From the NCBI GenBank assembly GCA_964019335.1, contig OZ025709.1, forward strand, positions 372,001 through 436,000: a stretch of 64,000 bases of DNA. Reading direction: 5' to 3'. The notes under the pieces are model-generated. The model was not told the origin of the DNA and did not search any database. It saw nothing but the letters and a program-made list of their open reading frames with translations. Both the position numbers and the translations under genes were made by a program. This DNA is from Diplonema japonicum (Eukaryota > Protista > Euglenozoa: Diplonemea). Shown piece by piece: positions 1 to 64,000 of this stretch; positions within the stretch are counted from its first letter, which is position 1; each line of letters starts with the position of its first letter.

Positions 1-3000
1 TCACAAACATCGCAATTGAGCGTTCCCGCTGCTTTGTCCGTCCTCCCCCTACCCAGGTGGTCGGCTTCTTCCTCGCTCCCTTCACCTCGCTCCTCTTCAG
101 GTTCTTCAGGAGGGGAGAGTAAAACTTGTTTCGCATACGGGCTGAGGTACGGCACCGCCCCGGCGATTATCCTCCTCACCCGCCATGCTTCGAGCGGTCT
201 GCGTGCGCTGCACTTCATCCAGTAAGCGTTCGTTGCAGGGGCCGCGCCCATTCCAAGCCCGGCCATCGTGCTTCGTGCCTTCACAATACCCGATGTCCTC
301 ATCCTGCGCAGAGCCTCCCTGAGGTCGTGCCCAGGATTCTCCCCTCTGTGCCAGCTTGCCAGCCTTTCCCATTTCCACCCGATCGCCGGGAGCCACCTCA
401 GGAGCACATTTCCTACGACCCCCCTCGGCCTCACCTGCCCAGAAGTTCCGTACGCCTGTGCCAATTGCGTCCATGTTGCCATTGCCCCGTCCTGCCTCAG
501 CCAGCACCTCCTCAGCATCATCAAAGCACTGTACACTACGGCACACAGCGGGTCCACCCGGTGCGCTCGCGCCAGGATTGACAGTACCACGTCTGGAGAT
601 CTTCCTCTGTAGTGGGGGCCCCACAGGCATTTCACGATCGAGCCTTTAAGCTGACTGAGACTCCAGTCACTCGGCGGAGAGAAGCTCGAGCTGTATAGCA
701 GTCCCGGCATAATATGAGTTCTGATGAGACTCTCCTTCCTCTGAAAAGAGAGCTGGGTCGAAGCCAGCCTTTCCATTCTGTCTTGCAGTAACCGCGGCGT
801 CGTTCCAGCTCGTGCCACATGCTGTCGTGTTCAGCATAGTTCCCAAGGCCTTATGCTTGTCGACCTTGTTGAGCCTTACCTTCCTTCTTCTTCCGTCCAC
901 CTCACTACCGACGTGGATGATACACTTTCCGATGACCACCGTCTTCCGTATATTCAACTCCATGCCCGTTATCGTACAGAACTCCATGACACCGTCCGTC
1001 GCCGCTTGCAGTGCCTGCAGCTTAGCCAGCATGTAGGCGTCGTCCGCATAGGCTATCGTCACGAGGTCTCCACCGGCTTCCAGCGCCTTGAGCATGACCG
1101 CAATGAGCGCATTGATCATGATCACGGACAGCGGACACCCTTGCAGGATCCCATTGGTCACTCTGAAGGTTTCGCCCACCCCAAAGGGGTACTTGAACCG
1201 CCGTGTAATCTGTGAGTACATGCCCTCCATTGCGCACGCAACACCCGACTCGAGCCCAAGGCTCCGCATTAGCTCGAAGGTGAGCCGCTGCGGTACCAGG
1301 TCGAAGCATTTCGCAAAATCCAGAGCCACGCCCACCAGCTCCTTACCCCTCCAGCATCGCCTCTTCATACTGAGCTAGGAGGTCCAGTAGTGCCGTCTCT
1401 GTGCCCCGCCCCTTCCTGCGTTGCGCCATCCGTCGACTCCACACGCGCCCCTAGGACGCTTGCGGCTCAGCACCCCTGGAGCAGCCTCCCCGTAATCTCT
1501 GACCTCGGCATTTCCTGGTGCTGTATGTGTTCCTCGTACTTTTTCCTGAAATCGGAGAATTGCGGTTCTCGTCTTTCCGAGCAGAAGATCCCTTTCCACG
1601 CCTCCCTGAACACCTCGTCCATTTCTTGTGGGTTCGCCGTCACACCGTCCCCAGCGTCCACCGCCAGACCTCTCGCATTGCGTTCCCCGCAGCAGCGCCT
1701 TGAGGTGCCTCCTACCCTCGTCCAGGTTCGAGACAATCGTTCTCTCGTAGGCCTCAGCCCGGCTACACTTCTGTTCCGTGCAGAGCGCGGCAATCTGTCT
1801 CCCCGCCACGTCACGCACTTCAGCGATAGCTTCCTCGATGCTCTCCAAGGAGCCGTGCATGGGTACGGCGCAGTCAATACCTAGCTTCGCGCATCGTGCA
1901 TTGGCGTTCTTCAGGGTATTGTGGGTCACCTGCGGAAGTTGTCCTACGTGCCCTCTCCGAAGGTGGTCCTCAATCTGTCGCTGGGCAGCCTCTACGCACC
2001 GTTTCAGCTTCACCAGCTTCCTTTGTCGGTCGCACACCGCACCGACAATCTCTTCCGTAGCAGGTGGACACAGTTCCCTCAGCTTCGGCAACCTCGTCTC
2101 ACCCCTGCCAAGGTAAGCCCCCGCTGTGGTCCCTGCGAAACCCCGCATCAAATGCTCTTCTGCGAGTCTGGCCCATTCCCTGTAGGCCTCGTCCACCTGC
2201 CTATCCTGAATGCACCGCTCAAAGATGGAATCCGCCACGACGGCTCGGGGTCTTCCAGTATCTCCCTCGGGATCGAGTACTGCAGCACTGCCCGCCGGAT
2301 TCTCGTTGTCCCCAACTCCAGCGACAAGCACCTGTGGTCTGAGCCTTCCACGCCATCATGCACCCAACAGCGTATCAGAAACTGTGCAGCAAGGGGGTTC
2401 AGAAGCGCCCTATCGATCCGAGAATGGGAGTTAGTCCTCTTCAGAGTCGATTCGGGTGTCGCACCGCTCAACGCCGCACATGCAGCCGCCGCATCAACCC
2501 AGTCTGAGGCCAAAGCCTTTTCTAAGGTCGGCGACCGATCCTCCTCGCAGTTGAGGTCCCCAATCACCACGATCGGCACGTCTCCCAGCTCTATTCGCTT
2601 CCTGACCAGAATGTGATGCAGAAGTTGCTCCCGTTCCCTGGTTTGCACTGCCTCATTGCCAGCAGGACAGTAGACATTCAGCACATGAAGCCATCGTTTG
2701 CTGCCGTCCAATGATACCTTCGTGTGCACGCAGCGGTTCTTGTACGCTTCCAGCTCGTCCCCTGCGCTGCACCTCAGAGAGGCTCGGGGCCTCTTCACGA
2801 AGGTCGCGACCCCGCCCCTTTGTGCGACTGTAAGTGACACCACTCCACCGCCCACCCGGCCTGGTTGTGGTTTCCCCCAGTGTCTTTCGTAGGCCCTCCC
2901 CCACGCATCTCGCCCGAGAGAGAGTTCAATCTCCCGCTGTACCGTCGCCGTCAGTGCCGTCTCCTGTACACAGAACACATCGGGATCCAGTCCTTTGCAT

Positions 3001-4420
3001 TCCCCCATCCTGTTGTTGAAGGACGCGACGTTCAGGGAGGTGATGACGAGAGGCTCGTTCTTCGGTAATGTGGGCGGTGGGCTTCTGTTCCTCTTAACAC
3101 CCGTCTTTGCACCCGTCCCTGGTCTCGCACTCGCGGCTCTCTCCGCATCACGCGTTCCTCTCATCATAGCCGGCTTCGGACCTGTCTTGCGCTTGGGACC
3201 GGGGTGCGGATGAACCCCCTGCGTCACGAGTAAGTCAAAATCCTCCTCCCTCTCCGACTTACCCGTGCGCTTCGCGCTTCATTTGCCGAAACAGCGAGTG
3301 CACGCCCAGGTTATGCACCCCGCACACTTCCTCGCGAAGGTGTCCTTTTCCTTCTGCTCCTTGCAGACACCGCAGCACCACACCGCTCCCTTTCGCGCTC
3401 CCTTCTCTGGGAACCGGTGTTTGCACGTCCTCGCGTGTTCGGCCATCGTCCGCTGCTCCGGGGACTCGGGTTCGTCCTCGTCGTCCTCCGCATTTCGCCG
3501 GCCCCCAGTGCCTTGATGAAGACCGGTCTCCCATGTCCATCCCGCTGAATGGAGGCGGTGCCCCAGCTTTCAAGACAAACGTCCTTGCATTTCCCCTCAC
3601 GAATGTAGAGGCTACCTCGCACTGCCACCCGCCCGCACGGAAGGCACCTAACAGTGGCCCTACTCTAGAGGTAGGGTGCACACCAGGACACTCGGTTCAC
3701 ACTCCACACTCGGTTTGACCGCAGCGGCGATACCCTTGCGAAGGCTTGCGAAGTCCCCCATCCCCCCGAGCCTCGTTACCCTGAGGTACCTCATCCTGCG
3801 TTCCTCCCCAATTAGGACTGGGAGGGGGAGCTTCAGGTTCTCCTCCAGATGCGTGGCATCGCCGTCCACCACCAGCTTCTTCCTGGTGATCAACACCATC
3901 CCGCAGCCCAACTGCTCGCCCCTGCTCGCGAGCTCCCTGTGCTCATCCAGCCACAGGTCGTACGCCTTCTGCGCGCCTTCCTCACACACCATTACCCCCT
4001 CCCCCTTTGGCTCTGTGAGGACGGGGCAACGCCAATCTGCCGGGTCCAGGCTCACCGCGCCCATTACCTTCCTTGCTGGCACCTTCGCCCACTTCAACAA
4101 AGGCTTTGTCACTGTCTGCTTCGACGCCTGTTTTCCTTGCTTCGCTTGTTGCTGTTGCTATTCCCTTGTCCCTGCTGTTGACGCGGCTTCGTCTGTTGCT
4201 TCTTCTGTTGCAGTTGCTGTTTCACCTTCTCCTGTCCTTGCACCTGCTTCTGTCCTTGCACCTGCTGCTGTTCACCCTGTGTGCCTGTTCCTCCCTCCAT
4301 GATGTCCAGGGCCGTCTCCAACAGGAGGACGGCCGGCTCTTGCCACATGACACCCTTCTTCGCTAGTACCCTTGCCCTCATGATGATGGCAGTTACCATG
4401 TCCTTCAAATTTCCATCCAT
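1..4420 (-). mobile_element. Degenerate non-LTR retrotransposon (LINE) with ORF1-like region, apurinic endonuclease and reverse transcriptase; frameshifted, continues past the window start
   Basis: APE motifs in 2148..3227 (ITSLNV, FCVQET, VLNVYCP, VIGDLN, SRIDRAL, SDH). RT motifs in 667..1368 (LDFAKCFD, GILQGCPLS, YADD). Coding frame is split over several ORFs (4109..4420, 3660..4112, 3259..3681, 2148..3227, 1375..2331, 1467..1877, 667..1368). Confidence 0.9.
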
Positions 4421-4541
4421 TTTTATAAAGGGGAGAAAGTGTTTTTTTTTTTATTATTTTTTTTTTTTTTTATTATTTTTTGTGTTTATAAAGAAAAAAA
4501 AAAATATGGGTCACCTCTCCGCTAGTTGTCACAAAAAACTG

Positions 4542-5206
4542 CCCGCAAATGTACCCCTACGTTCTTCTTCTTTCAATCGATTGTTATATGTACTTATAAA
4601 ATATGAAATATAGCGCGCATTCGACGACACTGATCAAGCGACTGGCACCTTCCGAAGAAGGGCCTCCCACGTCCGCCGGGTTGAGCAGAGGATGCCCCGG
4701 GGCGGCCGTTCCAGTCTGATCATGTCGCACTATAATATATGTTCTCATCTCCAAGGAGAAAAGAGGTTTTTTGCCCTCGTAGCTCGCCGGGCCAGCACTC
4801 TTACTTGCGTAAGGTCTTCGTGGTTCTTGGGGGGTGGCGCTGTCCCACATTATGCCACTGCAGCGTGGTGAAGAACAGCCAGTCAGTGGCCACGAAGTAG
4901 TGATCCTTCAAGGCTCTCATATCTCCGTGCCGCGTGAACTGCTGCCGTCTCTCGACGTCCCTCTTCGCCTTCCAGCCTTCCGAGTCATACCTGGCCATGA
5001 TCCACGTCTTGTCAAAGTCCAGGATGAGGGCGAACCGGACAAACTTCATGTGAATCCCGAGTTCCTTCGCGGTTTTAGGCTCTTCGCCGAGCACGTGTTT
5101 GCAGACCCGTATCATGGCTTCTGGCGTCCACTCCCCTTCCGCTTCGACGATCCCGGCCGTCGCCAGTTTCGTGTGGGAGAGCTTATCTTCCCGCAAATGT
5201 ACCCCT
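4542..5206 (-). mobile_element. Probable truncated insertion with broken unknown ORF, bounded by a 17-bp direct repeat
   Basis: CCCGCAAATGTACCCCT at 4542-4558 and 5190-5206. Coding-like interior (4801..5196, 4584..4850) with no recognised domain. Short GAA repeats at the minus-strand 3' end. Confidence 0.4.
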
Positions 5207-5450
5207 TGTCATCCCTTTGTGCCCCTCGTGGTGAAGTAACTTTAGAGTGTCGTGAAATAAAACCACTTACCTACCGCCAAGTAATGCTTTACCGACCTCT
5301 CCAGGTAACGGTAAAGTCATTACTTGTTGACAGTAAACAGCTATTTTTTTCATTAGGGAACAAACCAAAACGTATTGTATGAAGCTAATCTTTGTATCAA
5401 AGGAAAGAATCGTAAAGAAAACTGTGCCAACAGAATAGATATGTATGTAA

Positions 5451-6356
5451 TCACCCCTCTCGGAGGGCATCCAGCACAACGGAAGAAAGGTTGAGCATCG
5501 TATTTAAATTGGTGGTTTCTAATTTTTCGCACCCTGACAAGAAGCCATGACCAATGGAAGAAACATTGTTCATCGCTTTCAAATCGATGGTTTCTAGGTT
5601 TTCGCACTCATACATGAAGCCTTCACCGATGGAAGAAAGGTTGGTCATCGCTTTCAAGTCGATGGTTGCTAGGTTTTCGCACCCTGACAAGAAGAAATTA
5701 CCAATGGAAGAAATATTGATCATCACTTTCAAATCGATGGTTTCTAGATTTTCGCACCTATCCAAGAAGCAATGACCAACGGAATCAATGTTGGTCATCG
5801 CTTTCAAATCGATGGTTTCCAGTTTTTTGCACCCTGACAAGAAGCCATGACCAATGGAAGAAACATTGGGGAGGATGAGATCAACAGACGTCAGGTGCTT
5901 GCAATCTAGAAGAAAAGCATCGTCTATACTTACAACACAGCCTGTGGGGTTGGTGACAATGAGGAACCGAAGTCCAGAAGGAAGGTCACTGCTGCTCATG
6001 GACAAGACTTCGACAGGTGGAGAGTCCCCCACCTCCACCACCAGAACCAGCTCAGGGTCAGCTGACACAAGCCCCTCAAGCTCCGAAACCACATCTGAGC
6101 TCTTAAGCTCCTCCAGCTGAACGGTTCTCATCTTCGCCTCCACATGGACCACGCTGCCCTCCACGAGCCCAAGTTCCTGAACTTCCTCACCCCCGTTCCT
6201 GTCCAGGACCTCTCCCTCCCAGACCAATTTGAACTTGCCTTCGAGTAAACCAGCAGCACACCCCGCCTTCTTGTACAGGATCCCAATTGTCTCCGTCCCT
6301 GCCACTTCCACATCGTGAACCCCAGCTTTCGTCTTCACAAACACTGTGATGCTCAT
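5451..6356 (-). CDS. Ubiquitin-like domain + BspA-like 25-aa leucine-rich-repeat protein, copy 1 (301 aa)
   Basis: N-terminal ubiquitin-like pattern (ITVFVKT...ETIGILYKK...KLVWEGEVL...LGLVEGSVVHV). Repeats CxxLETIDLKxMxNxSSIGxxFLxx. Intact ATG..TGA. Confidence 0.85.
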   Translation of the reverse strand: MSITVFVKTKAGVHDVEVAGTETIGILYKKAGCAAGLLEGKFKLVWEGEVLDRNGGEEVQELGLVEGSVVHVEAKMRTVQLEELKSSDVVSELEGLVSADPELVLVVEVGDSPPVEVLSMSSSDLPSGLRFLIVTNPTGCVVSIDDAFLLDCKHLTSVDLILPNVSSIGHGFLSGCKKLETIDLKAMTNIDSVGHCFLDRCENLETIDLKVMINISSIGNFFLSGCENLATIDLKAMTNLSSIGEGFMYECENLETIDLKAMNNVSSIGHGFLSGCEKLETTNLNTMLNLSSVVLDALREG

Positions 6357-6899
6357 TTTTTCTTTTTTTTTCCTCTTCTTCTTCTCTTCTTCAATCCTCG
6401 ATCCCTCCCCCCACTTGAGATTTTATTTGAGGAAACTCTGCCCCCCCCCTCAGGCATAAAGTGCATCATTCGAGAAGCAGTATTGGCGGCCACCCATTGC
6501 ATGACCGGGCAACACATTACTGGGCATTATTAGATTTTATACATTTTATAAAAAACACGGGATAACACCCAAGGGACTGCAAAATAGCGCAGCCTGAAAA
6601 CAGTGCAGAAGTACCTAGTGAATATGCTGATGCTGGCTGATGCAACGAAGAAGATGGGGAATGTTTGTTTTTTTTGGGGGGGGGGAGAAACTTAGCATGC
6701 AGTGTAAATAACAAAAGAAACAAGGGGAGAGGGGAAAGGGGGAGTTCAAAAGGAAAGAGATTACACTATTAATGTGGACCGTTGTTTGTGCAAGACGTCT
6801 TCACCTACACGGGCAAGCTGCCTTTACTCTTTTTTGCAATAACAATTCTTTTCAAAGTTTGTATTTTTGTTCCAACAAAAAAAAACTCATATTAAAAGA

Positions 6900-7340
6900 C
6901 AACCCCACTGGAGGACAGCCTCTTGTGGTGTGAGTTCCTATCTATCAATGCTCCCCTTCTGGAGCATAGCCATGCTTTTCGTAGTTTCGACGCGGTCTTT
7001 CTTGTATGTCCCTTTCAACTCCTGTAGCTTTTGCGCTGTCTGTCTTGATGCGAAGATCGGTCTCCTGTTGAAGACTAATGCAGCCTTACCTCCGATCGCT
7101 GTGAGCGACTTGACCCTCTTGGTCCCGTCCGCAGGGAAGGGGCGCTCTTATCCGTCTCGTTCTGCACACTGAGTTGGCTCTCTCCACCAACAGCTTGATT
7201 CTGCGTGCCTTCCCCTGCATGCTGTAGACTCCCAGCGACTTACCGGTCGTCTCCTTGAAGTTGAGTCTGCAAGTTCAGCTGCCGAAACCTCCGAGTCGGT
7301 GTCGCCTGCTCTCTACCAGTGCCAGCTCTAGCTTCGTGCA
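6900..7340 (-). pseudogene. Decayed coding fragment, possibly a LINE post-RT relic
   Basis: Complex coding-like sequence with stops and frameshifts (KSLGVYS...RIKLLVER; KRVKSLTAIGG). No diagnostic motif. Confidence 0.25.
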
Positions 7341-7498
7341 AAAAAAGAATTTATTTTAAAATTCCCTTTTTTCTTGTTCTCACTTTTTTTTTTTTTTTTT
7401 TCTTATTTGGGGTAATTCACTTGGTCAAAAAAAAGTACTGAAATTCACTTACAACTCAAAAGGAAAAAAAAAAAATATATATATATATATATATGAGT

Positions 7499-7780
7499 TA
7501 AAGGAGGCCGGTGTTGGCGGCGCCCTGCACAAGAACTGTCTACTTGATTACACGCGCCGCGGCCGAGTTGTAGCTTCTTCTGCGTTCCGCGTCGTGTCCT
7601 TAATGCGTGCGGTATACAGCTCAACCCCAGTCGGTGCGTCCCGGGTAACCAAGATTCTGCGCTCGTGCAGTTTGCTGCCTGTTCGTCACCCTGAGCATCT
7701 GCATTAAGTTCTTCCACTCGGGCGCTACCGGTGATGACCGACGAGGAGGTCAACAGCGAACAACACATCTGATGTACTTC
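7499..7780 (-). mobile_element. Short non-coding dispersed element, family A, 5'-truncated copy with HDV-like ribozyme core lacking the 5' strand of P1
   Basis: 7541-7780 is near-identical to 19661-19902. Retains ACC-UCCUCGUC-GGU, CAUCACC-GG, P4 and ACGAA. Confidence 0.8.
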
Positions 7781-7804
7781 AAAAAAAAAAAAATAATAAT
7801 AATA

Positions 7805-9377
7805 CTGTAAAACGAATAATGTCGGACGGAAAAACTCCCGGACACCAAAAAAACCCGGACATTTTTCCGTCCGGGAGTTTTTCTGGGAAGAAGTTTTTTT
7901 ACTTAAGGGGGGGTAGCAGCTCCCACCACGTTTGCCTGGAAGGGCTTTATTCCTTGTGCAGAGCCAAAATGTTTACCCTGCGTGGCAGTTTGAATTTTTC
8001 TTCCCCTTTCAATGCACCAACAAACAGCACCCACGGGATCTTTAACTTCTCATAAACCCGTACTTCTTTCGTCAAATTAACCAGTTCGACTACCCAAGGC
8101 ACGTTGAGCAGCTGGCTTGTGAGGGGCCCAACTTTGGTGCTGACACCCCCGGCCAGCTCACCCCCGAGAGGTGGAGGAGATAAACTCCTTACACCGGGCC
8201 GAGAAGGCCAGTACAAACCCCCGAAAGCAGCTTGGCGGCCTCTGCCTCGGTCAGAAGACGGCAGCAACAGGTTCAACAGAGCCCCCAGTTTCTTCCAGAC
8301 GGAAATACTGGACGTTGCTATTCACCCTACCACACCCTGGCCGCCGCGACGCCGTGATAGCAGCGTATCGCCCAATACGGGATTTAGCATCCTTCGGGGG
8401 CTGAAAGGTTTTTGCTTGAGTCGATAGGTAAAACGGGCTTGGCGAGCTTATCCCAGCACAACAAATATGCACCTATGCAGAAGGGCTGCTGCACGCCAAT
8501 CCAGCCCGAAAGACAAACCTGGCAGACTTTGGTGGAGCACTGTCCTTTTCCACTGACTAGGCTGACAAAACTTTGCAGCAAGAAAGACAAAAGCCGCAAG
8601 CCACCTCCGGAAAGCCCGGAAACGAGAAGGACAACGAGAGGGCACGCTGTTTCACCATGGAATTCAGGTCCATAATCGACACCCATAAAGTGTCCGTGGC
8701 TTGGGGGACAAAACGGGCTATAACCGAACAGTTGGCTGTTCCTTGGCTGGATGGGTTGCAACTTAAATACAAAGGCAAAGCGGAAACGCAACCGGCAGGG
8801 ATTATCCGTGCCCCGGTCAAGCACCTGCCCGTCGAATGGAGCCTAACGGCATCGCCCAATCATTGGGCTAATTATGATACTCGGTATCTGGGTTACGGAG
8901 CTGTTTCTTCCTTTTTGCTATAAATCATTGATTCCCATGGTTTTGCCGAACGGGCCGATTCTGCTGCTTGTCGGCGACCACAACTCTCACACGACCTATG
9001 CCTATGGGTTCGTAGAGTGGTTCGCAGGCGTAAACGTGCACATTGCTTTTGTCCCCCTGGGCTCACCTACATGGTTCAACCGATGGATATTGGGTTGAAC
9101 GCAGCTGTAAAGCATCTATTAAGAAAGGTAGTAGGCCACACGAAGGCTCGACAAGCTGATTGCCTCAGGGGTAGCAAGGGGGGACAAAGATGCAGAAAGG
9201 GAACCCTGGGGGTTTCTTCGCGCGGTTGCCGTTTGCAGCCCAGGCCAGTATAGTATGTAGGTAGTAGTGGACCAGGCACCCTGACGGCCTTACCTAAAAA
9301 AAACTCCCGGACGGAAAAACTCCCGGACGCCAAAAAAACTCGGACATTTTTCCGTCCGGGAGTTTTTCGTTTTACAG
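7805..9377 (+). mobile_element. Degenerate pogo/Tigger-like (Tc1/mariner superfamily) DNA transposon
   Basis: TA at 7803-04 and 9378-79. TIRs CTGTAAAACGAA...TTCGTTTTACAG with internal CCGGAC repeats. Broken DDE transposase motifs LLLVGDHNSH and PPGLTYMVQPMDIGLNAAVK. Confidence 0.85.
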
Positions 9378-9567
9378 TAATAATAAAAAAAATAAAAAAG
9401 AAGGGGAAAAAAATTTTTTATCAGCCTTTAAGCTGTAAAAACTATCATCTCCTCTCATATTCGCTACATCTCTATTCCCTGTACTTTTACTTTAACTTAC
9501 ATTTGAAGAAGCGAATTACATCAGTTTGAAAGGGGTACAAGTTCTTTTCGGGGAAATAACTACTGGA

Positions 9568-10635
9568 TCACCCCTCTCGTCGGAGGGCCCTATTACCTCT
9601 TTTACCAATGAAAGAAAGATTGGTCATCGCATTCAAGTCGATGGTTTCACGTATTTTGCACCCTGCCAAGAAGAAATCACCAATGGAAGAAAGATTGGTC
9701 ATCGCTTTCAAGTCGATGGCTTCTAGGCTTTCGCACTCATACAAGAAGTAACCACCAATGGAATAAAGATTGGTCATCGCTTTCAAATCGATGGTTTCTA
9801 GGCTTTCGCACCCTGACAAGAAGAAACCACCAATGGAATTAAGATTGGTCATCGCTTTCAAGTCGATGGTTTCTAGGTTTTCGCACCCTGACAAGAAGCT
9901 ATCACCGATGGAAGAAACATTAACCATCGCTTTCAAATCGATGGTCTCCAGTTTTTTGCACTCTGACAAGAAGCAATCATCAATGGAAGAAATATTGGTC
10001 ATTGCTTTCAAGTCGATGGTTTCTAGGTTCTTGCACCCATACAGGAAGCAAACACCAATGGAAGAAATGTTGGTCATCGCTTTCAAATCGATGGTTTCTA
10101 GATTTTCGCACTCATCCAAGAAGCGATGACCAATGGAAGAAACATTGGGGAGGATGAGATCAACAGACGTCAGGTGCTTGCAATCTAGAAGAAAAGCATC
10201 GTCTATACTTACAACACAGCCTGTGGGGTTGGTGACAATGAGGAACCGAAGTCCAGAAGGAAGGTCACTGCTGCTCATGGACAAGACTTCGACAGGTGGA
10301 GAGTCCCCCACCTCCACCACCAGAACCAGCTCAGGGTCAGCTGACACAAGCCCCTCAAGCTCCGAAACCACATCTGAGCTCTTAAGCTCCTCCAGCTGAA
10401 CGGTTCTCATCTTCGCCTCCACATGGACCACGCTGCCCTCCACGAGCCCAAGTTCCTGAACTTCCTCACCCCCGTTCCTGTCCAGGACCTCTCCCTCCCA
10501 GACCAATTTGAACTTGCCTTCGAGTAAACCAGCAGCACACCCCGCCTTCTTGTACAGGATCCCAATTGTCTCCGTCCCTGCCACTTCCACATCGTGAACC
10601 CCAGCTTTCGTCTTCACAAACACTGTGATGCTCAT
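9568..10635 (-). CDS. Ubiquitin-like domain + BspA-like LRR protein, copy 2 (355 aa)
   Basis: Same N-terminus as copy 1 (ATG at 10635 after an A-rich run). Two more LRR units than copy 1 and a related C-terminus (ALRREG). Confidence 0.85.
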   Translation of the reverse strand: MSITVFVKTKAGVHDVEVAGTETIGILYKKAGCAAGLLEGKFKLVWEGEVLDRNGGEEVQELGLVEGSVVHVEAKMRTVQLEELKSSDVVSELEGLVSADPELVLVVEVGDSPPVEVLSMSSSDLPSGLRFLIVTNPTGCVVSIDDAFLLDCKHLTSVDLILPNVSSIGHRFLDECENLETIDLKAMTNISSIGVCFLYGCKNLETIDLKAMTNISSIDDCFLSECKKLETIDLKAMVNVSSIGDSFLSGCENLETIDLKAMTNLNSIGGFFLSGCESLETIDLKAMTNLYSIGGYFLYECESLEAIDLKAMTNLSSIGDFFLAGCKIRETIDLNAMTNLSFIGKRGNRALRREG

Positions 10636-10727
10636 TTTTTCTTTTTTTTTCTTCCTTCTCTTCTTCAATCCTCGACCCCCAACCTGAAATTTTATTTGAG
10701 GAAACTCTGCCCCCCCCCCCCCCCCCC

Positions 10728-12055
10728 CAGGGCTATACAAGCATTTTTTTTGAAAATAAGGAAACGGAAACGTTTCCTTACTTTAAAGCCGTTTCCTTAA
10801 GAAGGAACACGCTTCCTCTGAAAAAGGAAACGCGTTTCCTTAACCCTTATCCGCCCAACGACTCATTTTGGGTTTGTTCCCTGTATCCATCCAAACCAAA
10901 GTCTTGGACCGGTTTCCATGAAAAAAAGATGGGATGGAAAGATTTAGAAAATCTGCGCTAAATGCGCTATTTGTACCCACCCATCTGAAACTTCATAGCT
11001 TCAACCCAGAACAGGGGGTACCGAGACACTGGGTGACACCCAAAATATGGGTATTTTCCTAATTTTTCTTGATTTTTTCCCTCTGAATTTCTTTTTGAGT
11101 CACTCGCGGACAGTTCCCAGCCAAAGAACAGGGGGAAGAGGAAGAAGCAGCCTCTATCACATCGTCGATGTTGACAGCTTAGAAAGAAGGAGATGAGGAA
11201 CTACCTTGAGGAATGGGGGGTCGATGAATCGATGGTTCAAGAGGGGAGAGAACCAAACCGCCGGCACATGGCAAGATGGCTATGGATTCGTGCCAGACTT
11301 CGTTTTTTCAACGCCACGCAGTACTTTTTTTTCAGCTATTCAACGACGCAGTGATCGATTACTTGATCGAGCAAATCAAAGTACACGAAGCGAAGATTAA
11401 CCAAGTAACCTCAGAACGGAAGGAATGAGTTTTTGAAGTGGATTGAGTTTGTCATACTCATGGGGAACAGGCTCCTCTCCGCATGCGAGAACGAAGGTGA
11501 TCATTTGTATATTGACAACTGGTATAGCGGTGGTAGGTGTTCAGCTCTTCCATGAGTTGAAGGGCGTGGGGATATACTGCTGTGGAACGATTCGCAAAAA
11601 TAGGCGGGATCAATGCACCTCCATGGCCCGAAAACATTTTAAACATTTAGTGGAATGAACGCAGATTTTCAAGATCTTTGTTTTGAGACAGATGTGCAAG
11701 AACAGAGGCAGAATAGCCACAGGACAGGCCTGAAAAGGAAGATTTCTGGGTGCTGGTAAGGCTGAAATCACTGTTGTGGGACCACCTACTCATGACCCCG
11801 CTTCTTATTGATCGAAATCACAAAGTTTTTAGTGGAATGAACGCAGATTTTAAATACTTTCAAATGCGTACCTCGAACCAAAAGATAACTTCAAGACCAG
11901 CATGTCCGGCCCATGCCAACAAGGGACCAAAAGCGGGAAAATCCAAAAATCAATTAACCCCCCCCCCCCCCCCGGGCTGATGAGGGTTAAGTATCTGGAA
12001 AAAAAAAATAAGGAAACGGAAACGGAAACGGAAAACGTTTCCCCCGTTTCTTGCC
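10728..12055. mobile_element. hAT-like MITE with GGAAAC/AAACGG subterminal repeats, split by a piggyBac insertion
   Basis: Starts CAGGGCTAT. AAGGAAACGGAAACGTTT motifs occur on both sides of the piggyBac. Related short copy at ~57166-57261. Confidence 0.45.
10844..11986 (+). mobile_element. Internally deleted piggyBac element
   Basis: TTAA at 10840-43 and 11987-90. 13-bp TIR CCCTTATCCGCCC / CCCTCATCAGCCC. Transposase relic GDHLYIDNWY...LFHELKGVGIYCCGTIRKNR near 11500-11605. Confidence 0.85.
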
Positions 12056-12123
12056 AGTTTTGCCTCCAATTCATATATGAAAAATTAACTCATTTTTATT
12101 TTCTTTTTTTTTTTTTAAAACAG

Positions 12124-12960
12124 TCAAGCCCTCTTCCGAGAGAGGAGCTCCGGGCACAGGGCGTCCGCAATATTCCCAACCAAGCCGATGTTATAGATGT
12201 TTGTGGCGTGCTGAGCGCGAAGTTTCGCCCTCTTCATCGATTCGTACGCTGTCTCGTTCATGAAAACACCCAAAAGGGTGGTCCAGAGGAGGATACCTAT
12301 GAGGATCGAAAATACCACACAACAAGAGATAATTAGCAGGGTGGCTGCCCCGGTGGGGGTGTGGAAGAACCTGTTCAAAGAGTTCTGGATAGAAGCCAGC
12401 CGCGACAAGTGATTAGACCGCGAAGGGTGGATGTAAGAGATGGTACCACCTATGACAGACGCGAAGACATGGAAATTCTCCAAATGGCAAAGCTGTTTTT
12501 CGTTGTACTTACAGGCGTTCGTGTAGATAGAAATATATGTAAGATAGGCGCCGTATGTACAAATGAAAAGCTTGAGGCCAAGAAAGCCTATGAAGATTCG
12601 CAGATTTTTAGAACCCACGTCGTTTGCGATCCATATGCAGTGGTGATCAAAGCGTTGCACACACCGGCCGCACTCCCAGCAGTGTTTGGTCCTAGCAGCC
12701 CTTACAACTTCGCATTCTTCACACATTCTTCCTTCTTCATATACTATATGGTCGTACTCATAGTCGGCTGTGCCCTCTCCCTTGATCTCTCCCGGGTTGC
12801 TCCATGCAGCCCACGCGTGCAGCATCACAGAAACCCCAGCGATTACTTTTCTGCTGACGTTCCCCTCTTCCACCTCTATTAATGAGAAATACATCACCAT
12901 CAATGTGTATGTGATACAGGCCAATGTGATTGCTGGCCCAGTGGATGGCTGCGACTTCAT
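12124..12960 (-). CDS. DHHC-family palmitoyl acyltransferase (278 aa)
   Basis: CxxC...RTKHCWECGRCVQRFDHHCIWIANDVG motif, four hydrophobic segments, NETAYE and NIYNIG C-terminal motifs. Confidence 0.95.
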   Translation of the reverse strand: MKSQPSTGPAITLACITYTLMVMYFSLIEVEEGNVSRKVIAGVSVMLHAWAAWSNPGEIKGEGTADYEYDHIVYEEGRMCEECEVVRAARTKHCWECGRCVQRFDHHCIWIANDVGSKNLRIFIGFLGLKLFICTYGAYLTYISIYTNACKYNEKQLCHLENFHVFASVIGGTISYIHPSRSNHLSRLASIQNSLNRFFHTPTGAATLLIISCCVVFSILIGILLWTTLLGVFMNETAYESMKRAKLRAQHATNIYNIGLVGNIADALCPELLSRKRA

Positions 12961-13244
12961 TTTTTTTTTTTTTTTTTTTTTCCCTCCTTCTTATTTTTTC
13001 CCACTTTTCTTTTTTTCCCCTTTTTTTTTTTGAAGGTTTGGGGGAAAAAAAAAAAAAAAAGGAGAAAAAAAAAAAAAAAAAAAACGGTCATTATTGTACC
13101 TTCGGCACACCGATAGGGGCGGTGGGGGGGGGGGGGGGGGAGGGGAGTTTTTATTATTACCCATCAAGGCTTTTTTTTTTAAAAAATTGATAAAAATGGT
13201 GAGGTGGGGAAGAAAATAAAAAGGGGACCCCCCCCCCCCCCAAC

Positions 13245-13472
13245 TCACTCCTTTTTCACTTCTTCCTTTTTCACTTCCTCCTTTTTCATTTCTTCCTTTT
13301 TCACTTCTTCCTTTTTCACTTCTTCCCTTTTCACTTCTTCCCTTTTCACATCTTCTCCACAGGATTCTTGGGTTCTATTTCTTCTTCGCTGTCGGATTCT
13401 TTTGCGTTTTCTTGCTCCATCCTTCTCCTTCGGTTCCTCCGGAATTTTCATATCCTTGAAGTCGAAACACAT
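13245..13472 (-). CDS. Short basic/charged ORF ending in (VKKEE)n; possibly the tail or fragment of a larger gene
   Basis: Frame stays open upstream to ~13568. No recognised domain. Confidence 0.3.
   Translation of the reverse strand: MCFDFKDMKIPEEPKEKDGARKRKRIRQRRRNRTQESCGEDVKREEVKREEVKKEEVKKEEMKKEEVKKEEVKKE
13248..13352. repeat. 15-bp tandem repeat, ~7 units (encodes VKKEE/VKREE)
   Basis: Units of TTCTTCCTTTTTCAC with variants. Confidence 0.85.
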
Positions 13473-14287
13473 AGCCGATAGTGCTTTGAGACATATAGGA
13501 GAATATCGGCTTTGAACATATGCAGATTGAGCAAGTTGTTTGTACTGGTCACTATCGCTGGGGTCTGAACTAGCCTGACGATGGCAGCCTTGGATAAGAA
13601 CCTAGAAGGGATTTTTTCCCCCCCCCCAAATATGAGAACACTTTTTTTGGCACTTCCGAAAATTTGTTTCGATTATTTGAGCAAAAAAAAAAAGATGTTA
13701 TTGAAGGGAACCTGCAGTACAGGATCGCCTAAAAAAAGGGCAGCATGCAACCATAGGAAGATGACATATATGGTGCTCAAGCGCACTTGTGACCCGGTGG
13801 GTACCTGGGTACAACCCAGGGTCGGGTTACTGTTAAGTACTAAGCGAAAAATATGGTGTCGCATAGCCCCCGAAAATCCGGTTTTTACAGCATATATATA
13901 TATATATATTTTTTTTTTTTTGGCATTTTCAAGGGATTCTAAGGGATTTTGGCCTAACATGGCCTTTTTTTCAGAAAAACCAAGTCTTAACACTTGCCCA
14001 TCTGCTGAGGTTTTTTTTTCTTTTTTTTTTTTTTGCACTCACTAAAACTTAAAAGGTAAAAATTTTGCTTTTTTAAGGGGGGTTTAAAGGGATTTTAGCC
14101 TTAAATAGGCCAAAATGGCGCTTTAAGGGAAAGTACAGCCCACCCAAAATGACCCCAAAAGTTTCACAGCGTGCAACGAAGCACGAACTACCTTTTAAAA
14201 AAATGGGGTCTGGGTTATTTGTAACTTCCAAAATTGAATCGTTTACCAAAAAAAAAAAAAAAAAAAAAACCAAAAAAGAAACCATTC

Positions 14288-14328
<41 letters not shown>

Positions 14329-14354
14329 ATTCTGTTAACTGAATCGTCCAATAC

Positions 14355-14830
14355 TACCTATAGGCGCTCTTGCGAGCCAACGTGCCAAAATAAAATAGGC
14401 TAAACTCGCACACTGGTGTGAGCTTCAAGGGAGCTAAACGTTTCAGACATTGCGTGCCACACCCATAGGCCTCACGACCGGGGAGGGGGACATTTATCTT
14501 TCGCCCGTAAGCTAGAGTGCGCATGCATCCCCAGCTCGCTTTGGGAGGTGTTGCCAACACCTGGGTCGCTTCGCGGTCCGACCTGCTGCCCAATTCAAAG
14601 CGCGGTTGCGGTGAATCCAAGCCCCCTAAGCATCGACACGAATAACAAAGGGGTTTGTTACGCCGGGATATCTTGTTCACCAATGCTCCATACCCCCCTG
14701 TTGCCAGTTCGCCGGATGAGCATACTGCTGGGACTTCCACTCATCCGTTGCCCGGTGGGTACCACGAGGAGGTCAGCAACAATTCTATACTTTTGGTCAC
14801 GCAGGGCCTGTTCTACATTTAGTATAGTCC
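14355..14830 (-). mobile_element. Short non-coding element, family B, headed by an HDV-like ribozyme
   Basis: GC-rich non-coding island between homopolymer tracts. Its 5' part is homologous in fold and in P4 sequence to family A. Confidence 0.6.
14699..14830 (-). ncRNA. HDV-like ribozyme core (family B); 5' strand of P1 missing
   Basis: P2 UGUUGCUG/UGGCAACA; P3 ACC/GGU; L3 UCCUCGU; P1-3' ACCCACC; GGGCAAC; P4 CGGAUGAG/CUCAUCCG; GGCGAA (catalytic-position C at 14711). Confidence 0.8.
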
Positions 14831-14951
14831 AAAAAAAAAAAAAAAAAAAAAAAAAAAACATGTTTTTGCACACGTGTTTTAAAAATAAAAAAAACGGCGA
14901 GCATTTTTGACCTATATGGTGCTCAAGCTACGACAGAGCTGCTTGTTCTAC

Positions 14952-15313
14952 TTAGAAATTTAACGGGGGGGTCATTTGTGTTGACATTTTTTTTCCCGTT
15001 CTGCTTGAGCTCCATACCGATAATGAAACAGGTGTCGCATGTTCCAACTTCTGGGCGTAGATCCCCATGGCTTCAAAGTTCGACTTCATCATGGCAGCTC
15101 TCATCTTTATCACATTCCTGTCATCACTATTGGGAACCATCTTTTCAAAGAGATTATCACAATCGTCCCAGCGCTTTAAAGGATGGTGTTTGAACAGCAA
15201 GCTGAGGTAAAAGTACTCTCTTCTTTTAATAGGGTGGCTCGACAGGAGTGTCAATCCTAGTCTCATAGGGCACTTTTTCAGTTTGCTGATCCGCTCCTTG
15301 ATATTGAACTGTG

Positions 15314-15358
<45 letters not shown>

Positions 15359-15612
15359 AAACGTACCCTCGACCCCAAGCTCTTAAACACCATCTTCTTC
15401 GTTCTATTGATATACCTTGCATCTTGGAACGCCACATCCCATACTTTTCTGGCCATGTTCGGTGTTGGCTGCAACCCTAGCTTCATCATATATTGACACG
15501 AATCTTCGATTTCGGACAACTTTGTGAGTCCCACAAACCTTTCGATGGCCATCTTACTTGGCTCACGGGTCTTTGCCACTTTGGCACACCGGACAATTGT
15601 TCGAGACAACAT
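14952..15612 (-). CDS. Hypothetical protein (~200 aa), probable mitochondrial presequence; 1 intron
   Basis: Starts MLSRTIVRCAK. GT-AG intron 15309-15366 joins the two ORF-track frames in phase. Confidence 0.65.
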
Positions 15613-15732
15613 TTTCCCCCCTCCTCCCACCTTTTCGTTTCCCTTTATTTTTTTTTTTCGCACTTAAGGGGGGGGGTAAAAATAAAACGTGGGAACACAT
15701 TTCTTTTTTTTTTTTTTTTTTTTTTGCCTCTC

Positions 15733-18700
15733 TCATAAACAACCCATTTCTTGGTTTGCAACCGCTGCTTGTTTATACCTGGACAACGGGAGGCCAAATG
15801 CCTTGACGAACTCGTGTTGGACCCTCGATTTCAACGAAGGTGTGACCTTGACTTTCGGATAGTGATCCGCATCAATTGGTTGCGGTGCAGAAGGTATCGA
15901 AGAAGGTGTCTTCACCATCATGTTTGAAACCGGGGCGAAAACGGTTTGCGATCGTGCCACGGGTCCGGTAACAGGATGGCGAAGGACCTCGGGGACCCAA
16001 AAAGAAGGAAGCGCTAGTTCTCGCGACGCAGCAGCAGCAGCAGCAGGGTAGTCGACGATACCCCGAAGAGGAAGCGGCATCTCCATCTCCACAGCCGCCT
16101 CACTGTTTGCAACAGAATAGTCAACAGAGAGTGACTCACCCGTTACAGTTTTCACTGTTTGCCGCAACACCTCAGTGAAACCGTCTAGCGCCGACTGAAG
16201 CATCCAAAACTCAACCGCCCTGCTCAGTTCCGTGTTGATCACAGCGCGCAACACTTCACAGTTCAACAGTACAGCCGTTTGTTGGAGCGACACTACAACG
16301 GTTCGCATCTCCTTCCGTATTCCTTCATTCAACCCTACAACAGGCTGCTTCAGAGTTCCCAACAACCGAGGGACGTATCCGTGAAATGACTTTCCTTGAG
16401 GCATATTCGAACCGGGGAAGATGTTCCTCAACCGTTTCATCGAGTCTGTGACTGTCTGTACATCGTGCTTCATCGGAGGAGCAGGGACCGCCACAGGCGT
16501 TCTGTCCACAGAAGGAATCACCGGTGAGGATGATTGCAATGGAACCAACTGCCCCTGAGACGGACATCTAGGTATAACGTTCAACCATTTTGGTAAATAA
16601 ACGTCAGCGGACACATCATCAGCACCCATCGTGTTTGAAAATCCACAACAAGCACACACCGTCCGTTCCTTCCACCATTGTGTAGGAGGAGGGAGAGGGA
16701 CCGATGGTAGTGGTAACGGAAGCGATGTGGATGGAGGTGGTGTTGCAGACAACGGTGCAGGGGTTAGGCATGTTATTTCGCTTCCCGGAGGCGTGGTCTC
16801 GGGTTGCGTCATGGTTCCGATGTCTTTACGGGTGATGCATGCGGAGTTGGTTCCCTCCCCTTCTTCGTACGATAACGTTCTTTGCCGGACGATTTCGTTT
16901 TTCTTGTTCTCGCTGCCGTCGTTCAAGACAGCCACGGCGCCTGCCGACACAGCTTGCGTCATGGCCTTTTCGACAAGGTGCTGCGTCGCAACCAAACTGT
17001 TATCAGCGGATGGTGTCGGGGCGATCACAGGTTCCTTCTTGATTACGACAAGTAATGGTGTCATGATTGTGTGTTCGGTTTCCGTCAACAGTGTTGGTGG
17101 GGTGATGGTGTCCCTCATCGTGGTTATCGTGGTTTCCTCAACACTCTCCTCGCTTCTGAAGCTGGCCCCTCCCAATGATAGCACGCTTGGCGACCTGTCA
17201 GCAAATGAAGTCGATTGTTGCCTTGACACCACCGACGATGTCCGGTAAAATGTCCCTTCTACCTCTCCCAAAAGGTTTTGCCGTTGTTGTTGCTGTTGCC
17301 GCTGCTGCCTGGAATGGTATACTGTCCGTTTCTTCTTGGCAGTGGGCAGAACGGAGCTTTTCTTCATTAGAACTTCGTTCTCCGCCTTGATTTTTTCCAT
17401 GTCCTGGATCTGTTCGGATAGCTTCTCGATCTTTACCTGTTCCTCCTTGAACTCCTCGGCGGCCTTGGTGTCACCTGTTGAGATTTTGCTTACAATCGAG
17501 TAGACGGTTTTGGGAAGCCTTCCTTGAAGGTGCCCCCATCTCGATCTCCATTCTTTCCGTTCGAGCTCCCACCGGGCCTTGTCGATGTTGTGAGATTTTA
17601 TCACTTCACGGGCTTTGTGTCTGTCTTTGACAACTCGCGCTCGGAGTCTTTTGTCGATCCGTTCCAAGGAAACCACCAATGACATGACGTCGGTCAGTTC
17701 AGGTTCCTCGCTCTCATGGTCGGGTCTGGGGGGCTCGCCGTCTTCAGTGTCGTAGTTTTTTAGTATAATGCCGTACTTGTCCACGAGGATGCGAACTTTT
17801 CTGGTGAGGAGGTTCACGTCCGCCTTCAGCTCTCTGATTTTGACGGCTGGAGGAGGTTCTGCTGTTGCTTCCTTATCGTCGCCGGTGTCCTCCCCCGGGA
17901 GCTCGAGGCCGTTCTTTTCAATGTGGTTGCGAAAGTTTCCGAGGAGGTGCTCCAGGCTGTCGATTTTGATCTGCGATGCGATGCACTCCGCCCGCCACGC
18001 AGCCGTTTCAACTTTGACAGTTGTCAGTTGAGTTTGCATTGAATTCACTTCTGCGATATATGCTGGGTCGCTCTCTCCCAACAGTGGAGGGTTGTCGTTA
18101 AACTCGTGGGGCATGACACGGAGCTTCCTGGGTCCGGAGGGTGATGAACTGAGTGTTGAATAGTGGGTACGATCTTCCACAGCGCTGACGGCTTTTAGGG
18201 TGGCGATTTGAGAGCGGAATTTCATTGTGGAATCCTCCAGACTGCGCTCGAGATTTTTGAGCTTTTCAGCTTTTTTCAGGTTCTCATCGCGAAGGTCTTC
18301 TACCACCTCATCTTGGGTTTGGATGCTGGCGGTGAGTTCCTCGTTCGTTTGTGTAAGGTTCGCGACGGTTTCCGTTAAGCTTTTCACGTCGAGGCTGCTT
18401 TGCAACTTCTCCCCGTTCAGTCGGAGAAATTCGTTTGTAAACCTTGTGGACAGGTCTTGCATGTCATTCTCAAGAGACGTGCACCTTTCCTTGAATTCTT
18501 CAAGTGTTTCCATTGCAGCGTTCAGCTGGTTTTGAACCTCGATTTTCTGTGCTTCTTCGCTCTTCCATCTGTGAAGAAGTTCTTGCAACTGATGTTTTGG
18601 GTCGTCCGTGGGCTGGCTGGTGTCACCGCCGTTTCCCCCGTTCGGCTCCATAATGTTTAGAAAATCGAAGAGAGAGAAGACGCCAACGTCAACATTCTCA

Positions 18701-19137
18701 GAACAGTTAGTTTTAGCGGTCAGGTTTTCGCGTAGAATGCAGACTTCTTGATATAAGGTTTTTCTGATGTAGTTTATGATCTCGGCTCTGCGTTGTAAAG
18801 TGCCTTCTGCAATTCTTCTTCTGGATTCTTGTCTTTCGATTTCCAGTTTTCGTTCGTAAAGTCGTTGCTTCAAGACCGAGATCTGCTGTTGCAAGCGGTG
18901 CACCTCGTTGCCTCCCGTCAGCATCTCGGCCAGTTCGTCTCCATCGTCGAAGGGCACCCCTGCTACCAGATCGCTTAAAACCCGTCCTATTCTTACAATG
19001 CCCCTTTGCACGATGCTCAGCGAGCCGCTGCCCTCGTTCATGCGAATTTCCTCTTCCACGCACTCGCAGTGTGCCTGTACACGTTCCGCGGCTTCGATGA
19101 CAAATTCCCGTAAACTTTCGTAAGGGGGCAGTTCCAT
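15733..19137 (-). CDS. Large coiled-coil hypothetical protein (1134 aa), Pro/Thr-rich C-half
   Basis: Long uninterrupted ORF. ATG at 19137 follows an A-rich run. Heptad-rich N-half. Confidence 0.85.
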   Translation of the reverse strand: MELPPYESLREFVIEAAERVQAHCECVEEEIRMNEGSGSLSIVQRGIVRIGRVLSDLVAGVPFDDGDELAEMLTGGNEVHRLQQQISVLKQRLYERKLEIERQESRRRIAEGTLQRRAEIINYIRKTLYQEVCILRENLTAKTNCSENVDVGVFSLFDFLNIMEPNGGNGGDTSQPTDDPKHQLQELLHRWKSEEAQKIEVQNQLNAAMETLEEFKERCTSLENDMQDLSTRFTNEFLRLNGEKLQSSLDVKSLTETVANLTQTNEELTASIQTQDEVVEDLRDENLKKAEKLKNLERSLEDSTMKFRSQIATLKAVSAVEDRTHYSTLSSSPSGPRKLRVMPHEFNDNPPLLGESDPAYIAEVNSMQTQLTTVKVETAAWRAECIASQIKIDSLEHLLGNFRNHIEKNGLELPGEDTGDDKEATAEPPPAVKIRELKADVNLLTRKVRILVDKYGIILKNYDTEDGEPPRPDHESEEPELTDVMSLVVSLERIDKRLRARVVKDRHKAREVIKSHNIDKARWELERKEWRSRWGHLQGRLPKTVYSIVSKISTGDTKAAEEFKEEQVKIEKLSEQIQDMEKIKAENEVLMKKSSVLPTAKKKRTVYHSRQQRQQQQQRQNLLGEVEGTFYRTSSVVSRQQSTSFADRSPSVLSLGGASFRSEESVEETTITTMRDTITPPTLLTETEHTIMTPLLVVIKKEPVIAPTPSADNSLVATQHLVEKAMTQAVSAGAVAVLNDGSENKKNEIVRQRTLSYEEGEGTNSACITRKDIGTMTQPETTPPGSEITCLTPAPLSATPPPSTSLPLPLPSVPLPPPTQWWKERTVCACCGFSNTMGADDVSADVYLPKWLNVIPRCPSQGQLVPLQSSSPVIPSVDRTPVAVPAPPMKHDVQTVTDSMKRLRNIFPGSNMPQGKSFHGYVPRLLGTLKQPVVGLNEGIRKEMRTVVVSLQQTAVLLNCEVLRAVINTELSRAVEFWMLQSALDGFTEVLRQTVKTVTGESLSVDYSVANSEAAVEMEMPLPLRGIVDYPAAAAAASRELALPSFWVPEVLRHPVTGPVARSQTVFAPVSNMMVKTPSSIPSAPQPIDADHYPKVKVTPSLKSRVQHEFVKAFGLPLSRYKQAAVANQEMGCL

Positions 19138-19143
19138 TTTCTT

Positions 19144-19177
<34 letters not shown>

Positions 19178-19620
19178 AAGGACAGCAAAGGGTAGGTGGT
19201 AGAAAAAAAAAATAACAATAATATTGCATGCCAAAACTGTAACGGAAAGAAGAGAACAAAAAAAAAAAAAAAATCCCACTGGCCAGTTTAGCACATTCTA
19301 GAGAGAGGTTGTATCTTAGCGTCTCTAGTGCTTTTTTTGTTTTGTTTTTTTGTTTCCTAAAAAAACACGGGGGGGGGGGGAAAGAAAACCAGAATAGCGA
19401 ATAGGGGGGTCACTCTTTTCTTTTTTTTTCCTCTTTAATACTGTGGAGAGAAGATTGTTGGAAGAAAAATATAAAAAAAAATAAGAAGAAACGAAAAGAA
19501 ATGAACAGCTGAATATCAAACGGAGGATATTTATTTCCCCCCCCCCCGGGAATAACAAAATAAAAAGTAAAAAAAAACTCGACGAAAAAAAAAAGAAAAA
19601 AAATGGGGCTTTGATTGCAA

Positions 19621-19929
19621 CACTAGGTGGCGTTAAGCGTGCAATGAAGCACGAACTACCTACTTGATTACAGGGGGCGCTCCTCGGCCGAGCAGTAGCT
19701 TCTTCTGCGTTCCGCGTCGTGTCCTTAATGCGTGCGGTGTGCTCAACCCTAGCCGGGGCGTCCCGGGTAACCAAGATTCTGCGCTCGTGCAGTTTGCTGC
19801 CTGTTCGTCACCCTGAGCATCTGCGTTACGTTCTTCCACTCGGGTGCTACCGGTGATGACCGACGAGGAGGTCAACAGCGAACAACACATCTGATGTGCT
19901 TCTTATATTTCCATGTTATCCCCACCACC
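19621..19929 (-). mobile_element. Short non-coding dispersed element, family A, copy with intact 5' end (SINE/SIDER-like)
   Basis: Related copies at 7499-7780 and 57506-57596. Its 5' boundary coincides with ribozyme G1. Confidence 0.8.
19796..19929 (-). ncRNA. Complete HDV-like self-cleaving ribozyme (predicted)
   Basis: P1 GGUGGUG(19929-23)/CAUCACC(19858-52); J1/2 stem GGAUAACA/UGUUGUUC; P2 GCUGUUG/CAGGCAGC; P3 ACC/GGU; L3 UCCUCGUC; P1.1 GG (19851-50); P4 CACCC-GAG/CUC-A-GGGUG; J4/2 ACGAA with C at 19807. Confidence 0.85.
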
Positions 19930-20071
19930 TAAAAAAAAAAAAAAAAAAAAAAAAAAACACACAACACAACACAACACACAACGACCACACACAAGCACCG
20001 CCTCTATTATCTAATCGAACAATTCTTTTTAAAAACTCTTTTTATTTTATTTTTTATTTTATTTTATTTTT

Positions 20072-23000
20072 TTACATAGAATCCCTCAAAGGCCGCGAGC
20101 ACTGCATCGAGACTGAAGAAGCAGCTTCGTCTTGTAAAATGTCAATAAGATGATCTTTGTGAGCCAGCTCGGCTTGGAGTATATTAATCTTTTCCCGCAG
20201 ATCGTGCACCTCATCCTTAGGGGGTGAGGGGTGGGCTGCAGCCATATCAGAAACATGCGTTCTCCTCCTCACCCACCTCCGCCGTCGAACAAAATCGTAC
20301 GACCGTTGCCGAGGGTGGAAAACACCTGACCACGAAGACGCATATTGAAAACCCTGTCCTTCTGAGGGCCACGCGAAAATATCTACTTGCCAGTCGTCGA
20401 TCCAAACCCAATTTTTTGAAGGGATAAATCTGTACCGCTCTTGAACAAGCCTTCCAGATTTGTCACTCCAGCAAGGAGGGTCGCCTGGAAGTAGAGTGTC
20501 CGTCCAACCAAGAAGAGGGTAGTACCGTTGATTTTCATAACATTCATCCTCCCAAACCGTTTGCCCGTCGATTTCCTTTAACGGGAGATAGCCGCAGCAT
20601 TTCTCGATTCCCTTTTCCACTCCGTTTTCTTCGAGGATTTTTCTGCCGAGTTCAACCGCGTTCTCCCTGACGTCTTGCAGGTTCGCCTCACAAATAGCAT
20701 CCATCAGCGTTCTTGGAGAGAGGTCGCCTTTCCTCACACACCTCCCTAACCGGTTTTGTTCTATGACTTTCCCCCAGAAAAGCTGGTCGCCGAAGAACGG
20801 GATTATTACCATTGGTCTTCCTGATGTTAGGACGGCCGCGACTGTACCTGCGCCGCCGTGATGGACCACAACGCAGCACTTCGGGAACAACCATGAATGG
20901 TCGACGGTGTCCTTCCACACCATCAGCTTGTCCTCCGTGCCCTTCTTTTCGGGGATTGTGAAGGACGCCTCGCATGTTTGTACCAACACCCTCGCCTGTG
21001 TGTGCTCCATCATCTGTTCCACTGTTTTGACAATCGCCTTTGTGCACGCATCGGAGTCGGACAGCACTATCGAACCGAACCCGATGTACAGCGGCGGCTC
21101 GCCTTTTGCGAGAAATTCTTCAAGTTTTTTGGGTGGTTCGTAAGCCTGGATTTTTTTTTTTTTTTTTTGAAAGAAGAAAAAAAGCGCACCTTGTTTCGTT
21201 CCAAAAACCAGTACCCCGCCATGCTGATGTGGCTCCCCCAGTCCGTGGGGCGCTGCAGCAGGAACTCCGAGAAACAGTACAGATGCGGTGTCTTCACTCT
21301 GGACGCGAGGCCTTGCGCGTGGTTCATCTCGCGCACCTTGAGCGTCCCGACACGGAACTCGTTGACTTTCGCACTGTTTTTTTTTTTCTTTTTTTTTTCC
21401 TTCTTCTTTTAAGCGACATACCCAAGCCCAAGCCATATCATCTTCTCGACAAGGTAATACGACTCTTGGTTGCCGAATGCATCGGTGGCGGCGAAGGGAT
21501 GTGGGTACATGGCAGTAGACGTCCATGGCATCGTGAAGTGCACTTGAAGATGCGTTTGCAGCCTCTCTGCGATGTGCACGTGGCACTGCACAGGGGGGTT
21601 CGCTATGATGACGTCCGGCCGGAAGTCATGAGGAGTGGTGCACGCCTGCCAGCACGTGTTGAAAATATCGAACATCATCTCCTTGTTCGCCTTGATGCGC
21701 TCCGTTTCCAGCGTAACCAAATCAGGGTTGTCGATCATGAAGGACATTAATTCGTCTGGCTCGCCTGCAATGGGGTAATATTCCACCCTCCCTACACCGG
21801 GCTCGACGGTCAGCCGTTGCTTCACCTCGGATTCGATGAAACCTTTGAATTTCGTATGTGTGGACAGTCTTACGGTGTGTCCTTTCTTAGCCAACCCGAG
21901 CGCGAGGGCTAGAAAGGGTTGCACGTCGCCTCGTGTTCCAACTACTAGCATTACGATAGATAGTGGGGGAACGGATGTGAACTTTTTGCTGCGTTCGTCT
22001 GACATTACCGTTTTGGCGAACACCTCCTCGAGGGACTGCTGGTTCAGGCAGTAGTCCTCGATGAATAGTTGTTGTTTGTTTTGCTCGATCTTCTGGAGGA
22101 TCCTGTGGCTTCGCGTGCCCCTCGGGAGTTGGAACGAGACCGCACCGTGCCGCGACGATGTGACCTTGTACCCCGGGACGATCTCCTCGATAAACCTAGT
22201 CACCGCCTGCGCCTTCACCTCATTCGGTGTTCGGACATCGAGCGCCCATCCTTTACCAAACCGTGCTGTGAGTTCCTGCAGTCTTCCCAAGCATCTCAGC
22301 TTTCCTTTCACTAAGATGCCCAGCCGGGTTGACAGAAGATGTACCTCATCGATGGAGTGCGAGGTCATCACTACAGTAGGACGTTTGCTAGCATGGTTTT
22401 GAACAGCTGTGGATGCAGAAGCCCCGCCTCCAAGTGCGGTCGACTGCCCGTCGCTCCGAACCTCCTTCATCCAGTTCAACATGAACTGCTGTGCACGCTT
22501 CTTCCCGATGAGATCCATGCCCGACGTCGGCTCGTCTAAAACCAATATATGCGGTCTGCCTATGAACGCCAGCAGAAGCGACAGCCTTCTTGTCACCGAA
22601 ATAGGAAGATCAGCAACATGAGAATACCGATATTTGTGAAGATCGAAAGCTGTCAACAATGCGATAGATAACGGGCACACAAGCTCAGCAGGAATCCCAC
22701 GAAGGGTCGCGAAGAATGTGATGTGCTCAGACACCGTTAGCTCCGGGATGAGCGCGTTCTTCTGCATGCAAACACCCATGTTGGACTGCCTAGTGATTAC
22801 ATCGTCCGTTAGAATGGATCTTCCATCTACAAAGGCATCGCCTTGCGATGGTGTGATCGCGCCTACTAGAAGATTCACGGTGGTTGTCTTCCCGGCTCCG
22901 CTCGGTCCGAGCAGCGCAAACACCTCACCAGGAGGGATTCGAAGGTCGAGGCATTTCAACGCCGTCACGCGCTCCTTGGTGTGCATGTAACATTTTCGAA

Positions 23001-26000
23001 GTTGGTGCATGAGAATCCCGTCCTTAGGGACATACCCGCAGGACCGCATTTTTTCAACGCTTTTTGTTTCCTTCTCGAGCTCCTCTCGGAGGTCCGGGAG
23101 GATGTCCTCGTTTGTCTCGTCTTGGTAGAACCCCGCGGGGCGTGGGAACCGTTTCTTCACGAACTTCAGAAACGAAACACGTTTCTCAAAAAGCGCGAGG
23201 AGGACGAGCCCGCAGGAAGCCGCGATGACGAACCCGTAAATAGGATACCTAACAAGGTAGAAAGGATTGTTTGAATGGTCGTCCGTTTCGACGTAATTAG
23301 CAAGAATGAGGTACGCGTTGATCAGAGAGTAGAGAGGGCTGAAGACGTAAACAGCAAGGTTGGAGAAATTCTTGATGAAGGTACCGCCCGAGGAAGTTAC
23401 CGAGACAGAGAAAATAAGCGGGATGCACATCGCTAGCAAGAACACGGTTGCGATCCCTGCCTGTGCCCTCCAAGGCGTTGTGTAGTAGTGCGCTGCAAGA
23501 TACGTCAATATCAACGACGCCTGCAGGTAAAGAAACGTCACAACCCCCAACGCAGTAGCCTCCGCAAAGTACCGGAACATCGGGTCCAGCGTGATAAAGA
23601 TCCCCATCACGACTATTGTGATCCCGAGCGACACAACTGAGTCCCATAAATAATGCCCAGCCCAGTACACCCATGTCGGGAGGCCTGTGATTTGCTGAAG
23701 AAGCCTTACACCGCTGATGCTCTCCGTCACTATGGGTGCTGCAAACCCCGATGATATAAACGACATCCCAACTGAGACCAAGACACCGAAAGTCAAGACG
23801 GGCATCGCATTGTCGATGATCTGCTTCTCGGGCATTGCGTGTATGCTGGTGCTGACACGGGGGACCCCGTTGTTAAACAGGCTCCTCAGGTCCTTGGTGA
23901 TGGACGGTGTTTCAGGTGTCTCTGTCCAGTTGGCATAGTCGAGGCGGGAAAGCATCAAATTCAGGTACAGGTTCCACATCGCGGGCAACACATGAGCGCT
24001 GCTCGCGTTGTACCACACAATGATGTCCCCTGTTGAGCTGTTCCTCTGCACCGAAGCTCCGGTCACTCCGTACTCTGTAGACGTGGCGCTTACGACGTCT
24101 ATCAAGCTGGCTTCGTCAGGGATCTTGTTGAAGGATGTCCAGGTGTTGTACCCTTGGAATGGTTCCGAGCTGACGAAGAACTCCCCTTGGATGGGGATCG
24201 TGATGAACTGGTGACCTCCATCGTCTACATCGTAAGGTGCGATGTATTCGGGTGCCAGCGTCAATGCGGGGTTCACCTTGCGGTCTGTCGAGAACTGCAG
24301 CGCCAGCAGCCCCGTCACCACGAACCACAGCGGCACGACAAGATGGAAGAACAGCATCCGTGTATTATTCTTCGTCATGTTGTACCTCTTAAGCGTCACC
24401 AAGATGCACAGCTGCGAAAGCAGCGACGCGCCCTGTGACGAAGCCGATGTGAAGATAACCTCTGGAAGAACCTTGTTGGGGCCCAACGGTGGGCTTACAG
24501 GCACCCAGTCGCCCAACGACTGGTCCAGTGGGCTGACTATATTTGGTACATCAGGTGCTGGGGGCGGTAGTCGCAGCGACTCAGACAGTGCCACTGATGT
24601 CTGAAAGACTTCCTCGGTTATCTGCACAACTTCAGGCGATGATTCTGCATGCGATACTGCTTTCTCTGCTTGCGTATCCGGCTGTGTTTCGGCCACTTCA
24701 GATGGGGCGGGTTCTGACCTCGCGTGCGTTCCTGTGGTCGATTCTTCGCTGATGTCTTCCTCTGCTGTGAAAAGGTTGCCATCCGACGGTTCTACTTTGT
24801 CCGCTTCCCCTAATATCTCGCTCATCACAAGCGTTTCCTGCTGCAGAAGAGCGTCGTCGGCAAGGTCCAACTCCTCCTCTTTGGAGTCCGGTTCGTCTTC
24901 AAACAGTTCTTCTTCTTCTTCTTCTTCCTCAGTTCGTTCCTCGGTCTTCAGAATGTCACCGTCAATTTCGGGCTGCAGCTCACCGAGTTCGATGGGAAGG
25001 GGCAGGTGCAGCTCGGGTACCACGGGTGCAGGTTCGGGCGGGGCATCGCCTTCGTCGGGAGCTGTGGGGACGTGAACGCCATCCCACTCTGGTGGTGGGG
25101 TGGGGGTAGGGTCCAGCAGCAGCGGTCGCGTCGCCTTTGGCTTGCGGCGTGACCCCTCGAGCTCTGTGTCGTACGGCGTGATGACAATGGGGCTGAACGA
25201 CCTGTTTGGGGTGCGCGGGCTTGCATCGGGTTCGAAGCAAACGTCAGCATTGTCGATGAACTCTTGCAAATTGGTGTCTTGCCAGAAAGAGTTCAGCTTT
25301 GCAGGCTGCCCCTCTACCCTGGGCGTCACGCACTCCCCAAACGGCGATGCTTGTGGCGCCATAGTAAGAGGCGACATCGTCATGGGCACAGGGGTTTGAA
25401 GCCTGTTTGTCTGATCATTGGTATGTCGCGACGCGCATGCCCTGCACATGGTAGTTTTACATATATCACAGTACAAGGCTTCAGATCCACGTGTTGCGTT
25501 GCCATCGCATTTTTCGTTAGGCCCACTACCCGCACAGGGGGTCTTGGATTCGATCGCGCGAAACACATGTCCTGAGGGGCACGCTATGATCTCCTCACCC
25601 TCTTCGAGGAGGCTCAGGAAAATATCCTCCAGGCTGTTCGTTTTCAACGACCATGTTTTAACCCGCCCATGGAGGGAGGAACCCTTGGTCTCCAGACCTC
25701 GCAGTAAATATGTCAACTCGTCGACGTTTTGCAGCGGGACGTGCACTTTGATCTCCACTTTCGACTCACGCAGGAAGGAGGATGGTGCGAGCCTGCTGAC
25801 AGAGTGCACCAGCTGTTCCTGCTCTGGCTCGGGGCTGTCTGAACCTGACTCCGAGTACCCGTCACGATGGGTTTTCAGCCTTGTGGATTTGCCAATGGTA
25901 ACTAAGTAGCCGCAACCAAACGTTTTCTTCAAAAAACCGGAAGACCCCACACATCGCGGACGGCCCTTCTGCATGATTGTGATACGGTCAGCAACAAACT

Positions 26001-28380
26001 CCGCTTCCTCCATAGAGGATGTAACTAATACCACGATCCTATTCTTCTTCAGCCTTCGGATAAGATCTCTGAGCTTCTGTATCGACACAGGGTCCATGTC
26101 CGTTGTGGGTTCATCCAAGAAGACAAGCCGCGAGTCACCTAAGAAAGCCATGGCAACCTGTAGCTTCTTCTTCTGCCCCGGAGTGAGGTTCCCGATTCGT
26201 TGGTTTCGCTGTGTTAAGAGCTCGACCTCGGCCGCCATGCTCTCTGCTTGCGCTTTAACCTGCAGCCTCGGTATTCCTTTTATTATGCTAGCCAGCACTA
26301 AATGTTCGTACACCGTCAGACATTCGTAGAGGTAGTCCTTTTCAGGAGCGAGTCCCATCTTCATCCTGTACTGAAACAACGCAGGCTGGATTACTCTCCC
26401 TGCCAAGTACACTTGGCCTGCATCGGGAATCATCTGGCCAGTCAGGCATCGGATTAACGATGATTTTCCTTCGGATCCGAGAATGGCAAAAACCTGTCCC
26501 GGGTACAAGTCCAGACTCACCTCGTCAAGGACACGCTTCCTGTCGTTGCAGATGTTTAACCCAATTCCGAACTTTCTTGCAATGGGCACGGATGCGGTCA
26601 GGCCTCTGACAGAAAGCACGTTTTTCGAAGGGTCTTTGGGTCCCGCTTCGTATGCTGGTTGAGAGGGTATCGCAGGCGGCCGCTCAGTAAGGGGTGAGCT
26701 GCACCAATACGTACGTTGGAACGGGAAGTACCATTTGTACCCGTTCTGCGTAACCCTGCTGATGTACCATGTGAGGAGGAGGTACAGAAATGCATCGCCC
26801 ACCATCATCCCCAACGTCGTGGAAATACTGAAGTCATCGTCCTTGTCGATGGTTCCCAACCCGACCGCTGCCTTGCCTGTGGAAAGATTCGACCATGTCA
26901 CCTTGCCCCCTTCATCGTTGATACGTATTACGATTTCGGAGAATCCAAGGATGAGGGCCACAGGGGAGAGAAGAGACCCACCGAGCTTGCGATTTGACAC
27001 AATGCAACCCTCGGCTTGGCCGTAATGTGTTTCATTGCACTCGGCGAGAGATATACCCGTGATGATGGTTATGCTGTAGATGACAACGCAAAAGACGGGT
27101 GTGTAGGAAGGGTTTGTGAAGAAAACAGCGACGAGCTGCGCGGCGGCAACAACACTGAAGACGAAGCAAAAGATGTACACGAACATCACGGCAACATCGA
27201 CATTAATGAGCGCTTTCGACTGCACGAGGATAAGCACCTGGAAGATGATCGGGATGGTACTAACGAAACAGGCTGCTCCCACCGTCGCGGCACCCTGCGC
27301 AACGGGGGAAAGCCCCAATACATGGAGACACGGTGTACTGCCAGCTTCTCTCGCACGCACGGACGATGTTGCAGCTACCGAAAACGTCATCAGCCAAGAC
27401 AGAGCAACCACAGGCCCACCACCCCGTCGAAATATCTGGTCCCTTGCAACCATCCACCGTAAAGATTCGGAGTTCTCTGCCAAGGAGAGGTTGCCGATTC
27501 GCATTTGGATGTCCTGCGAAGGCGGTGGATATCGTCGAACGTACGTGTTTTGCATCTCATACATAGTGGCATTGATGGATTCAGACCCGATAGCAAGGCT
27601 GAAGATAGCTCGGTCCAATGCTGCCTGCAACGCGAGAAGCTTCTTCGTATATTTTCTGGTAGGTGCTGCTACGTATGGTTTCACAGATGAAAAGGTGAGG
27701 TCGCCGCTGGGAAGGTCGCTTTGATGGATGACATAGTGCAGACCGTCATAGGTTGGCATAGTTGCGTTCCACCCCGAGAGCGTCATCCTCCTCCCAAGGG
27801 TCACACATGACTTGTGCAGTGACAGTGCTCTTGAAAAGGTAATCGCGGCGAATGGGAGGATCGTGTTGTTGGTGGCGCTGCACAGGATTTTCTCCATATC
27901 TTCCGACTCGTCGAACCACCTCTGCTTTCCCTGATAGTTCTCCGCCGCCAGCATTCTTGACACCACCTCTGTCAGCGTTTTTCTTGCCGTCTTCCATGTT
28001 GCGTCACTGTCGTCTGCTCGTGTGTCGATCGCAAACCACAGTTCACCCTGCTGCATTCCTGTTGCATAGCTCTCTTTAAGTATACCGTCAGACGGGAGGC
28101 ATCCAGTCGGAGGTGGTGAATGTTGGCTGTACAGATTTCCATCTGAATCCGGTCCGCCCATTACATAGAAGAGCAAGCAGAATATACCGACAACCATCAC
28201 AGGGAACAACGCTTCTGCTACCGCATATACCGGGTACCTCTTGCGGACTTTCAAGTTTGTGATGAAGAGGTGCAAGGTTTGTCTCAGGACAGTGAGAGGG
28301 GGAACCCCTGTGAGGAGGCTGACATCACGCTGCTTTGCAAAATAGTCGGATTTTGACTGGCATGACGGACGTGATGCCAT
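20072..28380 (-). CDS. ABCA-type full transporter fused to a sterol 3-beta-glucosyltransferase-like (GT1) domain and a DysF domain (~2738 aa); 2 introns
   Basis: TMD-NBD-TMD-NBD (FLDEPT, GPSGAGKTT, VLDEPTSGMD, QQSLEEVF), then in the same exon VGTRGDVQPF...FTMPW. GT-AG introns 21374-21421 and 21146-21189 restore the frame to YIGFGS, HHGGAGT, PFFGDQ, then YENQRY...W...RRRRWVRRR. Exons sum to 8217 nt. Confidence 0.9.
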
Positions 28381-28475
28381 AACATGGTGTGTGTGGCCTG
28401 TAGGTGTAGAATTGTAAGAAGATAGAAAAAAAAAAAAAAAAAAAAAAACTGTTTTTTTTTTTTTTTTTTTTTCTT

Positions 28476-28724
28476 TTAAGCATCGAAATCGCCTTTCAGT
28501 ACAACGAAGACATGCTGGTCATCTTTCAGCTCGTTGCACACGAGAGCGCTCCCGGAGTACATATTTCCACCCTCTTGTCGGATCCCAAGCGGTCTTCCTA
28601 ACCCGACCCCATGGCTAGAGTCATAACGTGTCACGCCCACATTTCCCAACCACGAAATCTTTTGGCCGCCCTCACCGCATTCAACTGTTATAACCTTTTC
28701 CCTCACGTGTACATGGATATGCAT
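28476..28724 (-). CDS. Small stand-alone Par3/HAL N-terminal (ubiquitin-like fold) domain protein (82 aa)
   Basis: IHVHVREKVITVECGEG..KISWLG..GVTRY...LKDDQHVFVVLKGD resembles the animal histidine ammonia-lyase N-terminal domain pattern (recognised from memory). Confidence 0.65.
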   Translation of the reverse strand: MHIHVHVREKVITVECGEGGQKISWLGNVGVTRYDSSHGVGLGRPLGIRQEGGNMYSGSALVCNELKDDQHVFVVLKGDFDA

Positions 28725-28916
28725 TAAGTGCTTTCAATCCAGGGGGGGGGGGGGGGGGGGATGAAACTTTTTTTTTTTTGCTTTTTCGGCGTAAAAAAGA
28801 AAAAAAAAAGAAAGAAAGAAAAAAAAAAAAACACTTTTTTTTTTTTTTTTTTATCGCGACAGATTCCATAGGCAACAGCCCCTTTTTTTTTGTTGAAAAA
28901 AAAAAAAAACTTTTTT

Positions 28917-29948
28917 TTATTCCTCTTTGACCTTGACCTCAACGACCCCGTCCTCCTTCATTCTGTAAGCAGTGGGTGGTTTGGGGAGGGCGACTTTTTC
29001 CCATCTGAATGGTTTGCTCCAGAAGGTTTCGTGCACCCGAGTGTCGTCGCCAGACCCGGGGGGCGCGGCAAGAAGACGGTCGCGAAGGAGCTGCACCGCT
29101 TTGTCCTGCTCGGGCTTGTAGCTGGCCGAGTAGTACCGTACGTCCTCCAGTGCTACGTGTCGTTCTTTGTTGTCTTCTGTGAACTTCCTCTGAATGTAGT
29201 CTAGGTCGCTGGGCAGCCGGGGGAGATAACACAGAACAGCGACGACAAACGCACTTTTCACAAAAACAGCAAGCCCATGCAGAAACAAACCGTACGTTCT
29301 GTTGAGCCATGGCACTACCGATACCCGTGTCCCTTCCACTTCCCAACCGTGTTCCTGCGTCAGATTTTCAAGCAGAATTTGCATTCCCTTCGGTTGGGTC
29401 AAGACCGCGACTGTATCTTCGGTGTGTGCACCGTTCTTCAAAGCTTTTGTAAAGCGATCCATCCCGCTTGGTTTCCCCAACAACATGGAGACGTACTCCT
29501 CCCGTGAGTGTATGTATGCAAATGCTGGGCATAATTTTGGGTTAGGTATGTGGATGACCCTCGGGAAGTCCACTGTCGATGTGACTTCAAGTGAAGATTT
29601 GGGGCTCCAACTCCGTGTTGCTTGGAGCCCTGTGTCATGTTTCACCCCTATGAAGGGCACGCCGATGAATACGGTTGAGTAGTTCTTGTTGTTCGTGAGC
29701 TCTGACAGTGTTCTCTTTATGTACCATTGGCTGACATTCATCAGGAACAGTGGGTACACCTCCACCCGAGCTGCCGTCTGCTTGTTCGTGAACACCAGCT
29801 TTCTCGACGTCAGGAACTTCGTCTCCTCCCGTTTCTTCCCGTCCTCCATCTCTATGATCTCGGTGCCCTGCAGATCTTCTTTCGAAACCCCTGCTGTTTT
29901 TTTCGGCACCGCCGTGGCACACCCCCTTATTGATATTCTTTTCAGCAT
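28917..29948 (-). CDS. Hypothetical protein (343 aa), probable mitochondrial presequence, one hydrophobic segment near the C-terminus
   Basis: Starts MLKRISIRGCAT after an A-rich run. Clean ORF. Confidence 0.75.
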   Translation of the reverse strand: MLKRISIRGCATAVPKKTAGVSKEDLQGTEIIEMEDGKKREETKFLTSRKLVFTNKQTAARVEVYPLFLMNVSQWYIKRTLSELTNNKNYSTVFIGVPFIGVKHDTGLQATRSWSPKSSLEVTSTVDFPRVIHIPNPKLCPAFAYIHSREEYVSMLLGKPSGMDRFTKALKNGAHTEDTVAVLTQPKGMQILLENLTQEHGWEVEGTRVSVVPWLNRTYGLFLHGLAVFVKSAFVVAVLCYLPRLPSDLDYIQRKFTEDNKERHVALEDVRYYSASYKPEQDKAVQLLRDRLLAAPPGSGDDTRVHETFWSKPFRWEKVALPKPPTAYRMKEDGVVEVKVKEE

Positions 29949-30062
29949 TTTCTTTTTTGTCCCCCTTCCCTCCTTTTTCTTTTTTTTGAAAATACTTTTT
30001 TTTTTTGTTCCCGGAGGGAGAGTGGGGGGGGGGGGGAATTTTTTCCAACTTTTCCTTATGTA

Positions 30063-30105
<43 letters not shown>

Positions 30106-30123
30106 CCCAACATCCCTTGTTCT

Positions 30124-30993
30124 TCACAAGTGATTGTGTTTGTTCCTGAAGCACTCCAGTACTTTGATCCTTCCGGTGTACTCGTCATGCTGCTTGCGCT
30201 TCGAGATGCTCCGTGCGAGTGAGAGTTGTTCTTGCGACTCTAGCTGCCTGCTGCAGGAGTCTTGGATCCAGGCCTCCGCAGCTTGCTTCCGTCTGAGTCG
30301 TGCTGCGTAAGAAGAGACAGCACGCTGCTTCTCGTCAGCCTGCCATGACGTGTCGAGGCCTCGAGGGGAGGTGAACTCTGTTCCTAAAGACGGCGGGTTA
30401 AAGCTGGTTACAGGGTATTTTGTATTGGTAAGCCTCCCTGGTGGGGGCGGCTTTCGTAACAAATGTGGTGCCTGGCAAGAGGGGAGATTTGCGGCAACGA
30501 AGGCATCTGGGACAGTGACGGAGCGGGTGAGCATAGGATCTCTCTCCCTCTCCGCAGTGCTGCATAGAGTTGTTTTTGAGTTGACAGCGGTTTTGTTCGG
30601 CCTTGGTAGTTCCGGGAGCTCCTCTGGGCCGTCGTGCCGGGTCTTGTTGAGTTCTCTTATTTTCTCGATTTCATTGAAGTACTTTAGTGTTGTGCTGGCA
30701 GATTTCATTCTTGTCTCTTCTCTTGCGCCGTCGGCGGCTGTTCTCCCTTGTGCGGCTAGCGGAGCGCCTCGTAGCTTGCCGCCTTCTCTTTTCCAGTTTG
30801 TTTTTCCTGTCACTACTCTTTTTCGGAGCCGGGCCCCTTGCATTCTTCCGTGTCCAGGAAGCCCTCTCACCTCACTCCTTGTCATTCCGTTGGGGTACCT
30901 CCATGGCTGTGCTTCTACTGCGGTTGCCCAGTCTATGTATTTGTCAACCCGGTTTTTCGAGGTGCTGCTGTTGCAGCTTTCAATACGCCGCAT
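30124..30993 (-). CDS. Hypothetical basic protein (289 aa)
   Basis: ATG at 30993, clean ORF, same strand as neighbours. Confidence 0.7.
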   Translation of the reverse strand: MRRIESCNSSTSKNRVDKYIDWATAVEAQPWRYPNGMTRSEVRGLPGHGRMQGARLRKRVVTGKTNWKREGGKLRGAPLAAQGRTAADGAREETRMKSASTTLKYFNEIEKIRELNKTRHDGPEELPELPRPNKTAVNSKTTLCSTAERERDPMLTRSVTVPDAFVAANLPSCQAPHLLRKPPPPGRLTNTKYPVTSFNPPSLGTEFTSPRGLDTSWQADEKQRAVSSYAARLRRKQAAEAWIQDSCSRQLESQEQLSLARSISKRKQHDEYTGRIKVLECFRNKHNHL

Positions 30994-32125
30994 TTCCCCC
31001 CCCCCTAGACACACCCAACCTGCGGGATTTGATGGATTTTTTTTTTTTTTTTTTGTAAATAAAAAAAAGTTTAATATAAAACGAAGCTGAAGACACCAAG
31101 AAAAAAAAGGGGGGGGTTTTTTTTTAAAAAAAGATTTTTTTTTTCCCTTGTAACAAGTAATCTTCGTAGTGGGGAGATCGGGGAGGGAAAAGAAGAAAAA
31201 AAAAGTTTTTTGTTTATCGAGTACCCCTTAAGAAACAACCCAGGAGTTTCCCCCCCCCCCCACCCCCGAAAAAAGAGATCAGGGTCAACACTTTCCCCCC
31301 CCTTTTTATTTTTCTCATTCTCCCATTTGGTACCTGAAGAAGATTGTCATTCCTTTTTTTTTTTTGGTTTTGCTTTATTTTCTTTATCTTTCTTCACCAC
31401 TGTATTAATTTTTTTTATTTGTGTTCCCAATAAAAAAAAAGAAGAATTGAAAAAAAAGGGGGAAGCTGGGTGAGGAGGACGGTTAGGAACGGATTGGAAG
31501 TTAAAAGTATTTTTAAGAAAAAAGGGGGGGGTGTTATGCTGGGGGGAAGGGAAAAAATGGGGGGGATGTAAAAAAAGAAAGAAACACTTTGTTGTTACAC
31601 TTGGTTTTTTTTTTTTTTTTTTTTCTTTTGTAAGAGAAACATAAAACATTCTGGCGTTGTACAGCCTCCGAACGCGAGCAAAAAAAAAAAAAGAAAAAGA
31701 AAAGGGAAAAAAAAAAAAGAAAAAAAAAAGATGTGTTATAATCTGTATTGGAAACTTTAAAAAAAAAAAATTGCTCTGAGGACGAAGAGCTCTAGCACTA
31801 ACTGTTTGTCAACAAGAATTATTTTTTGTTTTATTTTTCTCTTTCTTTTTTATTTCCCAGACAGTTCTTTTCCTTTCGTAGTTCCTTTAATTTCTTTTTT
31901 TTTTTTAGCCAGGCCTTATCAGATAAAAAAAAAAAGAGGGGGAAAAAAAAACAAGGCAGCATCCTTTAACCAACAACATTATACCCTTTTTTTCTTCGAG
32001 CAAAATTCTTTTTTAGTGTTTTTTTTTTCCCCTCCCCTCATTTTTTTTTTAAATATAAAAAAGGTCATTTCACGGTTTCCCAAATATATTGAAACATTGA
32101 ACATGATATTTGGACAATCCCTTCG

Positions 32126-32164
<39 letters not shown>

Positions 32165-32764
32165 ACTGGGCGTTGTTTATTCGTGCCTGGGTAGGAAACT
32201 GGAGAAGTTTATAACCCGTAAACACGCTGCCAAAAGTCCCCCTTGTTGTGACAAATCAAAGACTTGTGCGGGGAGAAAAAAAAAAAAAAAAAAGAAGAAA
32301 AAAAGAAAAAAAAAAGGGAGGGGAAAAAAACCATAGAGGCCAAGGGGGAAGGGGAAGAGCAAAAAAGAAAAGAAAATCACGTGAAAAAATATAAAAGAGG
32401 GGGGGGGCCTTCTAAAAATTAAAGAGAAGTTTTTTTTATTTGTTCTTATTCTCTTTTTATTTTTTGAATTTTTTTTAGCCAGCGAGCGTGTCACAGTGGG
32501 GAAGAGAGGAGGGGAAGGGAGAAGGGGGGGGGGGGGGGCTAAGGCATAGAATGCCCAAAAAGAACGGAAGGTAAAAAAAAGGGGGGGGGGGAAGGCAAAG
32601 TAAAAAAAAATTCTATTTTTTTTTTAAAATTACTATTTCTTTTTTTTTTTCTTGTTTCTTCGCTGCCAAAAATTTAATAATTTTAATATTTTCCTCTTCT
32701 TTTTTTTTTTTTACTCCCTCCCTTGTCTATGCTATCGTTGTCTGTGTATAAGTTAATAAATAAA

Positions 32765-32798
<34 letters not shown>

Positions 32799-32908
32799 AA
32801 AAAGACGTTCGAGGAAAAAAAAGGGGACATGGGAAGGGGAGGAGGGGAAATTTTCCTTCAAATAAAAAATAAAAAAAAGAAGATGCACACTACACCACCA
32901 CACTAGCC

Positions 32909-33248
32909 TCAGTACTGAGGTTGAAACGACTGGGCGTTGTTGTAACCCTGGTAGGGCATGGTGGGCTGCTGGGAGATAAGGAGAGGACCCTGCGAAGGAC
33001 CTGTGGGGCCCATGGGCTGTGCGGACTGAACGTGCTTTTCAGCCTGTTTTTTTTTTTTTTTTTTTAAATCTTTTTTGAAGATTTTTTTTCCCCTCCTTAT
33101 ACCTGCTCCTTGGCGTCTCTAAGCTGGTGGGACACATCATCAATCTTGTCAATGTACTCCCTCAACACCTGGATGATGTAAGGCATCGCAAAGTCGTAAA
33201 CATTGTGCCTCCAAGCAAGCTCCAAAGCCACATCAGGCTGGATGTAAC

Positions 33249-33280
<32 letters not shown>

Positions 33281-34431
33281 CCCTTTTCATACTCGTAGCA
33301 TGTGAACAAGCATGCAGAGAAGCACTCCTTGAGGTCATTGTCTGTGAAGAACCTGACCAGGTTCTCGACGACCTTCTTGTCGCCGGACTCTGCGGCGGTG
33401 CTCATGGCGTCCTGGTACAGCTTGTCCCTCTTGGAGAGCTCGATGGCTTGCATGTACTTCCCGTTCTTCTTGTACAGCCACGCCCCGAGCCTCCTCATCT
33501 CAAGGAGATCATGCTGGTCAAGCTCCAGCGCAAGGTCCAGCTGGTCGACCTGATCGTACAGCTCAAGGGACTTCCTGAGGGAGTCGTAGTCCTCCTCCTC
33601 AATGTACAGCCTGTTCAGTGCCGAGTTCACCTTCTTGTGGTTCGCCTCCTGAACGGACTCCAGGTACGGCCTGATGACGATAAGCAGGTGCAACCCTGTC
33701 GCCTTGCTCTTCTGCGTCACCTCTGTGACCACACGCTCCGGGTCCACCCTCTTGATGACTGTGATCAGAAGGTCGTTCACGAGGTCCGGGTGCTCCTCAA
33801 GGTAGAAGCCCACACCGTTGTAGCACAGCTCCAGGGACGAGACTCTGGCGATGGCGTCCTTGAAGATCTCGTGGTCCCACGACAGGACGGAGTGGTCCAT
33901 CATGACGGAGCAGGCTCTGTCCCACTCCTCGTTCTTGCAGTGCACGTACCTGATCTCGGCCCAGTGGTGGTACTGCTCGCACACGGTCACAAGCTTGTGG
34001 GCGTTGAGCCTGTTCTTCCACAGCTTGATGTGCTCCATGAGCTTGTCGTGCTTGTACTTCGCGTACAAGATGCCAAGCTCGGTGAACATCCCGACGTGTG
34101 CCCTCTCGCTGGACAGGCCCTGCTTCAGGAGCCCGATCAGCTCCTCGACCCTCCCGCGTGACTCGAAGAAGAAGATCAACCCGTCAAGCTCGTCGGCTAC
34201 CACAATCACGTGCTGCGCGGCAATAGCAGCAAGCCTGAACTCCTCAGCATCAACACACGCGTAGCACACCTGTGCATTGTGTACATTACTCTTAGCAGCA
34301 TACCTCCTTCCACGTGTCGACAGAGTTGGTCCTTCCTGCAGCGTCAATCGCCAGCTGGAACTGGCCGAGCTTCATGTGCGTCTTGGCCAAGAACGGGAAG
34401 TTCGACACCTAGTAGTAGTGTGTTGTGACGT

Positions 34432-34467
<36 letters not shown>

Positions 34468-37400
34468 ACACCGTGGAGAAGCACAGCTTAGCGGCGTCGT
34501 ACAGCTGCTCCTGGTAGCACCTCTGCCCGACATCGCCCACCTTGGCCAGGTTGGAGTTCTTCAAGAAGTCCTCCAGGTCTGTGAGCCTGTTGGTGATGCA
34601 GTAAGCGTAGCACAGCTCGGTGTCGATGTTCTCGTCTGTTTTTTTTTTTTTTTTTTTTTTTTTCTCTTTCTTTTTCTTTTTTTTTTGTACCTTTCTGCTT
34701 GCTGCCCGATCTCGCCATCACCAGGTACTTGACAAGGTCCGCGTACTTCTCCTTGTCGTTCGATGCCACCACTGCGTTGATGACGGCCTGCGCCTGCGTC
34801 GCGTCGTCAGCCTTGATGAACGAGGAGATCGCAAGGCTCACATCGTCCTTCTGGAGCTCCGCCTTACCCACCTGCGCCCACACCTCGGGGAGGGACACCT
34901 TCTCAGCGAAGTCCCTGGCACGCTCCAGGTTCTGGAGGTCCTGAAGAAGCACCTCAATAGCCTCTGCGTTCATGTTCTCCTTCTTGTAGATGATGAAGGC
35001 CTCCTCGAAGAGACCCGCCTTGCTGGCGATTTCGGCGATAGTCTTGGTGTCGAAGTTGTCGAGCCTCTGGATGTAGTCCATGACCTTGGGGGACGAGGAG
35101 TTGATGGCAGTCAGGATCAGCAGGTTCTGGAGGTATCTGTTGTTCCTGAACTCGGACTTCTCGTCGCCTTGCAGCACGATCTTCTCGAGAAGCGTGGTGA
35201 GGTACTCGGGGAGGTTGGCCTGCATGAAGGCCTTCACGGTCACAGAGACCTCCTCGGCCTTCTTGGCCTCGGGGAGCGCGGTCGCTACGACAGCATCGAT
35301 AAGGCTTTTTCGGTATGGCTCCTGCTCTTCCGTCTCAAGGACGAAGGCCCAGAGCTCGGGGTCCTGGCGGACCACAAGGTAGCGTGCCTGTAGTATTGGT
35401 TAATAAGGACCCACCAGTTTAGTTTAGTTACCTGCTGCTTGAACATTCCGTTGCGGCCGGTCACCTCGATGAGCTCCTTGTCGCACTGGCCTTGCTCGTA
35501 AGCAAGGACGGCCAGGTTGGGGTCGCGGTTCTCACAGTACTTACCCACAATGGTGGGGTCGTACTTCCCAACGTTCTCCGTCAGGAACTGCTTGGCGTTC
35601 TGGTTGGTATCCACGTAGATCTTCGCCAGAGCGTTGTACAGCCCTTGGTCCTGTGTGGTGTTGTTGACTCTTTAATAAAAAAAATATATACCTGGCTGGT
35701 CTGAAGACGGCTCTCCAGCCAGTCCTGCAGCATGCGCAGCCTGTTGCGCTTCTCGACCTCTTCCACGAGCTCCTCGATAGGTGCCATGGATCCAACGGAC
35801 ACAACAAGCTTCTTGATGTAGTCCTCCTGGCACCCGACATCAAGGAGGGACCCCACCACAAGGGGGGTCTTCATGGGGGCTTTCTTCTGGATGTACATGT
35901 CGATGTACGCAAGGTTCTTGGTGTCGTACAGGAAGCGGACCATCTCGTCCATGAAGTTGTGCTTGTCACAGACGTTGATGAAGGGCCACAGGTCCTGCAG
36001 GCGCTTCTCTTTCAGGAAGTTCTTGGTCTTCTCTGCGGGGTAGAAGTCGGACTCTCTGGTCATCCTCTCCACCTCAGCCATCTGACCGACGTTGGCAGCA
36101 GCCTCGATGTACCTGTAGTGAACCTCGGGGTCACTGCAGCCCTCCTGGCTCTGGGCTTTAGGTCTAATGATGGACCACAGGAAGTAGTACAGCGACTCGT
36201 AGTGCTTGAAGCTCAGGAACATGTCCATAAGAGACTCCGCACCGAGGACTTCGTAGTTCTTGATGGCAACCTGCACGCACAGCTTGTAGTTCTGCGCGAC
36301 ATTGTTGGACATCAGCTCGTTGAGGCAAGCAAGGGCGTCCTCCTTCGAGAGGTGCTGGAAGAAGTCGCACAACCACTCCTGGGTGATCACGTGGGTGTTG
36401 ATGATCACCCTCTTCAGGTCCGCGAGGGTGCTCTCCGCGTAGTCCTGGTCACGCTGGTGCTTGTTGTAGTTCTCAAGCGCACGCTGGAACAGCTGGGCAC
36501 GTTCGCACAGCTGCGCCACCTTGAGGGCGTCGTAGTACGAAAGCTTGAACTGCTCGAGGATCTTGTCCGCCACCTGCGGTGGGGAGTACATGAGGTTGAT
36601 CTCGAGCAGTCTGGTCTGCAAGGCACCGTGCTCAGGCTGGTTCTCCTTCAGTACCTCCAGAAGGTAAGCAGTCGCGGGTCTGATGGCGTTCTTGGTGACG
36701 AACATTTCCAGCACCCTGTTGTGGTCCAGAGTGGCGGCGGTGGAGGGCTCCTGGTTCAGCGCCTGTGCGAGCTCCGAGGCGCCCTCAGGGTTGCCCATGG
36801 CGAAGACCTTCTCGAGAAGCTCGATGGAGTCCAAGTTGAGCTCCTTCTCACGCTTCACGTAGTCGAGGATGTTCTTCCAGTCCTTCTGCTGCAGGAGGAC
36901 GTTGATGATCTTCCAATGCGCCTTGCTCTTGAAGTAGATTTGAAGGGCGAGCTGGTGGTCTGCGGGTGCCACAATGTCACCGAGTTCCTCACTTTCCTCA
37001 AGCTTCTTGTCCTCGAGGTACCTCTTCACGAAGTCAATGCCCTGCTGCTTGGTGAGCATCACCTTGGCAAGCTCCACACTTTCATGGGCGTTCAGCTTCG
37101 AGTGCTCCATGATGTACTTGAAGTAGAGGGTCTGGGGTGGCTGGCCACCTGGTGCAACGGGCATGGACTGGAACCTCTGAAGAACCTGGGGGGTCCTCAG
37201 CATCTGCCTGGGTGCCTCGCAGCACAGCTTCACAGCAGGCTCGATCTGGTTGGACTGGATGAGCATGTTGAACCTGCTGACGAACAGCTCGTCGGCTCCG
37301 CCGAGGTCAGCGGACGTGGCGATGCGCACTGCCAGTGCCTGGTTGCCCAGCTTCTGAGCCACCCACTGCACAATGGTGGACTCGTTGATGTGCGCCATCC

Positions 37401-38400
37401 TGACCTCACCCTTTATGTTCACAGAGATCAGACCGCCAGACCCAGTGTCCCCGGTGGAGAGGAAGACGGCAACGCTCTCAGGGGACCCGTTGATCTTCTC
37501 CTGGTGCACCATGGTGCCCGTCTGGACGTCGAGAACGTACACCCAACCGCTCCTGAAGATGATGTAGATCAGACCCTGCTTGTCGTTGGAGTGCATGCCG
37601 ACGGGGAAGTCGCCGGGCTCGTGGATGGGGATGGGCGTGGTGACCTTGTTGAAGGTGCCGGAGACGCTCTGGTTGGGCCTGGGGACCTCGGCGATGAAGC
37701 AGCTGGGAGCATCACCAGTACCGTTCGCAATGCACATGAGGTTGATGGCGGCGGTCGCACCAGGCGGCTTGAACTCGCAGAAGCACACGGCGTGCCCATC
37801 GATGGTACGGGTGACACCCTTGTCAACGGAGAAGAGTTCGATGACACCCTTCCTGCTGGCGTCAGGGGTGATCCCAATGAGGAGGAGCCACTGTGCGTCG
37901 GCGTCCGTTCGGTAGTTCAGGATCTGCGCGTCCTTCTGGTTCCTCTGGAACATGACGACAGGCTCGGCCTCGCCTTCCATGCTCCAATGGTACACAGCGT
38001 TAGGGGTAACAAGCGCAATCTGAACAGGGCTGATCCACTTCATGAACACAACCTGCTCGGGCATCTTGGTGCTCTTCATACGTGCCTTCATGTCGAGGTT
38101 GAAGATCTGGATGTCCTGTCCGTTCCTCAGAGCCAGCACCTTTGACACAGGATTCATGATGGCGGCGTCGGTGGGAAGCATTCTGTGCCTGCTGTTAGGC
38201 TTCACGGCACCGGGGGCAGACAAGTCCACAATGACTATGCTGTTTTGGTCATTCCCCGCGGCGTCCTTCGACACGTCCCTGATGCACACGTATTTATCAC
38301 TCTCCATAGTGATGTTTGTGGGTCTCAGAGATGCAGCGCTTAGCCCGCCATCCACTTGTGTCAGGTTCGTCAGCAGCTTACAAACTAACGGGCCGTCCAT
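32909..38400 (-). CDS. CLTC: Clathrin heavy chain (~1716 aa); 7 introns
   Basis: TMESDKYVCIR, DAAIMNP, VEKRNRL, RAHVGMFTELGILYAKY, PDVALELAW motifs. GT-AG introns 35651-35691, 35388-35431, 34636-34690, 34409-34471, 34270-34303, 33248-33292, 33044-33102. Exons sum to 5151 nt. Confidence 0.97.
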
Positions 38401-38597
38401 GGCTGCGATTTTTAAAAAAAGTTTTTTTTTAAAAGTTTTTTTGTGTTCTATATTATTTTTTTTTGTGTCTGGTAGGTTGATTTTTTTAAAAACAAAAAAA
38501 CAAAGGAAGAAGAAAGAAGAAAAAAAAGGGGGGGGGGCTTTTTCATTCTCCCTGCCCCCATTCCCAGTTGTTTGTTTCTATTAACATTTTACTTTAA

Positions 38598-39967
38598 CCA
38601 TTAAACCCACATGTCATATATATATATGACATAAAAAAAAAAGAAAAAATCTATAGGCCTTTTGGTCAAATTATGACCTTTCTTTCACTTTTCTGACGCC
38701 ATTGCGCGATTTTTTCCACTTTGTTTGGCTAAATGCTGCCCTTTTTCAGCATTATTTTAAGAATTTGAGAGGTCGAAAATCCGGGAAAAAATGATTTTAG
38801 AATGAAGAATACTCGACTGGAGCGAGAGGGCTGGTCGTGAGTGATGAAGAATGCGAAAGAAATGTCAGAAAATGGTAGTTCTGAGTCTAGTAGTACTTGG
38901 GGGGAGGAAAGTGTGGAAGAATTGGAGGAAATGGGGTGGAAAGAGGCAGTGTAATCGAACCAGCAGACGACCCAACAGGGAAGAGCCCTCTCCAGCTTTT
39001 TTATTCGTTTTTTGCACCATACACCCTTCGATGCCTGACAGCATTCACAAACAACCACCTGGAGCGCCGCAAAATCGACAAAAGAGTCACGGAAGCCGAA
39101 ATCCGAGCGTTTCTGGGCCTATGGGTGTTAATGACCTCACCATCCGTCCCAACTTCCGTGACAACTGGAAAACCGATCCTGACTCCATTATGCATACTCA
39201 GGGGTTTGCGCGCGTCATGTCCGGAAACCGGTTTGAGCTGTTCTTTGGAAACATATATCTGTGCAAGGGCCCATCCCGGGACCTGATCGAGATGAGATCA
39301 GCCCGGCATGACAAACTCTACAAGTCCCGCTGGCTGGTTGAAGCTGCGATGCAGCGTTGGGGAAAGGCCTCCCGGACTATCAAGGAACGGGGGCAGGTGA
39401 TGAAAAGGGGAGAGTTCCGTGTGTTCCAACGAAACAGGCCCGGCATGCACTTTTCTTTTGTGGCAGGGAGGAAAGCTTGTGCTTCTCCTGAGCGCACCCC
39501 CTTTCAAGCCAAAGATGACCGCCACTCGTCAAAGATGGGTCAGCAAGGCAAAGAAAAAGTCCAGGGTCGCCTTTCCCATTCCAAAGGTCGTTGAAACCTA
39601 CACCTCTCTTATGGGGGGTGTAGATGGGAACGACGCTGACGCAACACAAAGTAGTCCAAAGCCGCCGAGGTGTGAAACGCAAGCTAAATCTGGGCTAAAA
39701 TAGTGTTACAAGGGGTTTTTAGTGCATTTTATTATTATTTATTTTGCACTTTTTCTACTCCTCTTCCCCCCCTTACCAAAAAGGGTGTTGGGTCAAAAAT
39801 CATAAGTTCAAAAGCCAGTTCAGGGGAACCCTGATACCTGAATGTCTCCAGAGGTCATTTCTCCATAAAAAGAACACTTTGTATGGTTAAATGCTGCCAT
39901 TTTTTTGAATTCTTTGGAATCGCCTCAAAATGGGCTTTTTTCGGTTTTTTGCCTGTGGGCTTAATGG
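38598..39967 (+). mobile_element. Internally deleted piggyBac element (second family)
   Basis: TTAA at 38594-97 and 39968-71. TIR CCATTAAACCCACA / CCATTAAGCCCACA. Transposase relics SPLQLFYSFF, EIRAFLGL, VMSGNRFE, PKVVETYTSLMGGVD. Confidence 0.88.
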
Positions 39968-40013
39968 TTAAAAAAAAAAAACTTTTTGTTTTCCCCTCTT
40001 TCCATCTCTTCCC

Positions 40014-40166
40014 CTAGTAGTTCAAATCGCAAAACTGAGCCACCCCTCGTTTAATCCAGTGTGCAGCGGGGAGGGAAGTAGGCATCTCAACCGTGATGAC
40101 GAAGTTGGTGGAGTGCCCTGTGGTGGACAAGGCTCCTGCACGGGTCAGGGTTTTGTAGAGCTGTGT

Positions 40167-40205
<39 letters not shown>

Positions 40206-40345
40206 TGTGTGCTGTCATACCGGGCATCTATAGATCCCTGGAGTTGCTTCTGTTGCCTTCGTCTTCCCAGTGACGCATTCCATCCAAAAGACCGGCATGG
40301 ACTCAAACAAAGATTTGGGGTGAGATTCTGCAATCGATCCGGCCT

Positions 40346-40403
<58 letters not shown>

Positions 40404-43400
40404 CTTCCTTCTATTGTACACATACCTCCCCATCCCACCGAGCACCCTCTATGAAGGTACCGTTGCAATAGCAACCACTTTCAGGCGACTGCTTAAGTTG
40501 TTCAGGGGGGTCATTTAGGAATTTGAAGCCGAACACAACCTTTTTTTTTTTTTTTTTTTTTAAATTTCCCCTTTCCCAAACACACCGTGTCGATCGGAAT
40601 TTTGTGGGATCTCGCGTAGTTCTGCAGGTTGCCCGTTAGGAAAGCTTGAGGGAAGAAGAACCCGGAGATCCAATACACGATTTGTTTCCCATCCTTGTAC
40701 CAACTTTCAATCATTTTAAGACGATTGGCCAGGTTGGCCACCCACGACGCAAGCGGCTTAAGTGAAGGGTAAGCCTTCGCAGCCCAAGCCGAGGGAACAG
40801 TGTTAATGAACAGTGACTGGTACACTTCGTCCAGCTCACCGGACATGACAACAAGCCCCTTGACCGCCTTCTGCAGCTCGGTGAGGGATTTTCTGACTTC
40901 TTTAATGAGTTTGTTGAATCTGGTGGCCTCCTGTGTCAGGACCGTGTTCATGGCCTCGAAGTAGTCGGTGGGGTACTTGGTTGCAAATTCATCCTCGTTG
41001 AACGGCTCTCGAATTTTCTCAAGGATATCTTTCGCGAGGTCTGAGACGACTTCATCAGCGCTCTTACCACCACCACCGCCGCCACCGCCCCCTCCTCCGC
41101 CTTGCTGCGTCTGCAGGATGGTAGCGAGTGTGCTGTACGCCTCTGTTCTTGCAGATGTGATATCTGCGTTTTCATGCAAGCCGTACAGCTCGGGCATCGT
41201 GTTCAACGGCCATTCTGAAATGTAATCCAAGTACCCCGCTTGGTCTGTTGTCGGTATGCTCGTGTATAGCCCAGATTCGGAGAATTTGAAGCCGTCTTGC
41301 ATGATACCCTCGCTGACAAAACTGCTTATCGCAGTCATAAGGTATCTGCGGTCCCATTCGTCTGTGACCCTGCCTCCGTAGTGGATGTCGCCGCTGAGCG
41401 TCATGATGACCTTGTAAGGGACCTCGGTGTACTTGTCCAGGAACATTTGGATCTGATCGATGCAGCAGTTCAGGTCGCCCGTTGTGAACTCGTAAGCGAT
41501 GTTCCACCCCAACGGGCCGAATTTTCTTCGTTCCTGAATGGACGCGTGGAAGAAACACAGCGAGAAGACTAGCTTCCGGAACTCCTTTGTCTTGCTGCAC
41601 TTTGTGAAGTACTCGTCGCTCCACTGCGACAACGAACGCGAGACGTTCGCAGTCATCCCCTTAGGTGGCTCGTTGGTCATCTTGATCCCGTTCTGCAAAA
41701 TCGAAACGGGGAAGTGTTTATTCGGCATAGATGTTAGCCATAAACGGAAGTTGGGGTGAACGCCTTCTCCGAACCCTTCAACCAAACGCTCTAGCCCGGG
41801 CATCCAAGATGTTGCCAAGTGACAGTTTTGTAACAGAACCCACCGTCCGTTCTCCACACCATCTTTGACCAAGCGTTCGGCCTTGACACCTTGACCTTGA
41901 CCCAACGAGATGGGGTCGATCTTGCCAGCCATACGCATTGTGTTTGCGAGTTTCATGAAGTCCGCCAATGGATCAGCACCTTGGCTGAGGACGAAGATCA
42001 ACGGTGTCAAGCAAGAGCTGTCTTTGAAGGACTTCTCCAGATCGAACGGAGGCGGTTTGATGAACTGTTCTCCAAGGTGTTCTGACACGAAGTCCTGCAC
42101 GCCTTGCATCATCTTATCCGGCCGCATACACCGCAAGATTATTAGCTTTTGGAAACGGTTCAGATTGTCGTCCCACTCTCCAGCGAGGGGCTCGCGGTGG
42201 GGTGTCGAACACATGAAATAATTGTTGTAGTGCTGCAGGTTTTTGACAAGCGACGCGTCGAAACCTTTGAAAGCAGGGAGCTCACAAGATACAAACGATA
42301 TGTCACGCCACATCTGCTCCGAGACCCACGCAGCATCGGGCTTCGGAAGCTGTTGTTTGTCAGAAGACGTTCCTGACAGGATGAACCGCCACTCCGCCTC
42401 ATCGATTAGATCATCGCCTTGAAGAATCTTTATACACAGGATGAACGAGAATAGTGTCTTATGCTTCTCGAACAAGGACCTGTTGATGTTCAAATAAAAG
42501 GACTCCGTGAAATATGTCTTCAACATGCTTAGTCTTAACGCAAGCTGCTCGTCTTCCCCAAGATCGGGGTCAGGTGTTGGTGAGGCCTCAACCGCACTCA
42601 AAAACAACGCTGTGAACCATTGCAGGGAATACTGGTACATAGGGTCCACCTGTGACAGGTCCGTGCAGCAGAAGTACAGGACAGAGGAGTGGAATGCGAC
42701 TGGGCGGTACCCTTCTCTTGCCACGTCGATGCCTTTTTCCGCGACCTCTGCCTCTTCCACAGCGATGTTGATCTCGAGGGATTTCTGCTTCGAGACTTGC
42801 AGATATGTGATCAAGCTCTCGTCCTCTAAAATGTCCCCCGTTACCTCCGACAGCATCTTCAAGATCGTCGACTGTATGCCGAACAGTTCCTTCTTCATGT
42901 CGGCGTTCTTCTGCACCAGCGATGCTTTCTGCGCTTCTAGATCTGCCCGTTCCTTCGCCACAAGACACCCAAGCAGCTGCTCCTCCAATCCATTTGTGGT
43001 GATGAAGAAGTTCAACAGCGTTACCTTCACCTGCACTTCAGGGATGTAGTGCGGGTTCTTGTCCTTTGTCGTCATGAAGAACTTGAAGTCGGGGTTCCAA
43101 GGGATCTGTAGGTTTTTTTTTGTTTTTTTTTTGTTTTTTTTTTTTTTTTTTTTTTTTTTTGTTCACACACCGGTGATTCGCCAATCTTGATCATCTCCTG
43201 CCCGCCTTGTAAAAACTTCTGCTGCAACAGCAGTGGATCCAATGCTGAATCCAACTCTTCTGTCACGTTCTCCAACAATACGGGACGGCCTGGTGTGTGT
43301 GTGTGTGATTCCCCCCCCTTCTTCTTCTCTTCTTCCCCTTTATAAACATACCATTCCTGATGCCCGTCTCGATCCTTCTGACGATGTCTTTGGCACCCAC

Positions 43401-46400
43401 TTTCAGAATTTCGAGAGAGTCCTTGTAGGCCTGGCGGATCCATTTGTTGGCCTGCTGCTGCGGGTCGATGCAAAGCGGCCACCTCTTTGCCTTCTGCAGA
43501 ATGATGCCGTTTTCCATCGAAACCTGGTCCGAAGGGAGCCCATTGATGGACCACTGCCGCATGGCAATGGGGTCGGAGATGGTGTGGTACACAGAGGTCT
43601 TGGCAGAGTGCACGATCTCGAGTCTGTCCAGCTGGTGGTTCCACTGGTCGAGGAGCTCTTGTCGGAAGGATGCTGTGAAGGGCCCTGCGTAGGAGACCTG
43701 TCCTGATGCGCACAGCACGTCGCCGATCAGTGTTTTCTCCTTGGCCTCCATGCGCTGGACGGTTTCTTGCCAGTTTTTCTTCTCCCCGGCAAGCCCGTCG
43801 ATGAGCTTGGCAGCACGCTCCAGCTTCACCTCCGTGTTCTCTACATCCCTCTGAAGTTGTTCCTGTTCTCTTTCTTTCGTTACTTTTTTGTCGGTCAGCT
43901 CTGCGAGCTTGTCCTCCACATCCTTCAGCCTCTGCCGTGCCTGGTCCAACCTCTCCGTCACCAGGGAGAGCTCTTCCTCAGCAGCTGCGAGCGCTACTTT
44001 CTTCGGTGCGACCTCTCTCGCTGTGTGGTGGTATGTCACCATCGCCCTCACCCAGCAGCACATCGCTGCTGCTGCCTTTGAGCCCTTCTTCTCCACCACA
44101 TCCGGTGTGAAGTCGTCACCCAACGAGATCAGCTCCTTCTCGACCTTCTCTACTGTCTTGTCGGGGATCTCATCTCTCTTGTAGTTCAGCAGGTCCTGCA
44201 GCACCTGTCCCGGGTTAGCAAGCCGCGCCTTTGCCTTTGGCCAGTAGTCTTCTTCCTTCTTCTTCCCTGCTTCACCCACCATCGCCGGGGCGTCTTTGAA
44301 CATGATGCACACCCCCTTCATCGTGAGCTTCACCCCGATAGGGGGGTTCGGGTAACTACCAACTTCCGCGATTTCCTTCTTCTGAAGGGTACTTAAGATC
44401 TTGAGGGACTCGTCGAGTGCCGGTAACGCCACGGCAAGGATCGCCTGTGCCGAGTCACGGATCTGACCGACCTTCTCTGCCTTGTCCTTTGCGGCCTGTT
44501 CGTCTGCGAAGGCAGCGCTACGTGTCTCGTCGGCCAGTTTAGTGTCGATGGTGATCTTCTGGAGGAGCGCCTCAATCTGCGTCTGCGCCTCTGCCAGCTT
44601 CGGTTGACTGATGCGTAGGCTGTTCTGCAGATCTGCAACCTTAAGCTCCGTGTCGGCCAACTTGTCCAGACCGTTAATCATCCTGATCTTGGTCGTGTTG
44701 ATGAGGCCACGTTGCTCTGCCATCACCGACTTGAAGGTGTTGAGCAGTTCAAGATACGATGTGGGAGTTACGTACACGTAGCGCTTCATCTGGTTCTTGA
44801 ACTTATCGCTGATAGTTTCAACAGACTGGTGCATGAAGACGCACATCTGGATACACTTGGCTTGATCCTTCACAGAGATGCCCTCCACTTGCGTGAAGAA
44901 TTCCCTCGCAACGGAGTGCAATGCCTGCTCCGGCCACGCAGCGAACCAGTCGATGGTGCAGCAGTTCACCAGAGCAGGGAACTTCCTGAGCCTGTTTCTA
45001 AACGGCTCACCCAGCGGGCTCATGCAGATGGACATGTGCAGGTTCTGCTTCACGAATCTCTGGAACCTCATGTACATCGATGTCTTCGTGACGGGGAGGC
45101 CTTCTTGCGTGCAGATGGACTTCATTGAGTGGTTTATCTCGTCCAGTTCGCTCTGCTCGAACAGGTTGGGCACTTCACCTGAGTTCAACAAGTTGTTGAT
45201 GTCCTCCAAGAATTGCTCGAGGATGATCTGCGTGTCCGTCACGAGGAACACGGTTGGTTTCGCTTCCTGTCCCACCCCGGCCGCCTGTTGGAGCACAATC
45301 TTCTCGTCGTCTCTCCAAGATTTCAGGTCGTACCCCTTTGTGATCTCCACTTGGAACACTTCGTATTCATTGACGAAAGAAGCCAGTTTGGTGAGCGACT
45401 GCCTTCCGCTTCCGCCCACACCTAGCAGCAGAGCGTGTCCACCGGGCTTCCTGATGATACGAACGATGCGCGAGACATGCTCAATGGCGTCGAGGAACAT
45501 GACGAGGGGCATCTGCTTTTGTGACTGTTCGTTGTACTCCTCTAAGTAGCCTTCCATTACAGATGCTAATTGCGTCAAATCTTCGATCTCATCGTAGGTA
45601 CGTGCTTCCGCCTGGGGGTTCATGTAGTCCCCGAAGATGAGGCGCTCGTCAGTCGGGAAAAGCTCCTTCCACTTCAGTTTGAAGAACTTCTGCACCTGCC
45701 GCTTAAGCAGGTCGTCGAACCAGGCACGGTCAAGATCGTCCACAAGACGGTCGCGGAACACCCGCTGGCACTCATGCAGCCACATCTTGATGAGCTGTGG
45801 GCCTTCTTTGACACACTTTTGATCGGCGGACAACAGCCCTTGGAACACCTTGGCAATATCTCTCAAGTTGAAAGTGTAGTGGGGCTTAGAGGGTCTCGGG
45901 AGGATCTCATCGCATATCGTGCGGTAGATCTCAATGGAGGAGTCGACGATCTCAGAGGACTTCGCCTTGACGTCATCGGGGAAGGGGGAGAGGAAGGCGT
46001 TCAAGATGCTGTGGAAGATCTTCTTCATGTTGTCGTTGTCAATGTCGGGGAAGGAGATGAAGTTGAAGTGCCGCAGGAATCTGTTTGTCACAACCTGTCT
46101 CCCGCCACCTGCGGGGCCGCACGACGCAATGAACGCAATGTCGATTATCTGGTAGAACTCACGCGCCTTCCTGTCGTACCACCCCCCGTAGTCCATCCAT
46201 TGCCGGAGAAGCTCGATAGGCGGCTGGGCTCCGTACTGCTCCCTCTGCGGCATGTTCAGATCGTCAACAAAGATCGTCATGCGCCGTCCTTGCTGCGCGC
46301 CATAAATCAACGGCTTCTTCTTCCTCCTGTCGAATCTCGAAAAGAGGAGATCTTGTGTCTGATTCGCACTAGTTTGCGCCGAGAAAGTGATGAAGCAAGG

Positions 46401-49400
46401 GATGTAGTCGTCAGGCATGCTCATCATCTTCCTTGAGATGACAAGGGTCTTCCCTGTCCCCGTCGGTCCCACGCACAGCGTGTGGTACTTTCCGAGAGTC
46501 AGGTGACCCACAAGCCACGAGTACCTAATGACGTCTGAAGTTGTCACCACGATTTCCTGGAAGTTTGTCTCTCCGGTAACTATAAGCGACGGCGGCATCA
46601 CTGTGTCCTCCCACGGTATCCATCTCTGTTCTTGGATGCTGAAGGTATAGTCGTGGCACAGCCCTTGGTCAGGGATCTGTGTTGTTAAATCTTGGTCGCG
46701 GCGCATCTCGCCACGCAGCCACTTGTCGAAGGCCCGTCGTGACTTTCCGTCAACGGACCCGCCGGCACCCCACACAAGACAGAAGAAGAACAGCGGCTGC
46801 CATGTTGTAGGGATCTGCTGCACCTTGTCTGCGGGTGGCTCATAACCACGTGTCGGTGTGTAAGGCCCCAAGAAGGAATTGAACAGCCTGAAGGTGGACG
46901 TCACGAGGTTTGGGTCCACGGTAGGGATGTACTCCTTGCAGTGCTTCCGGACGAACTCGATCGCTGGCGGGATGAACTTGACGCACAGGCCGACCAACCC
47001 CTCCTTGCATTCATCGAAACAGGGCGGGAGGTGCTCGTCGCTCCATGACCGTACGAGTTCTTCGATCCCAATGCACGCTTCGAACTCCATGTACACCATC
47101 CCTGCACGGCTCACGGTGGCGGGAGACGCGACAGCCAAGTCTTCGACTTCGAACCAGACATTCATGTACTGCGACATGGGAATGATCTCACCGGACACTA
47201 GACAGAGCTTCTTGTTTTCATCGAGCACTGTGTTCATGGACTCGATCCACAAAGCGTCTACCGGGCCGTCGAAGATGACCCATTTCCTGGCAGGCGTGTC
47301 GTCGTTGGCTGCCGCCCTGAAGAGCTCGCACAAGATGCCGTCGGTCCATTCGTTGGTCGCCAGGTCGAACTGCCCGTACAGCTGGCCCATAGTTACTGAC
47401 TTCGGGTTGCAGATGTAAGTCCACACTTCAGAGTAGTTCGGGTTGCCCGCTTGGTGTAGCTTCGTCATCGTTTTCTGCAGTATGCGCATGGCGCATGTCT
47501 TTCCTGACATCGTGGGCCCGACTGTCATCAAACCGTGCCTCAGGATTGTCACTTCGGTCAGCTGTAGGAGTTTTTTAATGAACGCTGGCGTGGGGCGGAG
47601 GTGTGCTTCTGTGATCTCCTTGTTCGCGATCGCCAAGAACTCCGTGTAGTCGGCGTCCAACAGCTCTACGCCTGGGAACAGGTCGCTGATGATGCCGTTG
47701 AAGAGCTTGATGTCGCCCGCAAGGAACTTCGGCACGTTTGAATCACGCAGTGCTCGCAGCAGCAGCTTGTCCTCCTGCTCGTTGGGCTGTTCCCGTTTGT
47801 TGATGCCCGCCGCGTTGATGACCGTGTTCACGGCCCTCATACCAAAGTCGTAGTGGTCTTGGGAGCTGAGCTGTTCCGAGGATAGCCTGAAGGCGCCAAC
47901 CATCTTCTGGGCGAGGATGCGTGCCTCTCTGTACCCGAAGGAGAACAACCTGATCTCACCGATGAGAGCATAGTCGGGGACCATGCACGCTACAGGGCGG
48001 AACAGCACTTTTAAATTGTCCGGAAGCTCCGTCCTGCCCGCGTACCCTGGGTTCATCGTGATGAAGACGGCGTTCGTGTAGTCGACGACTATCTCGCTGC
48101 CCTCGAACATGATGCGCAGCTTGGACTCGTCGTGGATGCCCTGCCTGGCGGCCTCCTGGAGCTTGCCCACCTGCTGTGCCACCACAGACAGCACCTCAAC
48201 GTCGATTCTGTTGAACTCATCGAAGCACGCCCATGCACCGGCATTTGCAAGCCCCTTGAAGAACTTACCCATAGACTTGTAGTCCATGCCCTCTTGGCAG
48301 TTGAACACAACACACTGCTTCGCCAGCGCCTTTGCCAAATCCTTCACTGTCTCTGTTTTCCCGGTTCCGGCAGGCCCAGCAGGGGCACCACCCAAGAACA
48401 TATTCATAGCACCTGTCAGGGTGAGGAAGATTCTGTCCGTGAGGGGCGTGATGACCAGCCTCGTCATGTTGTGGCCGCCGATGTACTCACCGCCGTATTT
48501 GAAGCGTGCCTCTACTTGTTTCACGAAGCAGTCGTTGTTTTCCCAGTAGGCGCGAAGCTGGCTGATCCATTCGAAGGAGTCTGCGCTGCTGATCTTGTTT
48601 TCTGCCAGCTCCTCCACGATGTCCTTTGTGTGCACCTCGACTGTGATGAGAGCTGAGAGATTGATGCGCTGCAGCTTCGTGAGGTTCGGGTTGCGGACAG
48701 CATCGACCAAGATGAGCAGGTTGTCGACAGCCACAGGGACGTACTTCTGAAGGCCGCCGTTCTCTACGAAGTGTGACTCACAATCGGACGTCCAGTAGGC
48801 CTGTAGTACCACGCCTGCAACCTGCCCCGTCACGGAGAAGATGAACGCTTCTCTCGGCATCGTGGCAGCCGTACCCAGCGCTATCTCGATCTCAGCTCGG
48901 ATGGACCTCTTCATCATGGACTCAACCTCACCCAGCCAGTTCTCGATGTTCTTCCTCGGCAGGACAGGTTCCATGAAGGACATTTTCTCTCCCGTGTTGC
49001 TGTTGAGCCCTGTCATCTCGCACTCCTCTTCGCTCATGTCCAAGAGGTGGATGTTTTCGAACAGTTTGCGGATCTGCTTGTTCACCTTGTGCGGGTGCTT
49101 CGCCTCCGACAAGATCTGCAGCAGTTCGTCATCCGACAGGAAGTAGAACCTTGCAAAAGACGACCTCTTGTTTTCCAAGTAGTCGTTCAGACCCTTCTGC
49201 ACCTTTTCCAGCTCCACATTCGCTTTTTTAAACGCGGGGAGAATATCCTCGTCTTTATCCGTCTTGATGGTGCAGCAGAAGGTCATGACGAAAGGGGTAT
49301 CGAACGCCTTCTCCAACAGATCCTTCCACGTTTTGTTGACCTCCGTGAACCTCCTCCACTCGTTGGGAAGCTGCCTTGAGATGTCCTCGGACTGGAAGAT

Positions 49401-52400
49401 GGGTTCTAAATAAAGCCAGTTTCGTTGACACGTGATCCACTCCTCGAGGATCTCCTGGACAAGGCGTAAGGAAGACTCCCACTTGTCGATTTCAGCCTCG
49501 AACTGCTTCTTAAATGGTGAGAAGGAGAGTGCTTGCGTCGATATGAGGTGCTCGTCGAGCATCTGTTGGATCTCGTCTGAACCTTTCATGACGTAAGTGC
49601 CTGTCTCTCTGTATGGCTCGATGACGAAGGACAGCTTTTCCCATTCCGCCTTCATGGCGGTGAGTTGTTCCTCGATCTGGAACTCTTTCATGGCAACCTC
49701 GGAGACCTTCATGACCGAGTCCTGATGGAGTTGCAGTTCTAGGTTGTAAACATCATGCATAGTTGTCAGTGTAACATTCGGTCGTACTTCGAAGCCGAGT
49801 TCTTTTGAGAGTTCGGTCCAGTGTCGGTCCTTCATCCCCGGTTGGCGGAGGTACTTAACTATAGGCATGATGGGCCTGAAGTCTTCGATTTGGTTCTTGA
49901 TGCCTTCTGCCATCTTGAGAAGCGGTGCTTTGTCTTTGAAGTTTCTGACCGCCTTTGTCATCGTCTTCCACGCGTTGTTGGCGTCTGTCTCCATCTGGTT
50001 CGGGTCCAGTGTTTCGAAGGGGTCGTTTGTCCATGAGTGGTGCCATGTGAGCCAGTTGTCTGCTGTTGTCCAAAGATCTGCGTATGGTTGGAAATCCTTC
50101 ACGATCTGGTACATATTCGCGTAGTCCGTCTTCTTGGAGTTGTGGAAGAGGATCTCTCTGTTGTTGAAGTTCGACGCCTTGCCCCTCGCGTCGTCTAGCT
50201 TCTTGTTCAGTTCCTTCACCTCGTTGGCGATCTCGGCAACCTTCTTGATGTCTGTCTTCTTGTAGAACCCCGCGACCCTCCTCTGAAGCTGTTCCACATC
50301 CTTCACAAACTCGTCTTGCTCTGTCACCATCTTCTCGAGGAACCTGTCGCGGTCCTTCTCAAGCAGCTCTTCCTCCTTCTCAATAGTCTCTTCTAGTTTC
50401 TTAGGCCAGCTGATCGCCTTCCATTTTAATTCAAAGTCGTCGGAAGGCAGCTGATACTGGTACTTATCCAGTACCGTGTAGAAACCTTTCATTTTTTGTA
50501 TCTCGTTCATGATGTCCACGGTTTCGTCGGGGATTGTTTTGAATCGTTTCTTCTTTTCTGTGAGCCGTTCGATGTCTGGGGGAGGCATCTTCACCTCCGT
50601 TTCCAGTTTCTTGTACTCGCTGCACACGAAGTCTGCCTTCCCGTTCCCTATCTGGCCGATGAGGTCCATGACGCACTGTGCCAGTCGGACACATTTGTCG
50701 GCGAGCTTTGCGCGCAGCTCAGAGCAGGACACCATGTACGTCCCAAGGTTGATCTGCTCCGGTATTTGTAACAGAACGGTTTCCTTCCTGTTCAAGTGCT
50801 TCTGGATCTCAACGTCCATCTCTTGTATAGAAGGCTTCGGCATCCCATTGGGAGGTTCCTTGTACTCCGCTGCGTACTTCTCGACGTCGATGCTGACCAG
50901 GTCCAGGAAGGGGTCGTAAGTAGTGAGGTAGATGTGCAAGGGTTGTACGCTCCTCTCGACAGCGACTTCTATCCTTTTGCGCCACTCGACCACCAACGGG
51001 TTGCTCGAGCCTATCGCGGGAAGCGTCGGCATGCTGTTGTAGAAGAACTGGTCCATGACCTGATGCTCCAGCTCGGGGATGTTTTCCTGGTATTGAACAG
51101 CCTTGTCATAGATGGCAAGCGTCGTTGTCTTGAAATCGTCCTGACTCGTGGTGTAGAAGAACTTCTCGTTATCACCCATCAGGTCGACCTTGAACAGGGG
51201 CACGGGGCTTTTCACTTTCTCACCATCTGCGTCCTCTTTTTTAACGTCCTGACCCTCGTCTCCCTTGCAGACAGTCACGTCAGATAGAGAGTTCACCGTT
51301 GTTACGTATCTGCAGCCGTTTTCTATCATCTCGCAGAAGGCAGACAGAGACGCTGTGGAGAGGGAGTAGATGGTGTCTTGCATCATGAAGCGCACGGTGA
51401 TCATCAGTCTCTTCAGCTTGCTTTTCTCGTAAACGTCTTTGCTCTTCTCCCTTAGGAACACTTCGTCTGCATCAGTCGTGCCCTCAAGGGAGCTTCGTAT
51501 CGCGTTTCGCAGGTCCCCGCACCACTGCTCCTTGAGCTGCATGCATCGCTGGTCGACACATGTGTGCTGCAGCTCTGCGAACTTATCCAGAGGTATAGGG
51601 AGGTGTTGGTTGATAGTAGGCGTCAGGACGAAGAGTGTGTTCTTAAGAACATGGCTGCATTCCTCTTTGACCTTCTGGAGGGCGAGGACGATCTCTTCTT
51701 GGGAGTGTAGGTATGTGTTTGCTTGGAAGGAGTTCAGCATGCTGCCGAAGGGGTGCTCGGGTATCTCTACCTGAGCTATCTTGGGCACGGGAGGGGGAGG
51801 CTTCTCCTGAGGCATGGGGACGCCTTGGAACAGGGCGGCCTGCGAGGGGTCGTGCATGTTGAGGTCGAAGAGGATCCTGTTCAAGGTGCGGGAGTAGTCG
51901 GAGCTGATCTCCTGCACGACAGACGCGACGTTGAGGTTGTCTTCGTTGTCCAGCAGAGTGGTCGTGTTGATGGACAGGTCGCGGATGCGTTCCAGCTGCG
52001 CCTCGCCAAGCGGTTCCGTCTCATCGATAGGCATCGAGTCGATGTACAGGTGGTACCGCAGGACGGCTTCGGTTTCTTTGCGTAGCTTGTGCGCCCCTGC
52101 AACCCGCTCGGCGTGCACATCGGGGTTCTCTGCAAGGAACATGACGTGTATTCTTGGCAGCCACACTTTCTTCTTGTGGTCCTGCCATTCGATCAAAAGC
52201 TTCTGCTCATTTGTGTTCCAGTCCAGCACACCTGCTTTGCACCATTTGCCTTTCTCCACGTCGTCATTACGGAGGGCCAGTGCTGGAACGAATTTGAAAA
52301 GCCCGTCTGGGCCGAACCCCAGGCTGAGCCAGTCTTCGGGCGACCGTTCGTCGTAAGAGCTGTTGTCGAAGCCTTCCAGCGGGAGGTAGGAATGGAACAC

Positions 52401-52814
52401 GCTGCTGCTGTTGCTGGGGCCGTCGGGGATGGTCCCGCCTGGTTTTTCTTTTCCGTAGTCGATGCCCTTTTCATGGAGGAGGTCGACAAGCTTGCGTTTG
52501 CTGTACACGTCCTTCCGTCGCTGTATGGCAACTGCTCGAGGGATGCCGCCCCTTGCTGCGTGGTGTGGTGTGAACACCTTGGGGTCTGTCGATCCCTTAG
52601 GGAACTGCTCGCTCTCTTCGGTGTCGATGCGGGTGTCTTGCACCACAGGGCCGTCGTGTCCCGCCACTACTAGCGTTCCTGCCAGCTTCTTCGTGCTCCC
52701 TTGGATCTGCTGCTGTTGGGTACCCCCCGCTTGTTGCTGCGGTGGCTGATACTGTTGAAATCCATTCTGCTGCCTGCGCAGCTGTTTCAGCTGTTTGTGG
52801 CTGATCGCCGCCAT
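40014..52814 (-). CDS. DNAH1: Axonemal inner-arm dynein heavy chain, DNAH1-like (~4161 aa); 5 introns
   Basis: P-loops [32 protein letters not shown]-terminal [10 protein letters not shown] and WIKRGVA. N-terminal [17 protein letters not shown] is typical of the DNAH1 group (subfamily less certain than family). Introns 43290-43351, 43106-43170, 40540-40585, 40344-40425, 40161-40220. Confidence 0.93.
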
Positions 52815-53009
52815 CTTTTTCTTTTTTTTCCCCCCTCCCCCCCTCCTCCTTCCTGGTGATGACTTTTTTTTTTTTAAAAAAAGAAGGGGGAAATAGTCTA
52901 GGGGGTAATAGAATTTAAAAAAAAGTTTTTTCTTAAAAAATTTTAAAAAAAAAGAAGGGGGGGAAAAATACTTAACTAAATGAAACAAAAAAGAATAACC
53001 GTGTAAATG

Positions 53010-53044
<35 letters not shown>

Positions 53045-53077
53045 AAGAAAGAAATCCTTCTCCTTTCCTCATCTACC

Positions 53078-53413
53078 TCACGGAAGATAAAGGTCAACAG
53101 CGTCCGATTCCGTGTTAAGAAGTTCTTCTGTCAGCAGCTCTATCTGGTGGCGGAGATGCCGGACTGTTTCTAGAACTTCTTTCTTGAAGTCCTCTGTCTG
53201 CAGCAGCTCCGTTTTGAGGTCTTTAATCTCTGCTTCGTGCAGCCGGTTCATGTTATAAAGATACTGAATGCTTTTGCTTGTGTTGGGAATGCTCAGTGCA
53301 TCGACAATCTCTGATAACTTCTCGCATTTCGTTTTAAACATGTCCCTTTCCTCTGTAATGTATTTAATATCTTCCTCTTTGTGTGCTCCCTTTTCACTCA
53401 TGATTACTTCCAT
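53078..53413 (-). CDS. Small coiled-coil hypothetical protein (111 aa)
   Basis: Complex-sequence ORF between homopolymer spacers, heptad pattern. Confidence 0.7.
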   Translation of the reverse strand: MEVIMSEKGAHKEEDIKYITEERDMFKTKCEKLSEIVDALSIPNTSKSIQYLYNMNRLHEAEIKDLKTELLQTEDFKKEVLETVRHLRHQIELLTEELLNTESDAVDLYLP

Positions 53414-53418
53414 CTTTC

Positions 53419-53449
<31 letters not shown>

Positions 53450-53803
53450 CTTCCCTTTCCCCCTTTTTTTTTTTGTGTGCATGTGGTATTTCGTTCTTTT
53501 AAAAGTGGGATTAAAAAAAAAATCTCCATTTTTTTTTTAAGCACAAGAATGTGAGGGTAGTAAAATGAGAAGTATATAAAAAAAAGAGGAAAGGGGGGGG
53601 GGGGGGGGGGAAGAGTGAAGCAGGTAAGTAAAGAGGAATAAAAAAGGGGGATAGGGATGGGAGGGACTTACAAAGTTTTTACGATAAAATACTTACTTCT
53701 ACTTTTTTTTTTCCCGCGCCCCCGAAAAAAAAAGAATTCACCATGAAGGGATAAAGAATGAGTAACACCATAACCAATCAAGACAGAGAAAGAGCTTCTG
53801 CGT

Positions 53804-53839
<36 letters not shown>

Positions 53840-54337
53840 GTGGACGACCAGGCACACAGGGGACTTCCACGAGTAAGGGTAGCGCTACTAGTTTTATAAC
53901 TTTATTTTTCCTGCTGGGTGCGAGGTAAAAGAAATAAATAAAGAAAAAAAGAGAGAAAATGGTTCCCCTCTCCCTATCTTTCTTTTTTGTTTTTTTTTTT
54001 TTTCCCGCACTGCAAAACGATTTTCTTTTTTTTTTTTTTCCCCGTCATGAAAAGAGTTTCGATTACAATACCCAGAAGGAAAAAAAAAAAGAAAAAAAAA
54101 AAAAAACTGCGCCACATTTTTTTCCGTACTCGTGTGTGTGTTTTTTTTTTTTTTTGTGTCCCCCGCTCCTTTTTTTGACCAGCCCTCGTAACCGGCCCGT
54201 AAATTTTTTTTTTTGAAATATAGAACAGGATTATAAAAAGAAGAAGAAAAAAGAGGGGGGGTAAAAAAAAAACGCACCTAGACGGACAAAACAGCAAAAC
54301 TGCATCATAAAAAATCTTTTTTTTTTTTTCTTATCTC

Positions 54338-55363
54338 TCAAAATCTCAGAGAAACAGAAGTGTCAATCTGGGAGAGATCGTTGACAGAAATAAGATTAGC
54401 CTGCGTACCAAGGCTCAGCGAACGAGATAAACAATTGCAATTCGGGACCCTATCATAATTACTCTCATAGTAAACCGCCTCCTTGTCATTATCGAAATCG
54501 TGCCCTCGAACAAAAAAAAACTCCCCATCAGCATGGACCACCCCGTCTAGCTTCTCCCCGTATAAATTCAAGAAGAACAACGTCATCCCTTTCAACTCTT
54601 TAACAGATGGCCAGCCCTGTTCCCGAACGGCATCACGTAACGCCACACCAGGTCTGGCCCGCAGCTGTGAAGGTGTGAATAATCGATCAGACGGCCAAAG
54701 CTTGTTAATAGCAACTTGAACCTTGGCGAAAGCTTGCTGTGTGTAACTATGGTTTGCCCCGAGTCCACGGCCTATCAAAGGAGCTGCCCAGCCCAATCCT
54801 TCCTGGTAACTTCCTTTAATGTCCAGATTGATGATTAACGGAAAATGATCAGGACGAGATGCGCACCATTCAGAAATTTGTGTGAGTGTCCCTTGCAACG
54901 TATCGGGTGTTCCGCTCACGGTTAAATCATCTAATAAATTTTCATGCCGAACTTGCCAGTCTTGATGGGTTTGGTTGTACCAAGTATCTATTTCTATGTT
55001 TCTGATCCCACTTTGCAATTGTTCAGGAAGGCTGGCGTGGGTGTACTGCCAGTCCTTGACGAACGCCCAACCGAAAACGTTGCATTGGTGCGTTGAGTTG
55101 TGCGTGCCAAGGATTTGGTACTTGTCGAGGGCCTGCCCCTCATTGATTATTTTTTCCTCCACGTCCAGCGGGAGGATGTTCCTCCCCCCGCTGCCGGGGA
55201 GAACCCATTTTGCAGGTACCGCAGCCATGACCACGATCGCACAGAGGAGTGCTATAATCCCCACAGGAGTGCTTCCTATTCTGATACCTGCTTTGATGGC
55301 CAGCTGCATGCCAAACAGAACCAACCAGCATGCCGCAATGCGTTTCCACCTAACACGGGCCAT
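54338..55363 (-). CDS. PLC-like phosphodiesterase (PI-PLC-C1-like) with two N-terminal hydrophobic helices, paralogue 1 (341 aa)
   Basis: QILGTHNSTH, YTHASLPEQLQSGIRNIEID, HFPLII, GWPSVKELKG motifs. Confidence 0.8.
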   Translation of the reverse strand: MARVRWKRIAACWLVLFGMQLAIKAGIRIGSTPVGIIALLCAIVVMAAVPAKWVLPGSGGRNILPLDVEEKIINEGQALDKYQILGTHNSTHQCNVFGWAFVKDWQYTHASLPEQLQSGIRNIEIDTWYNQTHQDWQVRHENLLDDLTVSGTPDTLQGTLTQISEWCASRPDHFPLIINLDIKGSYQEGLGWAAPLIGRGLGANHSYTQQAFAKVQVAINKLWPSDRLFTPSQLRARPGVALRDAVREQGWPSVKELKGMTLFFLNLYGEKLDGVVHADGEFFFVRGHDFDNDKEAVYYESNYDRVPNCNCLSRSLSLGTQANLISVNDLSQIDTSVSLRF

Positions 55364-55569
55364 GCTTTTCCTGTAATGAATATGTGGAAGGATATAAATA
55401 GAAATGGACGGGGTGGGGAGAAAAAAAAAAACAAAGATGGGAGGGGGGGTTGCACGAAAGCATCCTTTTAGCATTACAAAAAAAAAAAAAAAAAAAAAGG
55501 TTATGCAAATTGTGCTGTTAACGAGTAGTATTGTTTATTTTTTATTTTATTTTGGGAAAAAACAATGTA

Positions 55570-56055
55570 CACGGTAACCAAATAACTTTTTTCCATCGTC
55601 GCCTTAAACCTCCAACTTTTTTTCCACCGTCCACGGTAACCTCCGACATTTCTATGCCTCATTGGGGGTTTGGTACGAAATGTAGCAAGGGGGGCAAAAC
55701 ATGATGTCATCGCAAAAGAAAAGGGAAAAAGACCTTTTAAGAGAAATGGGTGACTACCCTGAAGGCTGGGACTGAAGAGTGATTGTGGCTGTGGCGCAGC
55801 AGTTGAGTAATGAGGGTTCTGCACTTATTTTTCCCTTCTGTCTCACTTCGCTTCCAATTCTTGGTGTCTTTCCGAGCCCTGGCTGTGCCTGCACGTTTTT
55901 CCCAAGTGCACACAGACCTCTACCGCGGACGTTGGAAAAAAAGTTCTTACTTACATTACCTACCCGGACAGTGGAAAATTCTTACAAAAAACCGTAAACA
56001 GTGGTGGAAATTCTGCTTACAGACTTGAGTGGAAAAAAGTTATTTGGTTACCATG
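55570..56055. mobile_element. MITE with ~26-bp TIRs flanked by TA (Tc1/mariner-like)
   Basis: CACGGTAACCAAATAACTTTTTTCCA ... TGGAAAAAAGTTATTTGGTTACCATG. Inverted similarity extends ~9 bp further out, so the exact ends are uncertain. Confidence 0.7.
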
Positions 56056-56071
56056 TACGTTGTTCTTCTCT

Positions 56072-56103
<32 letters not shown>

Positions 56104-56747
56104 GTCACAATGAAGAGCAGGAAAGAAAAAAAGAAAATGGAGAAAAAGAACAGACTCACTCGAGATTTCGTTCAGGGGGGTGTTTTTTTTTTTTTTTTTT
56201 TTCCCTTCTTCTTTCTTTTTTTTTTCACTCCTCCCCCCCATGTTCATCTTCCGTTTGAGCAGTCAGGTTTTCTCATTTATATTAGCATAAAATGAAAGGG
56301 GGGAAGGTGGGGAAACGAAACGGTTACAGGTGTTATTATTTTTTTTTCCCCTCTCCCCCCCTTCTCCCTTTTGATATAACAGTTTCTTTCTTTTGTAAAC
56401 TCATCCCACCGCCATGGAGTTTCTTTCTTGAGAATTACTAAAGGTTTCTGTTCAAAAAGAAATCAAAAGAAAGGAACTGAAAGAAAGAAAAAGAAGAAAA
56501 TAAGATAAGGGCCCAACTCCGTTAGAGAAAAATTGCCGGTTTGAACTATAAAAAAAAGAAGGGTGTGTGTGTGTGTCATTGTTGGGAGAAAAAAAAAAGG
56601 GGGGGGAAAAAAAGAGAGAAAAAAAACAAACAAAAACAGATAGACCAGAACTTTTCCAGTAAATTCAGAGAAAGCATCTAAAAAAAAAAGAAAAATAGGG
56701 GGGGGAAGAAGGAAAAAAAAACCTTTATTGCTTTTTTTTTTTGTATA

Positions 56748-57071
56748 CTGTAAGGCGAAAAAAGCCGGAGTGGCAAACCCCAGAAGCGAAAAAATCCCGG
56801 ATCATCCCTTGCACGAAGCAAAGAGAGCAAGGTAAAGACCCAGAAAGACCCTCCAGGTCAAGATGGGAAATACGCCAGGTATCAAAACAAAATCGGGGTG
56901 CTTCTACTTGCACCTTATTGTTGCTGACCTCAACTGCCACACCGGACCCCTTCTTGAAGATAGTGTTACCCCCATAAGCCCCTCAGCTAAAAAAAGATTC
57001 CGGGGGGAAAAAAAAAAGCTCGGATATTTTTTTCTCTTCCGGATTTTTTTTTTTTTTTTTCGTTTTTACAG
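56748..57071. mobile_element. MITE related to the pogo-like element at 7805-9377
   Basis: TA-CTGTAAGGCGAAAA ... TTCGTTTTTACAG-TA with CCGGA subterminal motifs. Confidence 0.7.
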
Positions 57072-57165
57072 TATTTACTTTCTTTCTCCCTCTTTTCTTG
57101 TTAACTTAAACTTAAAAAGAGAGGGCAAGGAACACAAGGGAAAGAAAAAGAAGGGGGGAGGAAGG

Positions 57166-57261
57166 GGCGGCTATGCGGAAGGATTCAGAACGCGTTTCCA
57201 AGCATTTTTTGAATTAAGGAAACGGAAACGTTTTTCCCCGTTTCTTTCCATCATAGCCCGA
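57166..57261. mobile_element. Tiny hAT-like MITE (same family as 10728-12055)
   Basis: GGCTATG/CATAGCC inverted ends. Shares CAAGCATTTTTT..TAAGGAAACGGAAACGTTT with 10738-10776. Confidence 0.5.
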
Positions 57262-57505
57262 GGGGGGGGGGGGGGGGGGGGGGTAGGAATAGCGATCGAA
57301 TCACCTGGAAGTAATTACGGACTAAAGAAAAAAGTCACACGGTCTCGCCCTTTATATTTATTTTTCTTTTTTTTTGCCCCCCCTCGTTCCTTCCTCTTTT
57401 TTTCTCTTTCTCCCCAGTTGAGAAGGGGGGGGAAGAAAGAAAGAAAGAAAAAAAAAAGAAAAAAAAAAAAAAAAAAAAAAAACGAGAGAAAAAAAAAAAA
57501 AGACA

Positions 57506-57596
57506 TAAAGGAGGCCAGTGTTGGTGGCGCTCTACACAAGCACAACGTGTCCCTAATATGTGCGGTGACCCAGCCAAGGGGTAACCATGTTATCCC
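57506..57596 (-). mobile_element. Family A element, internally deleted derivative lacking the ribozyme core
   Basis: Collinear blocks match 7499-7533, CGTGTCC.TAAT..GTGCGGT and GGGTAACCA, then CCATGTTATCCC (=19911-19922). Confidence 0.7.
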
Positions 57597-57723
57597 TACA
57601 ATAAAAAAAAAAAAAAAAAGAAGAAGAAAAAAAAAATGATAATTTTCGGTGCGGGTGGGTGCTCACGTAACCCCACAAAAAAGAGAGGGGGGAAAAAAAA
57701 AGCTAATTTGAACACGCAACACT

Positions 57724-58785
57724 TCACATTAGGTAAACCGAAGTCTCCACACCAGTAAGGTAATTAGGAGAGATGAAGTTAGCTGGCGTGTCGAGGCTGA
57801 GAGAACGCGACACACAGTTGTGCTGCTGGACCCTGTCGTAGTTGTTCTCATAGTACACGTAATCCTTGTCGTTGTCGAAGTCGTGCCCTCTGACAAAGAA
57901 GAGTTTTTCATCAGCATGGATAGCGCCACCCTTCAGCTCCCCGTACAGGTTCAAGAACACCAATGTCTTCCCCTTCAAATCTGTAACGGACGGCCACCCG
58001 TTTTCCCGGACATAGTCACGAAGCGAAACACCGGACGTGGCGTTGGCCTTAAGATCCATGGGTGTGAAGAGCTTGTTTGGTTTCCAAATCGATTTAACAA
58101 TGTCTTTAACCTTTTGGTACGCAGCGGGTGTGTAACTACTGTCGGTTTGAAGGCCTCGCCCGAAGATAGGAGCTGCCCAAGCAAACCCGTATGTGTAGCT
58201 TCCTTTGATGTCAAGGTTGAGGATCAACGGGAAGTGGTCAGGGTGTGCCTTCGACCATTCGTAGATTCTCTCGAGGCTCCCGTGCAAGGATGCTGGTGCG
58301 TCATCCACGGTCAGCTGGTCGATTAAATTTTCGTGAAGCATAAACCACTCATCGTTCGTGCGGTCGTACCAAGCATCAATCTCGAAATGTCTAATACCCT
58401 GGTCAAGCTGTGATTTGAGCGGAGGCAGGGTGTACCTCCACACTTTGATGAAGAAGAGGCCGAAGACATTCGCTACGTGGGAAGAGTTGTGCGCACCAAT
58501 GACCTGAAACTTGTCCAGGCTCGCACCGTTGTGGACGAGCCCTTCCTCCACGCCCTTCGGCAGGAGGTTCCCCCAGTGCTGCTCGGAGATGCAACACGCA
58601 GGGACAGACATCAAATAAACAACGATGCAGGCCAGCGTTACGATTCCCACGATAATGGAGGTCAGCACTATGTCAAGCGTGTCGCCGGGAAGCACCTCCG
58701 TCCCATACAGGGCCCCTGCGGTCCCGTAGAAGATGAGCAACACAATCGTTGCATGCACGATGCGTGGCCAGGCAATACGGGCCAT
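57724..58785 (-). CDS. PLC-like phosphodiesterase (PI-PLC-C1-like), paralogue 2 (353 aa)
   Basis: QVIGAHNSSH, QLDQGIRHFEID, HPDHFPLIL, GWPSVTDLKGK. Collinear with paralogue 1. Confidence 0.8.
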   Translation of the reverse strand: MARIAWPRIVHATIVLLIFYGTAGALYGTEVLPGDTLDIVLTSIIVGIVTLACIVVYLMSVPACCISEQHWGNLLPKGVEEGLVHNGASLDKFQVIGAHNSSHVANVFGLFFIKVWRYTLPPLKSQLDQGIRHFEIDAWYDRTNDEWFMLHENLIDQLTVDDAPASLHGSLERIYEWSKAHPDHFPLILNLDIKGSYTYGFAWAAPIFGRGLQTDSSYTPAAYQKVKDIVKSIWKPNKLFTPMDLKANATSGVSLRDYVRENGWPSVTDLKGKTLVFLNLYGELKGGAIHADEKLFFVRGHDFDNDKDYVYYENNYDRVQQHNCVSRSLSLDTPANFISPNYLTGVETSVYLM

Positions 58786-59146
58786 CGTCTTTTCCTTTTC
58801 TTTTTTTTTTCTTTTCTTCTTCCCTTTGTGTGTTGTTTTTGCATTGAGAAAAAACGGGGGGGGGGGGGATGGCTTTAAAAAAAACAAAAACAACAGGGGT
58901 GGCGGGGGGGGGAAGAGATAAAAAAGAAAAAAAAACACTTTTTTTTGAAAAGGAAGAGGGGTGATTTTTTTTTTTTAAAAAAATATAAAAAGACACACTT
59001 TCTTCCCCCCCCCCCTTTTCCCCTTCCGTCCCAACGAGAAAAAAAAAAAAGAAGAATCGCTGATAAATAATGAGGGGAGGGAAAAATCTAACAGCACACA
59101 ACACACACAACACAATAAGAGGGGCGGTTACAGGACCACCCATTAT

Positions 59147-61814
59147 TCAAAGCCCGAGTTGAGAGAGAAGCTGTCTCCGTTGAGAGAGGCGTGTTGCGGT
59201 CTTGGTAGCAGGGGGGATGCGGAGCTGCGACTGGAAGGAGATGATTGCACGAGCAATCTTTGTTTATTTTATACTTTTTCTTTCTTTTTTTTTTTCCTGC
59301 ATACCTCTAGCAAACGTGCCTTCTCCCCTGTGCCGTGTTGGCTTATGTCCTCGGACACCATTGCCTGGTATACCATGTCCAGAACCTTTGTCACTGTGAT
59401 GTGAACCACCTTCCTTACAGTGCCAGCATCGCACCTGTAGTTCACCTCTTCCACCAGTCTGGGGACATCCGTCTTCCCTCGTGGGAGGATGTCCAGTGAG
59501 CTGTATGCCTGTTGTGGTGTTGCGTTGAGTGAAGAAAAGTAAGAAAACACGTACCTGCCACGCTCTTGCCACATCGTGACCATTCACGTTCCAACACAGC
59601 ACCGCAGCCCAGTACAGCTGCTCGAAGGTGCGGAGCGGCAGACCTTCTGTCCGCTCGCATGCTGTGCTCATTACCTGGAAGTGCGAGAACACCAACCGCC
59701 CAGCCTGTGTGTGTGTGTGTGTGTATGTGTGATTTGTTGTAGGCTACCTGAAGGACGTCCTGCGTGGTCCTGTTAAGGTTCCCCGCCTCCTCCATCGCCT
59801 CTATCGCATGCGATATCTTCGGGTTCACGAAGGAGAGCAGCTCCCTCACCGCTGCGCCCACCGCCGCACTGCCGCCCGCACCTTCCGCGGCAATGACGTG
59901 GTGTATGGAGATGAGGTACAGTTCCACAGCAAGCTGCACGGAGCCCCTCTCGCGTGCCGTGTCTGCGGCCAATCGGGCGAGCTTGCCGCACGTAGACGGG
60001 TGCCACGCACTGGCGGCCGCACTGTTGCGTGTGTTGACCGTGCCGTCGGGCGACGCTGTGCCGAGCAGCTTCTCGCACGCAGCCCTGTTCATGCACACAG
60101 AGGTAAAGGCACGCTGCATCTCGACCTCCGGCAGCAGCCTCAGGTAGTACAACCCTGCCGTGGCGTCGTGCGGGATGAGCTTCACCACGTACTCCTCGAG
60201 CTGCGTCTGTATCTGGTGGCTCATGGCGGCGTTGTCGGCGAGGAGGCCGTGGCGCGTCAGCATGAGTGCCAAGTGGAGGCCTTCGATGCCGAAGTCAACA
60301 AGGTCGTCGAGGCAGGTGGGCGGGAGGAAGGCGGCGATGGCTTTAGCGTAGCACTGAGACCACAGCATCACCTTGCAGTAGAGGAGGGGGTCGAGAGGCG
60401 TGGAGAGCTCAGAGGGCGGCACGTTCTCTACGACGCTCACGTAGTACTTAAGCGAGTAGGGTGCCTGCTGCAGGTCCTGGGTGCTGCTGAGCTCTGGCGG
60501 CGGTGCCACACAGTTAATGAGCGACAGGTGCAACCACACGTGGTCCTGCGCGAAGCGTAGGGCGGGTGTGTTGAGAAGGGCGGCACGGACACGTTCCACA
60601 TCCTTCGCCGTCGCGGCTCTGCTCAGAATCAACCTCACGGCGTGCTTGTAGGGGTTGCTGCTCAGCTCGTAGTCGCTGAACTCCCGCAGCTGTCTGGACT
60701 GCTGCGGCTTTGGTACCAGCGCCATGCTCCCCGAGCCCGTCCTGCGAACGGCTGGCCAGTGGCTCTCCGCTGCCAAGGCGGCATGTGCGTCACCCGCATT
60801 GGTGAGTGTGGAAATCAGGCCCTTAATGTCGCCTGCCCTGAGGCACAGGTAGGCGATGACCCACTGCTCTACATCGGACGACGTCCCACCGCACTGCTGC
60901 GATCGAGAGTAGACCTCGGCAAGCTTCAGGATGTCCCTGCCCGCTGCCGCGTTGTGCTCGCTGTTGAGGAACACAGCGAAGCCCTCTTCCAGCAATTCCT
61001 TGCAGGATGCGACCCTTGCTAGCTCAGGGGAGAGCCCCGCTTCGCACGGCGTGGACGTGGCCTCCAAGATGCGCGAGGCAGTGTCCCACATCTCCAGTGT
61101 AGCTGTTTTGAGGTGTTCCGGCCGCTCGCCGTTGGGGCCCATGTTTGAGAGCTGACGCAGCTGGTGCACCTGGAGCTTCGCGGAGCTGGTGTCGTCGACT
61201 GCGGGGAGGTTCTGCACGGCTGAGGAGTACTGCTGCGCACGCCAGTCGAGGGGGAGGGTTGTCTTCTTGGCGGTGGAGGCGGCGCCCCATTGCGGGGCCT
61301 GCCCCTCGTAGGCGATGAGCTGGCTGTCTTTAACTACATTTTGCTGGCCGATGACGGAGCGCATGACGCCCACTCTCTCCACGAGGCCTGTGTTGGTGGC
61401 ACGGAAGTCAGTAACGAGGTGCTTCCAGTAGAGACGCTGCCCGCGGGTGTTGGCGTTCTGTTTGGCTTTTTCCAACCAGGTTGCGATGCGCTCAGCGTGG
61501 CGGCGGTGCAACTCCTGATCGAGGTCACCATCGGGATCAAGGAAGCGGGGGTGGTCCGAGGGGCTGACCTCGACGACTCCCCGCGTAACTACGGCTTCCC
61601 GTGCCTGTTCCGTGGCACGTCTGTGCTGTGTATCCCCGCCCATGGCAACGTTCGTGCCTGCTTTCTGCGCCGCTGCCTTTTCGATTTCCTGGATCTTCTC
61701 TCTTTGCGCGACTAGTGTTGGCCTTGGCCTGTCCCCCTTCGCCCCCAACAAGAACTCCGCGTCGTACGCCAGCTGCTGCACCATCATTTGCAACTTCCGT
61801 TCATTTGCTTGCAT
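59147..61814 (-). CDS. NUP93: Nucleoporin Nup93/Nic96-like (~843 aa); 3 introns
   Basis: W..AYLCLRAG, NPYKHAV, QDHVWLHL, PLLYCKVML...HLALML motifs. GT-AG introns 59705-59747, 59509-59554, 59258-59304. Start codon inferred. Confidence 0.75.
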
Positions 61815-62604
61815 CTTTCTTGATACCGTGATGCCCCTCCAGCACCTGGCAGGTTTTTCCTTCAAGCTCAACCAAAAAAAATAGTTTTTTTTTTTTGCAA
61901 TAATGGAACGATAAAACTAGGAAACAAGGAGCAGAGTGGAGAAGGAGAAAGAAGAAAAAAAAATAAGGAGGGGGAGGGGGAAAAGGGAGGGGAGGAGGGG
62001 GGGGGGATGAATTTATTGCACTAATAAAATCCATTGACGCAGGATCTGTTCTCTTTCCCCCCCCCCCTTTTTCCCTTCCCCGTTCTCTTCAGGTGTCTCT
62101 CTGAAGGGGGGGGGGAGGGAAAAGAAGGCTTGGTAACAAAAAAGGGGGGTGTGCGAAGGAGATAATTCACTACAGCTCTTACTCACTGTGGATGTCTGGT
62201 GAGATCTTCACACGGCAGATTAGATTTTTTTTTTTAAAAAAAGAATAAGAAAAACAGGGTGGGCAGCAAAGTGCAACAAGGGGAGAACCTACACTACTGG
62301 ACATGTGCGTGTTAAGAAAAGAATGGGGGTGGGGGGTAGGAAAACACACTTTTTTTTTATTATATATTTGTTCATCTCTCTCTTATTTTTTTTTCTTTCT
62401 GCACAAAAAAAAAAGAAGAAAAAAAAAAAAAAAAACACACTACTTAAAAATGTCTCCGTCACCCCCCTACTTCTTTGCTCCCCACCCCTTCCTACAGCCA
62501 ACACAGGGTACTATAGGTATTCTTCTGAACCCTTCCCTTCTTTTTTTTTCTTTTTTGTTTGTCCCCCCCCCCCCCCCCCCCCCCTCTCGTTCCGTCCTCT
62601 TTTT

Positions 62605-64000
62605 CTAGTTGCTTTCTTGACTACATGCAAGTTTCTTCAGTTTGTTCATGAAGGTCTGCAAATTTGCGTCGTCAGTGTGGATGACCTATAAAAAAAAAAA
62701 AAAAAAAAGTATTTTTTTCTTTGCTCCGCAAACACAAACCTGAGTCTCGGACCCCACGGAGGAAGAAGAGGTGTCGCTGGGGTTGGTTTTGTAGAGGAGG
62801 TACCTGGCTTGGCTGCCATATTGGTCACAAATAGTGATCTTGGGGACAGGGAAACGCCTTTCAAGGATTTTGGCCATGTCGGTGTGGGGTGCTTTGAGCT
62901 GCTGGCCGAAAGACTCATACTCAGGCTGCTCATGGTACTTCATGTCCCTCCACTCAGCAATGGTCCTTCCATGGTGGATGATGATATCGAAGTACGTGTC
63001 GCACAATAGAATATTGTCATACTTGATACTCTTGGAGTCAAGTAGAACAGGCTGTGCCTCGTTGGTACCGTACTCGTACGCCATGAGCGAGGGCTGCAGC
63101 ATCACCACGCACTGAGGGACGGTTTCCCGGAACAAACACGACCTGAAGAATACAGTCTCGTCAACAGAGCTGTTAAACACCTGCAGGAACTCCGACCGCC
63201 TCAAATGGTACATAAATTGCGGGAACAACGAGTACTGCTGGTCCAGCTGCAGCGAGTCGGGGTCGCCAGGGTTGTAATTCGCAAACTTCTGCACGAACCG
63301 GATCAGCAACCTGTCCACCCATCGTAAAGTTGGCGGCAACGTGTTCCCGCTTTGTTCCATGTACTTCGCTGCCATCCTTCCGATAACACTTGCTGCCGTC
63401 ATCTGGTCGAAGGCGTAGACAGCGTTCATGACTGATTTGTGCGATGATTGTGCGATTTGCTGGCAGGTTGTGGTCACTCTTAGGCGTCGCACCCCGTTGC
63501 AGTCTACGAAAGACGTGATGAACTGCGCCAACCTGTTCCCCGATGAAGGGCTCTGTCCTTCCTCTTCCGGATCGAATACAACGCAGAAGCTTGTGTTTTG
63601 GTCTATCGTCGCTGTGCTCCATGCGCATGTCCTTGCCTCCCCCACTTCCACCTTGGTGCTCACGTTCGGGCTGCTCTTCTCCAGCCCTCTGCACGGTCCG
63701 ATGCAGCCGGCGATTTTCGTTTCACTCGACGTTTGCACCTCCAGCACAGCGTCAAAGAACATATTGTTCACACCTCTGTCCTCCAGCCGTTGGAACATTT
63801 TTTGCATTGAATTTTTGAACACCGGTGAGTGGAAGGTGTCGCTAGACAGTATGTACCCCCCTGTGTAGGTCACAGCCTCGGACAGCTCCAGCAGACCGAC
63901 CTGCGATTATCATTATTATTTTCTGTATTGTGCGCAGACCTGGTCTAACGATATCATGAACAGGTCCAAGCAGAACCCGATCGCTTTCAGCCTTGTGGCG
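62605..64000 (-). CDS. SEC23: COPII coat protein Sec23, 3' part (5' end outside window); 2 introns seen
   Basis: LDQVGL, RRLRVTT, FPQFMYHLRRS, CDQYGSQARYLL, IHTDDANLQTFM motifs. Introns 63901-63939 and 62686-62739. Confidence 0.95.

What the first reader, a model, noticed from the sequence alone, without database searches (positions are those of the whole stretch)
19796..19929. Complete HDV-like self-cleaving ribozyme defining the 5' end of a short non-coding dispersed element
Seen: on the minus strand all HDV-fold elements occur in the correct order. P1 is 7 bp (GGUGGUG/CAUCACC) and J1/2 carries an inserted 8-bp stem. P2 is GCUG-UUG/CAG-G-CAGC and P3 ACC/GGU closes L3 UCCUCGUC. CC/GG forms P1.1, followed by a P4 hairpin and J4/2 ACGAA with the catalytic-position C at 19807. 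G1 (19929) is exactly where complex sequence begins after a U-run. Known: HDV-like ribozymes process the 5' ends of R2, RTE and trypanosomatid L1Tc/ingi/SIDER retroelements, but this sequence does not match the ingi 77-nt signature. Inference: a distinct ribozyme-headed SINE-like family that self-excises from host read-through transcripts.
Basis: partly seen in the sequence, partly recalled or inferred. Interest (0 to 1): 0.9.

Follow-up and report, generated by a model that had tools for sequence, protein, structure and literature searches.

The report
HDV-like ribozyme heading a short retroposon
A 134-base stretch has every part of a hepatitis-delta-type self-cutting RNA and forms the exact start of a short mobile element with over 1,300 copies in a spliced-leader protist. 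This is a known way for such elements to cut themselves out of host transcripts, seen here in a new, very abundant family.

Summary
On the minus strand, 19929->19796 draws as a complete HDV-type double pseudoknot. P1 is 7/7 paired, P2 7/7 with one bulge, P3 ACC/GGU and L3 UCCUCGUC. P1.1 is CC/GG, P4 8/8, and J4/2 is ACGAA with the candidate catalytic C at 19807.

G1 (19929) is the first base of a 345-bp non-coding repeat, family A. Family A has 1,311-1,469 first-look candidates in the 62.5-Mb genome, and the best copies are 98-100% identical.

Two other repeat families have unrelated bodies but carry the same module at their exact 5' ends. They keep P3, L3, P1.1 and CGAA, and change P1, P2 and P4 while preserving pairing. 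The compact family C gets the two Rfam HDV families as its best hits, below the curated cut-off.

Truncated copies lose the ribozyme end. The longest flanking open frame is on the element's strand at 34 of 38 loci. Rare copies carry a spliced leader fused at G2.

Best reading (0.78): a 5' ribozyme that frees the retroposon RNA from read-through transcripts. It is not the trypanosomatid Pr77 type. Cleavage itself is untested, because no reads could be laid. The partner LINE is not identified.

This is a new member of a known kind. First-stage readers flagged the same kind of feature on many other pieces of this genome (111 notes).

The parts
19931..19957 (-). Upstream run of 27 T, followed by one A at 19930. 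This is target-site pyrimidine tract, not part of the element. The A plus G1 makes an AG that can act as a trans-splice acceptor.
   Evidence: T-runs precede G1 in the fetched copies. Genome-wide, at least six T lie within 4 nt of G1 in about 57% of copies.
19796..19929 (-). HDV-like ribozyme module of family A, with predicted cleavage 5' of G1 (19929)
   Evidence: Homologous modules occur in families B and C.
19923..19929 (-). P1 5' strand, GGUGGUG
   Evidence: Pairs 7/7 with 19852-19858
19880..19922 (-). J1/2 insertion of 43 nt with a 6-bp hairpin (19885-19899)
   Evidence: The frequent C/U variant at position 32 keeps the pair. A large J1/2 is known in R2 ribozymes (PMC3414825).
19873..19879 (-). 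P2 5' strand, GCUGUUG
   Evidence: Pairs with 19796-19803, with one bulged G. The bulge position is the only variable site in P2.
19859..19872 (-). P3 (ACC/GGU) closing L3 UCCUCGUC. The CC of L3 forms P1.1.
   Evidence: P3 is identical in families A, B and C, and L3 follows the pattern UCCNNGU.
19850..19858 (-). P1 3' strand CAUCACC, followed by the GG of P1.1
19809..19846 (-). P4 hairpin: CACCC-GAG / CUC-A-GGGUG
   Evidence: also predicted by MFE and centroid folding. The frequent A/G variant at position 85 keeps the pair.
19804..19808 (-). J4/2 ACGAA, with the candidate catalytic C at 19807
   Evidence: There are no differences in J4/2 among the 31 copies. CGAA is shared by A, B and C.
19796..19803 (-). 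P2 3' strand, CAGGCAGC
19604..19795 (-). Non-coding body of family A, ending ...AAAGCCCCA. It is unrelated to the bodies of B and C.
19585..19603 (-). T-rich 3' tail or target tract (8 T, C, 10 T)
   Evidence: Tail length and interruptions differ between copies.
14323..14830 (-). Family B copy (about 527 bp when full) with a homologous ribozyme module. This copy lacks the first 4 nt (GGUG) of P1, so it is 5'-truncated.
7530..7780 (-). Second family-A-like copy, 5'-truncated at position 28 so it has no P1 5' strand. It sits directly after a T-run and has a different 3' region.

Best explanation
Window 19929->19796 (minus strand) is the 5' module of a 345-bp non-autonomous retroposon, family A. 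The module is an HDV-type double-pseudoknot self-cleaving ribozyme.

The element lies in the sense orientation between genes of a one-directional gene cluster, so it is transcribed as part of read-through host RNA. This step is inferred from orientation and from spliced-leader-fused retrocopies.

The ribozyme would fold co-transcriptionally and cut immediately 5' of G1, using the C at 19807. That leaves an element RNA starting with a 5'-OH G. This step is inferred from the fold and has not been assayed.

That RNA would then be copied into new sites by a LINE-encoded endonuclease and reverse transcriptase through target-primed reverse transcription. The genome holds hundreds of APE-RT-RNase H LINEs, but which one serves family A is unknown.

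Insertions land in T-rich tracts of the coding strand. This produces the T-runs on both sides of the element and the sense-strand bias. The pattern is shown; the mechanism behind it is inferred.
For: 1. All HDV elements are present in the right order, and all 27 pairs form. Slid partners give 6-14 pairs and shuffles give 9.9 +/- 2.5.

2. The core resembles the HDV consensus. L3 is UCCUCGUC, a CC/GG P1.1 follows, and C-G-A-A lies directly before P2 3'. The consensus line of Rfam RF00094 printed has CCUCCuCGcUGG and GGCuAAuGgGaC.

3. Families A, B and C share nothing by BLAST except this module. A and B are 73.5% identical over 68 nt, and C shares nothing. Each family nevertheless starts with the module at its first base.
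- P1: GGUGGUG/CAUCACC in A, GGUGGG/CCCACC in B, GGGGACC/GGUUCCU in C.
- P2 and P4 differ throughout but stay paired: 27/27, 27/28 and 23/23 pairs.
- P3, L3 (UCCNNGU), P1.1 and CGAA are invariant.

4. For family C, the two best Rfam matches are HDV_ribozyme (31.7 bits, E 0.0022, full model, G1 at the model's cleavage site) and HDV-F-prausnitzii (E 0.016).

5. The 5' ends sit at G1. All 30 best copies of A and 12 full copies of B start there, with unrelated flanks. Genome-wide there are 315 exact copies of the first 24 nt and 483 of the 24-nt core.

6. The ribozyme end is the RNA 5' end. Truncated copies of B and A lose that end and keep the other. Spliced leader is fused to that end, in sense, in at least 6 copies.

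7. The longest flanking open frame is on the element's strand at 19 of 22 A loci and 15 of 16 B loci. All large ORFs between 28.5 and 64 kb of the window are on the minus strand, as are the elements.

8. Among 31 A copies, J4/2, P1 and P3 carry no substitutions. The two frequent variants (positions 32 and 85) switch between Watson-Crick and wobble pairs, and the only variable P2 site is the bulge.

9. There are precedents. R2 SIDEs, L1Tc/NARTc and SIDERs carry 5' HDV-like ribozymes, and a large J1/2 does not impair cleavage (PMC3414825, PMC3185411, PMC4035085).
Against:
- Rfam gives no HDV hit for family A at any threshold. RF00094 finds nothing in the whole genome at E<=10.
- Family C is below the curated cut-off (31.7 against 50 bits).
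- Nested MFE folding is no better than shuffles, with z of +1.25, -0.34 and -0.13. For C, the MFE structure prefers a competing hairpin.
- In A and B, G1 pairs with C rather than the G.U wobble of HDV.
- The 31 A copies compared are the best-scoring ones, so their conservation is partly a selection effect.
- The helices were drawn on these same sequences, so the slid and shuffled controls are partly circular for P2 and P4.
- A 5' end at G1 would also arise from transcription starting there.
- At least one spliced-leader-fused copy keeps an intact core. Cleavage, if it occurs, is therefore not always complete.
Confidence: 0.78

Rival explanations
1. The conserved 5' module is mainly something other than a ribozyme. 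It could be an internal promoter that starts transcription at G1, as Pr77 does in L1Tc, or a structure bound by the LINE reverse transcriptase. On this reading the HDV-like drawing is a by-product, or the ribozyme is no longer active.
For: - A sharp 5' boundary at G1 is also what an internal promoter would give.
- Pr77 of L1Tc is both a promoter and a ribozyme (PMC3185411, PMC4748587).
- The loop GAGUGGAAG of P4 is conserved between A and B without any known ribozyme role.
- G1-C replaces the G.U wobble.
- There is no Rfam hit for A.
Against: - A DNA promoter does not need compensatory changes in three RNA helices, nor an invariant L3/P1.1/CGAA core across families with unrelated sequence.
- The DPE and CCACC hallmarks of Pr77 are absent (against PMC4748587).
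- The elements already lie in sense inside transcribed clusters, so no promoter is needed.
Confidence: 0.12
2. The element really runs on the plus strand and ends in a poly(A) tail (19930-19957 read as A). The minus-strand 'ribozyme' would then be an antisense artefact at the 3' end of an ordinary poly(A) retroposon.
For: On the plus strand the element ends ...CCACC, then T, then 27 A. This looks like a LINE or SINE 3' tail.
Against: - The other end carries an equally long homopolymer run.
- Truncated copies lose the supposed 3' end and keep the other end, the opposite of what target-primed reverse transcription produces.
- Spliced leader is fused in sense to the minus-strand start.
- The elements are co-oriented with the genes on the minus-strand reading.
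- Between the T-run and G1 lie 0-4 variable bases.
Confidence: 0.03
3. The resemblance is chance: a G+C-rich repeat that happens to fit a permissive HDV drawing.
For: A loose descriptor finds about one hit per 115 kb of shuffled sequence (5 hits in 287 kb, both strands). MFE z-scores are unremarkable.
Against: - The fit starts at base 1 of the repeat in three families with unrelated bodies.
- With no free parameter, a P1 formed by the first 7 nt and the 7 nt after P3 has a chance of about 0.001 (A), 0.013 (B) and 0.001 (C) under uniform base use.
- The stricter descriptor gives 0 hits in five shuffles.
- Rfam's best hits for family C are HDV families.
Confidence: 0.02

Closest known systems
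R2 ribozyme and R2 / R2-R1 SIDEs of Drosophila (PMC3414825)
   Same: - An HDV-like ribozyme at the exact 5' end cuts the element out of a host co-transcript.
- There is a large J1/2 loop between P1 and P2.
- The non-autonomous derivatives consist of a ribozyme head plus a 3' end.
- 5' junctions carry 0-2 extra bases.
- Between relatives, changes are compensatory in P1-P4 or lie in J1/2.
   Different: - R2 and its SIDEs sit at one site in 28S rDNA. Here the copies are dispersed (over 1,300) in T-rich tracts between protein genes.
- The bodies of A, B and C are unrelated to one another.
- No parent LINE has been shown.
- The host is an SL-trans-splicing euglenozoan.
L1TcRz / Pr77 hallmark of L1Tc, NARTc, ingi, RIME and SIDER in trypanosomatids (PMC3185411, PMC4035085, PMC4748587)
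   Same: - An HDV-like ribozyme occupies the first bases of LINEs and of their short non-coding derivatives.
- The hosts use polycistronic transcription and trans-splicing.
- Many copies lie in intergenic regions or 3' UTRs.
   Different: - Pr77 is a 77-nt signature with CCACC at 16-20 and CGTG at 25-28, a one-pair P1.1, promoter activity and poly(A)-tailed elements.
- Family A has none of these motifs. It has a two-pair P1.1, an HDV-like L3 and CGAA, a 43-nt J1/2 insertion and T-rich ends.
HDV genomic/antigenomic and CPEB3-type ribozymes (Rfam RF00094 and relatives)
   Same: - Double-pseudoknot order: P1-J1/2-P2-P3-L3-P3'-P1'-P1.1-P4-J4/2-P2'.
- L3 of the UCCUCG type.
- C-G-A-A before P2 3'.
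- Family C also has the G1.U wobble.
   Different: - No sequence-level membership. There is no Rfam hit for A, and C is below the cut-off.
- A and B have G1-C and a long J1/2.
- The biological setting is a retroposon 5' end, not a viral rolling circle or an intron.

Membership tests
HDV-like (double-pseudoknot) self-cleaving ribozymes | P1 of about 7 bp whose first base, G1, is the base 3' of the cleavage site | tested here: met
   GGUGGUG/CAUCACC pairs 7/7, and G1 is the first base of the repeat
HDV-like (double-pseudoknot) self-cleaving ribozymes | A 3-bp P3 closing a 7-8 nt L3, whose two C residues pair with two G residues directly after P1 3' (P1.1) | tested here: met
   ACC/GGU, L3 UCCUCGUC, and CC(62,63)/GG(79,80). 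The same is seen in families B and C.
HDV-like (double-pseudoknot) self-cleaving ribozymes | P2 pairing the segment before P3 with the 3' end, crossing P1 to form a pseudoknot, plus a P4 hairpin | tested here: met
   P2 has 7 pairs with one bulge, and P4 has 8 pairs with one bulge. P4 and P1 also appear in the centroid fold.
HDV-like (double-pseudoknot) self-cleaving ribozymes | A catalytic C in J4/2 followed by purines, directly before P2 3' | tested here: met
   A-C(19807)-G-A-A, then CAGGCAGC. There is no variation in 31 copies.
HDV-like (double-pseudoknot) self-cleaving ribozymes | Helices supported by covariation among relatives | tested here: met
   Across A, B and C there are two-sided changes at P1 positions 3, 5, 6 and 7, and throughout P2 and P4, with 77 of 78 cells paired. 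Only three lineages were compared, and the alignment was made by hand.
HDV-like (double-pseudoknot) self-cleaving ribozymes | G1.U wobble at the base of P1 (frequent in HDV and CPEB3, but not required of the class) | tested here: not met
   A and B have G1-C, and C has G1.U. This is treated as a typical feature, not a defining one.
HDV-like (double-pseudoknot) self-cleaving ribozymes | Mg2+-dependent self-cleavage giving a 5'-OH and a 2',3'-cyclic phosphate | not testable with these tools
   This needs a bench assay.
Rfam RF00094 HDV_ribozyme (curated family) | A score at or above the gathering cut-off of 50 bits | tested here: not met
   There is no hit for A. Sister family C scores 31.7 bits. 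The whole genome gives nothing at E<=10.
Pr77 hallmark ribozyme/promoter (L1Tc, ingi, NARTc, SIDER) | A 77-nt signature with CCACC at 16-20 and the DPE CGTG at +25 to +28 (PMC4748587), a one-pair P1.1 (PMC3185411) and a poly(A) tail (PMC12278014) | tested here: not met
   Family A has AUGGA at positions 16-20 and UAAG at 25-28. P1.1 has two pairs. The ends are T-rich. The full Pr77 consensus was not available as letters, so no alignment was made.
R2-SIDE-type non-autonomous element | A 3' end shared with an autonomous LINE that mobilises it | not tested
The 12 RT loci held do not reach LINE ends.
Classical SINE (Pol III head) | A head derived from tRNA, 7SL or 5S | tested here: not met
   No tRNA was found by ARAGORN in 1-20000. 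No Rfam family reached its gathering score in the window.

The most novel reading that the evidence does not exclude
The ribozyme may be one visible part of a whole retroelement system in an SL-trans-splicing euglenozoan.

Several unrelated short retroposons, and possibly their APE-RT-RNase H LINEs, would use canonical HDV-type ribozymes to free their 5' ends from polycistronic Pol II transcripts.

They would integrate specifically into coding-strand poly(T) or polypyrimidine tracts. The mechanism would be priming of a U-rich RNA 3' end on the A-run of the opposite strand, a mirror image of L1's poly(A)/T priming.

This would place well over a thousand self-cleaving sites between genes, each next to a fresh polypyrimidine-AG trans-splice signal. 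The elements would then shape where host mRNAs end and begin.
Probability: 0.3. Interest if true: 0.75.

Novelty: new member of a known kind. Interest (0 to 1): 0.6.

Why it matters
HDV-like ribozymes are already known to define the 5' ends of R2, RTE and L1Tc/ingi-type retroelements and a few of their short derivatives.

This case adds a canonical-core HDV-like ribozyme that is not Pr77-like. It occurs in an SL-trans-splicing euglenozoan outside the trypanosomatids. It heads at least three unrelated, recently active short retroposon families, and family A alone has over 1,300 copies.

If the ribozyme is active, this genome would hold one of the largest natural sets of near-identical HDV-like ribozymes. 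Nearly all would be oriented in sense inside co-transcribed gene clusters. That makes the genome a good system for three questions:
- how promoter-less retroposons obtain defined RNA ends;
- how self-cleavage competes with trans-splicing at the same site, given the SL-fused copies;
- whether such insertions alter host mRNA 3' ends, as proposed for Leishmania SIDER2.

Tried and rejected
- **Rfam on the window.** Gathering threshold on the whole window and permissive E-value on 19700-20000 gave no HDV family for A, only weak snoRNA and miRNA chance hits.
- **RF00094 on the whole genome.** Nothing at E<=10.
- **Nested MFE folding** of A, B and C. z-scores are near 0, which is uninformative for a double pseudoknot.
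- **Cross-family covariance model.** MAFFT misaligned P1 and L3 between families. A model built from C alone (R1) reached B only weakly (15 bits, P1 not aligned) and did not reach A. The cross-family pair table was therefore made by hand in a script.
- **R1 on the genome.** It listed about 95 C-type copies scoring 94 bits or more, and about 45 weaker hits. None lay just upstream of a listed RT domain.
- **Partner LINE.** A, B and C share only T-runs with the 12 RT loci, and those loci do not reach LINE ends. No more genome letters could be fetched. I did not try fetch from genomes for that reason.
- **Metagenome scan** with an A/B-specific pattern: 0 matches. The second scan was not used because a general pattern would be swamped by chance hits.
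- **Protein atlas.** No useful taxon.
- **SL-fused copies as a natural test of ribozyme activity.** One fused copy has a 23-nt core deletion, but another has an intact core. The sample is too small, so the test was dropped.
- **The 63-nt flank match at L008 as a target-site duplication.** That sequence is itself a dispersed repeat, so the match is ambiguous.

Full report
**What is at the coordinates.** Read on the minus strand, the sequence after a run of 27 T and one A begins at 19929 with GGUGGUG.
- P1 is 19929-19923 paired with 19858-19852.
- J1/2 is a 43-nt insertion (19922-19880) containing a 6-bp hairpin.
- P2 is 19879-19873 paired with 19803-19796, with one bulged G.
- P3 is ACC/GGU around L3 UCCUCGUC (19869-19862).
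- The GG of P1.1 is at 19851-19850.
- P4 is 19846-19809.
- J4/2 is ACGAA, with the C at 19807.

All 27 proposed pairs are standard pairs. Sliding the 3' partners by 1-3 positions leaves 6-14 pairs. Shuffling the sequence gives 9.9 +/- 2.5, with a maximum of 18 in 2000.

**It is the head of a very abundant short repeat.** A search of the window's own genome (62.5 Mb, 132 contigs) with 19560-19960 gave 1,469 first-look candidates, and the 40 scored were 92-100% identical. The 3' 141 nt alone gave 1,311 candidates, and 34 of the 40 scored were 100% identical over its full length.

The 30 fetched copies are 98-100% identical over 345 bp. All begin at the same G, and their flanks are unrelated apart from T-richness.

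Exact-word counts over the whole genome:
- 315 copies of the first 24 nt.
- 483 copies of the 24-nt L3-P1' core.
- At least six T within 4 nt upstream of G1 in about 57% of copies (99 of 171 on the reverse strand).

My first sample over-stated the T-run because the query contained it. The bases between the T-run and G1 are mostly A, AA or CA.

The element has no long ORF of its own, no tRNA-like part and no Rfam family.

**Two further families supply the comparative test.** An earlier first-stage note pointed to 14699-14830. That repeat, family B, is about 527 bp with 78 candidates.

Full copies of B start (ca)GGUGGGA. The window's own copy lacks the first four bases, which is why its P1 cannot be drawn there.

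A third family, C (about 445 bp), turned up by chance in the flanks of fetched loci. Model R1 later listed about 95 near-identical copies of C, scoring 94 bits or more, plus about 45 weaker hits.

By BLAST, the three families share nothing except the ribozyme core of A and B (73.5% over 68 nt) and T-runs.

All three nevertheless begin, at their first base after a T-run, with the same architecture:

| Feature | A | B | C |
|---|---|---|---|
| P1 | GGUGGUG/CAUCACC | GGUGGG/CCCACC | GGGGACC/GGUUCCU (with G1.U) |
| P2 | GCUGUUG/CAG(G)CAGC | UGUUGCUG/C(U)GGCAACA | GUUUCC/GGAAAC |
| P4 | CACCC.GAG/CUC(A)GGGUG | CGGAUGAG/CUCAUCCG | UUGUG/CACAA |

In all three, P3 ACC/GGU, L3 UCCNNGU, P1.1 CC/GG and C-G-A-A before P2 3' are the same.

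So 77 of 78 pair cells are standard pairs. There are two-sided changes in P1, P2 and P4, and the parts that form the HDV active site are invariant.

For P1 there is no free parameter, because it must be the first 7 nt against the 7 nt that follow P3. The chance of the observed pairing is about 0.001, 0.013 and 0.001 for the three families under uniform base use.

**Independent library evidence.** Family C has only 3 nt in J1/2. Its two best Rfam matches are HDV_ribozyme (RF00094, 31.7 bits, E 0.0022 for that small search, whole model, with G1 on the model's first paired G) and HDV-F-prausnitzii (RF02682, E 0.016).

Both are below the curated cut-offs. A whole-genome search with RF00094 reports nothing at E<=10. 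Family A gets no HDV hit at all, as expected with a 43-nt insertion inside a model that has none. So this is class-level resemblance, not membership of the curated family.

**Which end is the RNA 5' end.** A poly(A) reading on the plus strand had to be excluded. Four observations argue against it:
- Truncated copies of B keep the far end and lose the ribozyme end. They start at query positions from 118 to 372, and junctions are shown. The window holds two such copies: B missing 4 nt, and an A-like copy starting at position 28 (7780). That is the signature of incomplete reverse transcription from the 3' end.
- Four of the five truncated B copies still sit directly after a T-run. The upstream T-run therefore belongs to the target.
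- The spliced-leader 3' part is fused, in sense, to G2 of family A in at least six places. These are retrocopies of trans-spliced element RNA. The usual 'A' before G1 makes an AG acceptor behind a pyrimidine tract.
- The longest flanking open frame is on the element's strand at 19 of 22 A loci and 15 of 16 B loci. In the window, all ORFs of 300 aa or more between 28.5 and 64 kb are on the minus strand. These include clathrin heavy chain, dynein heavy chain, Nic96 and Sec23/24.

**Variation inside family A.** Among 31 copies there are no substitutions in J4/2, P1 or P3. The two frequent variants keep pairing: position 32 (C/U, opposite G) and position 85 (A/G, opposite U). The one variable P2 site is the bulged G. 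These are the best-scoring copies, so this is weak support only.

**Mechanism.**
- *Shown:* the fold, its position at base 1, covariation across families, sense orientation, 5' truncation, T-rich insertion sites and SL-fused copies.
- *Inferred:* the element is transcribed within read-through cluster RNA. The ribozyme cuts 5' of G1. The 5'-OH RNA is copied by a LINE enzyme through target-primed reverse transcription.

The genome has at least 625 RT candidates. Three of the four RT-locus ORFs scanned have APE, RT and RNase H domains.

The 3' tails vary in length and carry the same interruptions as the upstream tract in several copies. They are therefore probably largely target sequence, perhaps primed on a short U-rich RNA end. 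This last step is the least certain.

**Host.** The 3' half of the spliced leader is the kinetoplastid/diplonemid type and occurs 217 times. The 5' half (ACCAACGAUUCUAAAGCUA) differs from all AACUAACG types. It is two changes away from the type listed as 'Euglenozoa 14' in PMC3795323. From memory that is the diplonemid leader, but I could not verify this.

The clathrin gene has short GT-AG introns. So the host is an SL-trans-splicing euglenozoan but not a trypanosomatid. The species name was not available to me.

**Comparison with what is known.** The closest analogues are:
- The R2 ribozyme and its SIDEs. They share the 5' HDV-like ribozyme, the large J1/2, the non-autonomous derivatives and the few extra bases at 5' junctions (PMC3414825).
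- The Pr77/L1TcRz system of trypanosomatid L1Tc, NARTc, ingi and SIDER (PMC3185411, PMC4035085).

Family A is not a Pr77 element. CCACC(16-20) and CGTG(25-28) are absent, P1.1 has two pairs instead of one, and the ends are T-rich rather than poly(A) (PMC4748587, PMC12278014).

The papers returned by my searches describe HDV-like ribozymes only in trypanosomatid retroelements, not in other kinetoplastids or in diplonemids. The D. papillatum genome paper states that its transposable elements still await rigorous description (PMC10161547).

**Verdict.** Activity is untested. This is a new, very abundant member of a known kind.

First-stage readers flagged the same kind of feature on many other pieces of this genome (111 notes with 'ribozyme HDV'). 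Those notes are unchecked and were used only as leads.

**Limits and rule-keeping.**
- The whole window, including those places, was once the passive target of my model R1 (no hit there).

Noticed in passing
L052:1481-1830 (G000:C1:890255-890600); also C2:842508, C13:292872, C24:264928, C33:55480, C62:171637: The spliced leader is fused directly to family A at G2 (...UUUAUUG|GUGGUGGGGAUAAC). These are retrocopies of trans-spliced element RNA. The L052 copy has a 23-nt deletion removing L3, P3' and P1', but the C2 copy keeps an intact core.
   Followed up: partly
Genome-wide; L051:1470-1520, L053:1501-1545 (minus strand): The 19-nt 3' part of the spliced leader occurs 217 times, dispersed over most contigs and often near contig ends. 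It is fused to various non-SL-gene sequences. This suggests many retroposed trans-spliced RNAs or SL-associated elements.
   Followed up: no
L051-L053; PMC3795323 table: The 5' half of the spliced leader is ACCAACGAUUCUAAAGCUA. It differs from all trypanosomatid types and is two changes from 'Euglenozoa 14'. The host may be diplonemid-like.
   Followed up: partly
window 34300-35650 (minus strand): The clathrin heavy-chain gene is interrupted by short GT-AG introns, two of them mostly poly(A) on the coding strand.
   Followed up: no
L040:1054-1498; L016:249-681; L032:1-339 (minus strand): Family C is a repeat of about 445 bp headed by a compact 76-nt HDV-like ribozyme with a G1.U wobble. Model R1 finds about 95 near-identical copies, scoring 94 bits or more. 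The L016 copy has the catalytic C changed to U. In L040, a family B copy is inserted in C's 3' T-run.
   Followed up: partly
L008 (both flanks of A); L043 and L048 (downstream of B): A motif of about 40 nt, GGGCCGUUGCUAACCACUUCGUUCCUAUCAUAGUGA followed by a T-run, recurs next to different elements. It is a further dispersed repeat, and it makes the apparent 63-nt target duplication at L008 ambiguous.
   Followed up: no
L006:1207-1865 (minus strand): Two family A copies lie head to tail, separated only by a T-rich tract. In such an array, cleavage at both ribozymes would release a unit-length RNA.
   Followed up: no
L053:967-1101 and other A fragments in L053; L052:2165-2258: Older A copies (83-92% identical) differ mostly by C-to-T and G-to-A changes at CG sites, including the catalytic C. 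The pattern looks like CpG decay.
   Followed up: no
window 19885-19899 and the P4 loops of A and B: The P4 loop motif GAGUGGAAG is identical in families A and B although the P4 stems differ. Its role is unknown.
   Followed up: no
G000, RT loci L054, L059, L061: There are at least 625 RT candidates, and most of the 150 scored lie in open frames of about 1,000-2,100 codons. Three of the four RT-locus ORFs scanned have APE, RT and RNase H domains. LINE activity appears recent, with several families present.
   Followed up: partly

Follow-up and report, generated by a model that had tools for sequence, protein, structure and literature searches.

A diplonemid gene encoding an ABCA-type transporter fused to a sterol glucosyltransferase-like enzyme and a DysF domain

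A gene of the diplonemid Diplonema japonicum joins an ABCA-type transporter, a glycosyltransferase (GT), a DysF domain and a predicted coiled coil in one reading frame, and this fusion is confirmed as real. The gene lies on the minus strand at positions 20072–28380 of the window, by which we mean the whole 64,000-nt stretch of DNA analysed. The initial annotation had considered the architecture apparently novel, and we found no earlier description of it, nor any description in the literature of an enzyme-transporter pairing of this kind. New here are the mirror-image ATP sites of two paralogues, a polar residue at one acceptor-pocket position of an enzyme that keeps three key UGT51 residues, a GT-DysF unit predating the fusion and a C1-like finger in one of the paralogue groups.

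Gene organization and the ABCA-GT junction

Translation of the three exons gives a frame of 2738 aa free of internal stops, which translation, Pfam domains and orthologue alignment place in paralogue group A. Exon 1 (21422–28380, 6959 nt) carries the entire ABCA part and most of the GT N-lobe, exon 2 (21190–21373) the end of that lobe and the inter-lobe linker, and exon 3 lies at 20072–21145. The two introns, an A-rich one of 48 nt (21374–21421) and one of 44 nt (21146–21189), are predicted from their GT–AG ends and because transcript-derived orthologues align colinearly; in run X1 a contig of low depth loses its match at 21189, a weak hint of intron 2. A T-tract (28448–28426) followed by AG (28399–28398), 17 nt 5′ of the ATG, is likely to be a spliced-leader trans-splice acceptor (28397–28448), and spliced-leader addition to diplonemid mRNAs is described in the main text of the diplonemid genome paper (PMC10161547). 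Pfam finds in the exon-1 frame ABC2_membrane_3 twice, ABC_tran twice, R1_ABCA1 (aa 2042–2114) and Glyco_transf_28 (aa 2142–2293, E 6e-17), and in exon 3 EryCIII-like_C, UDPGT and Pex24p (DysF, E 4e-8). The earlier proposal of a single polypeptide is thus borne out by the continuous frame, the domains in their order and database proteins of the same order. The adjoining genes are unrelated housekeeping genes.

The transition from transporter to enzyme had been placed within one exon, and indeed SLEEVF (codon at 22035) and IVMLVVGTRGDVQPF (21957) share exon 1 and its frame, separated by a linker of 17 aa (21958–22008) that has a similar length in seven aligned homologues. Contig mapping covered positions 20200–28400, apart from repeat stretches at both introns, and four of the seven listed runs, none of the listed runs being recorded as RNA. 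The junction is spanned with 0 differences by one contig each of runs X3, X6 and X7 (library type off record), which come from two studies, one of the runs perhaps being the source of the window itself; in run X1, guessed to be RNA, no piece across the junction was found. In the relative X1, 30 of the 36 differences fall at third codon positions, with 29 codons silent and 6 changed. The initial annotation had also named an internal trans-splice site as a possible objection, and no splice-acceptor-like tract occurs near the junction: A or T runs of 11–23 nt precede the three acceptors taken as true, and among the 435 AG sites within exon 1 none has such a run longer than 6 nt, or longer than 4 nt near the junction. 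Moreover, 14 sequences from both diplonemid families have no stop between the ABCA and GT parts and keep the linker length.

The ABCA part and its mirror-image ATP sites

The transporter part has the ABCA layout of two halves, each with a TMD, an exoplasmic domain, an NBD and an R domain, as judged from Pfam and PDB matches. The first half comprises TMD1 with the first exoplasmic domain (aa ~57–545; 26746–28212), NBD1 (aa 613–829; 25894–26544) and an R1-like regulatory region of approximate limits that ends in SLEDIF (aa ~855–925; 25606–25818); the second comprises TMD2 with the second exoplasmic domain (aa ~1343–1731; 23188–24354), NBD2 (aa 1790–2035; 22276–23013) and the R2 regulatory domain ending in SLEEVF (22009–22263; R1_ABCA1, E 5e-7). 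Hydropathy gives 11 hydrophobic segments over the threshold, split 5 + 6. The assignment to the ABCA family also holds for the orthologue P0001, whose best PDB matches are ABCA1, 4, 3 and 7 (E 1e-119 to 1e-111). With ABCA1, ABCA3, ABCA4 and ABCA7 (PDB 7TDT, 7W01, 7LKP, 8EDW) the fused protein shares the two TMD-NBD-R halves, but it differs from these human proteins in its C-terminal enzyme, DysF domain and coiled coil, in one degenerate ATP site and in a private FPRPxGFY motif, and the group A protein also in a C1-like finger and a long acidic linker. The motif, which in the window protein reads FPRPAGFY and follows the last TM helix (23125–23148), occurs in 13/13 full-length fused proteins and in 0/214 unfused ABCAs.

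In the alignment, NBD1 lacks two residues of Walker A (GSE--GKS) and has Ser for the H-switch His, while its Walker B DE is intact and its signature reads LTPGQ; NBD2 keeps Walker A, Q-loop, Walker B and H-switch but has a degenerate signature (LPISV). Site 1 accordingly retains one of four consensus motifs and site 2 three of four, whereas in 185 of 195 unfused ABCAs both sites are consensus (4 + 4). One ATP site of the window protein is thus predicted to be dead or degenerate, and the other near-consensus with a non-consensus signature. The fused proteins form two ancient paralogue groups with mirror-image sites, group A (the window gene) being without site 1 and group B without site 2. In every member (6/6 and 7/7, respectively) the losses are confined to the motifs that build one composite site, the other being spared, as is expected if the remaining site still works. 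Group A has an invariant [LF]TPGQ and an intact NBD2 Walker A, DE and His (6/6), and group B one fully consensus site (7/7). ABC transporters with one degenerate ATP site are known among ABCC, TAP and CFTR proteins, which likewise pair a consensus-like with a degenerate composite site; here, however, the asymmetry lies within the ABCA class, and the sister paralogues miss opposite sites.

The glycosyltransferase part

The exon-1 part of the GT-B N-lobe (21422–21957) contains Asp2152 (21927–21925), equivalent to Asp752 of UGT51, and the C-lobe (aa 2382–2565; 20594–21145) contains HHGGAGT and PFFGDQ, with Asp2501/Gln2502 at Asp1093/Gln1094 of UGT51. Both by sequence and by a model of the GT-DysF-coil piece of the Hemistasia homologue P0272 (pLDDT 85.5, pTM 0.80), the closest solved glycosyltransferase is UGT51, which was the top structural match of that model (E 5e-30, TM 0.83 of target); an AlphaFold2 model of the NBD2-R2-GT-DysF tail from six sequences (pLDDT 59, pTM 0.32) was set aside. 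The equivalent of the catalytic Asp752 is present in 13/13 fused-type rows and those of the glucose-binding Asp1093 and Gln1094 in 12/13, the remaining row coming from a truncated gene model, and Ser1072 of UGT51 is replaced by Ala in the window protein and all 94 aligned rows. The GT is the best-conserved part of the protein, its N-lobe being 44–78% identical to the window protein versus 14–66% for TMD1.

The description of this part as sterol glucosyltransferase-like therefore stands for the UGT51 fold and the catalytic and glucose-binding residues, but not for the position of Met851, which is Gln2265 in the window protein. This position is Q/H in 12/13 fused-type rows versus F/Y/M in 61/62 GT-only relatives. 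Met851 has been reported to be important for the activity of UGT51 and is, on our own reading, an acceptor-pocket position; since it is polar here, something other than a sterol may be the acceptor. The sequence would allow both a sterol and a lipid of greater polarity. Furthermore, Pfam found no PH or GRAM domain before the GT in the window protein, and in a quick tree the GT-DysF proteins form a separate clade (SH-aLRT 92) far from Atg26. UGT51/Atg26 (PDB 5GL5, 5XVM) and plant UGT80 have in common with the fused enzyme the GT-B fold, GxRGDVQP with the catalytic Asp, HHGGxGT and PFFGDQ, while the fused enzyme is without PH/GRAM, has the polar Met851 position, is followed by DysF and is joined to a transporter.

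The DysF domain and accessory regions

The DysF assignment (aa 2578–2677; 20258–20557) was upheld by the Pex24p match and by TECPR1's N-terminal DysF domain (PDB 8P5P) as nearest solved relative (E 1.8e-11 across the whole domain). The pattern YENQR ... WxW ... RRRxWxR with its Trp/Arg stack is present, 7/8 core stack positions are identical to TECPR1, and Arg76 is retained. However, Trp154 is replaced by Ser, Trp77 by Tyr and Ile142/Asp143 by Ser/Ser at the tip, so that a sphingomyelin specificity of the TECPR1 type is unsupported. Solved DysF relatives are described as lipid binders (PMC10476172, PMC12101078), and for this domain a general affinity for lipids, like that of Pex30, which binds phosphatidic acid, appears likelier than sphingomyelin specificity. 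The short C-terminal coiled-coil-like helix (aa ~2692–2720; 20129–20215) is predicted from the sequence and from the P0272 model, in which residues 599–637 form a confident helix; the window protein gives a weak ATG16 match (E 0.076).

Between the two transporter halves, a Cys/His pattern suggests a C1/KKT2-KKT3/ZZ-like zinc finger (aa 934–982; 25435–25581), found in 6/6 full-length group A and 0/7 group B proteins. It has no Pfam match, and its Atlas feature matches to C1_2/zf-KKT2_KKT3 clusters (0.90–0.92, low recognition score) are a lead only. An acidic, Pro-rich linker of ~300 aa (aa ~1000–1300; 24481–25383) follows, which is likely disordered and is 3–34% identical to homologues. The finger, the linker and the degenerate ATP site were absent from the initial annotation.

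Distribution and origin

The same architecture was found in 13 database proteins, eight of which are transcriptome ORFs, seven of these from named species. The fused proteins come from both diplonemid families, Diplonemidae and Hemistasiidae, and database searches found no fusion outside diplonemids, so that the architecture is restricted to this group in the searches made rather than already widespread. The main text of the diplonemid genome paper (PMC10161547) does not mention it. The examined part of the Paradiplonema papillatum proteomics table (PMC12697944) lists one ABCA closely matching a T. brucei protein and no sterol glucosyltransferase entry.

Euglenids and amoebozoans (Entosiphon, Rhabdomonas, Ploeotia, Peranema, Physarum, Luapelamoeba, Soliformovum) have GT-DysF proteins without the ABC part, which indicates that the enzyme does not need the pump. 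These stand-alone proteins, annotated by similarity, share with the fused ones the GT-DysF order, 38–42% identity and the same polar pocket residue, but are 590–1070 aa long, have no ABC part and often carry C2 instead of the coiled coil. They are likely the donor family of the fused enzyme, and GT-DysF is older than the fusion. We infer that such a protein was fused once to an ABCA in a diplonemid ancestor; the fused gene would then have been duplicated, each copy losing a different ATP site.

Possible function and alternatives

We propose, with a probability of roughly 0.55, that the protein is a make-and-flip glycolipid machine, in which one membrane protein would glucosylate a membrane lipid at the cytosolic face and then move the product through the same bilayer by its own ABCA part. 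From the topology of ABCA proteins, the GT, DysF domain and coiled coil, which follow NBD2/R2, should be cytosolic, where UDP-glucose is available. The aromatic and basic DysF tip could insert in the cytosolic leaflet and hold the enzyme at the membrane, the GT would move glucose from UDP-glucose onto a lipid hydroxyl with Asp2152 as base, and the glycolipid may pass into the adjacent TMDs, where ATP turnover, at site 2 only, would drive its flipping or extrusion onto the outer or luminal face. The conserved fusion is evidence of linkage, not of product hand-over. The stand-alone GT-DysF enzymes, the non-consensus signature of site 2 in group A and, for a sterol acceptor, the polar Met851 position count against the proposal. 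A bolder version, which we offer tentatively and as clearly less probable, is a eukaryotic ABC lipid floppase whose own synthase passes its product directly into the membrane domain. This product, made by an unstudied GT-DysF subfamily, would be a glycolipid distinct from ordinary steryl glucoside, and each of two sister machines would use the ATP site lost by the other.

Glycolipids made at the cytosolic face have to get across the membrane, and little is known of the transporters for steryl glucosides and similar lipids. The fusion suggests a candidate class of substrates that an ABCA may have and unites synthesis and flipping in a single chain open to testing. The mirror-image paralogues offer a natural experiment on the ability of an ABCA to work with either ATP site alone, and an undescribed lipid of euglenozoans and amoebozoans may be the product of the GT-DysF subfamily, whose pocket residue is polar. 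Diplonemids are marine protists of high abundance, and P. papillatum can be tagged (PMC12697944), which makes tests feasible if the gene is present there.

The make-and-flip reading has its most serious competitor, at well under half its likelihood, in a scaffold model, in which the ABCA part senses nucleotides or lipids and anchors or switches the GT at one membrane instead of pumping, much as SUR-type ABC proteins act on partners. No ATP site in group A carries all four consensus motifs, and with the [LF]TPGQ signature at its site 2 (three of four motifs) ATP hydrolysis may be absent; the TMDs are strongly diverged between the paralogues (14–17% identity in the alignment), and the C1-like finger, DysF domain and long linker resemble sensor parts. 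Against this, neither TMD and neither exoplasmic domain has been lost, and the consensus site of group B and the invariant motifs of group A are kept. Somewhat less probable is a detoxifier that would glucosylate lipophilic compounds from food or sea water, such as foreign sterols or algal metabolites, and then expel them. In the structure comparison, glycosyltransferases for natural products and xenobiotics are among the GT1 fold relatives, UGT51 has been called promiscuous (PMC8883072), and the changed pocket is compatible with a non-sterol acceptor; but no more than two paralogue groups, both old and with a strongly conserved enzyme, were seen instead of a family in rapid expansion, the transporter belongs to the ABCA class, which moves lipids, and DysF indicates membrane lipids.

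It is improbable that the parts act separately, whether because internal trans-splicing or proteolysis splits the frame into two products or because the fusion merely co-localises two unlinked activities. An in-frame Met (aa 2126) directly precedes the GT, junction-crossing reads recorded as RNA are absent for D. japonicum, and transcript assembly in polycistronic organisms can in principle merge neighbours; the stop-free frame and conserved linker length in both families and the lack of acceptor-like runs in exon 1 speak against such a cut. An assembly or gene-model artefact is effectively refuted: merges do occur, as in the Synstelium model P0140, rejected here as a further fusion because it is likely a merged gene model, but the junction is spanned without a difference in three runs of two studies, one run perhaps being the window's source, and orthologous fusions occur in independent transcriptomes of seven named species.

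Gene structure and the ABCA-GT junction

The minus-strand gene at 28380-20072 encodes a member of a real, conserved diplonemid protein family assembled from known parts, an ABCA transporter, a sterol glucosyltransferase-like glycosyltransferase (GT) and a DysF domain, and apparently undescribed so far. Exon 1, an open frame of 6959 nt, starts at 28380 on the minus strand; after it come two predicted GT-AG introns, of 48 and 44 nt, each followed by a further exon, and the spliced frame encodes 2738 aa without internal stops. In exon 1, Pfam recognises two ABC2_membrane_3 domains, two ABC_tran domains, the R domain of ABCA proteins (aa 2042-2114) and Glyco_transf_28 (aa 2142-2293); exon 3 contains the C-lobe of the GT together with a match to Pex24p/DysF. 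The gap between transporter and enzyme is 17 aa within the same exon. Both the in-frame arrangement and the two small introns within the GT agree with the initial annotation. Single contigs of the sequencing runs X3, X6 and X7 span the junction with no differences; these runs come from two studies, have no library type on record, and one of them may be the window's own source. None of the runs listed is recorded as RNA. In run X1, RNA only by guess and from a relative about 96% alike, there is no piece over the junction, and the match of one low-depth contig ends exactly where spliced intron 2 would diverge, a weak hint only. Of 36 X1 differences, 30 lie at third codon positions, with 29 codons silent and 6 changed. 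The acceptor upstream of the start codon and those of the two introns each follow a stretch of 11-23 nt of A or T; among the 435 AG sites in exon 1 no stretch of this kind exceeds 6, and near the junction none exceeds 4, so no acceptor-like site for an internal trans-splice is seen there.

Distribution of the fused form

A search with the junction region gave 15 proteins, 7 of them fused, and a profile of the NBD2-to-DysF tail, run against 1.84 billion representatives, ranked 8 fused proteins first (1082-1710 bits) above all single-part proteins (at most 739 bits) among the 150 matches listed; a third search added two more fused proteins. Of the 386 sequences compared, 15 combine an NBD with a GT: the window protein, 13 proteins of diplonemid type and a single slime-mould model. 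Among the 13 are eight transcriptome ORFs, seven of them from Diplonema ambulator (74% identical to the window protein over the junction region), Flectonema neradi, Lacrimia lanifica, Artemidia motanka, Rhynchopus humris, Diplonema japonicum and Namystynia karyoxenos; the other five are ENA proteins, including one fragment and one model ending early within the C-lobe of the GT. A Hemistasia ORF, truncated at its 5' end, also groups with the fused proteins. The genera with the fused form cover Diplonemidae and Hemistasiidae, and the source organism of the window is accordingly likely to be a Diplonema-like diplonemid. Among the best 120-150 matches per search no fused form was seen in a named kinetoplastid, euglenid or other group. 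The slime-mould model, P0140 of Synstelium polycarpum (1975 aa), runs the other way round: PH-GRAM-GT comes first, then a truncated FYVE, then half an ABCA; as a single gene model it was set aside as a probable merge of neighbouring genes, and would, if real, be an independent GT-ABCA fusion.

No paper on an ABCA-sterol glucosyltransferase fusion or a protist ABC transporter-glycosyltransferase fusion was found in the literature within reach, subscription journals and domain-architecture databases lying outside it. The accessible parts of PMC9512073 contain no description of the ABCA-GT-DysF fusion, those of PMC10161547 and PMC12697944 (with the supplement of the latter) no mention of it, and none of the papers matched on ABCA and steryl glucoside transport is on a fusion, judged by titles and abstract openings. 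The architecture may have been annotated automatically somewhere.

Glycosyltransferase and DysF parts

Yeast UGT51, a sterol glucosyltransferase, is the closest solved relative over both GT lobes, and it is the first structural match of a confident model of the Hemistasia GT-DysF-coil part (pLDDT 85.5, pTM 0.80). In the part of PMC8883072 available, Asp752 is the catalytic base of UGT51, Met851 is important for activity, and Gln1094, Asp1093 and Ser1072 contact glucose. When these residues were mapped onto a 94-row alignment, Asp752 was matched by D in 13/13 fused-type rows and Asp1093 and Gln1094 were kept in 12/13, while the Ser1072 position is Ala in all 94 rows. The Met851 position is Q/H in 12/13 fused-type rows, L in only 1/19 stand-alone GT-DysF-type rows and F/Y/M in 61/62 GT-only rows. 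On account of these positions, the fused enzyme looks active and glucose-using, whereas its pocket is probably unlike that of annotated sterol glucosyltransferases; the initial assignment as sterol glucosyltransferase-like stands for the fold and for the Asp752, Asp1093 and Gln1094 positions, but not for the Met851 position.

The DysF domain matches the N-terminal DysF of TECPR1 over its whole length (E 1.8e-11), and 7/8 of the core Trp/Arg positions listed in the available part of PMC10476172 are identical. Trp154 of TECPR1, essential for sphingomyelin binding according to the same source, is however Ser in the window protein, and Trp77, Ile142 and Asp143 differ too. In Pex30, the same tip of the DysF carries aromatic and basic residues through which it binds phosphatidic acid (PMC12101078, in the part available). 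The DysF domain would thus serve general membrane binding rather than sphingomyelin sensing. In addition, a Cys/His finger after R1 is present in 6/6 proteins of one paralogue group (A) and 0/7 of the other (B); its resemblance to C1, KKT2-KKT3 and ZZ fingers may serve as a lead only.

Opposite ATP sites in two paralogue groups

Group A consists of the window protein, P0001-P0005 and P0017, and group B of P0006, P0007, P0016, P0136, P0137, P0284 and P0287. Each ABC ATP site is composite: one NBD contributes Walker A, Walker B and the His switch, the other the signature. In group A (6/6 proteins), site 1 keeps 1-2 of 4 motifs, with a two-residue deletion in Walker A, a scrambled signature and the His lost in 5/6, and site 2 keeps 3/4 with an invariant signature [LF]TPGQ and is itself not fully consensus. 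In group B (7/7 proteins), site 1 keeps 4/4 motifs and site 2 keeps 0-2. Among 195 unfused two-NBD ABCAs, 185 have 4 + 4 motifs, and at least 3 are kept at each site in all of them. The two groups have thus lost opposite ATP sites, which argues for selection on one working site in each paralogue. For a transporter specialist, the fused glycolipid-type enzyme and the mirror-image single sites would be surprising.

The topology of ABCA proteins would put the enzyme, DysF and coil on the cytosolic side. In the simplest reading of these sequences, to which we give a probability of roughly 0.55, DysF would tether the enzyme, which would glucosylate a lipid with UDP-glucose as donor, to the cytosolic leaflet, and the ABCA part would carry the product to the other membrane side using its one ATP site. 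That the ABCA part is instead a sensing scaffold is possible but doubtful, and it is somewhat less likely still that the protein conjugates foreign lipophilic compounds and then exports them. Independent working of the ABCA and enzyme parts appears improbable, and an artefactual fusion, set beside the bridging contigs and the diplonemid homologues, is scarcely credible.

Fusion history and stand-alone relatives

Since members of both families occur in both groups, the A/B duplication probably predates the Diplonemidae-Hemistasiidae split. NBD trees separate A and B together from 32 unfused ABCAs (SH-aLRT 99 with LG+G4, 96 with a mixture model), a split that may reflect long-branch attraction, because the stems of A and B are both long and the trees contained just four named unfused ABCAs from euglenozoans. 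A quick GT tree (56 rows) supports group A at 100 and group B at 92; A and B fall on one branch (95) together with a stand-alone GT of Artemidia and a sequence from Paramoeba, but the tree does not recover them as sisters. The motif [FI]PRPxx[FY]Y after the last TM helix occurs in 13/13 full-length fused and 0/214 unfused proteins, of which only the latter count is informative, as the pattern was derived from the fused set. Taken together, group membership, trees and motif favour a single fusion with a later duplication.

GT-DysF proteins that stand alone, frequently with a C2 domain, are present in four euglenid genera and in several amoebozoans. In the quick GT tree a single branch (support 92) unites them with the fused enzymes; the new event would therefore be the joining of ABCA to an existing GT-DysF unit. 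This stand-alone subfamily (P0019-P0032, P0051, P0139, P0141, P0142, P0146, P0147 and P0149) looks uncharacterised; it carries a polar residue where UGT51 has Met851 and, in two members, tandem DysF. P0153 of Artemidia motanka (1231 aa) is a stand-alone GT; it has an insert and a DysF-like stretch that has diverged, and lies on a long branch adjoining the fused enzymes. P0146, from a cluster labelled Paramoeba, has its GT inside the diplonemid branch, also on a long branch; Paramoeba has a kinetoplastid endosymbiont, which could be the source. An X1 contig at window 21491-21542, less than 90% alike, whose loose end looks like a related GT, would be a paralogue in that relative.

Surroundings of the gene

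The 15 long frames scanned in window 1-64000 all lie on the minus strand, an arrangement like that of a polycistronic cluster. They include clathrin heavy chain (33097-38577), dynein heavy chain (40511-53072), two PI-PLC paralogues (54338-55534 and 57724-58974), Nup93/Nic96, Sec23/24 and a DHHC palmitoyltransferase. Two further frames, paralogous to each other (5451-6422 and 9568-10782), combine a ubiquitin-like domain with BspA-type leucine-rich repeats after it. Three flanking frames (15733-19137, 28917-30050 and 30124-31000), one of them a long coiled-coil-like protein, are without a Pfam match. A retrotransposon-type endonuclease/exonuclease/phosphatase domain in a GC-rich stretch (2148-3278) is possibly a LINE remnant. 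Very short GT-AG introns, mostly A or T runs, are found throughout the window genes (e.g. 21146-21189 and 21374-21421), and the intergenic regions are likewise rich in homopolymers.
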